A stretch of 64,000 nt of DNA from Mobula hypostoma (taxonomy: Eukaryota). The position numbers were made by a program, and so were the translations under genes. Shown piece after piece: positions 1 through 64,000 of the stretch (positions are counted from its first letter, which is position 1; each line of letters begins with the position of its first letter). The stretch is taken from NCBI RefSeq assembly GCF_963921235.1, contig NC_086097.1, positions 119,972,001 to 120,036,000 of the forward strand, given 5' to 3'. A model generated the notes under the pieces. It saw only the letters and a list, made by a program, of their open reading frames with translations. It searched no databases and was not told where the DNA came from.

Positions 1-884
1 CTCTGTTCAGGCCTTTCAATATTTGATGGGTTTTCAATGAGATCCACTCAAATTCTTCTAAGCTTCAGCAAGTACAGGCCCAAAGGTATCATATCCCTTT
101 CGTTCCTGGATCATTCTCAAAAAGATGCCCATGTCCATCTTTTTACAGCCTATATACAGTCACATTAATTCCATTCAATCTTGTGGCAGCTCAAATGTTA
201 ATAAAAATCATGGCAGTACATGTCTGAGATGTTAGGTAGATTACAGGGCTGAGATTCCATAAGGAATCTGTCAAAATACAGAGTTTCACCCTCCTTTAAA
301 TCGCCCATTGAACAATGTTCCCTTGTTACAAGAGTACTGCTTAAGGTATAAAGAAAAGCTATAACTATTGCATTCTGAGCTAATTAAAGCTCTCAGTCAT
401 GACAAGGGTTCAATCTTCACTAAACCTACTGGATACTACACTATGAACACATTTTTTAATGGTGAAAACATACAGTTTTAACAATAAAGAGCTGACAACA
501 GCAAAAATCTATTGAGATCAATAGTATTTTTAGGCGGTTGGGAAAGAGCAGCAGTCCCTCGTGCTATTGAGTTAGGTAAGTGAGTGCAATGGGAAAAGAC
601 CATAAAAGCTGCTTAATCTCCTCTACTGTATTTTGCTTTTGCTGTGGCTTTGTGCAGACTCCACTGAGAATGCCTGTCAGAGATGGACCAGTGCAAAAAA
701 TAATATTATTACACCAAACCATCACTGCAGAATTTAAAAGACTCCAATCTGGAGAATGAATTTGTTGGCCTAGAAGACTATAAATTGAGGCCATCCAAGA
801 CAATAAATTCAGTGGTTAATTCACTCCTTACAAGTCTGCTGCAAACTGTATAAATGCTATGCCTGGACTGGTGTGATAATTTTA

Positions 885-1717
885 TATACAGACTTTATGA
901 GGTATCTCCCATACATGGTCTTCTGCTGCTGTAGTCCATCCACTTCAAGGGTTGACCTGTTGTGCATTCACAGATGCTCTGTGTACCACTGTTGTATGTG
1001 TGGTTAATTAAGTTACTGTCACCTTCCTATCAGTTTGAACCAATCTGTCCATTCTCCTCTGACCTCTCTCATTAACAAGATATTTTTTCCCACAGAACAG
1101 CCATTTATTGGATTTTTTTGTTGTTTTTTGCATCATTCTCAGTAAACTCTAGAGATTTGTATGTAAAAATCCCAGGAGTTTAGCAATTTTTATGATACTC
1201 AAACCACCTCTTCTGGCACCAAAAATCATTCCACAGTCAAAGTCACTCAGATCACATTTAGAAACATGGAAACATAGAAAACATACAGCGCAATACAGGC
1301 CCTTCGGTTCACAAAGCCGTGCCGAACATATCCCTACCTTAGAACTACCTAGGCTTTACCCATAGCCCTCTATTTTTCTAAGCTCCATGTAGCCATCCAG
1401 GAGTCTCTTAAAAGTCTGGCCTAGATAAGTATGCTCATATCCTATCAAGTCAAATGTAGCATTGTTTTAAAGAAATGAGCCCAAACAGTTAATGCTCTAT
1501 AGGAATCTTCTCTTATTTCACTTCAACACAATGGACAGAAGAATTTATATTTCCTTGAAAACAAAACCATCTTCTCTTAATAATATTCATTTCTTCCCCA
1601 AGATTCTGTTTGGACTGAACAACAACTTAACCTCATAACCCTGCCTGCATGGTTTTATGCATTGGCTTGCATCCATATGATTGGTTGATCAAATATTTAC
1701 TTTAACAAGCGGGTGTA
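885..1717 (-). mobile_element. Degenerate Tc1-like element (same family) split by an insertion at about 1260-1590 that begins with a CR1 3' end
   Basis: Body homologous to 7440-7810; breaks at gatcacattt and resumes at catttcttcccc. Confidence 0.78.
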
Positions 1718-2099
1718 GCAATAATCCGAACACAAAGTGAAAATTCAGAATTCAAGGCAATCCAATGCTAAATATTTAGACCACCTATCTTGACTGTAAG
1801 ATTTAGGTAACTAGGTATGATGGCTCCAAACCTTGAACACTTGTAAAAGTGAACCTTGACAGTCTCATACTTTGTGTGTTTTAGTCCCTTATGTTTACAA
1901 CTATTGCTCTCATATAGTTTTAGCCAGGTCTCTGGTACTGCAGTCCTTTGCTGACTAATGCTATAAGTTGCCAATGCCAATTTTCATCTCTCCTCCAAAT
2001 CCTAACATCCCTGTCCTCTCCTGCCTTCCGATGAAATTCTGGTATCGAATTTGCTCAGATATTCATTGATGAACATTAAAATGTCAGTTATCATGAATG

Positions 2100-2938
2100 A
2101 TTCAAATAGTTATGTTTCAATAGATTCAATAGGTTCAATAGGTACATTTATTGTCAGAGAAATGTATACAATATGCATCCTGAAATTATTTTTCTTCGCA
2201 GACATCCACAGAAACAGAGGTGAGCCTCAAAGAATGAAAGACAGTTAAATTATTAAAACCCCAAAGTGCCCCCCAACTCCCCCCTCATGCTCAAGCAGCA
2301 GCAAGGCAATGACCTTCCCACCCCCACCAACAAAAAAGCATCAGCACCTTCCACCAAGCACTCAAACGGGTAGCAAAGATTCAGTAAAGACACCTACTTG
2401 CAGTTCCCCAAAAACTACGTGTTCACTCAGTAATTTGACATATCACAGGCTCGCTTTGTCTCTCCCTAATAAGGGAAAAAGAGGCATCCCCATTTCACAA
2501 CGACAGGGGAGACATAACATACAACTCACTGATCTGCGACATTAAAAGTCTGTTGTGTTGCTTTTTCCGAGCTCTGCACCCAGAGAGCTGGCACCAGAAA
2601 GGCGCAGCTCACCGGACACACAACTCCCGGCAGCTAACTCCCTGCTCCCGATGTTTCATATTCACCTGTGATGCTTCAGTCAAGGCAACTGGCCTAGAAA
2701 CAGCAGGTTCCCAGAACCCATGAAGGTGCACTCATCTTCTAGGTCACGTCCCTGAGATATCAAAAAGCGGCTGGTCATGAGGCCCCTTTTGTGCCAAGAA
2801 CCGAAGTCAGAGTGTAACTCCAGGTCAGGGTCTTCAAAAGAATCTTGAAAAGGGAAAAAAGAGATATCAAAGATAGAAATAGAGCTGTTTCCAAATACGC
2901 AAGCAAAGGAGTCGCCGTTCGGTGTCATCCTGACTTCA
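2100..2938 (-). mobile_element. Non-autonomous LINE-dependent repeat (related copy at about 56985-57555)
   Basis: Both copies share tttatt..cagagaa.tgtatac and catccacagaaacaga, with an aataaa plus tandem tail on the minus strand; no coding motif. Confidence 0.55.
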
Positions 2939-4039
2939 GATTTTTATCATTAATGTGATAGAACACAGAACATAGAACAGCACAGCAGAGGAGCAAGCCA
3001 TTCAGCCCTCAAGGTTGTGCTTGTACAAAATAAATTGGTAATCAAATAACCAACTAAACTAATCCCTTATGTCTACACAATGTCCTTATCCTTCCATTTT
3101 CCTCACATTCTTGTGCCTATCTAAAGGTCTCTTAGAAGTCTCTAATAGAGAGCATAGTTGATGTCACTGATGTAATAATGTCACAGACCTTCACAACATA
3201 TTATGCCTGCCATTTCCGTGACCTGAAGGAGTCTTTGTACCATCTGTACATGGATTATGAGCGGTTGTAGCCCATTTTTTGAGTACCTGGAGGGATTGCT
3301 CTGCAAACTTTTGGTGTACTTCAGCCTGACACCCCTGACCTTGGTCACTCGTTGCTGATGGTGTGGGCTGTTTGGATACGGTTTGTTCCTGAGCCTGGCA
3401 TGGGTTCAGGCTGCACGTATTTGAGGGTTCTGATGAGCCGATCAATTTCCGCTCTTCTGGGGTTGTGTCCATGGTTGTGCATTCTTAGGGATGGAGCATG
3501 TGGCATCCGTAGGCAAAGTGGAGCTCATCTGGGATCACTGGGGGTCGCAGTGATTTGAGTCTGCTATAGATAATGCTGATTGTATTGTAATCTGAAGCTG
3601 TTGATTGTAAACTTTGTGTATATTGGAATATATAACAGTTCCTAGATGTCAACATCTCAGAAGATCTATCCTTGGAGCAACAGAATGACGTAATTATGAG
3701 CAGGATGTACCAGCAGTTATATTTCATCAGCAGTTTGAGGCAATTTCGTATGTCGCCAAAAACTTTAGCAAATTTCAACGGATGTACCGTGGAGAGCATT
3801 CTAATTGGTCACATCACCATCTTGTATGGGAGGGCCATTGCACGGGGTCAGAAAATGCTGCAGAGGGTTGTAAGCTCAGTCAGCTCCATCATGGGCACTA
3901 TCCTTCCCAGCATCCAGGTCATCTTCAAAAGGTGATGCCTCAAACAGGTGGCTTAGCGTAAAATATTGAATTCACATGACACTTTTCCTCTCCCTCTCCT
4001 ATAACTTGTAGTCTACAAGACTACAAATGTCCTGCACCA

Positions 4040-5005
4040 TTGGAAAGGAAGATGTTTTGTTCAGGCTAAATTGGAGAAAAGCTCATTACAACAATGTTAG
4101 GCAGGAGCCAGGGATAGTCGAATGGGAGCAGCTATTATTGGTTAAGTCCATGTCTGACATGCAGAAGTCAGTTCAAGGCCAGATGGACAGAATTCAGATT
4201 CAACAGGGGCAAGAAAGAGAAGATTTGCAATGTTCAGGAACATTGGATGAGAGATGCTACAAAATTTGCCAGAAAGAAAGAGGAAGCATATCACCAGTTT
4301 AGGAAGCTGAAACTGGACGTAGTCTCATTTTGGTCAGGAGAGGATTTAAACGGGAATTTGTGTGTTGGGGGGATTGAAAGGGCCCATGAAATGTCTTTGT
4401 TTAGTACAATTAAATAGAACCCCAAGACATTTATACATACATTAAAAAAGAGGGTAATGGGGGAGAAAGTAGGACTACTCAAGGAGGGAACTTATGCCCA
4501 GAGTCAATGGAGGTGGGCATGGACAAGATCAAGAAAGGATAAATTGATATTCTAGGGCATTTTGACATCAGGAAGCAGAAGGTGTTGAGGCCCCTGAAGA
4601 ACTTCAGGTGTCAGAGCCTGATGGGATCTGTCTCAGCTTATTGAGAGAGACAAACAAAGAGATAGCTGGGTCTTTGAAAGAGAGTTTTCTATCCCTTTTA
4701 ACCACAGTTGAGATCGTAAGGGACTGGAGAATAGTCAATATTGTTCCTTTATTTAAGAGGGGTAATAGGGAATAAAGCAGAAAAGTATAGGTTGATGTGT
4801 TCTGTCAAAGATACAGAAATTATAGGAAAAGACTTTTAGAGATAGGATCTAATTGGATCTGTAAAAGCAATAATCAGCATGGCTTTATGAGGCCAAAGCC
4901 ATGCCTTACAAGTTTGATTGTGTTTGCTGTGGAGAGAACAAAAATGGTTGATGAGGATACGGTTGTTGATATCGCGTACATGGACTTTAGTAAAGTCTTT
5001 GACAG
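4040..5005 (+). mobile_element. Decayed CR1 ORF2 fragment
   Basis: LNWRKA, QHGFMRPKPCLTSL and YMDFSKVFD motifs. Confidence 0.85.
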
Positions 5006-5185
5006 AGATTCCTTCTTCTGCCTTTTATCTTTTCCATGTATCCCTTCACAGTTTTTTATTTCATCTCCCTCCTCCACCCACCTACCTCCCCCTTCACTTG
5101 ACCTCACCTATCACTTGTTCTTCCCTTTTCCTTCCCATTCTGGCTTCCTCCCCCTTCCTCAGCAGTTGTTATGAAGGGTCTCAGC

Positions 5186-5822
5186 CATGCTATCCATGTA
5201 CCTATTCAAATTTCTCTTAAATGTTGAAATCGAGTTTGCATTGACCACTTGTGCAGGCAGCTCATTCCACACTCTCACGACCCTGAGTGATGAAGTCTCC
5301 TCTCTCGTTCCCCTTAAATTTCTCACCTTTCGCCATTAAGCTGTGTCCTCTGGTTGTAGTCCCACCCAACTTCGGTGGAAAGGGCCTGCTTGCATTTACC
5401 CTATCTATACCCCTCATAATTTTGTTTATGTCTATTAAATCTCCTCTCAATCTTATATGTTCTAAAGAATACAGTCCTAACCTATTCAATCTTTCCTTAT
5501 TGCTCAGGCCCTCCAGATCCGACAACATGCATATAAATTTTCTCTGCATTCTTTCAACCTTGCTTACATCTTCCCTGTAGGTAGGTGACCAAAACTACAC
5601 AATAATCCAAATTAAGTCTCACGAACATTTTATACAATTTTAACATAACATCCCATCTTCTGTTCTCAGTACAAAGATTTATGGCCAATTTGCCAAAAGC
5701 TTTCTTTACAACCATATCTACCTATGATGCCACTTTGAACGAATTATAGACCTGTATTCCAGATACTTCTGTTCTACCATTCTCCTCAGTGCCCTAGCGT
5801 TCACTGTTTAAGACCTACCCAT
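5186..5822 (-). mobile_element. CR1 RT C-terminal fragment (preceded by a PLE UTR piece at about 5006-5185)
   Basis: ERLNRLGLYSLEHIRLRGDLI motif. Confidence 0.85.
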
Positions 5823-7376
5823 ATATCTTATAAAACCTTTGCTAAAGTAATGTTGGCAGAAATTTCATATGTGTGAATTAATAATTGCACAACGCAAGTA
5901 AAAGTTCAAGGCAGAGTTAAGTGAGAAATTTTTGGCACCGAGACCATTTCAGAGAAAAATTTCAAATGGAGTCTAGTTGATAGTGTAGAGACATTTAGAC
6001 CTACTCTAATTAGACTTACAAATAACTCTTCCTTGAAAGTAAGCAGCAAATCAATCAGTAATGAATGATTTATTTATTGTTTCCATTACTCTGATCATTT
6101 GCTATGTGAATTGCACTAAATGACTCAATTCCAGAACGCATTAAAAATCCAGGAATAAATGATTAATGAATAAGGTACTGCATCTTTCACAGTGCATTGC
6201 TATCATTTGTTTATTTGTATTTGGGTATCAGGTGTGGATATTTCCTGCTTATGAAAGAATTATTTTGTTCCTTATTTATTTGTTTTAGTGAAAGAAAGAG
6301 AGAGAGAGATAACACGGAACAGGTCCTTCTGGCCCACTGAGCTGCGCCTGCCCCAGTTTAATACTTTCCTATATTGTCTGCTCCTATCCCTGTCCAAAGC
6401 TATTGTAAAGGTCAGAGAGTTAAGGTCGCTGACTCTAAAGTGCTCACCCACCAAGATCTGACACCTGACCTGATTCATTACCTAGCACTAGATCTAGTAC
6501 AGCAACTCCTGTCGTCATCTTGTCTGTGTATTGCATCAGCAATCTTATTTATTTATTTTTCACAGCGGCAAACAGTCACTTCCAGCCCAATGAGCCACGC
6601 TAACTTTACAAAGAACAATTAACTTACTAACTGGTGCGTCTTTAGACTGTAGGAGGAATCGGCAGCACCTGGCGGAAATCCGTGTGCTTATGGAACAGAC
6701 ATACAAACTTCTTACGGAGGTCGTTGGAACTGAACTCTGAACTCTGGTGCCATGTGCTGCAGCAGCAAAGCGCTAAATGCTACAATCCCATGATGCCCTT
6801 TGTAGCAACCACTTGGCATCTGCCTTTATAGATATGATTATCAAATATTCCATCTTAAGGAAAACTTCACAGTAGCCATATAATCCACATACTAATCCAT
6901 TGACATACAAAATAGGTTTCAAAACTCCATTTCCTATTTGTACTTACATCAATGCAGCTATTATATACTTTAATAATTTTATCACCGGACACTGTTGGGT
7001 ACAAGATAAGAAAATAATGTCATTTATTTCTCTTTCTCTCTGAATAAAGGACTAGATGATCATAAAAGTATAGAATTCTATTATTACCAGGGAAAAAAAT
7101 CCCTTCGGTGTTAGAGTGACTCTTCATGATATGTTGAGTTCACATATCTCATTAAATCAAGATCTAAGATATCAAATGTTAAAATTTATGATGATGGGTA
7201 GACAGACAGGTCAATATTGAGTACAAGTGAGATCAAATGGACTAAAAGCCTTTTTGCATAAGAGCGAGATTTATTAATTTTAAACGCATACAGAAAATGA
7301 ATGAAAGATTTATAGTTCTGATTTCTCCTCTTAGAAGATTTATCCATATTGTTAAACACACAGTGGCCACTGCATA

Positions 7377-7864
7377 CACTCAGTAACCACTTTGTTAAGT
7401 ATTCCCTGTACCTAATAAAGTGGCCACTGAGTGTATGTTCATGGTCTTCTGCTGCAGCAGGGATTCCACGTCAAGGATTGATGTGTTGTACATTTGGAGA
7501 TGTTCTTCTGTTGTAAAGCGTGGTTATTTGAATTACTGTCACCTTCCCCTCAGCTTGAACCAGTCCGGATATTACCCTATGACCTCTCTCATTAACAAAG
7601 CATTTTTGTCCACAGAATAGCCATTCACTGGATGTTTTTTGTTCTTTGCGCCATTCTCTATAAACTCTGGAGTCTGCTATATGTGAAAATCCCAAGAGAT
7701 CAGCAGTTTCAGAGATACTCAAACCACCCCATCTGGCACCAACAATTATTCCATGGTCAAAGTTACTTAGATCACATTTCTTCCCCATTCTGATATTTGG
7801 TCTGAAGAACAATTGAACTAATGAGCAAGTGTAAAAGTGTACCTAATAAAGTGGCAACTGAGTG
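7377..7864 (-). mobile_element. Non-autonomous Tc1-like element retaining only the HTH DNA-binding region
   Basis: TA-flanked TIRs (cactcagtggccactttattaggtaca type). ORF 7471-7812 reads MGKKCDLSNFDHGIIVGARWGGLSISETADLLGFS. Extra internal TIR at 7407-7433. Confidence 0.9.
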
Positions 7865-8554
7865 TATTTTAATGTTATTCTAGTAAGCATCTCATACACT
7901 TCTAACATGCTTATTTGTTAAGGAGCGCTGTTAATGACCCAAATCAACTAACAATTACTATTTGGATTTGCTTTTCTTTTCTCTTGTCCTGTTGAGTGAT
8001 TTAAAGAAAATTGTGATTAATCACACAATTAGGGAAGTTAATCCCAAGTTAATCAAGGTTTTAATCACACTGTTGAACAAAATAATATAGAATATCATTA
8101 TGTTTGAATAGTCCTGTGGAAAATGTTCAGCCTCTGTTTTCTCAGTTCTATAGTTTAACACTCTCATCTTGTTCAAATACCTCCATGAGCTCACCCTTAA
8201 AGTAATAGGTGCAGTCCTGTAGTCCTCAGATGCTGAGCTCTTCCAATTAAGGTCCCTGATTTCAAAGTTCAAAGTGCAAATTAAATTTATTATCATATTA
8301 TCTATACCGTATGACCTCATATACTAACCTGAGATCCATTTTCCTACGAATGTTCATAGTAGATACAAAGGTATATAATAGAATCAACGAAAAATTGCAC
8401 ATAAACAAAGCTGATTTCCTTCATCCATCACTGGCAGCTGTATGGTCCATTGTAAAGTCTCCTGCTGGCACTTCCTGCTGAAATAACACACCAAGATTAT
8501 TGTTAACTTTATGGTCAGGCACTGGAGGGGAAGGTGCTTAATGAGTCCATGGTG

Positions 8555-8880
8555 TGACATGGTAAGCGTGGTGGTTAGCATAATGCTTTTATGGCACCAG
8601 AAATCTGTAGGTTTGGATTCAATTCCTGCCACTGTCTTTAAGGAGTTTGTACATTCAGCCTGTGACCGTGTGGGCTATATCTGGGTTCTCTGGTTTCCTC
8701 CCACATTCCAAAGGTTAGTAAGTTGTTAGCATGCTATATTGGTGCCAATAGCCTGGTGACACTTGAAAATTGTTCCTAGCACATACTCGGGCTGAGTTGG
8801 TCATTGATGCAAATGACGCATTTCACTATACATTTCAATCTTCCAATGTGCATGTGACAAATAAAACTATTCTTTAATCT
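8555..8880 (+). mobile_element. tRNA-derived V-domain SINE (other copies at about 26095-26610+, 20755-20945-, 49720-50000-)
   Basis: A-box-like gtggtggttagc, B-box-like gattcaattcc, V-domain ctggtttcctcccacattccaaa, and a gtgacaaataaa tail. Confidence 0.75.
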
Positions 8881-9754
8881 CTTACCTTTGAAGATGAGGA
8901 GAGCGATGTGATCTTGGATATAGGGCTCTGTGTTAAGCTACCCCTCATTCTCCACCTGTTCTTGGTATTTGTAACTGATCAGAGACAATCTCATGGTAAT
9001 TGGAGGATGAAATTCATGCATGGATTAGATCTGGATCCAGGCTAGAGATGTAGATGCAGAGTGGAAAATATTGCCATCAGTTCCATTATTAGTGGAATTC
9101 AGCAAACTGAGCAATGAATGCCCTAAGTAAGTGGATAGAGAGCAGGTGTTGAAGCAAATCCAATGTCTACAGGAGCGAGTCCACTGGAGGATGAAGGCTG
9201 AAGACAGCCTGTCCTGGAGTTAAAGGACTATGTGCATGGGTGGGAGGGAGAAATAGGGCTTGTTTTTCCTGTTATTGCTTGTGTGTTCTACTGAACCACT
9301 CTTCCAGCAAAGGATCAGTGCAGAATGAGGAAAAACAAGGAAATAAATTAATTGCAGTTACTGAGTACAATTAGTGCTAAGAGAAATTAACATATTAATT
9401 TTTAATGTGTTAAACATCTCAGTTAATGCCAAAACTAATTTTTCAAAGACAAATCTGATTTCCCAATCCTCAGGTTCCCCTGGGGTTCTGCATAAATACT
9501 CCCTTGGCTGTGCCAGAAGCTTCCCACGAGTCCTAAGATCAAACGTTTATTGCTTTCAGAGTACACCCAAAACAATCCTTACTGATTTGAGTTAACATAA
9601 TGCATTTCACTGTGTGTTTTGGTGTTTCCATGTACTTGTGACATATAAAGCTAACCTTTAAATCTGTATAATCTCATCTCGAGAGATACTCAACTGTATA
9701 GGCCATAAACTGCTTGCACTACAGAGTAGAATTCCTGGCCCTACAAATAAAGTC

Positions 9755-10890
9755 CAAAGTTGAAAATAAAATCTATTATCAGAGTACATATATGTCACCG
9801 CATACCACACTGAGATTCCCTTTCCGCGGGCATACTCAGTAAATCTATAGGACAGTAAGTGTATATAGGATCTGTAAACTATAAACATCAGGAACTGTAA
9901 ATTGTAAACCCTCTGCAAATGCAAATCATAAATAAATAACAATAATTAACAAGCATGGGATAACAAGATAAAAGAGTCCTCAAATGAGTATAGTTACCTA
10001 CTTTTGTTCAGGAGCCTGATGGTTGAGTCTGATTCTTAAACCTGGTGAGTCAAGTCCTGAGGGACCTGTACCTTCTACCTGATGGCAGCAGCGAGAAAAG
10101 CAGATGGCCTGGGTGGTGAGGATCTTTGATGATGGATGCTTCTTTTCTAAGACGATGTTTCATGTCAATGTGCTCAGTGCTTAGGAGAGTTTTGCCTGTG
10201 ATGTGCTAGGCCAAATCCACTAGCTCTTAGGGGATTTTGGTGTTCCTATACCAGACCATAATGCAGCCAGTCATAACAATTTCCACCACACATTGCCAAG
10301 GTTTTTGATGACATGCTGAATCCCTGAAAACTCCTGAGGAAGTAGAGGCATTGTCATGCTTTCTTCACAACTATATTTATATGATAGATCCTGGACAGGT
10401 CCTCTGAGATAGTGACATCCAGGAATGTAAGTTACTGACCCTCTCCACCTCTGATCCTCCATTGAGTACAGGCTCATGGACCTCTGGTTTCCCTCTCCTG
10501 AAATCTACTATCAGTTCTTTGGTCTTACTGACATTGAGTGCCAGGTTGTTGTTATTACACTGTTCAGCCAAGTTTTCAATCTCCCTCCTGTATGCTGATT
10601 CATCACCACCATTGATACCTCTCACAACAGTGATGTCTTTAGCAAATTTGTATATGGTGTTGGAGGTGTACTTAGCCACACAATCATAGGTGTAAAGCAA
10701 GTAGAGCAGGGGGCTAAGTACACATCCTATGGTGTTCCTGGGCTGACAGAGATTGTGGAGGAGATGATTTTGCCAGTCCAAACTGACAGTGAGAAAATAC
10801 AGGATCCAATTGCATGAGGGGTATTGAGGCCCAGGTGTTGAAGTTTACTAATTAGTTTTGAGGAGATGATGATGCTAAATGCTGAGCTGT
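9755..10890 (-). mobile_element. Decayed Rex1/Babar-type LINE
   Basis: GCVLSPLLYLLYTYDC...KFAKD...LNVSKTKELIVDFRR motifs. Confidence 0.87.
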
Positions 10891-11254
10891 AAATAATGAT
10901 ACAGGTAGTGAGGAAATAAAATATGCATAACATATACGTGTAACTATAACATGAATAAAGATAGATATATCTATGTAACCTAGTAGCATAAATAGAATGT
11001 CTTGAATTAACTTGGAGAACTTCTGGAGCAAGCCAGTGCATTAGAATAAGAAAGAAAGTTAGATGATTAAGCAACTATTTCTGGGGCTGTGAAGACCCTT
11101 GCTCTGTCATCTGCTTTTCCATTCATATTTAGTAAAGCAGGTACTGCTTCTGGAGAGTTGAAAATGCACTGATAATTTGTATCATTGTAAAAGTGCTTCA
11201 GTCATCTTCAAGGAAGTTCTGTTCTGAGTGTTAAAGATGGTTGAAGGTTAACTC

Positions 11255-12318
11255 TGAGGGCAGAATACGAGGTTAATAGCAGGATTCTTAGCAGTGTGGA
11301 GGAACTGAGAGATATTGAGAATCATGTCTATAGATCCCTCAAAGTTGCTGTGCAGGTTGCTAGGATGGTTAAGAAGGCGTATGGAGTGCTGGCTTTCATT
11401 ACTTTACTTAACCTTATTGTCGCCAAGCAATTGATACTAGAGCGTACAATCATCACAGCGATAATTGATTCTGTGCTTTGCGCTCCCTGGAGTACAAATC
11501 AATAGTAAATATTAAAAATTTAAATTATAAATCACAAATAGAAAATAGAAATGGGAAAGTAAGGTAGCGCAAAAAAAACCGAGAGGCAGGACGGATATTT
11601 GGAGGGTACGGCTCAGATCCTGGTCAGGACCCATTCAGCTGTCTTATCACAGTTGGAAAGAAGCTGTTCTCAAGTCTGGCCGTATGAGTCTTCAAGCTCC
11701 TAAGCCTTCTCCCGGAGGGAAGAGGGACGAAAAGTGTGTTGGCTGGGTGGGTCGTGTCCTTGATTATCCTGGCAGTTGGGAGACTGAGTTCAAGAGCTAG
11801 AAGGTAATGTTGCAAATCTATAAAACCCTGGTTATGCCACACTTCGAGTATTGTGTTCAGTTCTGATCACCTCATTACAGGAAGGATGCGGAACTTTTAG
11901 AGAGGATGCAAAAATTTTCCTGGATTGGATGTTAGGTGAGCTATAGCCTTTCTCTTTGGAGCAAAGGAGGTTTTGAGCTGACTTGATAAAAGTGTTCAAG
12001 ATGACAAGAGGCATTGATTTTTTCCCAGGGCAGGGAGGCATATTTTTAAGGCGTTTGGAGGAAAGTATAGGAAATGTCAGAAGCAGGTTTTTCACACACA
12101 GAATGATAAGTGCATGGGACGTGCTGCCAGGGGTGGTGATAGAAGCAGATACATTAAGAACAGTTAAGAAGTCCTTAGGTAGACACATGGATTATAGGAA
12201 AATAAAGGGCTCTGCAGGAGAGAAGAGTAAGATTGATATTAGAGTAGTTTTAAAAGGTGGCATAGTATTGTGGGAGAATATTAAGCCTGTACATTGCTTA
12301 ATATTCTATGTTCTATGA
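11255..12318 (+). mobile_element. CR1 3' fragment split by a Rex1-type insertion (11401-11773)
   Basis: VKKAYGVLAFI | SWETEFKS is continuous across the insert; RFFTHRMISAWD motif; ttctatg tail. Confidence 0.85.
11401..11773 (-). mobile_element. Rex1/Babar-type LINE 3' end
   Basis: ARIIKDTTHPANTLFVPLPSGRRLRSLKTHTARLENSFFP and an aataa-tandem tail. Confidence 0.8.
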
Positions 12319-12427
12319 ATCCTCAATTTCTCCTTAAGCTGGCAGAGAAAGTTGCATTAAGGCATAATTTTGTTTAGATTAGTAAAGCACTTTTGCTTAC
12401 GTGGCACAGTATTTGTGAAGTAATAAT

Positions 12428-13872
12428 TGCTATGTTTTGTAACTCCAAAAACTAATGAAAGAAAATCACTGGAGCGGGGATGTATGTGTACTTATTTCCT
12501 CTTTCAGTGAAGCGCTCACATAGGGTGTGGTGGTGTAGTAACGTACATCATTCACATATTCCTTCCATATAATCCATAATGAATTATGTAAAGAAGCAAA
12601 GAATGCTTAAACAAACAATATATTCACAACATCATATATATATACACACAACACAACTACTATATAGACAACCACAGCATAGTGAATTCTAAATTGTCCA
12701 TTTCAGGCCTAAAGATTTAATTGCTGCGGAGGATTTCTTACTCAGGTGGGATAATGTTTTTACGTGTTTTTCTGACAAGGGATCACTCTGTTTGGCAGAT
12801 GAGACTCATGGCTGTGAAACAATCTCAGCTTCTGTGCCCTCTTCCATGTTGGCTGCAGGAGTTGACTCTGATACTGCAGGAAGTGGTTCTGACAGCTCTA
12901 GACACCTTTCTTCTCTGTTCAAAATGATTGCTCTCCCCTCAGCTGATCAGTGTATCATCTCCAGATGACATCAGATGCAGTTCCAGGCTATCAGATAAAG
13001 CTTTGAGTCAATGCTTTCATTTTGACCATGCCTAGATGACCAGCATGTAGCTCCTGCAACACTTTAGATCTCAGTTTGGATGGTAGAACAACTCTCAACC
13101 CCTACATAAGACAACTCCCTTCAAGGGTAAGTTCAGTCCAGTGCTAGTAAAAGTGGGGGCACTGGAATTTCTGCTGCACATTTCAGCCATTTTGGGTTGC
13201 CATGTAGACCTGAGACAGTGTGGGGTCTCTTCTGTTTTCCCTTTGAATCATCTTTGCTATAATAGGGAGACTTTCCAGTTGCGTTTGGGAGAATACTTCA
13301 AGAAGAGTGTCCCCTTTTATAAATTTTTTCAGATATTTTCTTCTGCAAGGATAAATAAGACAACCCATCAGCTTTTCCATAATTAGTTGTCCTCTTGAAT
13401 TTGATCTTGTAATTGTGTTCTCCAAGAAACAGAGCCCATCTCCACATTTCTGCTGCTGCTGTTAATGGAACAGCCTTCCGTGGATTGAAAATGGACACTG
13501 GTGGTTGATCTTCAGTATTGAGGGTAAACTCTGTCCCATACAGGTACTGTTTGGCGTTCCTTGTCATCTATTCTGGTAACAATGATTCTATCCAGGTAAC
13601 ACTGAGTGCCTGGGCAGACTTTCTGCCAGGGTGTACTGTTAAGTTTTGTAACTCCAAAAACTAATTGAAAGGAAAACGTGAGAGCCAGGATGCGTGTGTA
13701 CTTAGTTGTACTTTTAGTGAGGTGGTCAAATATGATAGTGTAATGACACATGCCATTCACAGACCTCCTACATATAACCAGTAATAAATTATGTAAGCAA
13801 GCAAGGAATGCATAATCAAACAATACATTTACAATATTACTCATATATTACTGAAACATTAAATAGACAACA
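12428..13872 (-). mobile_element. Internally deleted Gypsy LTR retrotransposon (Mag-like) with both LTRs
   Basis: LTRs at about 12428-12653 and 13637-13872 (TG...CA) and a 5-bp TSD ataat (12423-12427, 13873-13877). Pol remnants: WALFLGEHNYKIKFKRTTNYGKADGLS, IQRENRRDPTLSQV, LHAGHLGMVKMK. Confidence 0.88.
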
Positions 13873-14060
13873 ATAATTAGTATTTCCTTCAAAATATTTT
13901 ACTGTTTGGAGATATTCACTAACAAAATATTACACAGATTACTCTGTGTGTAATTCCCAATAAAATTGAATAGTAGCCTCACTCTAGTAATTTATTTCTG
14001 GTAAGATGTAACATAGACACCATAATCAAATGTGCATCTTAAGTTAAATTCTAATGATGC

Positions 14061-16750
14061 AGAGGGGAAGGTGTTGCATTGCTTGACAGAGAAAATATTA
14101 CAGTGGTGCTCTGGCAGGATAGATTAGAGGGCTTGTCTAGGGAGGCTATTTGGGTGGAATTGAGGAATGGGAAAGGTATAGTAACACTTATAGGGGTGTA
14201 CTATAGACCACCTAATGGGGAGCAAAATTTAAATGAGCAAATTTGTAAGGAGATAGCAGATATTTGTCGGAAGCACAAGGTTATCATTGTGGGAGACTTC
14301 AATTTTCCACATATAGACTGGGAAGCCCATACTGTAAAAGGGCTGGATGGTTTGGAGTTTGTAAAATGTATGCAGGATAATTTTTTTGCAGCAATACATA
14401 GAGGTACCAACTAGAGAAGGGGCAGTGTTGGATCTCCTGTTAGAGAATGAGATAGGTCAGGTGACAGAGGTATGTGTTGGGGAGCACTTTGGGTCCAGTG
14501 ATCACAATGCCATTAGTTTCAATATAATTATGGAGAAGGATAGGTCTGGATGCAGGTTTAAGATTTTTGATTGGAGAAAGGCTAACTTTGAGGAGATGCA
14601 AAAGGATTTAGAAGGAGTGGATTGGGACAAGTTGTTTTATGGGAAGGATGTAATAGAGAAATGGAGGTCATTTAAAGAAGAAATTTTGAGGGTACAGAAT
14701 CTTTATTCTGCTCTTAGGTTGAAAGGAAGGGTTAAAAATTTGAAAGAGCCATGGTTTTCAAGGGATATTGGAGACTTGGTTTGGAAAAAGAGAGATATCT
14801 ACAATAAATATAGGCAGCATGGAGTAAATGGGGTGCTTGAGGAATATAAAGAATGTAAAAAGAATCTTAAGAAAGAAATTAGAAAAGCTAAAAGAAGATA
14901 CGAGGTTGCTTTGGCAAGTAAGGTGAAAATAAATCCAAGGGGTTTCTACAGTTATATTAATAGCAAAAGGATAGTGAGGGATAAATTTGGTCCCTTAGAG
15001 AATCAGAGTGGACAGCTATGTGTGGAACCAAAGAGATGGGGGAGATTTTGAACAATTTCTTTTCTTCGGTATTCACTGAGGATAAGTATATTGAATTGTG
15101 TAAGGTAAGGGAAGCAGGTAAGGAAATTATGGAAACTATGATGATTAAAGAAGAGGAAGTATTGGCACTCTTAAGAAATATAAAAGTGGATAATTCTCTG
15201 GGTCCTGACAGGATATTCCCTAGGACCTTGAGGGAAGTTAGTGTAGAAAAAAATAGGGGCTCTGACAGAAATATTTCAAATGCCATTAGAAACGGGGATG
15301 GAGCCAAAGGATTGGCATATTGCTCATGTTGTTCCATTGTTTAAAAAGGGTTCTAAGAGTAAACCTAGCAATTATCGACCTGTAAGTTTGACATCAGTGA
15401 TGGGTAAATTAATGGGAAGTATTCTTAGAGATGGTATATGTAATTATCTGGATAGACAGGGTCTGATTAGGAAAAGTCAACATGGATTTGTGCATGGAAG
15501 GTCATGTTTTACAAATATTATTGTATTTTTTTGAAGAGGTTACTAGGAAAGTTGACGAGGGTAAAGAGGTGGATGTTATCTATATGGACTTCAGTAAGGC
15601 CTTTGACAAGGTTCCACACGGACGGGTAGTTAGGAAGGTTCAATTGTTAGGTATTATATTGAATTAGTAAAATGGATTCAATAATGGCTGGATGGGAGAT
15701 GCCAGAGAGTAGTGGTGGATAAATGTTTGTCAGGTTGGAGGCCGATGACTAGTTGTGTGCCGCAGGGATCTGTACTGGGTTTAATGTTGTTTGTCATATA
15801 TATTAATGATCTGGATGATGGGGTGGTAAATTGGATCAGTAAGTATGCAGATGATACTAAGATAGGTGGAGTTGTGGATAATGAGGCAAGTTTTCAAAGC
15901 TAGCAGAGAGATTTAGGCCAGTTAGAAGAGTGGGCTGAAAGATGACAAATGGAGTTTAATGCTGATAAGTGTGAGGTGCTACATTTTGGTAGGACTAATC
16001 AAAATAGGACATACATGGTAAATGGTAGGGCATTGAAGAATGCAGTAGAACAGAGGGATCTAGGCATAATAGTGCATAGTTCCCTGAAGGTTGAATTTCA
16101 TTTGGATAGGGTGGTGAAGAAAGCTTTTGATATGCTGGCCTCTATAAATCAGAGCATTGTGTATAGGAGTTGGGATGTAATGTTGAAATTATACAAGGAA
16201 TTGGTAAGTCCAAATTTGGAGTATTGTTTACAGTTCTGGTCGCCGAATTATAGGAAAGATGTCAACACGATAGAGAGAGTACAGAGAAGATTTATTAGAA
16301 TATTACCTGGATTTCATCTCCTAACTTACAGAGAAAGGTTTAACAAGTTGGGTCGTTATTCTTTGGAGAGTAGAAGGTTGAGGGGGGACTTGATAGAGGT
16401 ATTTATAATTATGAGGGGGATAGATAGAGTTGACGCGGATAGGCTTTTTCCATTGAAAGTAGGGGAGATTCAAACAAAAGGACATGAGTTGAGAGTTAGG
16501 GGGCAAAAGTTTAGGGGTAACACGAGGGGGAACTTCTTTACTCAGAGAGTAGTAGCTGTGTGGAACGAGCTTCCAGCAGAAGTGGTTGAGGCAGGTTCGA
16601 TGTTGTCATTTAAAGTTAAATTGGATGGCTATATGGACAGTAATTGGCTGAGTGCAGGTTGGTGGGACTAGATGAGAGTAAGAGTTTGGCATGGACTAGA
16701 AGGGCCGAGATGGCCTGTTTCCATTCTGTAATTGTTATATGGTTATATGG
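14061..16750 (+). mobile_element. CR1 LINE, 5'-truncated, ORF2 (APE endonuclease + RT) with frameshifts and stops
   Basis: GVYYRPP, VGDFNFPHIDW, SSDHN, NYRPVSLTS, YMDFSKAFDKVPH, VPQGSVLG and KYADDTK motifs; (ttatatgg)n tail. Confidence 0.96.
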
Positions 16751-17152
16751 ATGCCTGAATTACTTGTGGTAATGGTTCTATGTTGGTGTGCAGCTAATCT
16801 TGATTAAAAATATTGTTTATTTATTGACACAAAAGTCAAGAGCAATGTTTCATACAAGCTTTAAAAATAGTATTTAAGTTCATGAGTTACATGAATGCAG
16901 CCTCCATCATGAAAGACCCCCACCATTGAAGCCTCACTCTCCTCTCACTGCTGCCATCAGCAAAAAGGTACAGGAACCTTCAGGACTTGCACCACTAGGT
17001 TCTGGAACAGTTATTACTCCTCAAGCATCAGGTTCTTGAACGAGAGGGGATGTCTTTATTCAACTTCACTTACTCCTACATTGACCTGTTCTGGCAAACT
17101 ATGGAATCATTTTCAAGCACTCTTCATCTCATGTTCTTGATACTTCTTGCTT

Positions 17153-17153
17153 A

Positions 17154-17188
<35 letters not shown>
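17153..17188. repeat. (TTA)n microsatellite
   Basis: Directly visible. Confidence 0.95.
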
Positions 17189-17189
<1 letters not shown>

Positions 17190-17677
17190 TTCATCATTAT
17201 TTTTCTTTTTGTTTTTTTTTCACAGTTTGCTTACATTTGCCTTTTGGTTGTTTTCCCACCTTGTTCTGTACAGCTTTTTCATTGACTCTATTGTGCTTCT
17301 TTGTACTTACTGGGAATTGCCCACAAGAATAAGAATTTTAGATTAGTACATGGTGAAATATGGATATGTACTTTGAAAATAAATTTACTTTGAACTGTGA
17401 AGGAAAACTAAAACTACCTACTAACTTGTGAGAATGTTCGGTAATTGACAACAATGCTGGTGCACATGATATGTGGATAGATCTCATGTAATTTTTCTGT
17501 GTATTATCAAACCTCAACATAATACCTGAAACCACAGAAGACTACTAAGACTTCCTGGTAGTCTAGCAAGGGACCAAAATTGCCTCGTGTTGAACACTGT
17601 CTTCTTGAATAGATTATTCTAATAGCAGCTGAACTTCATCCAGTGTTCATATTCCTGGATGAAAATGTATTTACCAT

Positions 17678-18290
17678 AAGATCCTAAGACATAAGAGCTG
17701 AATTAGGTCTTTTGGCTCATCAGATCTGTTGCACCATTCTACCATGGCTGAATTATTATCCCTCTTAGCCCTATTCTCCTATTTATTTTTGTAACCTTAT
17801 TGACACCCTTACTAATGAGGAATCTATCAGCCTCTGCTTTAAGTATCCCTAATTACCTGGCTTCCACAGAGGTCTGTGGCAATGTCTTCCATACATTCAT
17901 CCCTCTGGCTAAAGAAATCTATCCTCATCTCTGTTATAAAGGAACATCCTTATATACTGAGGCTGTGCTCTCTGGTCCTAGACTCCCGCACTATAGGAAA
18001 TGTCTTCTCCATGTCCACTCTGTTAGACCTTTCGATATTCTATAGGGTTCATTGACATCCTCCCTCATTTTTCTAAACTCCAGTGAGTGTAGATGAAGAG
18101 CCATCAAAAGCTCCACATATATTAACCCCAGAAGCATTCTTGGGCCCTCTTCAATGCCAGCACATCCTGTCTTGTATAAGTAATGCAAAACTGTTCACCA
18201 TACTCCAAGTGCAATCTGAAAGACCTATAAAGCCTTAGCACTACATCCTTGCCTGTATATTTTTGCGTTTATTAAATTAATGCACACATT
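17678..18290 (-). mobile_element. Old CR1 3' fragment
   Basis: Tail at about 17678-17695; LHSLEFRKMRED motif. Confidence 0.78.
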
Positions 18291-18391
18291 CATATTGTTT
18301 TCACACTGTAACCAAGAATGAAAAGAAAACTAGTGAACAGAATTTACACAGTGAAACAAAGACGATGACCTAATATTTAAATGTACTGTAC

Positions 18392-19283
18392 TATACGGCA
18401 ATCCCAAATGACAGTAACATCAGGAAGAAAGAATATGAGAAGCTGGAGAAATACCAGGGCTTGAAAGAACAGATAGAAAGGATGTGGAAGGTTAAAGCCA
18501 GAGTAATCCCGGTGGTCATAAGAGCACCTGGAACTGTGACAGCTGGACCGAGAGAGTGGTTTCAACAAATCCCGGGAACAATATCTGAGACCTCAGTCCA
18601 GAAGAACCCACTACTTGGAAGGGAAAATGTAAGAGCAGATTACTATTTAAAAGGTAAAAAATTACAGCATGCCACTGTGCAGAGGGACTTGGAAGCGCTT
18701 GTGTACAAACCACAAAAGGTTGGTTTGCAGGTGCAGAAGACAATCAAGAAGGCAAATGGAATCTTGGCCTTCATTACTCGAGGGATTGAATTTAAGAGCA
18801 GGGAGGTTATGCTGCAACTGTACAGGATAATGGTGAGGCCGCACCTGGAGTACTGTGTGTAGTTCTGTTCTCCTTTCTCGGGGAAGGATATATTGGCTTT
18901 TGAGGCGATGCAGAAGAGATTTACCAGGTTGAACTAAGGGACTTAGCCTCAAGATTCGGGGCAGTAGATTTAGGACAAAGATGAAGAGGAACTGTTTTCC
19001 TCAGAAAGTGGTGAATCTGTGGAATTCTCTGCCCAATGAAGCAGTGGAGGCTACCTCAGTAAATATATTTAAGACAAGGTTGGAAAGATTTTTTGCATAG
19101 TAGTGGAACTAAAGATTATGGGGAAAAGGCAGGTTGGTGGAGATGAGTCCATGGCCAGATCAGCCATGATCTTATTGAATGGCAGAGCATGCTCGACAAG
19201 CCAGATGGCCTACTCCTGCTCCTATTTCTTATGTTCTTATGTTAGGAACAGCAAGGATGCTGTGTCAAACTCTCAAGCTCCCA
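18392..19283 (+). mobile_element. R4/Dong-type (restriction-like endonuclease) non-LTR retrotransposon, 3' end of ORF, split by a CR1 insertion
   Basis: 18392-18620 encodes AIPNDSNIRKKEYEKLEKYQGLKEQIERMWKVKARVIPVVIRAPG...SVQKNPLLG. The ORF resumes at 19245 as GTARMLCQTLKLP. This is the typical C-terminus of R4-clade RLE proteins. Confidence 0.8.
18621..19242 (+). mobile_element. CR1 LINE 3' fragment inserted in the R4 element
   Basis: KKANGILAFITRGIEFKSREVMLQLYRIMVRPHLEYCV motif and a (ttcttatg)n tail; flanked by ttggaa/taggaa. Confidence 0.9.
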
Positions 19284-19382
19284 CACAGTGACTGGGACCC
19301 TCACGTGATTGTGGTTCCCAGTGAGTGGGCGCTGGTATCTACAACCTCACTCCCTAATTGTCAGCTCTGTGCCCTGCCCCAG

Positions 19383-19720
19383 GTTCGTGCTGATGCATTT
19401 GTGTTGGCAGTACAACCCCAAGATGTGACCCTCCTTCATGGAGATTATTGAGGGCAATATGGACGACCTGGAATCATCCTTCAAAGAGGTTGACTACTTC
19501 TACAGCGAGGAGTGCAAAAACCATGACTCAGAGGAGTATGAGATCGAGGCAGAGAATGTGAACAGCATTCCCCTTGACCCCTCCTCCACTATGCAGCACA
19601 CAGACAAACACTCCAGCCACAAGGAGGAGAACGGGCCCGGCATTGTCCAGTGAGCCAGCTTCGACGAGCGGCAGCCACATGATCAGGGGCAGGAAGAAGG
19701 AGAAGGTGTTGCCTTTGCCC
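19383..19720 (+). pseudogene. IGF1R: Orphan pseudo-exon homologous to the terminal coding exon of IGF1R (kinase C-lobe end plus C-terminal tail)
   Basis: After an acceptor (ccctaat...ctctgtgccctgccccag|G) the sequence reads [21 protein letters not shown]...FKEVDYFYSEE...[41 protein letters not shown] / HMIRGRKKEKVLPLP. This matches IGF1R [22 protein letters not shown]...SFYYSEE...VPLDPS...HSGHKAENGPG...[26 protein letters not shown]. Stops are at 19426-19428 and 19651-19653 (both Arg positions), with a frameshift near 19676. Confidence 0.93.
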
Positions 19721-19881
19721 ACACATGCATGCACACACATACACAACAATGCGCATACACATGCACAAATATGCAGTTGCATATACAGATACACTATCAT
19801 GCACACGTGCACCCACACAGATGTGTACATACATGCACAGGCAGGCCCCCATACAAGAAGTCACACACACACACGTACACA

Positions 19882-19928
<47 letters not shown>

Positions 19929-20125
19929 GTGTGCACACATACTCATGCACTAATATGCACATGCATACATAGATGCACTCGCATGCATAAATGCACCCAC
20001 ACAGACACGTACACACATGCAGACAGGCAGGCAAGCGTACCGGAAGACAGACACATGAACACAGAGATATGTGGGCACGCACACACACATACGCAGACAC
20101 ACAGACATGTGCATGCTGTACTGCA
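19721..20125. repeat. Degenerate CA/CACG-rich microsatellite with a pure (CA)n core near 19885-19926
   Basis: Directly visible; it generates the spurious HTHT/VCVC ORFs. Confidence 0.97.
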
Positions 20126-20394
20126 TATCTCTGCCACACCCTGTGTGGAAAAAACTTGCTTCTCAGGTCCCATTTAAAAGTTTCCTCTCTCAACTTAAAC
20201 CAATGTCCTCTAACTCTTAGACTCTTTACCAAAAAGACTGAGCATCCATCTTATTGAAGCTGGGCATGATTTTATAAATCTCTGCAAGGCTACCCCTTAG
20301 TTCCAGCAACATCCTTGTATTTTTTTCTTCTACATCATCCTGAGTTTAATCACATTCTTCCTTTGTAGGGGGACCAGAACTGCACACACTATTC

Positions 20395-20685
20395 CAGAGC
20401 AACACGTACAAAATGCTGGAGGGACTCAGCGGGTCGGACAACATCCGTGGAGAGGAATAAACAGTCAATGTTTTTGGCTCAGACCTATCATCAAGAATGC
20501 AAGGGAAGGGGGAAGAAGCCAGAATATGAAGGTGAGGGGAAGGGAAGGAGTACAAGCTGGCAGGTGATATGTGAAACCAGATGAGGGTGAAGGTGCTGGT
20601 GGGGGAGGGTGATGAATTGAGAAGCTAGGAATCGATCGATGCAAAAGGTAAAGGGCTGAACAAGAAGGAATCTTTTAGGAGTCGG
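20395..20685 (-). mobile_element. Old PLE 3' terminal fragment
   Basis: caaaatgctggagggactcagc...cagtcaatgtttttggctcagacctatcatcaag terminus and a purine-rich UTR like the other copies. Confidence 0.7.
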
Positions 20686-21440
20686 CTCACCAGCATCTGT
20701 ACATCTGTAATATGAAATCCCAACTCTTGTACTCAATGCAAAAAAAAAGTATTGATGATTAGCTTTATTTGTCACATGTACATTGAAACATTCAGTAAAA
20801 TATGTAATTGTGCTCAAATCAAATCAGCAAGAATTGGGCTGAGCAACCCACAAGTGTTGTTACAGTTCCAGCACCAATATAGCATGCCCAGAACTCTCTA
20901 ACCCTGGACTGTGGGAAGAAACCAAAGCATCCGGAGGAAACCCTATATATAATATGCACTCAGTGGCTAATTTATTAGGTACACCTGCTCGTTAATGCAA
21001 ATATTTTATCAGCTAATTATGTGGCGGAACCTAAATGCATAAAAGCATGCAGACATGGTCATGAGGTTCAGTTGTTGTTCAGACCAATCATCAGAATGGG
21101 GAAAAAATTTGACCTACTGGACCTTGACTGTGGAATGATGGTTGGTGGCATATAGAGTGGTTTGAGTATCTCTAAAACTATTGATCTCCTAGGATGTCCA
21201 CGTACAACATCCCTTAGAGTTTACAAAGAATTGTGTAAAAGTACAAAAAAAATTCAGTGACTCTCAGCTCTGTGCGGGAAGATGTCATGTTAATGAGAGA
21301 GATCAGAGGACAATAGCCAGACTGTTTCAAGTTGACGGGGAAGGTGACAGTAGCTTTAATAACCAAGCATTACAACAGTGATGTGCGAATGAGTATCTAG
21401 AATGCACAGCATTTGGAAATTTGAAGTTCATGGGCTATAG

Positions 21441-24002
21441 CAGGGGTCAGCAACCTTTTTGCCTCTGCGGGCCAGGTTACGTATTAATGAGCAGACGGTA
21501 GACCAGAAAAATGCCATTAAAAACTTGAAATATGGGAATTATCCATTTAAATACACCTAGTTATGTTTTGCCTCAAATTAATGAATAATGCATGCTGGAA
21601 AATCATTTGTGCTTAACCAAGGATGCCAATTAGTAATCAAAGAACTCAGTTTAGTTGCAATTTATTTCAATCAAGGCATCTTTTGAACCTATTAAAAGGA
21701 CGCAAATAATCTTTACACATAAAACGTAGGAACATGATGCATTGAATAGTGATAAATTAAGTATAATGAAAAAGAAAATTTTAATGCAAACAGTTGATAA
21801 ATCAATGTGAAACTTGATACTGTTTGTTGCTTGAAAGCTTCTCAATATTGGGTGTCAGACTTGTTGATGCCGAGAGCAAGACAATATCCAGATAGGCATT
21901 AGTCAATCTTGTTCTCAAATGGTTCTTGGTCTGCTTCATTTTTGAAAATAATGGCTCACACAAATAAGTGCTGCCAAACAATGATGCATGGTCTTTTTTG
22001 CATGGTCCACTAAGTTAGGATACTTCCCACTTGGATGAATATATTTTCAATAGAAGTCAAGCACTGACACATCTTCAGAATGAAATTTCAATCTCAATAT
22101 GTTGTCACACTGCATCTCAATCAATTCGATTTGAAAAAATTCTGATGCAGTCTCCACTTCCACAACAAATGAACTCATTTGTATGCAAGCGAAAAATAGC
22201 AGAATGAGATGGAAACACGAGGAAATCTGCAGATGCTGGAATTTCAAGCAACACACATAAAAATTGCTGGTGAACGCAGCAGGCCAGGCAGCATCTATAG
22301 GAAGAGGTACAGTCGATGTTTCCAGCCGAGACCCTTCGTCAGGACTAACTGAAAGAAGAGATAGTAAGAGATTTGAAAGTGGGAGGGGGATGGGGAGATC
22401 CAAAATGATAGGAGAAGACGGGGGGGGGGGTGGATGGAGCTAAGAGCTGGAAAGCTGATTGGCAAAAGGGATCTGAGAGGATCATGGGATGGACGGGAGG
22501 CCAAGGGAGAAAGAAAGGGGCAGTGGGGGAAGCCCAGAGGATGGGCAAGGAGTATAGCATGAAGAACAAAGGGAGGTATATAGAAGGTCCTGCTTTCTCT
22601 GGCAGACAGAGCGTAGGTTTTCAGCAAAACGGTCTCCCAGCCTGCGTCAGGTCTCGCAAATATATAGAAGGCTTCTATATATTGGCGAGACCTGACGCAG
22701 GCTGGGAGACCATTTTGCAGAAAACCTACGCTCTGCCCACCAGAGAAAGCAGGATCTCCCAGTGGCCACACATTTTAATTCCATGTCCCATTCCCATCCT
22801 GATATGTCTATCCACGGCCTACTCTACTGTCAAGATGAAGCCATACTCAAGTTGGAGGAACAACACCTTATATTCCATCTGGGTAGCCTCCAGCCTGATG
22901 GCATGAACATTGACTTCTCTAACTTCCGTTAATGCCCCACCTCCCCTTCCTACCCCATCTGTTATTTATTTATCTATTATTATTATTATTATGTTTATTT
23001 TTTTCTCTCTCCTTTTTCTCCCTCTGTCCTTCTCACTATACTCCTTGCCCATCCTCTGGGCTTCCTCCCTGCCCCTTTCTTTCTCCCTAGGACTCCCGTC
23101 TGTCCCATGATCCTCTCATATCCCTTTTGAAAATCAACTTTCCAGCTCTTAGCTCCATCCCTTTCCCCTCCTGTCTTTTCCTATCATTTCGGATCTCCCC
23201 CTCCCCTTCCCACTTTCAAATCTCTTACTATCTCTTCTTTCAGTTAGTCCTGACGAAGGGTTTCAGCCCAAAATGTTGACTGTACCTCTTCCTATAGATG
23301 CTGCCTGGTCTACTGTGTTCACCAGCAATTTTTAAAATGAGATGAAAACTCTTTTCTCAATTCTTGGACCATATTCACAAAAATGTCTGAATCTTGTGCT
23401 TTACTTTTTTGAAAAGTGGGAAAATGTGCACAATCTCCTTTTTGAAGCTGGTACAATTTTGGCTTTCTTTCCACTATGGCGGGTCATTTTCTAGGCAAAT
23501 GAGACAAACTGGTTTCCCACCTTGCTCGATGAAGAAGTAATCTAGTGTCCAAGTGTCTTGGAAATTTCGGCACTCAGTGTCAATCTTCCTGCGTTTTGCA
23601 TTCATTGCCATTGGAATTTTTTTCTTCGATTTTATTTAGAAACGCGAGTTATTCAACAGCTATCATAGCACATTTAAATATCTGGATATTCAGCATGGAT
23701 TTCTTGTTAAAACACAGTGATGCTGTTTCTGTTTACATATTTGAATGATCCCATCTGAAAATCTACGCGTGCACGGAGAGTATCTAATACATATTAATAA
23801 GGTAGTCTGCCTTCCCGTCATTCATATATACCAGTGTTTGGTTTTGAAAAAAACTGAACCTGGGGTTAGTGTAACAAGACGCCATGCATGTCCATCTGTG
23901 TGGTCGCGTGAAACACTCAGAATAAGGAAAAATCATTCGCGGGCTGGATAACCATAGTATCCCAATATTTTCTCGCGGGCCAGATTTGGTTGCCTACCCC
24001 TG
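21441..24002 (-). mobile_element. hAT (Charlie/Buster-type) DNA transposon, internally deleted
   Basis: TIRs caggggtcagcaacc / ggttgcctacccctg and a perfect 8-bp TSD ggctatag (21433-21440, 24003-24010). Transposase C-terminus on the minus strand at about 21805-22200: FQIELIEMQCD...ASLFGSTYLCEPLFSKMKQTKNHLRTRLT. Confidence 0.93.
22213..23334. mobile_element. PLE insertion with inverted (tail-out) termini and an internal fold-back, nested in the hAT element
   Basis: About 22255-22560 is the reverse complement of about 23035-23334. GIY-YIG C-terminal half at 22672-22932. Flanked by aatgagatg(g/a)aaac (22203-22216, 23336-23349). Hammerhead motifs at 22311-22346 (-) and about 23246-23281 (+, degenerate). 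Confidence 0.9.
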
Positions 24003-24854
24003 GGCTATAGGAAGAAAGACCATAAACATACACTCCATGCCCACTTTATTAGGTACAGGAGGTATTTTTTATCCCTTATTCACTACATCAGTCATTCAGG
24101 CATTGAGTTCAATCAAACTTGTAAAAACAGAAATCAAGAGAAGAAAAAGTGCAGTAAAATAATTCTAAAGAACTTTTTATTCATGATTGGGAAGCTAAAT
24201 TTATTTTTGAGAAGCTAATACTCAATAGATTCCAATCTTTTTTCTTTCATATACTGTAGAGGTGGTTTCCAATTTAACAAGAATTGAATGAAAATAAATG
24301 GATTTAAAATTTCGAAAAAGGTTCTGATTGCTTTAGACTTAAAGGTGATAACGGTAGCATCCATCATCAAGGACCCCAACCATTCAGGATTGCCCTCTCC
24401 TTAATACTACCTTCAGAGACTGGATACAGGAGTCTGAAGACACACAGTCAAAATTTTAGGACCAACTTCTTCCCCTTCACAATCAAATTTCCGAATAGAC
24501 CTCAAAACCATGAACACTACCTCACTTTTTGCTCTTTTTTGCACTACTTATTTAATTTTATATATAGTTTTTATTGTAATTTATAATAGTTTTAAAGTAT
24601 TGCACTGTACTGCTGCTGCAAAACAACATTTCACAACATGATTCTGAGACAATACAAACAGTTTATCAAATCCTCATTAATATTTTATCTTCCAGCAGTG
24701 CATTAAGCTGGTCGAAGCAAAAGGCTGTATTTCAGTGAAAAGAAACATATATTGTTTTTGTACTAGAAGAAGATATTAAATATCTTAAATACTATATTGG
24801 GTTAAAGGATCAGGGAGCAAGTAATTTGCTGAGGAGACAGAAAGCAGCATTATG

Positions 24855-24859
<5 letters not shown>

Positions 24860-24888
<29 letters not shown>
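24860..24888. repeat. (TA)n microsatellite
   Basis: Directly visible. Confidence 0.95.
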
Positions 24889-24891
<3 letters not shown>

Positions 24892-25666
24892 GATTCACGG
24901 TTTAGAAAGTAATAAGTAATCTCTAGTTGATCTAAAATTGTGCAAAATTGAAGATTTGAAATAAGAACAGAAAATGTTAAAGAATGCTCAGCAGGTCGAG
25001 CAGCATCAGTGGAGAAAGAACTTCCGTTACATTTTCAGATTGATCTTTCATCAGAAATGGATATATCCAGCATTTTCTCTTTTTAACATCTAGCTGACCT
25101 CCAGAATCCCATGATGCATAGCTAAGTGAGTCTCATCTTTGCTTATGCTTTTTGCTGATGGGAAACGTTTTGGCGAGCCAGAAAGTAAGACACCTTCAGG
25201 TACTTTTTGACATGTTCAAGTAGTAGCAAAGGAGGCCCAAACAAATGTTCTTAATTTAGGGTAGGAACTCATGTTAGTATTGGCATTCCAAACATTAAGC
25301 TGGCAATGAATATTGCTCTGTAAAAATTCTTGTACTCAGAGCACCCCTTAGAAATCAAACAATAAATCAACCAAATATATTAGAGCTGAACCAACTTTGG
25401 AATACCAAATAGTGTATAAAACTTATTGTAATTAGCTGTAGAGGATTAGGTGTGCGGTTGTTTTGCAAAATAATGTCCTTTCTAAGCATTATTTGTTAGT
25501 AAGGTCTAACTTTATGAGACTTTGAATCACTTTACCAATGCCCGATTTGTACCTTTAGGTAGCTATGTCTTCAAAGAATAGTGCTCAGAGCAACAGAAGC
25601 AAATGTTTGTGTTCATTTATACTGTATGTATGTTAATGAGAAACCTAACATTTAATGCTCCTTTCT

Positions 25667-25830
25667 AAAAGTTGCGGCTGAACGCTCTTCTTTCAGTTAG
25701 TCCTGATGAACGGTCTCGGCCAAAACATCGACTGTACCGCTTCCTAGGGATGCAGCCTGGCCTGCTGCGTTCACCAGCAACTTTTAGGTGTGTTGCTTGA
25801 AATTCCAGCATCTGCAGATTTCCTCGTGTT
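25667..25830 (+). mobile_element. Short PLE 3'-terminal insertion with a degenerate hammerhead (25699-25733)
   Basis: 11-bp TSD tgctcctttct (25656-25666, 25831-25841); same terminal sequence as the other PLE copies. Confidence 0.85.
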
Positions 25831-26391
25831 TGCTCCTTTCTCGTTGCCTTTGTGAAGGTGGAGCTGAGCCAGCTTCAGATGAAGATTTTTCCCTGGTGCA
25901 GTGGATAATGAGTTTCAAGATTTAGACTCAGTGCTCTTGAATGACAATACATTTACAACACAGCTTGGGATGTGACTTGGAAAAAATTGGCAAGTGATAG
26001 TTCCTGATGTGCCTGCTGCCCGTTTCTTCAGGGATGCTCTTGAAGTAGCTTTGTCAATTTACTTTTGTGCACATTGCAACTATGCAAACAGGAGCTGGCA
26101 TAGTAGTGTAAGAGTTAGTGCAATCGTTTTACAGTACCAGTGATTACCAATTGAGGTTTCATTCCTTCCACTGAGTGTGAATCCTGAAACTCATTATCCA
26201 ACTGCACTAGGGGAATACCTTCATCTAAAGGGTTTGAGGATTCTCTCCATGGCCATGTGGGTTTCCTCTGGGTGCTGTGCTTTCCTCCCATATTCCAAGG
26301 AGATACGATTAGGCTGAGTGACTTCTGGGCATGCTATGTTGGCAGCAGAATTGTGATGACACTTGCAGGCTGATGCCAACATAATCCTCAC

Positions 26392-26523
26392 AGACACGAG
26401 AAAATCTGGAGATGCTGGAAATTCGAGCAACACACACAAAATGCTGGTAGAACACAGCAGGCCAGGCAGCATCTACAGGAAGAGGTACAGTCGACGTTTC
26501 GGGCCGAGACCCTTCGTCAGGAC
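26392..26523 (-). mobile_element. Short PLE terminal insertion inside a SINE
   Basis: TSD taatcctcac (26382-26391, 26524-26533); consists only of the hammerhead plus the terminal ~95 nt. Confidence 0.85.
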
Positions 26524-26524
26524 T
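26489..26524 (-). ncRNA. Minimal hammerhead ribozyme motif in a PLE terminus (best-preserved copy)
   Basis: The minus strand reads AGUC-CUGACGA-A-GGGU-CUCG-GCCC-GAAAC-GUC-GACU: stem I AGUC/GACU, core CUGANGA and GAAA, a 4-bp stem II, a GUC triplet, and palindromic ACGU in place of a stem III loop. Confidence 0.8.
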
Positions 26525-27669
26525 AATCCTCACGGATTTTGTTTGACAAAACGGTGCATTTCACTATATGTTTGATGTTTCAATATGCATGTGCCAAATA
26601 AAGCTAATCTTTCTTCCTAAATCTTTTCATGATGTGCAAACATTGAAGGTTGTTTACGTTTAAGGTATATAGGGTGTCAATCAAGGTGGCTGATATGCCC
26701 TAAATGATATTGAGCTCCTTAGAATACCAATAGCTCATAATGCAGATTTAGGTCAAAGATGGCCCTCAATCTCTTCTTTGCTTCTGCCTTTTAATGATGG
26801 AAAACATTAGGAGAGACAGAAGTTAAGGCATCTGCTGACATGCTCTTATCAGCAGAGTCTAATTAGCCTTCCAGTTTTTGGTGACCACTAGGATGTCAAC
26901 AGTATTCTGCTCACAATGATGGCCATACTGCCTTTGGACTGATCTGAAAGTAACAAAACAAAAATCACTGATGCTTAAGAGGTCGAGAGAACTGGCAGAA
27001 AAGAGAAGTTGAAGCAGGTATTGATCAGCAATTATCGTGCTGAATGGCAGGGCAGGCTTGAAGAGCCTGATTGCCTATTCCTGCTCCTATGTGCTAGTAC
27101 AAATTTGAAAATTGCCAGAACAAAGCCAGCAACATAAAGCAAAGCAAGCAGCAGGCAGTATGGTTTCAATGATGAAAAGCAGCCCCACAGGTATTGGATG
27201 GGTTTAATATTACATTTAAAGCAGCAAAATGTACGAACAAACATAATGTGATAAAAGAACATTTGGGTTAAGGGCTATCGTGTCTGCTTTACATATTCTA
27301 TATTATTACATTGCTCAAAAACCGAATTACATTTCTGAATCAGAACTTGTAAAAATTCTACACTATTATCTTTCATTAACCCATGCATTCCAAGAGTATT
27401 TATATTCATTTTTTTGTAATTTTCACCAGCCATATTCCTGCATATACATTTTCCCCATAATCTAAAAGAGTTAATCTTCATTATAACCATAATGTTTTTT
27501 CTCCTATTTTCTCTATTGTTATTCCTTTATTTTCTTACAAAATACTTAGGAAAATAAATTTCTCTTTATCTGTCATAGCTGAGCACAAATACATATTTCA
27601 CTTAGAAGCTGTTTACGGCTTCAGTTATTTAGTTTCACTGAAGTCAAGACTCAGCCAAACATGACAAAC

Positions 27670-28275
27670 TTACATTGATGTGTGGAAGAGAGTATATTGA
27701 CTGGTTGCATCATGGCCTGGTATGGAAACACTAATGCCCCTCAACAGAAAATCATACAAAAATGGTGGATATGGACCCAGTCCATTGTGGATAAAGCCCT
27801 TCCCACAATTGATCACATCTACATGGAGTGCTGTCTCAGGAAAGCAGAATTTATCATCAAGGACCCCCACCACCCAGGCCAGGCTCTCTTCTTGCTGCTA
27901 CCATGCAGAAGAAGGCACAGGAGGCTCAGGACTCACACCATCAGATTTAGGAACAGTTATTACCCCTCAATCATCAGGCTCTTGAACCAGTGGAGATAAC
28001 TTGACTCATCACTGAACAACTTAAGAGCACGTTTAAGTACTCTTCATTTCATGTTCTCGATATTTATTGCTTATTTATTTATTTATTATTTTTCTTTGTA
28101 TTTGCACAGTTGTTGACGTTTGCACAGTAGCTGTTTGTCTGTCTTGTGGAGTGTAATCTTTCACTGATTCAATTGTGTTTCTTGGATTTACTGTGTGTGC
28201 CCACAAGAAAACAAATCTTAGGTTTATATATTGTGACATATATGTACCTTGATAATAAATTTACTTTTGAACATT
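27670..28275 (+). mobile_element. Rex1/Babar-type LINE 3' fragment (similar pieces at about 3610-3950+, 16895-17395+, 24355-24645+, 28650-29135+, 29455-29715-, 37420-37850-, 50810-51440-, 60900-61215-)
   Basis: ESILTGCIMAWYG...IIKDPHHPGQALF...RFRNSYYP motif shared by the listed copies. Confidence 0.82.
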
Positions 28276-29526
28276 ATTTTGAAGTTTTCAACCTAAATGC
28301 CAAGCAACAAAAGCAGCACAGACACAATCTTCGATACTGGTCCATGACTGGTGCTTCCTCAGTCATGGATACAGCTTCTAAAGAAGTTCCTGTCCTGATC
28401 TGGATGTCTGATGACCACCAGACAATGCTCCACTAACAATAATCCTCCATTACCACATAGTTTTTGAACTGATATACATCTGCCCTTGTCACACTCATGG
28501 TAGGGCGCATTCTGGTCCACATGAACTTGAAGGTTAACCAAGGAACTGTTAACGTCTGAATTTGGAGCAACGAGCAAGATGTTTCGGCAGCATCTGTGGA
28601 TGGAAATGGACATTTGACGTTACTGGTTGAGACCCTTCACCCGGACTGAAAGAATCTCAGCCTGGTATGGAATCAACAATGCCCAGGAACAGAGAGTGAT
28701 CTATACAGCCCAGTCCATCACAGGCAAAGTCCATCCCACAACTGAGCGCACTTACAAGGAGAAAGTAGAATCTGTCATCAAGAACCCCCACCATCCAGGT
28801 CATGCTCTCTTCTCATTAACACCACTGGGCAGGAGGTACAGGAGCCTTAGGTCCCACGTCATCAGGTGGTTACCCCTCAATCATCAGGCTCTGGAACCAG
28901 TATGGATAACATCACTCACCTCAGCTTTGTACTGATTCCATAACCTATGGACCCACTTTCAAGGACTTCATGGCTCGTTCTCAGTATTACTTTTCATTTG
29001 CACAGTTTGCTTTTCTTTGCACATTGGTTGTCTAGCAGTCTTTGTTTATGTATAGTTTCTATTGTATTTCTTTATTTTCCTGTAAATGCCTGCAAGAAAA
29101 TGAATCTATGTACTTCGTAATACATTTACTTCACCTTTGAAAGAAAGAGGGGAGACAATCAGTGTAAAAGAATAAAGGAAGTGAAGGGGTGGAGCAAGAG
29201 TTGGCAGGTGATGGATGGATCCAGGTGAACAGGTGTGACAGCCAGATTGAGAAAAGTAAGAGTGATAAGTAGTGGCAGAATTAACGAGATGGTAGGTGGA
29301 AGTGACAAAAAGCTGCAATGGGTGGAGTATGTAAGAGATGGTGGAGCATGGAACCAAATAAATGACGTGGCATAGCATGATGGGAACAGTTGGAGAGGGT
29401 CCAGTGGGAGGCGTTTGTGGGTGAGGCACTGATGGACTGGTTAAAGGGATCAGAGCCAGGTTTAATATCACTGGCATATTTGATGAAAATTGTGAATTAC
29501 TGTAAGTATATATATAGATAGGTAAC

Positions 29527-29560
29527 TAGATAGATAGATAGATAGATGGATAGATAGATA
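29527..29560. repeat. (GATA)n microsatellite
   Basis: Directly visible. Confidence 0.9.
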
Positions 29561-30696
29561 TAAAATAATTTAATTCAATAAGTAGTGAAAAAAATGTTGT
29601 TAGGTGGTGCTCACAGGTTCAATGTCCATTCAGAGATCAGATGGCAGAGGGAAAGAAGCCGTTCCTGAATCACTGAGTGTGGGTCTTCAGGCTCTTGTAC
29701 CTCCTCCCTGATGGTAGCAATCTTCTCCCTGATGGAGGGGGTAAAACATGGTAATGGGGGCTCGAGTGAGTGTACAAGGAATGGGGTAGATTAGGACAGG
29801 AGAGGATAAGGTACAGGAGTGAAGCAATTTGCCTAAAACTTGAGAATTCAATGTTCATACCATTGCATTGTAGACTAACTAGGCAGAATATAAGGTGAAG
29901 TGTCCCTTCATGAATGGTAGTCTAGTACAGTGAAATAGTGTACCACAGTTTCTTGAGCTACTTCCCATTGCGGCTTTCCCCTACTTCATAGCCATTGAGT
30001 CTATGTTTCTATACAGAAACTGATAAGTGCCTAGAATGTATTAGCAGGGTAGGAAATGGAAGCTAGTACAATAACAAAGTTTATGAGATCTTAGGAACAT
30101 GAAGTATGAAGGGATATAGATCATGTGCAGGCAGATAGGATTAGTTTTGTTTAGCCTTATGGTTTGCGCAAATGTCATTGGCTGAAAGATCAGTTCCTCT
30201 CTGATCTTCAAGAACACCTCCTCAGCCTTTAATATGCTTGGTAATTCAACACCAGGCTCACACATTTTCTCGGTCTAAATGTTGGAAGTCTCTGCACAAC
30301 AACACTGTGTGAGTGTTATCACCCGGTGGACTGAAGTGATTCAGGAGGATAGCTAATCACCATTTAGGCAAGGACAACAACTCTGTCATACAACAGAATA
30401 AGGACATGTATTGAGATGAGAACAAATACTAACCAATATTCCAAGCATGATTACAATACTCAAGCAAAGATAAGCTTTGATCATTAAATTCCTTTCATGC
30501 TGTCTGCTTACTTATGTATATATATTCATTTAGCCCTTCTGGTATCTCTCTTCTAGACTTTTCAATTCTATTTTTTACTACTATTAAGCCTAGCTTCATT
30601 ATATTCGTCCTTCCTAAATTAGTGTATATTCCATTCATTTGTGACTTTCGAAACATTTTCTTTTTTCTCATAGTAATATCTTAGTTTTGTATTCTA

Positions 30697-31248
30697 TATT
30701 CAGTGGATGCTTTATTAATTACTTCCAGTACCTAATAAAGTGGCCACTGAGTGTATATTCATGACCTAATGCTGCAAAAGCCATCCACCTGAAGGTCTGA
30801 TGTGTTATTCATTCAGAGATGCTCTTCTGCACACTACTACTGTGACCCATAGTTATTCGAGTTACTGTTGCCTTCCTGTCAGCTTGAACCTGTCTAGTCA
30901 TTTTCCTCTGAGCTCTCTCATTAACAAGGTATTTGTGCCCTCAGAACTGCTGCTAATTGGGTTTCTTTTTTGGTTTTTGCATTATTCTCTGTAAGCTCTT
31001 GAAACTGTTGTGTGTAAGAATCCCAGGAGATCAGAAATTTCTGAGATACTGTAACCAACTTGTCATTCCTCAGTCAAGGTAACTTAACATTTCATCCCCA
31101 TCGTGATGTTTCGGTTGAGCAACAAGTGAACCTCTTGACCACATCTGCATTCTCTTACACTTTGAGTTGCTGCCACATGATTGCCTGATTATATATTTGC
31201 ATTAATAAGAAGAAGTGCAGGTGTACCTGATAAAGTGGCCACTGAGCA
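30697..31248 (-). mobile_element. Non-autonomous Tc1-like element (same family)
   Basis: Same TIR hairpin at the left end, same internal sequence, and right TIR gtacctgataaagtggccactgag. Confidence 0.88.
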
Positions 31249-32386
31249 TCATTTTTGCACAGAAATAATTTCCTCTTTGAACTGTCAAAATGTTGGATTT
31301 CTTACATCCCGGAGCAGTTCCAAAGGTTTATTTTTCTCTAAAATTCTCAACAAAATGCAATAGGTTTACCAATCATCAGCTGTCTTTTCTCAACACCTAA
31401 CAACCATTTTTTTTAACAACTTGTTTGGACAATTGAAAATAAACCTCATCGGAGACTCCTTTCAGCTGTCTGTTCATGACAATAGCTGAAACATGTACCC
31501 AAAATAAGTAGCCATTTGAGGAAATCTGATTTTATAAAATAGAAAACTACAGTGGCTTTCAGATGATGTTAGAAATGTGAGCAGCAATTTTATTTGATAA
31601 TTCTCTAACAGAAGTATGGTGGCATTTTTAAAAGATAGATTTTTGTTGGAGGATAAAAGGATAAATGACTAGGGGTGGAATAAATGAGTCTAGCCATAAC
31701 TGTTGTAAGGTAAATCCACCTAGTATATTGCATCCACCCTTATCTTACAAACTGATATATTGGAGTTCAAAATCTAATACATTTGAAAAGTCATACATGT
31801 CTGATCAGGACATATTGTTTCAGTTCAGGGTGCTTATATGATAATGCAAGAGGATGTAGTGCAATGTGAACAAACTTCCAGGAAGAGTTAGCCGTTCCAA
31901 GAATTTCAACTGTCAGAATCCAAGCAATTCTCTAGAACGGAGCTGAATGCAGAAGAGAATTTCATACCTGATAATATTTTGCTAATGGTCTCATGGTATG
32001 CTTGCTGACATTTCTATTCAGCTGAGTGTTATCTCGCTGCTCTTCGTCTGTTTATAATCTATCACCCATGTCACTGGTTATTGTTTTTATTGTTGCACTG
32101 AAGCTAAATACACTGTGATTAAAGTGTCCGAGTTCTCTCTCACATCTATTCATCATTTCAGAGAAATGAATTAAAGTTCAAAATTCAAATTTATTATTAA
32201 AGTATGTATAAGTCACCATATACCACCTGATTCATTTTATTACAGGCATTCACGGTAGAACAAAGAAATACAATAAAATCAATGAAAAACTACACACAAA
32301 CAACCAATGGAAGAAGACAAACTGTGTAAATAAATTAAATAGATAAATAGATAACTAAACATCTATCTATCTATATACCATATATA

Positions 32387-32457
32387 TAGTACTGTGCAAA
32401 AATTTTAGGCACATATATTTATACAGCTAGGGTGCCTAAGACTTTTGCACAGTTCTG
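32387..32457. mobile_element. 71-bp Tc1/mariner-type MITE (TIRs only)
   Basis: tagtactgtgcaaaaattttaggcac ... gtgcctaagacttttgcacagttctg, TA-flanked. Confidence 0.8.
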
Positions 32458-33869
32458 TAATAATTTTATGTATTGCACTATACTGTTACCACAAAATAAA
32501 AATCATGACATATGTGAGTGATAACAAACTTGATTCTGATATGGTTCTCCATTATGGACTCACAATGGGAAGGGGGCAGGGAGAGGGGAATCATGGTTGG
32601 GAAATGGGGAAGGGAGAGAGGAAGGAAGGGGAAGAAGTAGAGAGGCATTCTGTAATGATCAATAAACAAATTGTTTGCAATCAAATTGTCTCAGGGCTGG
32701 GTGAGTCTATACCCACACCACCCCGCACCCCCAGTTCTGGTATTTCTTCAGTGGCACCTATCCCACACCCTTCCTGTGGCACTCCACTATCATCATTCCC
32801 AACATCCTTTGCTCCCATCAGATTTATAAATTCGCTCTCCACTATATATATATATATATATATACATATATATCCTTGAAGGCATGTGCACAGGTTGTCA
32901 AATCAAGAGAAGTATTTGCCATGGTGGACTGGAAAGAATCTGATAAATTATTGACGTTTCTTGACACTCATCACTTTAACCATTTTCTTTTACTCCAAGA
33001 TGGTTAAGAGTCCAATGATTTAAAACATAGATATGGAGAAATACTTCCTTGTAGATGATGGTGAATCTCTGAAATCCTCTACCTCAGAGGGCTGTGAAGA
33101 TTAGATCAGTGGAAGTAGTTAAGGTGGAGATAGATAAATATTTTGCAGGCAAGGGAAATAAGGGTTATGAGGATCTTGCACAGAAGAGGATCAGAGGCCA
33201 GCGTCAATTAGCAATAATTGTATTGAATGGCAGTGTAGACTGGAAGAGCTTGGAAGCCCAATCCTGCCTCTGTTTTCTTCCTGTACACAGCCCATGGATC
33301 ATTTTTGTACTTCAAGGCAGCAGTAGATCATTTAGAGATGCAACAGACTCTTCACCTAAACTGCTACCCTCCCTCCATTATCTTTTATGTAATTATTCTA
33401 ACCGCTGAAAAAAAAGTTAAGCAATATTTCTCCTGAATTAATTGTATTTCCCCTTTGTTATTAATGCCTCCAGCTTTTCACTTTGTTAAGTATTTTGAAG
33501 AGCACAGACAAAATGCTGAAAGAACTTAACAGATCAGACAGCACCTATGCAGGGAAATAAATGGTTAATATTTCAGGCTACAAGGAGAAGGCAAGAGCGT
33601 GGGGTTAGCAGGATGATAAATCAGCCATGGTGGAATGGCAGAGCAGACCCAATGGTCTGTATGACCTAATTCTGCTCTTATGTGTTATGGTCTAATGGTC
33701 TTATAACAGTTTGTGTATTTCCACTCTTGGTACCATCCAAGCGAATCTCACCACATTCATTAAACCACGTTATAAAAGCAGGCGCTGGGATGCTCTTTCC
33801 ACCTCTTTATCTTTGCAGGAATATCACAAACTTCCTCTCTGACTGGAAGCATACAATATGTGAGAGTAG

Positions 33870-34935
33870 GCACGCGCATCTCCACATTTCCTTCTCTCAA
33901 CACTGATTCGCCACAGTGGTGTGGTCTTTCCTCTCTTCAATATTCTCTCTACACCAGTGATGGTGTCTCCAGTGATCTATCAGTTAAACTAATGAAGTTT
34001 GCAGACAACACCACTGTCATTGGACTAATTACCAGAGGCAATGAATCTAAGTACCACCCGTAAGTAAACAAGCCCTTATCAAGGTGCAATCACAACAACT
34101 TGGAGCTAAACATCCTAAAAATCATGAAGACGCAAATCGACTTCTGGAAAAATATGCCTCCTCTCCACCAGTGATCATCAACAACTCTGTAGTTAGCACC
34201 GTTTCAATATTCAGGTTCCTGGGCATCTTTATATCCCAGGACCTCATGTGGGAGAACCATATCTCCTTTGGTAACAAAAAGCCTTAGCAGAGGATGTCAG
34301 GATGTAAATCTTGTAACAGTTGGTAAAATTCCATCTTCCCAGAACATACTGGTGCAAGTCTACACTGCCACCGTAGAGAGTATCTTCACATCAGACATCA
34401 CTGTCTGAATTGGTGCAGCAGCCTCTCACAATGTCCAAAAACTGGAGTGAACTGAGAGGACATCAGAAAAGGTCATTGTTGGAGAATTTGTATGTGTCCA
34501 GGACAAAGAATTGGGCAGGTAAAACACTGCGGACAACATCCACCCTGCAAACTACCTTTTCCGAAAGTTCATTTCAGAAAAGCGCTCAGGACTGTTAAAG
34601 CTTCATGTCATCTTAAAAGCTTCTTCTGCTAGGCAGTTAATCTGATCAACCATTCTAATAAACCCAACCCCCTCTCTGTCTATTACCCCAGTCACTGCAT
34701 TGCACTGTAAACACTTTAAGCCACTTTTTATAATGCTGTTTACATTGTAAACACACCTTAGTATTTATGTATTTATGCACGTTTTTGCATATCAATACTT
34801 GAAGCACTGACATTATATTTTATATAATTCTTTATTCTTTATATTCATTGAATGTTGTGTTTTTTAGTTGCACGTCACACCATCACACCATAGCAAGTTC
34901 CTAATAAAGTAAATATATATGCCAAATAAAGCTGA
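33870..34935 (+). mobile_element. Decayed Rex1/Babar-type LINE
   Basis: SPQWCGLSSLQYSLYTSD...KFADNTTVIGLI and FRFLG motifs; aataaa tail. Confidence 0.82.
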
Positions 34936-35987
34936 ACTTAATTTCCTTGATCATTGTATGAAATGAGCTGAACCCTATGTATACTAACATCAGCTCCTGG
35001 GGTCAATCCACCTCTGATCCACTGAGGCATGACTTCCCCTCAATGAACAAGCCATGCTTCCCCAGTACCTTTGTGGATGAGAAGCCCTACTTTAATCTAT
35101 ATCCATAAACAGCTGATCTTGCAGCATTCCCTAGCACTGAGCTTTCATCAAACCCCTCCACCCCTGGCCAGAGAAAACAGGGAACAACTTTCTTCACCTT
35201 TCTTGTGTGGGATCCAAAACAAAAAATATATCAAGTACTGGAAAGACTCTGCTGATCAGGCAACATCTATAGCAGAGGAACAGAACCACCCGAACTGACT
35301 CATTGGGTTTTTAAAGCATTTTCTTTTCTGTGGTAGATTTTCATCATCAACCTAATTTTGTCCCAAGTACAGGATGTTTATAAAGGAATTACATGCTAAT
35401 TGCAAACATAAACCAAAAACTCTTAGCATCTGTGCTCTGTTCAAACTAAATTGTATTAACTGAATATTAACATAAAAAGTCAAATTTTGACAAACAATTT
35501 CTTCAACACTGTTTATAAGGGCTTTTAATTGACTATTAATGTTTTTAAAGGTTTTGGAATGTAACTTTAGATATTGATTCTCTATTTTGCGATACCATTG
35601 TATATGTTTTAACTCTATGCATGACCAAATGCTATGGATGGTTAATGAAGAAAAGATGCTAAATGAATAAATCATGCTTCTTTCTCTGTCTGTCTCTCAC
35701 CTGCTTGTTCTCTGTAAGAGAGGAGATAGAAAAAATACATAATCTTTTAACTTAACTTCATCTTTTTGCATGACATCTTGTAGTTTTTGATACTTCAGAA
35801 TCAGGTTTATTTTCACTGACATATGTCATGAAATTTGTCGTTTAGTGACAGCAGTACAGACTAATACATTACAATAACTATAAGTTATAATAAATAAGTA
35901 AGAAAGTAAATAAATAGAAAGGTAGTTTGATAGAGAGGCCTCCTTCGGTTGGGGTTGACCATAGTTGTCGCATCCTAGCTGTCTAGA

Positions 35988-36785
35988 AACTTTGTCACAT
36001 GGTGTGAGCAGAATTATCTGCAGCTTAATGTGAAAAAGACTAAGGATCTGGTGGTAGACCTGAGGAGAGCTAAGACACCGGTGACCCCTGTTTCCATCCA
36101 GGGAGTCAGTGTGGACATGGTGGATGATTACAAATACCTGGGGATACGAATTGACAATAAACTGGACTGGTCAAAGAACACTGAGGCTGTCTACAAGAAG
36201 AGACAGGGCCGTCTCTATTTCCTGAGGAGACTGAGGTCCTTTAACATCTGTCGGACGATGCTGAGGGTGTTCTATGAGTCTGTGGTGGCCAGTGCGATCA
36301 TGTTTGCTGTTGTGTGCTGGGGCAGCAGGCTGAGGGTAGCAGACACCAACAGAATCAACAAACTCATTCGTAAGGCCAGTGATGTTGTAGGGATGGAACT
36401 GGACTCTCTGACGGTGGTGTCTGAAAAGAGGATACTGTCTAAGTTGCATGCCATCTTGGTCAATGTCTCCCATGCACTACATAATGTACTGGGTGGGCAC
36501 AGGAGTACATTCAGCCAGAGACTCATTCCACCGAGATGCAACAAAGAGCGTCATAGGAAGTCATTCCTGCCTGTGGCCATCAAACTTTACAACTCCTCCC
36601 TTGGAGGGTCAGACACCCTGAGCCAAAAGGCTGGTCCTGGACTTGTTTTATAATTTACTGGCATAATTTACATATTTACATATTATCATTTAACTATTTA
36701 TGGTTCTATTACTATTTATTATTTATGGTGCAACTGTAACGAAAACCAGTTTCCCCTGGGATCAATAAAGTATGACTATGACTAT
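35988..36785 (+). mobile_element. Young Rex1/Babar-type LINE 3' fragment with an open RT C-terminus
   Basis: ORF 36030-36653: KKTKDLVVDLRR...YKYLG...RLYFLRRLRSF...SFLPVAIKLYN; tail aataaag(tatgac)n. Confidence 0.9.
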
Positions 36786-36790
36786 AGATA

Positions 36791-37251
36791 AGTCACAGTG
36801 GGGGCATTGGGAACAGACCCAAATGAAAGATACAGACACTGAAGTACTAGGGATGAAACTAGGATGCAGGACCTGGGCTAGGACATGGACAAGAAACAGG
36901 GAACCCAGACAAGGAACTATGAATTAGGAGCCTGGGCTTGGGAAGGCAGGACTAGGACTAGGAGCCATGAACTAGGACCCTGTACTTGGACTCCGAGCCA
37001 GAGACTGGACAAGGGCCCAGAACCTGGGTCTTGCCTCGGGCTCGGACCCCAGAACTAGGCAAGGACATGACATGGCTACAGGACAGGACGTGGCTGGGGT
37101 CAAGAGGCTATTTATATTCCAAACCCAAGATGGGAATCAGGTGCCTATGATTAACCCAACCAAAACAAGGGATAGCTGGAAGACCCAGAGACCTGAGTCC
37201 ACGGACTGGACCATGAACCAGAATGTGGACTTCACGGACTGGACCATGACA
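36791..37251. mobile_element. Solo LTR with internal short tandem repeats
   Basis: (t/a)gtca...tgaca termini; 5-bp TSD agata (36786-36790, 37252-37256); repeated cacggactggaccatga. Confidence 0.75.
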
Positions 37252-38357
37252 AGATATGCATGCTTGGACGGTACAGCATGGAGAGCAAGCTGTTGCCCAT
37301 GGAGCAACCTCCCCCTCTCCATGCATCTGAGAACCCAAAGGGATGGCAGAGACTGATACAGTTTGGCTCCAGCATTGTCACAGCAACTGCCAGTCAGCAT
37401 TAAAGTCAACATAGGACTGTCTTAGATAGGTAGACTGTGCAATGAATGAATAGTGAGGTAGTACTCATGGGTTGATGAACCATTCAGAAATCTGATGGTA
37501 GAGGGAAAGAAGCTGTCCCTAAATTGTAAAGTGTATGTCTTTAGGTTCTTGTACTTCCTCTCTGATGGTGGTAATGAGAAAAGGCCTTGTCCAGATAGTG
37601 AGGGCCTTTCACGATGGATGCTCCCTTCCTGAGGCACTGCGATTTGAAGATGTCCTTGATGGTGGGGAGGGTTTGCCAATGATGGAGCTGAATGAGTCTA
37701 CAAGCTTTTGCAGCTTCTTTTGATTCTGCAGATTGGTGCCTCCGTGCAGGTGGTAAAGCAACCAGTTAGAATGTTCTCTACTGTACATTTGTAGAAATTT
37801 GCTCGAGTCTTTTGTGAGATACCATATCTCCTCAAATCTTTGTGAATGGACACTGACTGAGTCTTGCTTCTATCGGAGCATGCTAGAGTTGTATATTTTG
37901 GAAATATAATCACAAATTGTCATCACGGTACTGTGTTCTGAATAATCACCCATACTGCTGACAAGTCCCATGAATCGGAGTTAAACGTAATTTATTGTAG
38001 CTGCTCTTTCTGGAGGTATTTCTACACTAGAGGCAGTGAAGTGGTGGTGCCTCTGAGTATTGAATAAGTGGCTAGAAGCCATAACATTGACCCAGAACAA
38101 AGTTCATTGAAAACTGTGAATTGGGTTTGTCACAAGGCAGAGAGGCAGCTTTTCCTGTAGCCCACCTTTTGGGTAGCATTTCATTGCTTCCCTGTACAAA
38201 AGAGAAAGGTGGTACAAGTTACCGAGGTAATACAGGCTATTTAGAGAGATCTTAAACCTAGCGCAGTGCAATAACCTAGTGAAGAGCCCAGAACAATGAA
38301 CAAATCCAGAGCAGAGCGGAAGACCATGCAATGGATGAATCTGTTGTAAAGAGACAA

Positions 38358-41300
38358 ACCATAAGACATAGGAGAAGAATTAGGCTATTTGGCCCACAGA
38401 GCCTGATCTGCCATTCCATCATGGATGATTTATTATCTTTGTCAACCCTATTCACTTGCCTTCTCTCTGTAAACTTTGACTCCCTGCTACATCAAGAACC
38501 CATCAACCTCCACTTTAAATATAGTCAATTATTTAAACGCCACAGCTGTTTGTGGCAATGAATTCCATTACCCTGTACCCTATGGCTACAGAAAAGCCTC
38601 AGCTCTGTTCTAAATGGACATCCCTCTATTCTGAGGCTGTGACCTAGACTGCCCCTATAGGAAACATCCTCTCCACATCCACTCTATCAAGGCCTTTCAA
38701 AATTTGACAGATTACAATGACCCCCTCCCCGCCATTCTTCTGACCAGCTGCAAGTTGACTGTACTCTTTCCTTGCCTGGCCTGCTGAGTTCCTCCAGCAT
38801 TTTTTGTGTGTTTCTTTTAACCTCCGTCAAGTACAAGCCCAGAAACTGCAAACACTCCTCATCTCTCCTGGATCCTCTCCAATGCCAGCAATTCTTTCTT
38901 AGATAAAGGGCTCAAAACTGCTCACAATACTCCAAATGCAATCTGACCAATGTCTTATGAAGCCCTAGCATTACATCCTTGCTCTTATATTCTAGTCCTC
39001 TTGAAATGAATGTAACATTGTATTTGCCTTCCTTACCACTGACTCACTCTGCAAGTTAATATTTAGGGAGTCCTGCACAAAAACTCCAAGTCCCTTTGCA
39101 CTTCTGATTTTTGAATTTTCTCCTTGTTTAGAAAATAGTCTACTCCTTTACTCCATCTACCAAAACACATGACCATTTAAATCCCTGCACTGTATTGCAT
39201 CTGCCACTTCTCTGCCCAGTCTCCGAAATTGTCTGAGTACTTTTGCAGACTCCCTGCTTCCTCAAAACTATCTGCTCCTCCACCTACAATATCTTCATAT
39301 TGTCTAAAAACTTGGCTATAAAGCCATCAATTCTGTCATCCAAATCATTGACATATAACGTGAAAACATAGAAACATAGAAAATAGGTGCAGGAGTAGGC
39401 CATTTGGCCCTTCGAGCCTGCACCGCCATTCAGTATGATCATGGCATGATCATCCAACTCACAACCCTACCAGCCTTCCCCCCATACCCCCTGATCCCTT
39501 TAGCCACAAGGGCCATATCTAACTCCCTCTTAAATATAGCCAATGAACTGGCCTCAACTGTTTCCTGTGGCAGAGAATTCCACAGATTCACCACTCTCTG
39601 TGTGAAGAAGTTCTTCCTAATCTTGGTCCTAAAAGGCTTCCCCTTTATCCTCAAACTGTGACCCCTTGTTCTGGACTTCCCCAACATTGGGAACAATCTT
39701 CCTGCATCTAGCCTGTCCAATCCCTTTAGGATTTTATACATTTCAATAAGATCCCCCCACAATCTTCTAAATTCCAACGAATATAAGCCTAGTCGATCCA
39801 GTCTTTCATCATATGAAAGTCCTGCCATCCCAGGAATCAATCTGGTGAACTTTCTCTGTACTCCCTCTATGGCAAGGATGTCTTTCCTCAGATTAGGGGA
39901 CCAAAACTGCACACAATACTCCAGGTGTGGTCACACCAAGGCTTTGTACAACTGCAGTAGTACCTCCCTGCTCCTGTACTCGAATCCTCTTGCTATGAAT
40001 GCTAGCATACCATTTGCCTTTTTCACCACCTGCTGTACCTACATGCCCACTTTCAATGACTGGTGTATAATGACACCCAGGTCTCGTTGCACCTCCCCTT
40101 TTCCTAATTGGCCACCATTCAGATAATAATCTGTTTTCCTGTTTTTGCCACCAAAGTGGATAACCTCACATTTATCCACATTAAATTGTATCTGCCATGA
40201 ATTTGCCCACTCACCTAACCTATCCAAGTCATGCTGCACCCTCTTAGCATCTTCTTCACAGCTAACACTGCCACCCAGCTTCGTGTCATCCGCAAACTTG
40301 GAGATGCTGCATTTAATTCCCTCGTCTAAGTCATTAATATATATTGTAAACAACTGGGGTCCCAGCACTGAGCCTCGTGGTACCCACCAGTCACTGCCTG
40401 CCATTCTGAAAAGGTCCCGTTTATTCCCACTCTTTGTTTCCTGTCTGCCAACCAATTCTCTATCCACGTCAATACCTTACCCCCAATACCGTGTGCTTTA
40501 AGTTTGCATACTAATCTCCTGTGTGGGACCTTGTCAAAAGCCTTTTGAAAATCCAAATATACCACATCCACTGGTTCTCCCCTATCCACTCTACTAGTTA
40601 CATGCTCAAAAAATTCTATGAGATTCATCAGACATGATTTTCCTTTCACAAATCCATGCTGACTTTGTCCGATGATTTCATCGCTTTCCAAATGTGCTGT
40701 TATCACATCTTTGATAACTGACTCTAGCATTTTCCCCATCACCGATATTAGGCTAACCAGTCTATAATTCCCCAGTTTCTCTCTCCCTCCTTTTTTTAAA
40801 AAGTGGGGTTACATTAGCCACCCTCCAATCCTCAGGAACTAGTCCAGAATCTAAAGAGTTTTGAAAAATTATCACTAATGCATCCACTATTTCTTGGGCT
40901 ACTTCCTTAAGCACTCTGGGATGCGGACCATCTGGCCCTGGGGAATTATCTGCCTTTAATCCCTTCAATTTACCTAACACCACTTCCCTACCAACATGTA
41001 TTTCCCTCAGTTCCTCCATCTCACTGGACCCACTGTCCCCTACTATTTCTGGAAGATTATTTATGTCCTCCTTAGTGAAGACAGAACCAAAGTAGTTATT
41101 CAGTTGATCTGCCATGTCCTTGCTCCCCATAATCAATTCACCTGTTTCAGTCTGTAGGGGACCTACATTCGTCTTAACCGATCTTTTTCTTTCTATAAAA
41201 GCTTTTACTGTCAGTTTTTATGTTCCCTGCCAGTTTTCTCTCTTAATCTTTTTTCCCCTTCCTAATTAAGCCCCTTGTCCTCCTCTGCTGGACTCTGAAT

Positions 41301-43072
41301 ATCTCCCAGTCCTCAGGTGAGCCACTTTTTCAGGCTAATTTGTCTGCTTCTTCTTTGGAATTGATACTATCCCTAATTTCCCTTGTCAGCCACGGGTGCA
41401 CTACCTTCCTTGATTTATTCTTTTGCCAAACTGGGATGAACAATTGTTGTAGTTCATCCATGCGATCTTTAAATGCTTGCCATTGCATATCCACCGTCAA
41501 CCCTTTAAGTGTCATTTGCCAGTCTATCTTAGCTAACTCACGTCTCATACCTTCAAAGTTACCCTTCTTTAAGTTCAGAACCTTTGTTTCTGAATTAACT
41601 ATGTCACTCTCCATCTTAATGAAGAATTCCACCATATTATGGTCACTCTTACCCAAGGGGCGTCTCACGACAAGATTGCTAATTAACCCTTCCTCTTTGC
41701 TCAGTACCCAGTATAGAATAGCCTGCTCTCTAGTTGGTTCCTCGACATGTTGGTTCAAAAATTCCCACATACCTTCCAAGAAATCCTCTTCCTCAGCACC
41801 CTTACCAATTTGGTTTACCCAATCTATATGAAGATTGAAGTCATCCATTATAACTGCTATTCCTTTATTACACACATTTCTAATTTCCTGTTTAATACCA
41901 TCCCCAACTTCACTACTACTGTTAGGTGGCCTGTACACAACTCCCACCAGTGTTTTCTGCCCTTTAGTGTTATGCAGCTCTACCCATATCGATTCCACAT
42001 CCTCCCGGCTAACGTCCTTCCTTTCTATTGCGTTAATCTCCTCTCTAACCAGCAATGCTACCCCACCTCCTTTTCTTTCATGTCTATCCCTCCTGAATAT
42101 TGAATATTCCTGAATGTTGAGCTCCCATCCTTGGTCACCCTGGAACCATGTCTCTGTGATCCCAACTATATCATATTCATTAATAATAATCTGCACTTTT
42201 AATTCATCCACATTGTTATGAATGCTCCTTGCATTGACACACAAAGCCTTCAGGCTCGCTTTTACAACACACTTAGCCCTTATATAATTATGTTGAAAAG
42301 TGTCCCTTTTTGATTTTTGCCCTGGATTTGCCGGCCTGCCACTTTTACTTTTCACCTTACTACTTTTTGCTTCTACCCTCATTTTACAACCCTCCGTTTC
42401 TCTGCACTGGTTCCCATCCCCCTGTTGTGAACTAACCTCCTCTCTCCTAGTTTCTTTAATTTGATTCCCACTCCCTAACCATTCTAGTTTAAAGTCACCT
42501 CAGTAGCCCTTGCAAATCTCCCTGCCGGGATATTGGTCCCCCTAGGATTCAAGTGTAACCCGTCCTTTTTGTACAGGTCACACTTGCACCAAAAAAGGTC
42601 CCAACGATCCAAAAACTTGAATCCCTGCCCCCTGCTCCAATCCCTCAGCCACGCATTTATCCTCCACCTCATCGCATTCCTACTCTCACTGTCGCGTGGC
42701 ACAGGCAGTAATCCCGAGATTACTACCTTTGCGGTCCTTTTTCTCAACTCCCTTCCTAGCTCCCTATATTCTCCTTTCAGGACCTCTTCCCTTTTCCTAC
42801 CTATGTCATTGGTACCTATATGTACCACGACCTCTGGCTCCTCACCCTCCCACTTCAGGATATCTTGGAGAGAGGAAAAAAAAGAAGAGGTTTGAAATAG
42901 ACCCAAGCGGAAAACCACGAGTCACTGGCAGCTAACCAGAAAAGACCTCTATTATTCCCACTTGGCCTCCTGCCAGAGTATCAGTCTTCTATCTGTGCTA
43001 GTATATTTCTTGTAATACCATGAGCTCTTATCCTGTTAAACAGCCTCATGTGTGGCCCCTCGTCAACAACCT
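38358..43072 (-). mobile_element. Older CR1 LINE fragment (38358-39362 and about 42880-43072) hosting the younger CR1
   Basis: 3' tail at about 38358; RT sequence continues across the insertion (…ttgacatataacgtgaaaa | agaagaggtttg…gtcactggcagc). Confidence 0.8.
39363..42868 (-). mobile_element. CR1 LINE with partial ORF1 (SGNH esterase) and nearly complete ORF2, nested in an older CR1
   Basis: ORF1 VVVHIGTNDIG...DGLHLNPRG (42484-42868); ORF2 NARS, GITETW, YRPP, SDHN, YLDFQKAFDKVPH, KFADDTK; (tttctatg)n tail at about 39363-39382. Confidence 0.96.
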
Positions 43073-43124
43073 TCAGTGAGGTTCTTGATGGAATCAGTTC
43101 AATGCAAACTTTGACACCAACATG

Positions 43125-43711
43125 GAAGTGTTTCCCAGTGGCCAATCATTTTAATTCCAGTCTCTTTAATTCCATTCTGACATGTCAGTCCAGAGCCTCT
43201 TCTACTGTCACAATGAGGCCACTCTCAGGATGGAGAAACAATTCTTCATATTCCATCTGTGATAACCTGTTTCTATCAAAGCTTCATAATGGAGCATACT
43301 TACCTTCTGCAAGTTATCTGTTATCATCTGGAAGGAGGGGAGGTGGGTTAATGGTTCTGTTGAGATACTCAGAGTGTCTAGTGAAGACCACTATTTTATC
43401 TCATTGGTAGATTGACGTAAATTTCCTTCTCCTAAATCTTCTGTCCTTCATCATATAATCCCAGCACACTTCCGATGACTACTGGTTCAGTAACCATCAC
43501 ATACTCCCCAGGCTGTTTCTACCTCAAATCATAAACACAAGAGATTATGCAGATGCTGGAAATCTAGAGCGAAATGCACAAAATGCTGTAAGAACTTAGC
43601 AGATCAGACAGCATCAATAGAGAGGAGTAACAGTTGACATTTCTGCCAGGGTGCTCCATTAGGACCTGATGAAGGGTCTTGGCCTGAAACATCGACTGTT
43701 TACTCCTCTCT
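43125..43711. mobile_element. PLE fragments: GIY-YIG remnant (43125-43270) and fold-back terminus (43533-43711)
   Basis: PVANHFNS motif; inverted repeat centred on 43664, made of two back-to-back hammerhead-like motifs. Confidence 0.7.
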
Positions 43712-45446
43712 GCTCTTTCTACAGCAAAGTCATTTATAGTTTTCTCATTTAAAATTTAGTCCCAACTTTGCCTCAACAACTAATAATCTCACATTATTTA
43801 TGATTCTAACTTGTTTAATAATTTCTCTCTGATCATTGTTTACAGAATGAAATCCCCCCCCATTTTGTTGTTTTCCTTTGACACCTATCACCTCCCATTC
43901 GGAAGCAAAATACTTCAGATGGTAGAAATCTGAAATAAAATCAGAAAGTTGCTGGAAAACATGCCAAAACAGATTTATAGGTCGCTAACGAGTTGCTGCA
44001 AGAGTTTGGGGAAGGTTCTGGCTGGTTAGAGGTCACCATCTTGTGGTAATAAGGTGGTGGGGGGTGAAACAGGAAGTGGCGGAATGAGGGAAGTCAGGGG
44101 AATGGGATTATAGGGGAGTCTGACATTGAGACATTTAAAGGCCATTAGAAATTAAATAAACAACTCCTTTGCCTTGCTCCACATTCAAGGATCAAGTTTA
44201 TTTGTCAAATATACTTCATAACATAGAGTGAAGTGCATTTTTATATTAACAATCAACACACCAAAGGGTACACTGGGGGCTCTCCAAATGTGTTGCCACA
44301 CTTTCCAGTGTCAACATAGCTTGGCCACAAAACTCAGCAGAACAACACAGAACACAACAAGTAACAAAACAACAGTAGTCAGATAGGCCTGTTTCTCCCT
44401 CCCTCTCATGCACATACACAGTCTTTTAACCCAAGGATAAGCTGTCTTCTTAAGCCACCATTCCCTAGCAGACTCAGGCCTACAGTTACTGGGTTTCAAC
44501 CTCCCCAGCTGAACTGCAGAGATTTGCAGACTCAGCTCTGGCCAACGGGCCTCGACGTCCAGACTTCTGATTTGATCCTCGGGCCTTGATCCTTGGCGTC
44601 AATCCCAGGACACGCTGAACACCGAACATTGGGTCTCAAACACTAAATTCACAGATGACAGGACCCCAAACATCAGGCCTCAAACTGTGCTCTCACCAAA
44701 ACGTGAACCCAGGGGTGTCATCGAATTTGTTCCATTAGCCACAGAACTCTGTCTCTGGAACTTATCGGCAGGTCGCTGCACTGGGGGGTGGGGGGGGGGC
44801 ATCGTCTCTGCCAGCCCTACTTCTCACATCTGATCACAATGTCCCACATCTGCATCACTAGCCATCGAACGTAGAGCACTTTGGATTCCATGCTGAGCAC
44901 AGAGGCAGAGAGCCACAGGCCCACTCCTCCCACTTCAATCTTAACCTTCGTCTTCATCTTAAAGCACTGAACTTCCTCATTTACTTAAATACTGATAAAA
45001 GGTCATCAATATTTCTCTCACCACTGATGCTGCATGCGTTGTAGAAAATTTACAACAGTTTCTGTTTTTATTTTACTTATTTCTAATCTCTATCTGGAAA
45101 CTTGCAACATGAGGATAAATTCAACATATGAACACTCCTGATACAAATAGCCCAACTAAGGTGCAAATTGATTTTTTAAACTTATAGTTCTAAACATTGA
45201 AAGGGAATGCCAGGACAACAAAAATTATTTTATACTGTGGTAGATTCCTGGCATTTGTAGATTGCACTCAGAAGCATGTAATAATCTCCAAATATTGCCA
45301 GGGATTGCTGATGTTATATCACTTTGTTTTAGTCTAGTTATCTGGATTATCCTTCATTAGATTTGGATTCAGGCTCAGATTTATTTATCACATGTACATT
45401 GAAACCTACAGTGGAATGTATTGTTTACGTTAGCAACCAACACAAC

Positions 45447-46049
45447 CGTAATACTCAGCTATATCGGCTCGTATGTACCTAGGGGAAACCCCGACCGCCG
45501 CCCAACCTTGTCTCCCGGTTACGTCAGTTGCTGTGCAATGCCACCTGATTCGGCCTCAAACATCAATCATCAGCCAGCACACAATGTACATTTTACAATT
45601 TACACTTTATAAGTCTTGCTAGGACTATGAGATTAATAGAGGTACAATACAAAAGGGGATGAAAAAAAAGGTGCCAGACTTATCAAAGTTCAATTTCCTC
45701 GTGCACACAGCTGGAGCTAGGGACTTTCCTTCTTCACCCTGCGATCCACTCCAACCCCCTCGACTCACAGCCCAGGGACACCCGAAGTGATCCACCAGAG
45801 CACTCTCAGCACGTCCGTCGTCCTCACGGTCTCTCCTCTAGCTCCCCGCCAAAACCCCCGTTTCCCAGCCATGTGAGACAGCATATCACCCCAAAAAAGA
45901 ATAACATGGGCACCCATTGGTTCATTTGCTCTTTTATCAATAAGATAACCCAAACGAACTGCAGCAAGAGACCCTTCTCAGCCTTTAACATAACAAAGAA
46001 GCCATTTTGATTAACATACGCAGTGACATAAAAGATGGAACCCCTTACA
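45447..46049. mobile_element. Probable solo LTR inserted in a SINE tail
   Basis: (c)gtaa...ttaca termini, near-TSD caac/taac, and SINE sequence continuous on both sides. Confidence 0.65.
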
Positions 46050-47084
46050 TAACTACGAATGTGCAAGGGCAGCCCACAAGTGTCTCCACACATTCCCGTG
46101 GCATCATGGCATGCCCACAATGCTTGGCAGAACAACGCAGTGAAAGAAGCCCCTTTCCTGCCACCCTACCTCCCTACCACCCGACCACACAAACGGATTG
46201 CCCTCCAGCTCCAGAACGGGCCTCCAGTTTCCGGGTTTTGCCCGATGGGCTTCAACTTGCAGACATCTGATCAACCTTTAGTTTCCATTCTCCAGTACCC
46301 ATCCCTGGACTAGCTGATGACAGGACCCCAGATTCCTGGTTCGAACTCTGAGCAGGTTGACCGACTGGCACTCGTGCCTCCTGCTCACATGGATATCTGA
46401 TCACAGAAACCTGGCACGGCGTAACATCTACCGATGTCCTGTGTCACCTGACTACATTGCTGGCCTTTGAGCACAGAGCAGTGGCCCTGACTCTAGATGT
46501 CCTTTATTATTTCAAATCAGCTTCTGTTTGAAAATAATTTCACAAGTTATGGTTAGAGTCCATTTGGCAGAGAACAAGAGTGGTGTGATAAAGTTTATGG
46601 CAGTAGAAAATGGGAGCAAATGCCCAAATAACACACATCACTTTACCTTGATGCATGCTGCATGTAAAACTCATGGGGGTTCTCTGGCAGGAATTGAATA
46701 CATTCTTCTGTGAATATCATCTCATTTTGTGAGTGGCTAACTCTGTTTCAGGCTTGCCAGCTCCACTTAAAGACAGCTTGTGACATTTGCTGAAATCATG
46801 TACATGGACAAGATAAATTAAGCCATCTTCAAATATTGAACCAGCAGCTTCAACACATCACATATTTACCAACACCTACCAACAAGGTTAATCAGGACAA
46901 AAACCTAAAATTCAAATTTTCTACTATACCGTCACAAGTTTCCTATTTCTATAATCTTCATACTCATAACTTGCAGTATGAACAAATGATCTGCTGGTCC
47001 AGAATGGCATCAGGACCAGCCAACGACTACATGACACTCTCAAACACGTTTTGCTCTCCCGCGTGGAAAGCACACAAACACACC

Positions 47085-49150
47085 AAATTTTGGCAGAACA
47101 CAAGACATGTATCAAGAAGTCATGGAATAAACAGTCAACATTTGGGACCAAGTCTCTTCAGAAGGACTGGAAAGGAAGGGGACAGAAACCAGATTAAGAG
47201 AATGGTGGTGGGGTGGGGAGGGGGTGTAGTGGAAGAGTACATGCTGGCAGGTGATAGGTGAATTGGGCGAGGGGGAATGTGGGCAGGTGGGTGAAGGGGT
47301 GAATGAAAAAGAATGATATGAGAAGCTGGGATTTGATAGATGGAAGAGGTAAAGGGATGAAGAAGAAGGTATCCGTTAGGAGAGAGGACAATGGACCTTG
47401 GAATAAAGGGAAAGAGGTGGGAAGGTGATGGACATGACATAAGAGTAGAGGAAGGGAAAAGAAGGGGTGTGAGACCCATCAGAATGAGGGAAAACTATTG
47501 AGGGATGGGGCAGAAACAGAGGGAAGTGACACCGGAATGTGAAACAATTGATGTTCATGCAATCTGTTAGAGGCTACCTGGACAGAATATGCTATGTTGT
47601 TCCTCCAGTCTGCATTTGGCCTCATTATTGCAGTAGAAGAGGTGAGGAAAGGACAAATCAATGTGGGAATAGGAAGTCAAATTGAAATAAGTGGTCATCA
47701 GAAGATTGTGGCTGCTGTGGCAGACAAAGTGAAGGTGCTTGACGAAGCATTACCCTAATTTGTGTTAGCTTTCACTGATATAGAGAAGGCCACACTGGGA
47801 ACAACAGATACAGAGCAGCAGGTGAAATGCTGCCTCACCTGGAGGGACTGTTTATTGCCTTAAATGTGGGGAGAGAGGAAGTGTAGGAGCAGGTGTAGCT
47901 CTCAGTTGCAGAGATAGGTGCCAGGAGTGAGATCTGTGGGGAGGGATGAGTGGACAAGGAGTTACAGAGAGGGTGATCACTCAAAAAACAGAGAATGGTG
48001 GGGGAGGAAGAAAAGATGGACTTGATGGTGAGATCCCACTGGAGATGATAGAAATTGCAGAGAAAAATGTGTTGAATGCAGAGTTTCATGAGGTGGTAGG
48101 GGAGGACAAGGGGAACCCTAATTCTGTTATGTCAGGGTGGAGGAATGGGGGTAAGGGCAAATGTGCAGGGAATGGAGGAGACATCAGAGAGGGCAGGATC
48201 GGTTGTGATGGAGAGGAAATCCTACTCTCTGAGTAAAAGAGAATATTTTGGGTATCTTGGAATGGAAAGCCTCATTCTGAAAGCAGATGCAGCAAAGGCG
48301 GAGGAATTGAGAGACAGAGAGAAGGGAATGGAATTTTTACAAGTGACAGGATGGGAAGATGAATAGTCAAGTTAAATGTGACAGTCAGTTATTTTTTTAA
48401 ATCTGTCAGTGCAGTGGAGAAAGAGTTGGGGAGTGTTACCGGTGTAGACTTAGAACTTGGACTGTGCCACGTAGCTGATAAAAAGGCATAACTGGGGGCC
48501 ATGTGAGTGGAGAAAGTGGGAGTAGCCACAAGAGAAATTGAGGGTAAGTTTTGTGACATGGAAGGGAGTGGTGGTGGAGGTGCAAACAACAGGAATTCTG
48601 CAGATGCTGGAAATTCAAGCAATGCACATAAAAGTTGCTGGTGAACGCAGCAGGCCAGGCAGCATGGAGGTGAACTGGTTCGGCCTGTTGTCAAGAAAGA
48701 AGTGCAAAGACCAGTCCCCCTCCTCCCTCTTTGTTTTCTCTTATTCTGGTGGCTTTACCACCCCTGCTCTTTCCCTCACACACCCTCATGCCCATCACTT
48801 CCCTCTGGTTTCCCATCTCCTTCTTATTCCATTGTCCAAAAAACTCTCTGATTAGGTTCTTTCTTCTTCAGTTCTTTACCTATTCCACTTATTACCTCCC
48901 AGCTTCTCACAACATTCCATCTCATTTAACACTTTCCCCATCCATTCACCACCCCCTCACCAGTACTCACCTATCACCTGCCAGTATGTACTCCATCCCT
49001 CTCCCTGACTTATTCTGTCTTCTGTCCTCTTCCTATCCCGTCCTGATGAAGAGTCTCTGCCCAAAATGTTGACTATTCATTTTCCTCCATAGATGCTACC
49101 TGACCTGCTGAGTTCCTCGAGCAATTTGTGTCTGGTGCTCAAGATTTCCA
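47085..49150. mobile_element. Old PLE: minus-strand body (about 47085-48580) plus inverted 3' end (about 48730-49150), with a small younger PLE terminus inserted at 48583-48664
   Basis: Terminal sequences point outward at both ends; GIY-YIG remnants at 47545-47870; tggaggtg duplication at 48575-48582 and 48665-48672. Confidence 0.75.
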
Positions 49151-51700
49151 TATCCTCTTGTCATCCCTCCTTAGTGGGGCAGCTTGCCACAGAGTTGATG
49201 ACAACATTAGACACATGGTCTTTTTTTTTTGTGGTAACATATCAGTGTATATGGCAAACCACAAGTGAGAGACCATTTTAGTTGACACCATTTTCAAACT
49301 TACATTTTATGCCTCATCCTAAAATCTGTCTAATTAAAGGTTGCGGTTGGTATTAGTCTTAACCTCCAATCCCCACCTTCCCTTCAGCTTAATCTGATTC
49401 TTGTATGCCACTCTTTTTAAGAAATCAAGAAGTCTAACCTAACTAGCAGTAGTTTAGCAACAAGCAATAAAGACCCTATTAAACTGCATTTATTCATGCT
49501 GTTTGTCTTCATTGTCTCATATAGACAAGGAGAGGATATTATCTTAGTGTCCTGGAACATGTCTGGGTGAGGTGTATACCTCAATGAATCTTGGAGACAT
49601 GGTAAATGTATGAGGTGGCACCAATAATTGTTTGGTAGAACCTCTGATTGGTGGAGTCTGTTGCTATGTGCGTGATGTGGTTGCATTGACCAATCTTAAA
49701 GAGATAAGAGAGAGAGAGATTAGGTTTATTTGTCAAAACATCAATACACACTGAATTGTGTTGCTTGTGTCAAAGACCAACACAGTCCGAGATGTGCTGG
49801 AAGCAGCCTACAAGCGTTGCCACACTTCCAGTATACTATAGCATGTCCACAACTCACTAGTTCTAACTGCTAGAGTGGGAGAAAATCAGAGCACCCTGAG
49901 GAAACCCTTGTAGTCATGGGGAGAACTCACAAACTCCTTACAGACAGCAGCAGGTGTTGAACTCTGAACTTAGTGCTGACTGATAATTGCCATGTGCCCT
50001 AAGATGCAGTGTTGAGAGATGGGGATGCCAGAATTGAACCCCGGCCCAATCCATGCAAAACATTCGCCCTCGCAATGACCTACATCTGTGACACTCGTAA
50101 TGCATTTGTTGGGAAATTATGGTTTTATGATATCCTTGCTGATCTTTAAGACTCATCTGAGATGTTACAATTTTTTCTTGTGCAGCCGTAGTCTTGGAGC
50201 TTGTCCATTGGTGATACCATCCCTCTCTCCGTCAAACTTCTTCAATCCATTGTTTCTCTCTTTCCTTCCTCTCTGAACTCATTGATCGATGTGAGCAAAG
50301 TTGTAATGTGAACAATGTGAACAAAGTTGTGAATCAAGTTCCTGTTGTCATCCAGGCTCTAAAATGGCCTTCAAGTAGCCTTGGTATTTAGGAATAACCA
50401 CTACTATGATTGCCAGCAATGAGCAGCACACCTCTTGGTTTAGGCTTGACCTCATTCAACATTGGCCACATTAATTCCATGTCGGCTTCTCAAAAATTGA
50501 ATCCTCTGGATGTTGGCTAAAGCATTCTTTAGTGTTTTCTCAACAGAGGGATCATGATTTTGAGGCGATACATCCAAATGATAATCCAGTGCCACTCAAT
50601 TACATCCACCTCCTACCCCTGAGAGATATACATAGTGCTTTGAATGGTAGGAGACAGAATTAAACTGATTTGAGAGGCTGTCTAGATAAATAAATGAGTT
50701 GTAAGTTAAAACTTCTATTCATTTACCTGTAGAGAAAAGGCGATAATAATAAGCCTATTTTGTTTTATGAATGTTTCAATTATTAGGCGTTGAAAACAAT
50801 CAAAAGAAGTTCACAGTAAATTTATTATCAAAGGACAGGTATGTCAGCATACACAACCCTGAGACTCATTTTCATACAGGCATACTCAATAAAATCATAA
50901 TAGAATAATAACCATAATAAAATCAATGAAAGACCACACCAACATGGGTGTTCAATCAGTGTGCAAAAGACAACAGATTGTGCAAATACAAAAAGAAAGA
51001 ACTAATAATAAAAATTAGACAATAAGTATTGAGAACATGAGATGAAGAGTCCTTGAAAGTGAGTCCTTAGGTTGTGGGAATATTTCAATGATGCAGCAAG
51101 TGAAGATGAGTGAAGTTATCCCCTTTGGTTCAAGAGCCTGATGGCTGAGGGGCATTAACTGCTCCTGAACAAGGTGGCTTGAGTTCTGAGGCTCCTCTAC
51201 CTTCTTCCTGCGAGAAGAGAGCATGACTTGGATGGTGGGGATACCTGATGTTGGATGCTGCTTTCTTGTGACAAAGCTTCATGTAGATGTGCTCAAAAGT
51301 GGAAATGGTTTTACCCATGATGAACTGGGCTATATGCACTACTATCTTATAGGATTTTCCATTCAAGGGCATTGGTGTTTCCATACCTGGCTATGATGCA
51401 GCCAGTGTATATTCTCCCCAACACACATCTATAGAAGTTACATTGTACTACTTGTAACCCTCTCACTGGGGCTCGTGTACAGACTTGGCTTGTTAGCCGG
51501 CTCTGCTAACAGTCATATGACTCAGTGGTGAGAAGGCCACCTTTCATGAACATACAGCTAGGGTCGGTATAATTTGTGGTTCAACCAAACAGGAACGCCA
51601 TGATGTTCTGACTAAAGGAACATGACTGAGTGAATGTTGTGTAACGGTAGCCCAGAAATGACAAATTGCACACCAGCATAAAATTACAATGAATGTATAT

Positions 51701-52120
51701 TGTTACGTACCCCGTAACTGGGTTGCCAAACCAGCAGAAATGGATCACTCAGTTGGAGTCTGGATTACGAGAACTAAGGAAGTTTTATTAAAGAAACAAG
51801 CAACACAGTAATCGAAAGGATTATAAATGCAACAGTTCAGCAATGATAAACACACATGTGCACAGAATTAAGATAACAGCATCAATCAAGCTCTATCGTT
51901 GTCTAGGGATAAAAGACCAATTTCAAAGTGACACAAAGTTCAGTCCAATTTAGTAGTTCAGTTCGCAGTAATCGTTGCCGTGGCGATGGACAACGTGGGG
52001 GGAGAGAGAGAGAGAGAAAGGGAACCGCTGATCATTCAGAAACGGCTTCCACTCACAGACCGGCGATATGGCTCACAAGCAGCTTTCGGGCGGGTCCTTT
52101 GTGATGCCACCTGAGGTCAC
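51701..52120. mobile_element. Partial LTR-like sequence abutting the PNMA-like Gypsy
   Basis: Starts tgttac, is CpG-richer, and has a minus-strand aataaa; no second boundary or TSD seen. Confidence 0.45.
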
Positions 52121-52124
52121 CTGA

Positions 52125-54175
52125 GGCTTCCATCAGTCCAGCTACTCCTTCAGGATGTAACAAGACAAGTTCAAGCTGGGTATACCTCACAGTTCCTCAT
52201 TTCTGCTCATCCTCCTGCTTAGAGGAACTTGTACCTTCTCAAAAGCAGCTCTGAACACAGGGTGAATGGCCAAGTTTTTCAAAAGGTTCTCTCCATTTCT
52301 CTCCTTGCATGCTCCCATGAACCTCTCAAACTGAAATATTTATTCCCACAAGAATGGAAGCTTCACCTTTTCAACCGGATCTGGGCAGACCAACACTAAT
52401 ATATCAATAGTCTCAGTTACTCCAGCATCTGCTTCTGAAAACTCCAGTTTCAACAAGTAACCATCGTTCGCGTACTCATCAGTACTAAGCCCCCAAATCT
52501 CAAGGGTACTGGATGGTGTTAATTATGGCTGTAAAAGGATCTATAAAGTAACATAATGAGTCAAATATGGCTCTAGCATAAACACCTTCAATCCGTATGG
52601 ATGCATCAGAGCTTGATCCCACTAAAGCTTCAGGAATAGTGTTTTACACTTTAGTGTTTATCTTGATACTCTGATAGGAAGGTATCCTTTCCAAAACATC
52701 AGCCTATTCTTTTACTGGGTCCCTCTGTAGTTTTGCCTTTTTACTTCTCTGACTAACTGCTAACTTACTTTTCAAAGAATTTCCTGTCCATCACAGTCTC
52801 GTTTGAAATGTCCATCTTCTGCTCAGGTGTAACAGAAAATGACGGTCGCCTCTCTAGTCAGGAGACCCTATCAGCAGCAATCGCCTGCGTCGTAAGTCCT
52901 ATAGGTGGGTCAGGATTCCCAACAGACATCCATTGAGTCAGCTCAGCTCGAGGCTTTTCACCTCATTCCTGTGGCATCGGGGGTCACTTTATCTGCAGAT
53001 GCTATCACTGAAGACACTGCTCAGCTTTTGGGAATGTTCTGCTTCTCCATCATGTTTTCCTTCTCTCTAACTTCATTGAGTAACTCGATAAAAGATGGAG
53101 CAGGGTTCATTTTGTGTGCCATTCGAATATGTAGAGCAATCAGGTTATGTGACAGTGCACCCTCCACAACTTGCTCCATCCTCAAGCAATTTTTCTCGGA
53201 CAGCTGAATGAATGTCCCCTTTGTGGCCCAAACAAAACAGCAGTTTCTCCACCCTGAAAAGGTAGGGGGACAACTTCTCTCCTTCCTCCTGGAATGTGTG
53301 CCTAAACTTCATCCCAAGATAGGCTGCACTTTCAGCAGTGCCAAAAGCATATTCCAGAGCTTGCAGATAATTAGCTGATGTGGCTAATGGGTTTTCTGCC
53401 TTGAGGAACCTCACTATATCAGACACCAGACCCTTTAAACTCTCCAGCAGTCCCTGTTTTTTCATATTATCTGAGCACTGTCACTCACCCTGTAACTGAG
53501 ATATCTGCTCAGCCCAAGCCTCATATCCTTCTTCCCCATCAGGGGCGGACTTGACTCCAGAGAACACTCTCAGCTTACGATAGCTTTGTCTTTCCACAAG
53601 TACACTTTGGCATTTATCAACTACTGATGTAGTATCCAAAACAAATTCTGAATTTAAATCAACTCCTGAGTGACCCATTAGACCTTTCCCATCAGACAAC
53701 TCCTTTCCCTCACTTTGCAGAAATGAGGACAACTTGTCTTTAAAGTCTGCAGCCTCAGCTACATTCCTCCCTTCTCTAGAGATATGTACTGCCCATGGCC
53801 CCACCTCTCCAGGTGCCCCCTATCTTATCTGGCAACACAACTTCAGTTACAGTACTGGTAGCCTGGACTAACACAACATCCCTGCCAGCTGATTCGTCAA
53901 AACACCGTTCAATCGGTATAACTTTCCCAGCACTTACACAGAGCCCAGCACTCCAAGGAGCAGTTCATTAGGAATTTGGACATCCACTCTACTCAGAACA
54001 CAAACATTACTAATGGATATCCTTATTAAATCACACCAAACTTTAAACTCCACGGCATCCATAATAAAGTACCTTAATTACAACACACCTCACTTTCCAC
54101 AAACACTAGTTTTAATGCCGGCTTAAACATGCAAATAAACCGCTTAATCAATCCTTAAACAACATTCACACAGCA
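52125..54175 (-). mobile_element. Decayed Gypsy element with PNMA-like gag, zinc knuckle and protease
   Basis: ATG at 54062 (MDAVEFKVWC...); YRKLRVFSG...EEGYEAW...LLESLKG...YLQALEYAFG...FQEEGEKLSPYL; knuckle CYT*AEDGHFKRDC at about 52793-52835; protease LVGSSSDASIRIEGVYARAIFDS at about 52560-52630. Confidence 0.88.
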
Positions 54176-55031
54176 ATCCTGCATATTGCTTTTACAGAAA
54201 ACTGCTAATATAAACTACCTCACTGCATAGCAGTAGAAATCTTAAGCAGGGCATTATGTACTTATTACATGGAAATAAAATGATTAATATTATAGATTGT
54301 GATAATTTGATGAGATTCTTTATAAAGAAGTTAACCTCTTGGGATCTAAAATAAAATTTTAAATTGCATTATTAATTGGTTGGGTGGAGGGAAACAATTG
54401 TAGTCTATCTCATTGGGGAGCTGTGGACAGCAGAATTTCCAGTGATTGAAATTTTGGTGCAACCTGTTTATACTTTTCCTGTTCCACATTGATGAAGACA
54501 TAATAACTAGATTGTTCAAAGTTTGTGCAGAATACCAAATTTTGCAGGAAAACAGCATTCTCTAAGTAATGCAATAACTTCAAAATGATCTATATACCAG
54601 CAGTAACTGAACCAATGACATGAAAATAGTTCTGACTGGTGGGAGATATTAAATGAAATATTGAAGTGCTAAAATAAGAAATATGATTACAATATAAGCA
54701 GAGTTTCTCAAGATATGAGTACACTGGCTGAGTGGCTGCTGAAAAGGTTGTCACACTGCATAGCTTTGTGCTCAGAGGAAATATATTAGCAGATTTAAGT
54801 CTAAGCCTGTCATAATAACAGGCTATAAAATATGAGCCTGACAATATTTCAAAGGCTCTGCATAGACCTGGTTGTCATACTTGCAATCTGATTTAAAGGC
54901 ATTAGAAAAAAGCTCCGAGAAAGGGAGATAGAATAATTCATAGATTAAAAACACTTAGTGAAGAAGAGTTGAAGCAATTATGCTACATAACCAAGGAAGA
55001 TATTGTAGTGCAGTATCTAGGGAAAGATATA

Positions 55032-56903
55032 CACTAAGTGACCACTTTATTAGGTACCCAATAAAGTGGCTACTGAGTGTATTTCTGTATGTTAAGAGTC
55101 TTCTACTGCTGTAGCTCATCCTCTTCAAGATTCAACATGCTGTGTGTTTGGGGTTGCTCTTCTGCACACCAACTGTTAAAACACATGTTTATTTGAGTTA
55201 CTTTGTCCTTCCTCTCAGCTCGAACCGGTCTGGTGATTCTCCTCTGATCTCTCTCATTAACAAGGTGCTTTTGCCCACAGAACTGCCGTTCACGGCCTGT
55301 TTTCATTTGTTTTCCATGCCATTCTCTGTTAATTCTAGAGACTGTTGTGCTTGAAAATCCAAGGAGATCAGCAATTTCTGAGATTCTCAAACCACTCCAT
55401 TTGGCACCAACAATCATTCCACGGTCTAAGTTACTTACATCATATCTCTTCCCATTCTGCAGTTTAGTCAAAACAACTGAACCTCTTGACCATGTCTGCA
55501 TGCTTTTATGCCTTGCATTGTCGTAACATGCTTGGCTGATTAGATATTGGCTGATTTGAGGATGTGACTAAACATATTTAGAAGGTAGAGCCATAAATAT
55601 AGTGTATATGGATTTTAGCAAAGCACTTGATAAGGTACCCCATGAAAGGCTTATTGAGAAAGTAAGGAGGCATGGGATCCAAGGGGATATTGCTTTGTGG
55701 ATCCAGAACTGGCTTGCCCACAGAAGGCAAAGAGTGGTTGTAGACAGGTCATATTCTGCATGGAGGCCGGTGACCAGTGATGTGCCTCAGGGATCTGTTT
55801 TGGGACCCCTACTCTTTGTGATTTCTATAAATGATCTGGATGAGGAAGTGGAGGGATGGGTTAGCAAATTTGCTGATAACACAAAAGTTGGGGGTGTTGT
55901 GGATAGTGTGGAGGGCTCTCTGAGGTTACAATGGGACATTGACAGGATGCAAAACTGAGAAGTGGCAAATGGAGTTCAACCCATGTGTGAGGCGATTCAT
56001 TCTGGTAGGTCAAATATGATGGCAGAATATAGTATTAATGGTAAGACTCTTGGCAGTATGGAGGATCAGAGGGATCTTGGGGCCTGAGTCCATAGGACAC
56101 TCAAAGCTGCTGCATACATAGTAACTCCAAGAACCATAATCCAAAGAACCACCTTGGGATCTTGGGTTCAGAGTCCATAGGACACTCATAGTTGTTATGC
56201 AGGTTGACTCTGTGGTTAAGAAGGCATACGGTGCACTGGCCTTCATCATTCGTTGGACTAAGTTTAGGAGCCGAGAGGTAAAGTTGCAGCTATATAGGAC
56301 CCTGGTCAGACCCCACCTGGAGTACTGTGCTCCGTTCTGGTCACCTCACTGCAGAAAGGACATAGAAACCATAGAATGGGTGCAGAGGAGATTTACAAGG
56401 ATGTTGCCTGGATTGGGGAGCATGCCTTATGAGAATAGGTTGAGTGAACTCGGCCTGTTCTCCTTGGAGGGAAGGACAATGAAAGGTGACCTGAGAGGTG
56501 TACAAGATAATGAGAGGCATTGATCGTGTGGACAGTCAGAGGCTTTTCCCCAGGGCTGAAATCGCTAGCATGAGAGGGCATAGATTTAAGGTGCTTGGAT
56601 GCAGGTACAGAGGAGATGTCAGGGGTAAGTTTAAAAAAAACACAGAGAGTAGTGAGTGCATGGAATGGGCTGCTGGCAGTGGAAACGATGGGATCTTTTA
56701 AGAGACTCTTGGATGGCTACATGGAGCTTAGAAAAATAGAGAGCTATGGGTAAAGCGTAGTTAGTTCTAAGGTAGGACCATGTTCAGCACAGCTTTGTGG
56801 GCCGAAGGGCCTGTATTGTGCTGTAGGTTTTCTATGTTTCTATGTTTCTATTTGTAATAATGAGTAAGTATACAGGTGTACCTAATAAATTTGCCATTGC
56901 GTG
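55032..56903 (-). mobile_element. Non-autonomous Tc1-like element (same family) interrupted by a CR1
   Basis: TIR palindrome at 55032-55079; ORF GMIVGAKWSGLRISEIADLLGFS; right TIR at about 56877-56903 followed by TA. Confidence 0.88.
55550..56850 (+). mobile_element. CR1 LINE 3' half (RT)
   Basis: YMDFSKALDKVPH, VPQGSVLGP, KFADNTK and RPHLEYC motifs; (tttctatg)n tail. Confidence 0.94.
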
Positions 56904-58277
56904 TATCGTCTAAGGTTTTTCCAGTTAGACATTATAATTGGCTCCTGTCCACTCTGACAGGGACATAACCTATGCAACTATCAAATAAATGGTTCCATTT
57001 ATTACCAGAGAATGTATACAGTATACAGTCTAGGCAATGTTCTCCACAGAGATCCACAAAAAACAGAAGAACCCCTAAAGAATACATGACAGAAAAATAA
57101 TAAAACCCCAATCCCCCCTCCCCTCCCTCGGGCAAGCAACAGCAAGCGTCAACACATCAATCTCCCCATATACCCGGCCACTTCAGAAAGAAGCATCAGC
57201 GCCCACCACCAAATCAAGACTCAAGAATCGGCAGCAAACTCTCCCACTATTAAGAGAGAGAGAGAGAGAGAATGCAACTGCTCGACTACAGGGATCTCCA
57301 TCTGTACATCCGCTGCAGTGAGACCCTAGTGCTCCACCTCCCGCGATATCTCAGTCTGCAACAACTGCCTGGAATCGGTCATCCACATGGCCGCACCCCG
57401 GAGACATCAACTTCCAGGCCACGCCAATTGCAGATCAGGACCTCAATAGAACCACCCTGCAAAGGAAAAAAAAAGAGAAATTAAAGAGAGGAATTTAAGC
57501 TGTGTCCACAGATGAGCTTGAAGCAGCAGCCACTTGGCACCATTATCTTAAGTCTGCAACCTTCCAACCTACAACAACAATTATACTAGCTGATATAATG
57601 ACTTACTTCATCATTGTGTAGGGGCCAAATCATAACCCTTGGATGCTATGTTTTATTTCTATTCAAGGCAACTTTACTTTTGAAGTTCTTTGCAATAAGT
57701 GGATTTGTAAAAGAAATTGTTAACTGCAGTTAAAGGGATTATTTTTAACTATGAAAGTATGTGTTCACGTAGCCTTCAATATTAATACAAAAGCAGACTC
57801 AAACAGCAACACATACAAAGTGCTGGAAAAACTCAGCAAGCCAGGCAGCATCTATGGAAAAGAATAAACAGTCGACGTATCGGTCCTAGACCCTTCACCA
57901 GGATTTCATCAGCAAGAATAAATTGGGAGGATGGGAGAGGAAGGAATACAATCTGGCAGGTGATAGGTGAAGCCAAGTGAGGAGGAAGTTGGGTGGGTGA
58001 GGGATGAAGTAAGAAAGGGAGATGACAGGTGATAGATGGAGGTAAAGGCTGAAGAAGAAGGAATCTACTCGAAGAGGATCATGGAACATGGAAGAAAGAG
58101 AAGGAGGGTGTCATCCAAGGGAGGTGATTCTCTAAATTACTTAGAGAAATTGCTGTTTATGATATCAGGTTGGAGGCTACCTTAATGCAATATGAGGTGT
58201 TGATCCTCCAACCTGCGTGTGGCAGTAGAGGAGGCCATGGACTGGTATGTCAGAATGCACAGTTGAATTGAAATGGG

Positions 58278-59421
58278 AGATGTCTTCCTTTTTTAAAGAA
58301 AGGGGCTTCCCTTCCTCCACTATCAACTCTGCTCTTAAATGCATCTCCCCCATTTCACGTACATCTGCTCTCACTCCATCCTCCCGCCACCCCACTAGGA
58401 ATAGGGTTCCCCTGGTCCTCACCTACCACCCCACCAGCCTCCGGGTCCAACATATTATTCTCCGTAACTTCCGCCACCTCCAACGGGATCCCACCACTAA
58501 GCACATCTTTCCCTCCTCCCCCTCTCTGCATTCCGCAGGGATTGCTCCCTACACAACTCCCTTGTCCATTCGTCCCCTCCATCCCTCCCCACTGATCTCC
58601 CTCCTGGCACTTATCCGTGTAAGCGGAACAAGTGCTACACATGCCCTTACACTTCCTCCCTTACCACCATTCAGGGCCCCAAACAGTCCTTCCAGGTGAG
58701 GCATCACTTCACCTGTGAGTCGACTGGGGTGATATACTGCGTCCGATGCTCCCGATGTGGCCTTTTATATATTGGCGAGACCCAACGCAGACTGGGAGAC
58801 CACTTTGCTGAACATCTACGCTCTGTCCGCCAGAGAAAGCAGGATCTCCCAGTGGCCACACATTTTAATTCCACATCCCATTCCCATTCTGACAAGTCTA
58901 TCCACGGCCTCCTCTACTGTAAAGATGAAGCCACACTCAGGTTGGAGGAACAACACCTTATATTCCGTCTGGGTAGCCTCCAACCTGATGGCATGAACAT
59001 TGACTTCTCTAACTTCCGCTAAGGCCCCACCTCCCCCTCGTACCCCATCTGTTACTCATTTTTATGCACACATTCTTTCTCTCACTCTCCTTTTTCTCCC
59101 TCTGTCCCTCTGAATATACCCCTTGCCCATCGTCTGGGTTCCCCCCCCCTCCGCACTTGTCTTTCTTCCCGGACCTCCTGTCCCATGATCCTCTCGTATC
59201 CCTTTTGCCAATCACATGTCCAGCTCTTGGCTCCACCCCTCCCCCTCCTGTCTTCTCCTATCATTTTGGATCTCCCCCTCCCCCTCCAACTTTCAAATCC
59301 CTTACTCACTCTTCCTTCAGTTAGTCCTGACGAAGGGTCTCGGCCTGAAACATCGACTGCACCTCTTCCTACAGATGCTGCCTGGCCTGCTGCGTTCACC
59401 AGCAACTTTGATGTGTGTTGC
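58278..59421 (+). mobile_element. Young 5'-truncated Penelope-like element (Neptune-type): RT thumb end, Cys-rich linker, GIY-YIG endonuclease and terminal repeat
   Basis: ORF 58696-59022 reads VIYCVRCSRCGLLYIGETQRRLGDHFAEH...EEQHLIFRLGSLQPDGMN. Upstream are PGTYPCKRNKCYTCPY and RVPLVLTYHP. Flanked by a ttgaaatggg duplication (58268-58277, 59422-59431). Confidence 0.92.
59323..59358 (+). ncRNA. Minimal hammerhead ribozyme motif in the 3' terminal repeat of the young PLE
   Basis: AGUC-CUGACGA-AGGGUCUCGGCCU-GAAAC-AUC-GACU, downstream of the GIY-YIG ORF stop. Confidence 0.7.
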
Positions 59422-59899
59422 TTGAAATGGGTGGCCACTGGTAAATCTTGCCTTTTGTGGTAAAAGATGCTCTAGAAGTAGTTCCCCAGTCTCCTCTACA
59501 TCAGTCTCACTGATATAGAGGAGACCACACTGGGAGCATTGGATAAAGTAGATATATCCAGAGTACTGTACAGTACCAGACTTGCAGGCAAAGTGTTGCC
59601 TCACCTACAAGGACTGTTTGGAGCCTTGAGAGGTGGCAAAGGAAAAGGTGGAGGGGCAGGTGTAGCACTTGTCTCGCTTGAAGAGATAAGTGCCAGGAAG
59701 GAGAACAGTGGGGAGGGATGAATGGACAAGAATCATGGAGAAAGTGATCCCTATAGAAAGTAGATGGTGTAGGGGGAGAAAAAGATGTGCCTACTATTCA
59801 AGACAAATATACTTCTGAAGATTTTCAGTGCTGTAAGTGGAATTGTAAAAAAAAACTGCTCTCTTTAGTTAATGGATTATATTTAACCATGGAAGTAAC

Positions 59900-60215
59900 T
59901 GTATAGGTACATGGCCTTCAATATTTCCTTTGTCTCCTCCTACTTTCTTCAAGCCCAGGGTGTAGCCATGTATCTTGCATGGGTCACATCTATGCTTTCT
60001 TTTTCAGTGGCTGCATGTTCATGTTCCAAGACCTCACAGGTATTGCTCCCCAACTCTTTCTGCACTGCATTGATGGTTACATTGCTGCTGCTTAAAGCAC
60101 CCAAACTGAGTTCTCTCCTTCTTCAGCATTTACCTCTTCCTCCTATCACCTCCCAGCTTCTTATTTCGTGCTACCTTCCCCCTCACCTGGTTTCACCAAT
60201 CACCTGCCAGCTTGT
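59900..60215 (+). mobile_element. PLE fragment, inverted relative to the adjacent copy (RT motif plus 3' UTR)
   Basis: FNISFVSSYFLQAQGVAM resembles the PLE RT QxxGxAMG motif; followed by pyrimidine-rich 3' UTR sequence. Confidence 0.6.
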
Positions 60216-61234
60216 ATACACCGGTGCAAGGTGCTGTTGGACTAGGATCTGTTGGTGCATGCACTGACTGACAATTGCAAAAGATCAAGAAGGCAGAATC
60301 ATTGACTGTGAAGCTCTCAGATGAAATCCTTAGCAGGCCACTGACCCTCTGCATATTTCCTTCCTCGGCATGTGCTGATCCCACCTGAACAGTCTTACCA
60401 CTCTGAACTCTTCTTCATCAGCACATCCGGTGAGCCTCCCTTCTCTAGCATTTCAGTTTTAAGAGCCTTCTGGTATTTTTTTAAAGCTGCATCTGTGTAC
60501 GTTTGCTCTGCCAGACGTTTACCCGAGGGATCAAATCTCCAGCTGCTATAATAGACGGGTAAATGACAAGCTTAGCTTTGCACCTGAACTATTGTTTGAT
60601 CTTCACTGGGCAAATCCCTGGGCCTTATTAAATCTATTGTACATAAAAATAAATATGGAGTAAAGCTAAAAGTAATTTGAAAATGCCTAATTAATGGCTG
60701 TGCAAGATGTTAATTGCACTAATAACCAGCTGACTTCCTGTAATAATTAAATAGCTCACAGGCATGCAGCTTCCTGGTGTAGCAACATCACGGCAAGGAT
60801 GAATGCAATTTCACCACATTATGCTAGAAATCTATTCACACAACACCAACGAAAATTATGCTGTGTTGTTGAAAATCGGAACGGAATAATCTTATCTATT
60901 TCAGAATCAGAATTAGGTTTAATAACACTGGCATATGTCATGAATTTTGTTGTTATGTGGCAGCTGTACATTGTAATACATAATAAAATTGCGAAAAAGT
61001 TAAATGAAATAAGTAGTGCAAAAATGTAGTCCATTCGTAAATTGAGAAATCTGATGGCAGAGGGGAAGAAGCTGTTCCTGAATCATCTGGCTTCAGGCTC
61101 CAGCTCCTCTTCCCTGATGGTAGAAATGAGAAGAGGGCATGTCCTGGGTGATGGTAATCCTTAATGATACCATTTTGAGACATCAAACCTTGAAACTGTG
61201 CTGGATGCTGGGGACCATATGTCTGGTACATATC

Positions 61235-61885
61235 ACAGAACAGAACGTAGAATAGCACAGCACATTACAGGCTCTTCAGCCCATATGCTGTTGTGAGCCA
61301 ACCTTCTAAACATTATACCAATCAAACCCTTTCCTCCTATATAATCCTCCATTTTTCTATCATCTATGTGCCCATTTAAGAATGTTTTAAATGCCCCTAA
61401 TGTACCTGCCTCTACCACCACCCCTGGCACTCCCCACTCCCTGTTTGAAAAAAACTCACCTCTGACATCCTCTAATCACCTTAAAGTAATACCCCAATGT
61501 ATTAGCCATTTCTGCCCTGGGAAAATGTCTCTGGCTATCCACTCAATCTATCCCTCTTATGATAGAACCATAGAACCACAGAAAACCATAGAAACTACAG
61601 CACAGAAACAGGCCTTTTGGCCCTTCTTGGCTGTGCCGAACCATTTTCTGCCTAGTCCCACTGACCTGCACACAGACCATATCCCTCCATACACCTCCCA
61701 TCCATGTATCTGTCCAATTTATTCTTAAATGCTAAAAAATAGAACCTTTTATGTTAAATGTTAAAAAATGATCTTGTACACTTTTATCAAGTCACCTCTC
61801 ATTCTCCTATCTTCCAAAAGAAAAATATCTTAGCTCGTTCAGCTTGTTCTCATAAGATGTGCCCTCTGGCCCTGGCAGCTTTCTG
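61235..61885 (-). mobile_element. CR1 3' fragment with a second CR1 3' end nested at about 61563-61735
   Basis: LPGVVVEAGTLGAFK motif; two separate tandem-repeat tails. Confidence 0.8.
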
Positions 61886-62064
61886 TTAATCCATTCACTA
61901 GGAAATCAGTCTCTTCATATATTGGTAGGAATCAAGTTCACCTCAAGTGATAGCACAGTTATTCAACAGCTTTTCTGCCTCATGGTCTGAAAAGTGACAG
62001 TTCCCATCCATGCATCCACATATCTATCTATCTAACCATTTATTTGTCTATCTGCTTATTTATT

Positions 62065-62970
62065 AGCACAGAACATTGAATAGTACAGCACAGGAACAGA
62101 CCGTGCAGCCCAGAATGTTGTGTCGAATCAGCTAAAAAGCTAATCCAATGCACTCAAACAGTAACCCCTCCTACTAACACCGTCCATATCCCTCCATTTT
62201 CCTTACATCTATGTGTCTATCCAAACATCTCTTAAAAGCTTCCAATGTATTTGCCTCTACCACTATACCAGGCAGCAAATTCCAGGCATCCGTGACTCTC
62301 TGAGTAAAGAACTTTCCTTTCATGTCCCCTTTGAATCTCAGTCCTCTCACCTTCAATGCCTGCCCCGTGCTATTAGGCATTTCAACCCTGGGAAACAGAT
62401 ACCCCATGTCCACTCTATCTATCCCTCTCATAACCTTGTAAATCTCTATCAGATCTCCCTTCAGCCTCCAGCACTCTGGGGAAAACAGCCTAAGTTTGTC
62501 AAGCCTCTCGTGATAGCATATGCCCTCTAAACCAGGCAGCATCCTGGTAAAACTCTTCTGCACCCTCTCCAAAGCCTCAATATTCTGCCTATAGTGGGGC
62601 GACCAGAACTGTATGCAGTACTTCTGACGTGGCCCAGCCAGAGTTTTATAAAGTTGCAACATAACCACTTGACTTTTGAACTCAGTACCTTGACTAATAG
62701 AAGTACACATTCCTTATCGACCTGTGGAGTCACTTTCAAGGAGCTATGAACTTGGATCCCAAGATTTCTCTGCTCAGTAACACTGCTGAACACCTTGCCT
62801 TAACAGTGCACTGTCTCCTTGCATTTCCTCTACCAAGATGCAACATCTGATACTTATCTGGATTAATCTCCATCTGCCATTTCTCTGCCCATATCTGTAA
62901 CTGATCTATATCGTGCTGTGTTCTTTGCCAGTCTTCTACACTATCCACAACTCCACAAGTCTTGATCATA
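62065..62970 (-). mobile_element. CR1 LINE 3' fragment
   Basis: ORF 62174-62710: MLQLYKTL...QFWSPHY...LERVQ...GDLIEIYK...FFTQRV..AWN. Confidence 0.92.
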
Positions 62971-64000
62971 ACAGCTTCTCTTTGATGGGTTAAGCTTCCA
63001 GATCTCAAGAAGGAAATGAGTGTGGTCAGTGAAGAGTAATAGTTATAGAAATGTGAAAGGAGCTAGAGGATATGTTTATAATACTAAGCAAAATTCAAAG
63101 AATACTGCCTCACAGTTAGAGATATTAACTGATGAATTAAAACACGCTGTATTTTATTCATCTGAGGTCAATTAAAATAGAATATCGCAAATACCTTCAA
63201 ATTATGGTGAAAAGGATTTGTGTTGGTGTTGTTTGAGATCATTGATGTGATTAGTTATAAGGAAAATTTGGAGGGAATGATTTGTTATTGAGATCTGATT
63301 TGACTCCTTCTTAAGGAAGTAAGGGTCTATTATATTTCAAAGTAGTGTGTGCATGTCTCCCAGTGCCCAGCAGTAATAAAATGATAACTTCAGATCGTTT
63401 AAGGCTTTCGTGAAACAATAGAAAGTGCTGATGTCAGTAAGTGGCTAATGTAAGATTGGGTTACATTCTCAATTTGTAACACAATTATTAACTGGTAGGC
63501 CTATAAATTCTGTAATATCACATCATATTTTTAATGGCGCACAAATGGAATCTTGTTTCTTTCCTTGAGTAAAACACTATTTCCCAGTTTGAATGCTGAT
63601 TCTCCAGGGATTTGATCAACCGTTATTTCTGATAACTTGCACTTCAGAGACACGCGGATTGTTTTGCATACTCAGGCAACATTGCTGGGAAAAATTACTC
63701 TACCTGGCTCTGAAGCCCACTTGTCAATGGACACTGTCAGTCCAATGAGGTTTTAAGAGAAACTTCTTTAACCAAATCTTCTGAAGTGAAGATGGTACAG
63801 CAAATCATTACATTGGAGACTAAAAGACAAGTGTCAGTGACGAGGAGATCATGCAATTACTGAATTATTCTAAAAACCCATCTGATTACCAATATCCTTA
63901 AGAGAAGAAAATCTGCAGTTCTTACCCTATTTTGCCTCAGATTCATCCCTGTGGTTAACTCTGAATGATCTCTTAAGTTGCACATCAAGTCACTCTGATC

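What the first reader, a model, noticed from the sequence alone, without database searches (positions are those of the whole stretch)
19285..19720. Orphan IGF1R terminal exon with intact splice acceptor, stranded among transposons
Seen: a roughly 340-bp GC-richer island translates to the IGF1R kinase end and tail. IGF1R-type residues ([18 protein letters not shown], LPLP) are present rather than INSR-type ones (WQFNPKMRPTF, TLPRSNPS). It is preceded by a branch-point-like CTAAT, a pyrimidine tract and AG at a phase-2 junction, which I recall matches the vertebrate IGF1R last exon. Both stops sit at conserved Arg codons, consistent with CGA>TGA decay, and the PYAHM motif has lost about 8 nt. 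I saw no other IGF1R exon in the 64 kb. Inference: because intron sequence is retained, this is not a processed pseudogene but a DNA-level or unspliced-RNA copy, or the last relic of a lost paralogue.
Basis: partly seen in the sequence, partly recalled or inferred. Interest (0 to 1): 0.8.

Follow-up and report, generated by a model that had tools for sequence, protein, structure and literature searches.

The report
Dead stray copy of IGF1R exon
This is a broken copy, about 850 bases long, of the last exon and neighbouring intron and untranslated DNA of the animal's own intact growth-factor receptor gene (igf1r), sitting on another chromosome where it was likely pasted in while a DNA break was repaired; it is ordinary genomic debris, not a lost gene.

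Summary
Window 19278 to about 20116-20131 is a copy of the last exon of this genome's own igf1r. The donor lies intact on another contig (C63; 20 exon matches cover 1328 of 1367 residues). The copy carries 105 nt of intron and about 350-400 nt of 3' UTR. It is 87% identical to the donor over the exon region, so it is no relic of a lost paralogue. No other IGF1R exon lies within 264 kb. Three other organisms hold the copy with the same 5' junction. It has two stops and an 8-nt frameshift, and has drifted neutrally (11 nonsynonymous to 3 synonymous changes). The first stop arose CGG>TGG>TGA, not CGA>TGA. The 5' junction joins a tail-less LINE through 6 nt of microhomology. There is no poly(A), and the repeat on the right also lacks its tail. 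Best reading: a templated patch at a DNA break, from DNA or unspliced RNA (0.55). Main rival: co-insertion with the LINE by reverse-transcriptase template switching (0.25), which a 7-nt direct repeat weakly supports. Interest is low.

The parts
19278..19382 (+). Copy of the 3' end of the last igf1r intron (105 nt; donor 128 nt, differing by a 23-nt gap between GAC repeats), with branch-point-like site 19354-19358 and acceptor AG 19381-19382
   Evidence: the junction 15-mer occurs with at most 1 mismatch at 2 of 926,852 positions scanned, as many as the window and donor sites alone supply
19278..19283 (+). 6-nt microhomology (CTCCCA) shared by the LINE on the left and the donor intron: the 5' junction
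19383..19720 (+). Dead copy of the igf1r last coding exon: stops at 19426 and 19651, 8-nt deletion near 19675; 36 mismatches in 338 aligned columns against the donor
19721..20116 (+). Copy of the CA-rich igf1r 3' UTR with an expanded (CA)n; the last six codons and natural stop seem lost in a deletion of about 36 nt (read by eye)
20117..20131 (+). Ambiguous 3' junction: readable as donor sequence after microsatellite shrinkage, as the start of the flanking CR1-like repeat, or (20117-20123) as a target-site duplication; no poly(A)
18397..18620 (+). 5'-truncated piece of a non-LTR retrotransposon family (753 first-look candidates); restriction-like-endonuclease (R4-like) type by recalled motifs, RT-associated zinc finger found in a longer copy
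18621..19242 (+). High-copy repeat 3' end (CR1-like, label recalled) inserted later into that retrotransposon piece
19243..19283 (+). Continuation of the retrotransposon piece, cut about 65-75 nt before its normal 3' end and joined to the igf1r copy
18382..18388 (+). Left copy of a 7-nt direct repeat (also at 20117-20123), candidate target-site duplication around LINE piece plus igf1r copy
20124..20400 (-). Older CR1-like repeat (label recalled) lacking about 200-240 nt that precede this point in other copies

Best explanation
The block is a copy of the end of the same genome's intact igf1r gene that carries two stops and a frameshift, and it was likely copied into a chromosome break on C1 as a repair patch (a class 2 templated sequence insertion), from donor DNA or from unspliced igf1r RNA. 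Shown: donor identity, extent, single extra copy found, lesions, the same 5' junction in four organisms, 6-nt microhomology at that junction, no poly(A), tail-less repeats on both sides. Inferred: a break with end trimming removed the 3' tails of the two tail-to-tail repeats (about 270-310 nt or more), the left end annealed to the donor intron through the microhomology, synthesis slipped 23 nt between GAC repeats and stopped in the CA-rich UTR, and the copy has drifted without selection since. It would make no receptor protein: it has no upstream exons, and its frame stops after 14 codons.
For: Two DNA matches in the genome, self and C63. Donor gene in order and open: 20 exon matches, 1328 of 1367 residues; the one stop in a match lies past an exon end. 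No other IGF1R exon in 264 kb. Copy-type contigs bridge the 5' junction in organisms B, C and E, each beside a functional-type contig that starts at 19290-19292. Microhomology and missing LINE tail; missing part of the right-hand repeat, not found on the left (best of 22 alignments p 0.035). No A-tail and no poly(A) signal in the copy; the donor's first AATAAA lies 95-145 nt beyond the copied part. After the split from C and E the copy took 11 nonsynonymous and 3 synonymous changes (omega 0.91; binomial p 0.75 against neutrality) and the gene 1 and 3 (omega 0.08; p 0.027). Class 2 features as described in PMC5110952.
Against: The empty site was not seen, so target deletion is inferred. A 7-nt direct repeat flanks LINE plus copy (chance 0.3-3%), and the LINE piece is about as old as the copy (6.5% non-CpG from its family majority); both fit co-insertion. 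Later deletions could have made both junctions. Microhomology at the 3' junction cannot be resolved. The direct copy-versus-gene contrast in N:S is not significant (Fisher p 0.083), and the counts were polarised by hand from the 40 of 109 rows shown.
Confidence: 0.55

Rival explanations
1. One event inserted both pieces. A LINE reverse transcriptase began on unspliced igf1r RNA in the CA-rich UTR, copied into the intron, then switched at the 6-nt microhomology onto its own RNA just upstream of the 3' UTR. This gives a LINE-5'/cellular-3' chimera, or a non-classical LINE insertion with captured cellular RNA.
For: Same orientation and direct join; LINE cut at both ends. 7-nt direct repeat at 18382-18388 and 20117-20123, null 0.3% at a fixed junction and 3% with 14 nt of slack. 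Similar divergence of both pieces. Human non-classical L1 insertions are 3'-truncated, lack poly(A), delete target DNA and often carry non-L1 segments, two of them from cellular RNA (PMC1920257, passages).
Against: Only 1 of 23 scorable family copies (34 examined) shows a repeat of 7 nt or more, and that one is a TA microsatellite. The 7-mer can also be read as donor or CR1-like sequence. 4 of 34 family copies lose the tail, all followed by other repeats or microsatellites and none by gene-like DNA. Described chimeras have the cellular RNA 5' and the LINE 3' (PMC2104539, PMC13174262, passages). Captured segments in PMC1920257 were 4-312 bp.
Confidence: 0.25
2. Remnant of a longer DNA duplication from C63 to C1, later trimmed by deletions on both sides.
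For: Intron plus UTR retained; microhomology also marks deletions; repeats on both sides are truncated.
Against: No second collinear unique block between 264 kb of C1 and 200 kb of C63. The one candidate, 11411-11775, is a high-copy repeat with 3797 candidates. The 5' junction is already the same in four organisms.
Confidence: 0.12
3. 3' transduction by a LINE that once sat in the last igf1r intron and read through the exon.
For: A sense-strand LINE piece lies directly upstream of the copy.
Against: The LINE lacks its tail, no trace of this part of the family lies in 200 kb around the donor exon, and there is no poly(A). The CR1-like tail at 19242 is a later nested insertion, not the carrier.
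Confidence: 0.04
4. A functional or co-opted exon: part of a real second gene with assembly errors, or spliced into a host transcript.
For: The acceptor AG and a pyrimidine tract (14 of 20 bases, donor 16 of 20) survive. A host gene with short exons cannot be excluded.
Against: Organism B's contig has the same first stop. Four runs of organism A hold 0.92 of the 59 sampled words (possibly the assembly's own sample). Changes are neutral. 206 of 217 open frames of 75 aa or more in locally non-repetitive parts of the 264 kb gave retroelement-type domains and two unknown-function domains, and no recognisable host gene.
Confidence: 0.03
5. Last relic of an ancient lost insulin-receptor-family paralogue.
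For: Nothing beyond its isolation.
Against: Intron and UTR are 88-94% identical to igf1r, whereas the INSR exon matches at 67% over 196 columns. In the protein tree the copy falls inside cartilaginous-fish IGF1R (97/98 support) and its nearest row is the genome's own igf1r.
Confidence: 0.01

Closest known systems
Class 2 templated sequence insertions (Onozawa and Aplan, PMC5110952)
   Same: Copy of a distant locus with the donor left intact; no poly(A) or poly(A) signal; microhomology; apparent loss of target DNA.
   Different: Old and shared by four organisms rather than polymorphic; longer than the 73-414 bp experimental inserts; the empty site and the template type were not seen.
Non-classical, endonuclease-independent L1 insertions (PMC1920257)
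   Same: 3'-truncated LINE without tail, joined to non-LINE DNA, with likely target deletion.
   Different: A different LINE type; the non-LINE part is about 850 bp against 4-312 bp; co-insertion is unproven.
Chimeric retrotranscripts made by LINE template switching (PMC2104539, PMC13174262)
   Same: Two parts directly joined in the same orientation; candidate direct repeat.
   Different: The order is reversed (LINE 5', cellular 3'), both parts are cut at both ends, and the repeat is short and ambiguous.
Non-processed (duplicated) pseudogene fragment (general knowledge)
   Same: Intron retained, disabling mutations, neutral drift, CpG decay.
   Different: One exon only, on another chromosome, with no wider duplicated block.

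Membership tests
IGF1R last exon (derived from) | Closer to IGF1R than to INSR or the third family member | tested here: met
IGF1R last exon (derived from) | Acceptor at the same base and phase as the functional gene | tested here: met
Functional IGF1R gene | Open frame and upstream exons | tested here: not met
   two stops and a frameshift; no other exon in 264 kb
Processed pseudogene or class 1 insertion | Introns removed (processed pseudogene) | tested here: not met
   105 nt of intron retained
Processed pseudogene or class 1 insertion | Poly(A) tail with upstream signal | tested here: not met
Class 2 templated insertion | Distant donor left intact | tested here: met
Class 2 templated insertion | No poly(A) tract or signal | tested here: met
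Class 2 templated insertion | Microhomology at a junction | tested here: met
   6 nt at the 5' junction; 3' junction unresolved
Class 2 templated insertion | No target-site duplication | tested here: inconclusive
   none directly around the igf1r piece beyond a chance-level 7-mer inside the LINE; a 7-nt repeat around LINE plus piece
Class 2 templated insertion | Deletion of target DNA | tested here: inconclusive
   both flanking repeats lack their tails; no empty site available
Class 2 templated insertion | RNA or DNA template | not testable with these tools
   no splice junction inside the copy
Canonical LINE chimeric retrotranscript | Cellular RNA 5', LINE 3' | tested here: not met
   order reversed (PMC2104539)
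Canonical LINE chimeric retrotranscript | Same orientation, direct join | tested here: met
Canonical LINE chimeric retrotranscript | Flanking direct repeats | tested here: inconclusive
Non-classical LINE insertion | LINE and extra DNA inserted in one event | not testable with these tools
   ages compatible; needs an outgroup empty site
Ancient paralogue relic | Deep divergence from all living family members, no alignable non-coding DNA | tested here: not met

The most novel reading that the evidence does not exclude
A fish LINE of the restriction-like-endonuclease type began reverse transcription on unspliced igf1r RNA and then jumped by microhomology onto its own RNA, skipping its own 3' UTR. 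That would be a LINE-5'/pre-mRNA-3' chimera, the reverse of described chimeras, and a route for moving splice-ready terminal exons around cartilaginous-fish genomes.
Probability: 0.2. Interest if true: 0.4.

Novelty: new member of a known kind. Interest (0 to 1): 0.13.

Why it matters
As it stands it matters little: a dead exon copy. It is a usable presence/absence marker shared by at least four related organisms, and a trap for primers or read mapping aimed at the igf1r 3' end. If the template-switch reading held, it would show that this LINE type can carry intron-containing host RNA with an intact acceptor, the raw material of exon shuffling.

Tried and rejected
Extension of the duplicated block to window 11411-11775 (82% to the last igf1r intron): rejected, high-copy repeat. 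The CR1-like tail at 19242 as a 3'-transducing carrier: rejected, it is nested inside the LINE piece. The missing part of the right-hand repeat on the left flank: not found; 18270-18400 is single-copy. Family-wide chimera formation: 0 of 4 tail-less copies are followed by gene-like DNA. Absolute dating: the epaulette-shark rate of 7e-10 per generation (PMC10587355, passages) gives 464 Myr or more for generation times of 5-20 years, which is impossible for this copy, so no date is given. Expression: no RNA holder listed, which is no evidence. In one search only functional-type contigs were laid, also in two DNA runs that hold the copy by word count, so a filter drops copy-type records and their absence from the two RNA runs proves nothing. 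For the same reason organism A's own copy was not seen, and the second stop and the 8-nt deletion are not confirmed from contigs. A solved-structure search did not label the C2 gene. Earlier scan findings: none returned. Literature searches (listings and abstract starts only) showed no paper on such an igf1r fragment; the library lacks most subscription journals, and no supplements were read. No structure prediction or complex job was run, since the frame is dead.

Full report
Observation. The reading frame from 19384 gives the IGF1R kinase end and tail with TGA at 19426 and 19651. Its best match among solved structures is IGF1R (107.6 bits) ahead of INSR (72.8). An 8-nt deletion near 19675, between CCA repeats, shifts the frame.

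Donor. The window is G000:C1:119,972,001-120,036,000. A DNA search of the genome gave two matches: itself and C63:10,663,146-10,663,584 at 87%. The C63 exon is open and ends in a normal stop. Its best protein relatives are basking-shark (87%) and skate (85%) IGF1R, so the animal is a cartilaginous fish. Basking-shark IGF1R maps to C63 as 20 ordered exon matches covering 1328 of 1367 residues; residues 1-38 were not found in the stretches fetched, and the single stop inside a match lies past an exon end. INSR lies on C73. A third family member lies on C2; calling it INSRR is my inference by elimination, and one search did not confirm it. The protein search used a stricter first look, so its counts are a floor.

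Extent. BLAST aligns window 19290-20116 with the donor, 696 of 855 columns. Mismatches: intron 11 of 93, coding 36 of 338, two UTR stretches 4 of 65 and 14 of 186. Homology begins 12 nt earlier, at 19278, across a 23-nt gap between GAC repeats; the 15-mer involved has 2 near-matches in 926,852 positions, as many as window and donor supply. Whether the gap is a loss in the copy or a gain in the donor is not polarised. No other IGF1R exon lies in 264 kb of C1, and no second unique collinear block with 200 kb of C63 was found. One apparent block, 11411-11775, is a repeat with 3797 candidates. In a protein tree of 13 rows the copy lies inside cartilaginous-fish IGF1R (97/98), nearest to the genome's own gene; the order inside that group is unresolved. 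A lost ancient paralogue is excluded.

Other organisms. Of 23 listed runs, four of organism A hold 0.92 of 59 sampled words (possibly the assembly's own sample) and four of B hold 0.25. Laying four runs showed copy-type contigs bridging the 5' junction in B (13 differences and one gap in 386 nt, depth 2), C (26 in 299) and E (51 in 466), each beside a functional-type contig starting at 19290-19292. These are three separate studies. There is indirect support that the copy is in those reads. In 3 of the 4 A and B DNA runs laid, the functional-gene contig ends 203 nt past 19677, the exact base where a 31-letter path would merge with a 33-nt stretch shared by copy and donor. The two RNA contigs run 455 nt and bridge that place; this is only a weak hint that the copy was scarce in those libraries.

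Decay. In the donor, 12 of 42 CpG positions have decayed in the copy, while 31 of 346 other positions differ; pairwise dN/dS is 0.50. The first stop sits on donor CGG, reads TGG in C and E and TGA in A and B, so it arose in two steps. I polarised by hand the 40 of 109 difference rows shown (19330-19632; 39 of the 44 differences between A's gene and copy; site 19608 left out as parallel). After the split from C and E the copy took 11 nonsynonymous and 3 synonymous changes and the gene 1 and 3. Omega is 0.91 and 0.08; binomial p against neutrality is 0.75 and 0.027; the direct Fisher test gives p 0.083. About 15 further differences separate all copies from all genes, so the insertion predates that split. 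No absolute age could be given.

Junctions. On the left, 19243-19283 continues a non-LTR retrotransposon piece (18397-18620) that a later CR1-like repeat split. A longer copy has an RT-associated zinc finger (E 3e-4) and a faint RT match (E 0.06). The labels R4-like and CR1-like rest on recalled motifs. The piece stops 65-75 nt before its normal end, at a 6-nt sequence shared with the donor intron. On the right, an older minus-strand repeat begins near 20124 without the 200-240 nt that precede this point in other copies; that part is not on the left flank. There is no A-tail or poly(A) signal. This is the pattern of class 2 templated insertions, described as patches at double-strand breaks with microhomology, deletion and no tail (PMC5110952; parts 1-3 of 4 read).

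Against this reading, a 7-nt repeat flanks LINE piece plus copy, with a chance level of 0.3-3%. The LINE piece is 17 of 224 bases (14 of 214 non-CpG) from its family majority, similar to the copy's drift, and both parts have the same sense. A single event with a template switch is therefore possible; human non-classical L1 insertions look like this (PMC1920257, passages). But only 1 of 23 scorable family copies has such a repeat, 4 of 34 lose the tail for other reasons, the 7-mer has two other readings, and described chimeras have the opposite order (PMC13174262 and PMC2104539, passages). Without an empty site the two cannot be separated. I put them at 0.55 and 0.25; these weights are judgement.

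Surroundings. 52% of the window hits a local repeat. Of 217 open frames of 75 aa or more in locally non-repetitive parts of the 264 kb, 206 were scanned; hits were retroelement-type domains and two unknown-function domains. A host gene with short exons is not excluded.

Verdict. A real, correctly spotted but ordinary dead fragment of igf1r: a new member of a known kind. Searches listed no paper describing it. Interest 0.13.

Noticed in passing
window 19608, 19615, 19632: Three sites where copy and gene vary in parallel across organisms. At 19608 both sequences read A in organism A and G in C and E. CpG hypermutation fits 19615 and 19632; a short gene conversion is possible for 19608.
   Followed up: no
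window 18397-18620 and loci L044-L048, L063-L091: This LINE family mostly ends in an A-run followed by TA-rich sequence and shows no clear target-site duplications (1 of 23 scorable copies).
   Followed up: partly
window 11411-11775: High-copy repeat fragment nested in another repeat; matches the last igf1r intron only by coincidence.
   Followed up: yes
window 53148-53480 (-): PNMA (gag-like) Pfam match, E 3e-21, likely an LTR-retroelement remnant.
   Followed up: no
window 14058-14411 (+): LINE endonuclease domain fragment.
   Followed up: no
L041:356 to L042:783: Cluster of integrase, RNase H and SCAN-like matches, an LTR-retroelement region about 85 kb downstream of the window.
   Followed up: no
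   Followed up: yes
G000:C2:236,608,136-236,646,100 (L097): Compact third insulin-receptor-family gene with a very divergent tail.
   Followed up: partly
G000:C63:10,403,303-10,581,240: An igf1r intron of about 178 kb between the first two exon matches.
   Followed up: no
G000:C50:53,932,094, C12:136,761,770, C59:50,006,517: Three long uninterrupted kinase-domain matches (36-48% to IGF1R), possibly intronless kinase genes or retrocopies.
   Followed up: no

What the first reader, a model, noticed from the sequence alone, without database searches (positions are those of the whole stretch)
26489..26524. Intact-looking minimal hammerhead ribozyme; about 10 related motifs across the window
Seen: AGUC CUGACGA A GGGU-CUCG-GCCC GAAAC GUC GACU on the minus strand. 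Variants occur at 22311-22346(-), ~23246-23281(+), 25699-25733(+), ~43665-43698(+), ~49041-49074(+), ~57870-57904(-), 59323-59358(+), ~47133-47168(-), ~28615-28647(-) and ~20463-20497(-). Established: PLE terminal repeats carry minimal type-I hammerheads with almost no stem III, and the palindromic ACGU allows cleavage as dimers. Inference: this genome is densely seeded with potential self-cleaving RNA motifs on both strands, which could cut read-through or intronic transcripts.
Basis: partly seen in the sequence, partly recalled or inferred. Interest (0 to 1): 0.7.

Follow-up and report, generated by a model that had tools for sequence, protein, structure and literature searches.

The report
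Intact Penelope hammerhead among decayed copies
This is a real, intact tiny hammerhead-ribozyme motif in a 129-base stub of a Penelope-type jumping gene in a likely ray genome, a kind described in 2014; its ten look-alikes nearby are mutated and a lone copy is predicted to fold into an inactive shape, so it likely does not cut host RNAs.

Summary
The motif is real. 26489-26524(-) has every core base of a minimal type-I hammerhead, 4-bp stems I and II, and the ACGU palindrome in place of stem III. It is the only strict match in the window, against 0 in 200 shuffles.

It sits in a 129-bp 5'-truncated stub with a 13-bp target-site duplication. The stub is the terminal repeat of a Neptune-type Penelope-like element; a sister copy lies 300 nt behind a GIY-YIG frame 90% identical to a Mobula protein. 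The class was described in 2014 (PMC4209133).

All 10 other listed motifs have lost a core base or the palindrome, mostly by CpG decay (38/99 vs 25/260 changed). The intact copy is solitary and predicted to fold as an inactive rod. Published single minimal hammerheads did not cleave. The motifs lie on both strands partly because of head-to-head insertions. No host exon was found.

This scan has noted the same family many times, in this and other genomes. Verdict: a new member of a known kind, low interest.

The parts
26489..26524 (-). Intact minimal type-I hammerhead motif; predicted cut after GUC, between 26493 and 26492
26395..26523 (-). 129-bp 5'-truncated Penelope-like stub (hammerhead plus about 95 nt of 3' end); the 5' junction shares 3 nt (26524-26526) with the target-site duplication
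   Evidence: 90% identity to the 22213-22348 copy
26382..26394 (+). Target-site duplication, left copy (13 bp, 1 mismatch to the right copy)
26524..26536 (+). Target-site duplication, right copy
25667..25830 (+). Separate stub with decayed motif 25699-25733 and a short inverted piece at its 5' end; 11-bp exact duplication 25656-25666 / 25831-25841
22217..23335 (.). One head-to-head inverted insertion holding motifs 22311-22346(-) and 23246-23281(+) and an endonuclease fragment; the longer 3' tail is on the left arm only; 14-bp duplication (1 mismatch) 22203 / 23336
58277..59421 (+). Longest young copy: RT thumb/linker fragment, GIY-YIG frame, pyrimidine-rich repeat, motif 59323-59358; inserted into an older opposite-strand copy with duplication TTGAAATGGG at 58268 / 59422
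58501..59022 (+). Penelope GIY-YIG endonuclease frame with CX4CX2C linker and CCHH residues
   Evidence: PF01541 E 0.0039, below the curated cut-off; 90% identity to a Mobula hypostoma protein; motifs
57790..58257 (-). Older copy, 3' part, with decayed motif 57870-57904; continues at 59421-60113(-)
43523..43711 (.). Fold-back insertion turning at the hammerhead's 5' edge (43665): decayed motifs 43632-43665(-) and 43665-43698(+); 11-bp duplication (1 mismatch) 43512 / 43712
47045..49162 (.). Old inverted pair with RT-endonuclease fragments and decayed motifs 47133-47168(-) and 49041-49074(+); nested young tail-only piece 48577-48665(-); no duplication found
20380..20681 (-). Old copy with decayed motif 20463-20497
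28542..28650 (-). Old short copy with decayed motif 28615-28647

Best explanation
The motif is the intact minimal hammerhead of a Penelope-like retrotransposon's terminal repeat, left here in a short truncated insertion, where it is likely inert because a lone copy is predicted to fold into a rod that ties up its catalytic bases. Shown: the sequence, the stub with its target-site duplication, the link to a GIY-YIG frame, and CpG-type decay of the other copies. Inferred from PMC4209133: a complete element carries two same-strand terminal repeats, so its transcript can pair the two ACGU palindromes into an intermolecular stem III and cut, slowly, after GUC to process the element's RNA. Inferred: selection keeps the motif in the active master lineages, not in inserted copies, whose five CpGs deaminate. 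This copy has so far escaped those changes.
For: Strict descriptor: 1 hit in the window, 0 of 200 shuffles. Matches the published consensus CUGANGAH G..C GAAA-palindrome-UH and nearly the same layout as the Acropora Neptune motif. Same-family motif lies 300 nt downstream of a GIY-YIG frame on the same strand. Duplications of 10-14 bp at 5 of 7 boundary pairs examined; a sixth gave a weaker 10-bp match and the seventh none; 4 of 3000 random window pairs share a 10-nt exact word. Inverted arms with a one-sided tail, as described for these elements (PMC8557442). Young vs old subfamily identity is 0.83 at non-CpG motif positions against 0.31 upstream, 0.36 just downstream and 0.61 further downstream. 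CpG columns changed 38 of 99 (31 of the deamination type) vs 25 of 260, p 1.5e-9; window CpG o/e 0.25. Monomer rod -11.9 kcal/mol, with G5-G8 paired to C15.2-C17 at probability 0.98-1.0. Active dimer -14.7 vs two rods -23.8 vs inactive duplex -32.1. In 97 distinct related motifs from metagenome contigs, stem I (not in the search pattern) covaries: pair 2.1-1.1 is U-A 39, A-U 27, C-G 19; at least 3 bp in 57 of 97 vs shuffle mean 13 (max 24) and slid controls 18, 5, 7. 6 of the 7 loci (of 121) with a Penelope-protein hit have the motif 72-311 nt downstream on the same strand.
Against: No cleavage assay was run. Nearest-neighbour energies ignore Mg2+, tertiary core contacts and chaperones. The test for core protection in young copies is weak and leans the other way: 0 of 45 core changes vs 19 of 310 elsewhere, p 0.15. 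In public runs of related organisms the depth-weighted share of CpG variants was only 4-9% at the four CpG positions listed, and no motif position reached 10%. Contigs favour majority letters, but intact copies may be commoner genome-wide than 1 in 11. The Pfam GIY-YIG score is below the curated cut-off. The 97 related motifs fall into few families, so their shuffle control overstates significance. No RT tree was built.
Confidence: 0.9

Rival explanations
1. Dispersed copies cut host read-through or intronic RNA, by pairing in trans with abundant family transcripts or with distant copies in the same pre-mRNA.
For: The family is very abundant: 3255-6565 contigs per run lay on the stub in 4 runs, RNA status a guess. 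6 of 61 same-strand ordered pairs pass a pairing test, including self-pairing and ACAU x AUGU pairs, because the two deamination products are complementary. A preprint finds Xenopus retrozyme copies depleted in introns.
Against: 1 of 11 copies is intact. The passing hetero-pairs are 5-36 kb apart; four would cut at GUU with a G.U pair at 10.1-11.1, and two of those also mismatch at the second stem I pair. The inactive folds are far more stable. The published monomer is inactive and dimers weak (PMC4209133); 8 of 9 Xenopus dimers did not cleave. No host exon was found.
Confidence: 0.05
2. The stub belongs to a short non-autonomous family (SINE- or retrozyme-like) that starts at the hammerhead's 5' edge and is copied from its own short RNA, not a random truncation of the full element.
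For: 4 of about 13 arms begin within -14 to +3 nt of stem I (26526, 25685 and both arms at 43665). A pyrimidine tract plus CAG lies 2 nt before stem I in young copies. Earlier unchecked notes report the same clustering genome-wide.
Against: No tandem units with the motif. No copy starts at the predicted cut site. The stubs differ at their 5' ends and are 85-93% alike to the long endonuclease-bearing copies, with no stub-specific sequence. Numbers are small and the 26526 junction has a 3-nt microhomology. A preferred stop point is also compatible with the best explanation.
Confidence: 0.15
3. The resemblance to a hammerhead is chance or only an inherited repeat sequence, and the RNA structure has no role even in the active element.
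For: No Rfam hammerhead hit. Folding z-score only -0.96. Naiad elements thrive without such motifs (PMC8557442).
Against: 0 of 200 shuffles; the motif is conserved between subfamilies while the flanks diverge; stems covary in related motifs; same position relative to the endonuclease as published.
Confidence: 0.03

Closest known systems
Minimal hammerheads (min-HHR) of metazoan Penelope-like elements, Cervera and De la Pena 2014 (PMC4209133; read main text parts 1-2 of 4 and supplement file 2 parts 1-2 of 3; file 1 could not be searched)
   Same: Type I; CUGANGA plus an extra base; G10.1-C11.1; palindromic 15.1-16.1 with no loop 3; U-rich 5' flank; placed in the terminal repeat after the endonuclease; mostly solo or opposite-strand copies; thousands per genome in coelacanth and Xenopus. 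The Acropora Neptune row has the same core, 4-bp stem II, 4-nt loop and ACGUC.
   Different: No shark or ray appears in Table S1 or Fig. S3 as read. Stem II is short (4 bp) compared with the 7-8 bp of Schistosoma and teleost motifs. The paper suggests RNA-level mutation for the copy variability; here CpG deamination accounts for most of it.
Endonuclease-positive Penelope-like elements, Neptune clade (PMC8557442; 12 passages read)
   Same: C-terminal GIY-YIG with CCHH residues, CX2-5CxxC linker, 5' truncation, adjacent inverted copy, one-sided tail.
   Different: No full-length or tandem copy in the window; clade not tested by an RT tree; clear 10-14 bp duplications.
Animal non-LTR retrozymes (bioRxiv 10.64898/2026.07.22.740005; abstract, Results part 1 of 2 and 9 passages read; supplements not seen)
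   Same: Type I hammerhead in sequence related to the Penelope terminal repeat; reported in one cartilaginous fish.
   Different: Retrozymes are defined by at least two consecutive tandem units each with a hammerhead; none occur here.

Membership tests
Metazoan PLE minimal hammerhead (min-HHR) | Core C3 U4 G5 A6 N7 G8 A9 / G12 A13 A14 A15.1 / U16.1 H17 | tested here: met
   26489-26524: no core change. Not met in 7 of the 10 other copies.
Metazoan PLE minimal hammerhead (min-HHR) | Extra base between 9 and 10.1, and G10.1-C11.1 closing stem II | tested here: met
   A at 26513; G26512-C26501; 4-bp stem II
Metazoan PLE minimal hammerhead (min-HHR) | Palindromic 15.1-16.1 with no stem III of its own | tested here: met
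   ACGU; kept in 2 of the 10 others, both with broken cores
Metazoan PLE minimal hammerhead (min-HHR) | Open stem I (type I) | tested here: met
   AGUC/GACU, extended by a U.G pair; covariation in related motifs
Metazoan PLE minimal hammerhead (min-HHR) | Location in the terminal repeat of a Penelope-like element | tested here: met
   Sister copies 59323 and 23246 follow GIY-YIG sequence on the same strand
Metazoan PLE minimal hammerhead (min-HHR) | Self-cleavage as a dimer, not as a monomer | not testable with these tools
   Only folding energies
Neptune-clade EN+ PLE | C-terminal GIY-YIG endonuclease with CCHH residues | tested here: met
   VIY..LYIG with internal CxxC and two downstream His; PF01541 E 0.0039, under the curated cut-off
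Neptune-clade EN+ PLE | CX2-5CxxC linker between RT and endonuclease (shared with Nematis) | tested here: met
   CKRNKCYTC at residues 40-48 of 58501-59022 (definition)
Neptune-clade EN+ PLE | RT groups with Neptune in a phylogeny | not tested
   No labelled reference set; the window holds only RT fragments
Neptune-clade EN+ PLE | Tandem pseudo-LTRs flanking a full ORF | tested here: inconclusive
   Only truncated and inverted copies in 64 kb; no genome held
Non-LTR retrozyme | At least two consecutive tandem units, each with a hammerhead | tested here: not met
   None of 14 tandem rows covers a motif (period up to 500); the nearest same-strand motifs are 2.1 and 4.2 kb away
Canonical / domesticated intronic hammerheads | Stable stem III and loop-loop tertiary contacts, active as a monomer | tested here: not met
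   No stem III; predicted monomer is a rod; no Rfam hammerhead hit
Canonical / domesticated intronic hammerheads | Orthologous conservation in a host intron | not testable with these tools
   No genome or orthologous loci held; no host exon found

The most novel reading that the evidence does not exclude
Abundant transcripts of this Penelope family act in trans as partner strands. Any host RNA that carries an intact sense-strand stub, like 26489-26524, is cut after GUC, and complementary CpG-decay products (ACAU x AUGU) keep part of the decayed pool able to pair. That would make a genome-wide, methylation-eroded RNA-cutting network in rays.
Probability: 0.04. Interest if true: 0.7.

Novelty: new member of a known kind. 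Interest (0 to 1): 0.14.

Why it matters
As it stands it extends a class known since 2014 to a likely ray family; none of my three searches listed a paper describing these motifs in rays, and a 2026 preprint reports related retrozymes in one cartilaginous fish. It supplies an undecayed natural copy for the open question of whether and how these minimal hammerheads cut. Two small points are testable: the core can pair with the cut-site strand (GACG/CGUC) and lock the monomer, and CpG deamination explains most copy-to-copy variation without needing RNA-level mutation. It would matter much more only if solo copies were shown to cut host RNA.

Tried and rejected
No whole genome is held, so there are no genome-wide counts or intron orientation.

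Rfam gave no hammerhead hit. This is not taken as evidence against the motif, since the models expect a stem III (my knowledge).

Host-gene search: 385 of 393 stop-to-stop frames of 55 aa or more were scanned against Pfam; the 8 over the CA microsatellite at 19.5-20.3 kb were left out. Only transposon-type domains were found. A crude exon scan gave one unsupported candidate at 35198-35266(-). A signal-peptide-like frame near 45830-45930(-) lies in a TGT..ACA bounded stretch that looks like a solo LTR and was set aside. Exons under 55 aa are not excluded.

Expression: no RNA holder listed; the best run held 0.08 of the words. The four runs are contigs of coded organisms and show that the family is present, not this locus, RNA ends or strand. 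In one search no variant rows were given for 26497-26524, close to the end of the stretch, so core and stems could not be compared.

Retrozyme reading rejected. No tRNA gene. No window-family DNA match among the 121 metagenome loci. A start of copies at the cut site was looked for and not seen. An earlier-findings search by sequence gave nothing.

Full report
Observation. They map onto a type I hammerhead: stem I AGUC/GACU, CUGACGA, one extra A, stem II GGGU/GCCC with a 4-nt loop, GAA, the palindrome ACGU at positions 15.1-16.1, and C17. The predicted cut lies between 26493 and 26492. A strict descriptor finds this site alone on both strands of the window and nothing in 200 of 200 block-wise dinucleotide shuffles; a relaxed one adds 59327-59354 and hits 2 of 200 shuffles. 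Rfam has no matching hammerhead model at E<=5 in the window or E<=10 in 26380-26560. The 10 other listed sites are homologues. I add a decayed twelfth at 43632-43665(-).

What it belongs to. The motif is the 5' end of a 129-bp insertion (26395-26523) flanked by a 13-bp duplication with one mismatch; 3 nt of the duplication also fit the element. The stub is about 90% identical to the 3' ends of longer copies. The longest (58277-59421, +) carries an RT-thumb fragment, a CX4CX2C linker and a GIY-YIG frame (58501-59022), then about 300 nt of pyrimidine-rich sequence, then the motif. Pfam's GIY-YIG match is weak (E 0.0039, below cut-off). The frame is 90% identical to a Mobula hypostoma protein, 76-80% to Hypanus sabinus proteins and 61% to a Stegostoma protein (15 hits among 549 candidates of 304-2000 aa). 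The host is therefore likely a ray, and the element a Penelope-like retrotransposon of Neptune type by the linker definition in PMC8557442 (passages); no tree was built.

Insertion anatomy. It fits the published description: 5' truncation, adjacent inverted copy, one-sided tail. 22217-23335 is a single head-to-head insertion with a 14-bp duplication, 43523-43711 is a fold-back with an 11-bp duplication, 47045-49162 is an older inverted pair with no duplication found, and the young 58277 copy split an older opposite-strand copy. Five of 7 boundary pairs examined gave 10-14 bp duplications, a sixth a weaker one; 4 of 3000 random pairs of 45-nt windows share a 10-nt exact word. The 11 listed motifs come from about 9 insertions, and the two-strand distribution is partly built into the inverted ones.

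State of the copies. Of 11 listed motifs only this one keeps core and palindrome; 7 have core changes and 3 have ACAU with a weakened or broken 10.1-11.1 pair. The motif holds five CpGs. In the 10 other copies CpG columns differ from the intact copy in 38 of 99 cells, 31 of them C>T or G>A, against 25 of 260 elsewhere (p 1.5e-9). The window's CpG o/e is 0.25. Non-CpG core positions are not detectably protected: old copies 6 of 36 vs 37 of 236 (p 0.81); young copies 0 of 45 vs 19 of 310 (p 0.15, weak and leaning towards protection); two further copies were in neither group. Between subfamilies the motif is the conserved block: 0.83 identity at non-CpG positions against 0.31 upstream, 0.36 and 0.61 downstream (3 young x 4 old copies). 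This fits selection in master lineages and decay after insertion.

Public runs. In four runs of coded organisms (RNA status a guess) 3255-6565 contigs per run lay on the stub, many diverging right at 26487 and 26523-26524, and no motif position differed in 10% or more of depth. The intact copy thus equals the family's majority form. Against my reading, the listed CpG variants were only 4-9% of depth. Contigs under-report variants, but intact copies may be commoner than this window suggests.

Is the structure real for the class? An exact-pattern scan of metagenome contigs returned 121 loci (an estimated 3200 in all). Among 97 distinct motifs, stem I, which the pattern did not specify, paired at 2.1-1.1 in 90 (U-A 39, A-U 27, C-G 19). 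It reached at least 3 bp in 57, against a partner-shuffle mean of 13 (max 24 in 2000) and slid controls of 18, 5 and 7. The inner stem II pairs also covary. Seven of 121 loci had a Penelope-protein hit, and in 6 the motif lay 72-311 nt downstream on the same strand. These motifs fall into few families, so the shuffle overstates significance.

How it likely works. In Cervera and De la Pena 2014 (PMC4209133) such motifs sit in both terminal repeats of metazoan elements and are also scattered singly or as opposite-strand pairs. A single Schistosoma motif showed no cleavage, and dimers and trimers showed low cleavage. The proposed role is processing of the element's own RNA. For the intact copy here, the predicted monomer is a rod of -11.9 kcal/mol in which G5-G8 pair with C15.2-C17 at probability 0.98-1.0. 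The active double hammerhead scores -14.7, two rods -23.8 and an inactive duplex -32.1; these figures omit Mg2+ and tertiary contacts. Of 61 same-strand ordered pairs, 6 pass a pairing test: self-pairing, the 57870 copy as substrate 31 kb away, and four ACAU x AUGU pairs 5-36 kb apart that would cut at GUU. No tandem unit carries the motif. In a 2026 preprint 1 of 9 Xenopus dimer elements cleaved. I found no host exon (385 of 393 frames scanned), so intronic context is unknown. The best reading is an inert relic (0.9); cutting of host RNA is unlikely (0.05).

A side pattern. Four of about 13 arms start within -14 to +3 nt of stem I and none at the cut site. Young copies have a pyrimidine tract and CAG two bases before stem I, recalling the intron end at helix I in Drosophila virilis (PMC4209133); splicing was not tested. 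I saw this clustering before reading earlier notes, several of which report it genome-wide and propose a short template RNA starting there (unchecked AI notes, not counted as support).

Verdict. Observation confirmed; interpretation partly supported. A new member of a known kind. Searches listed no paper on these motifs in rays, and no shark or ray is in the 2014 table and alignment as read; supplement file 1 of that paper and the preprint's supplements were not seen. Interest 0.14.

Noticed in passing
window 45233-45318 (+): Weak mir-23-like hairpin: 25 bits against a gathering score of 52, E 0.63 in the window and 0.0034 in a 351-nt stretch; both arms resemble the model but the seed region has a gap. 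No neighbouring miRNA hit. Chance hairpin or decayed copy.
   Followed up: partly
window 7372-7438, 30692-30758, 55027-55084: Near-perfect 60-70 nt palindromes at the end of a repeat with an HTH frame (HTH_23 at 55106-55567), probably Tc1-like transposon remnants (label recalled); they score as mir-9256 below gathering.
   Followed up: no
window about 45511-46047 (-): Stretch bounded by TGT..ACA with raised CpG, possibly a solo LTR; holds a hydrophobic, signal-peptide-like frame near 45830-45930.
   Followed up: partly
window 53148-53819 (-): Two consecutive frames separated by a stop; one matches Pfam PNMA (E 2.7e-21), likely a gag-like remnant of an LTR retrotransposon.
   Followed up: no
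window 39439-42921 (-): Long, fairly well kept LINE with GDSL esterase, AP endonuclease and RT frames, CR1/L2-like (label recalled).
   Followed up: no
window 25685-25830 (+) and 26395-26523 (-): Two independent young stubs face each other tail to tail 560 nt apart, each with its own duplication; a read-through RNA could pair them as a long hairpin.
   Followed up: partly
window 26540-26620 and 26330-26381: The stub sits inside another, older repeat: some contigs join across it, and 26525-26612 matches 9574-9659.
   Followed up: no
window motifs 22311, 25699, 43665, 59323, 20463 vs 23246, 49041, 47133: CpG decay of ACGU gives ACAU or AUGU, which are reverse complements and could re-form a 4-bp stem III between two decayed copies.
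   Followed up: partly
L011-L012 (contig OFEO01001287.1): A related Penelope-like element with two near-identical minimal hammerheads on opposite strands flanking an RT-endonuclease region.
   Followed up: no
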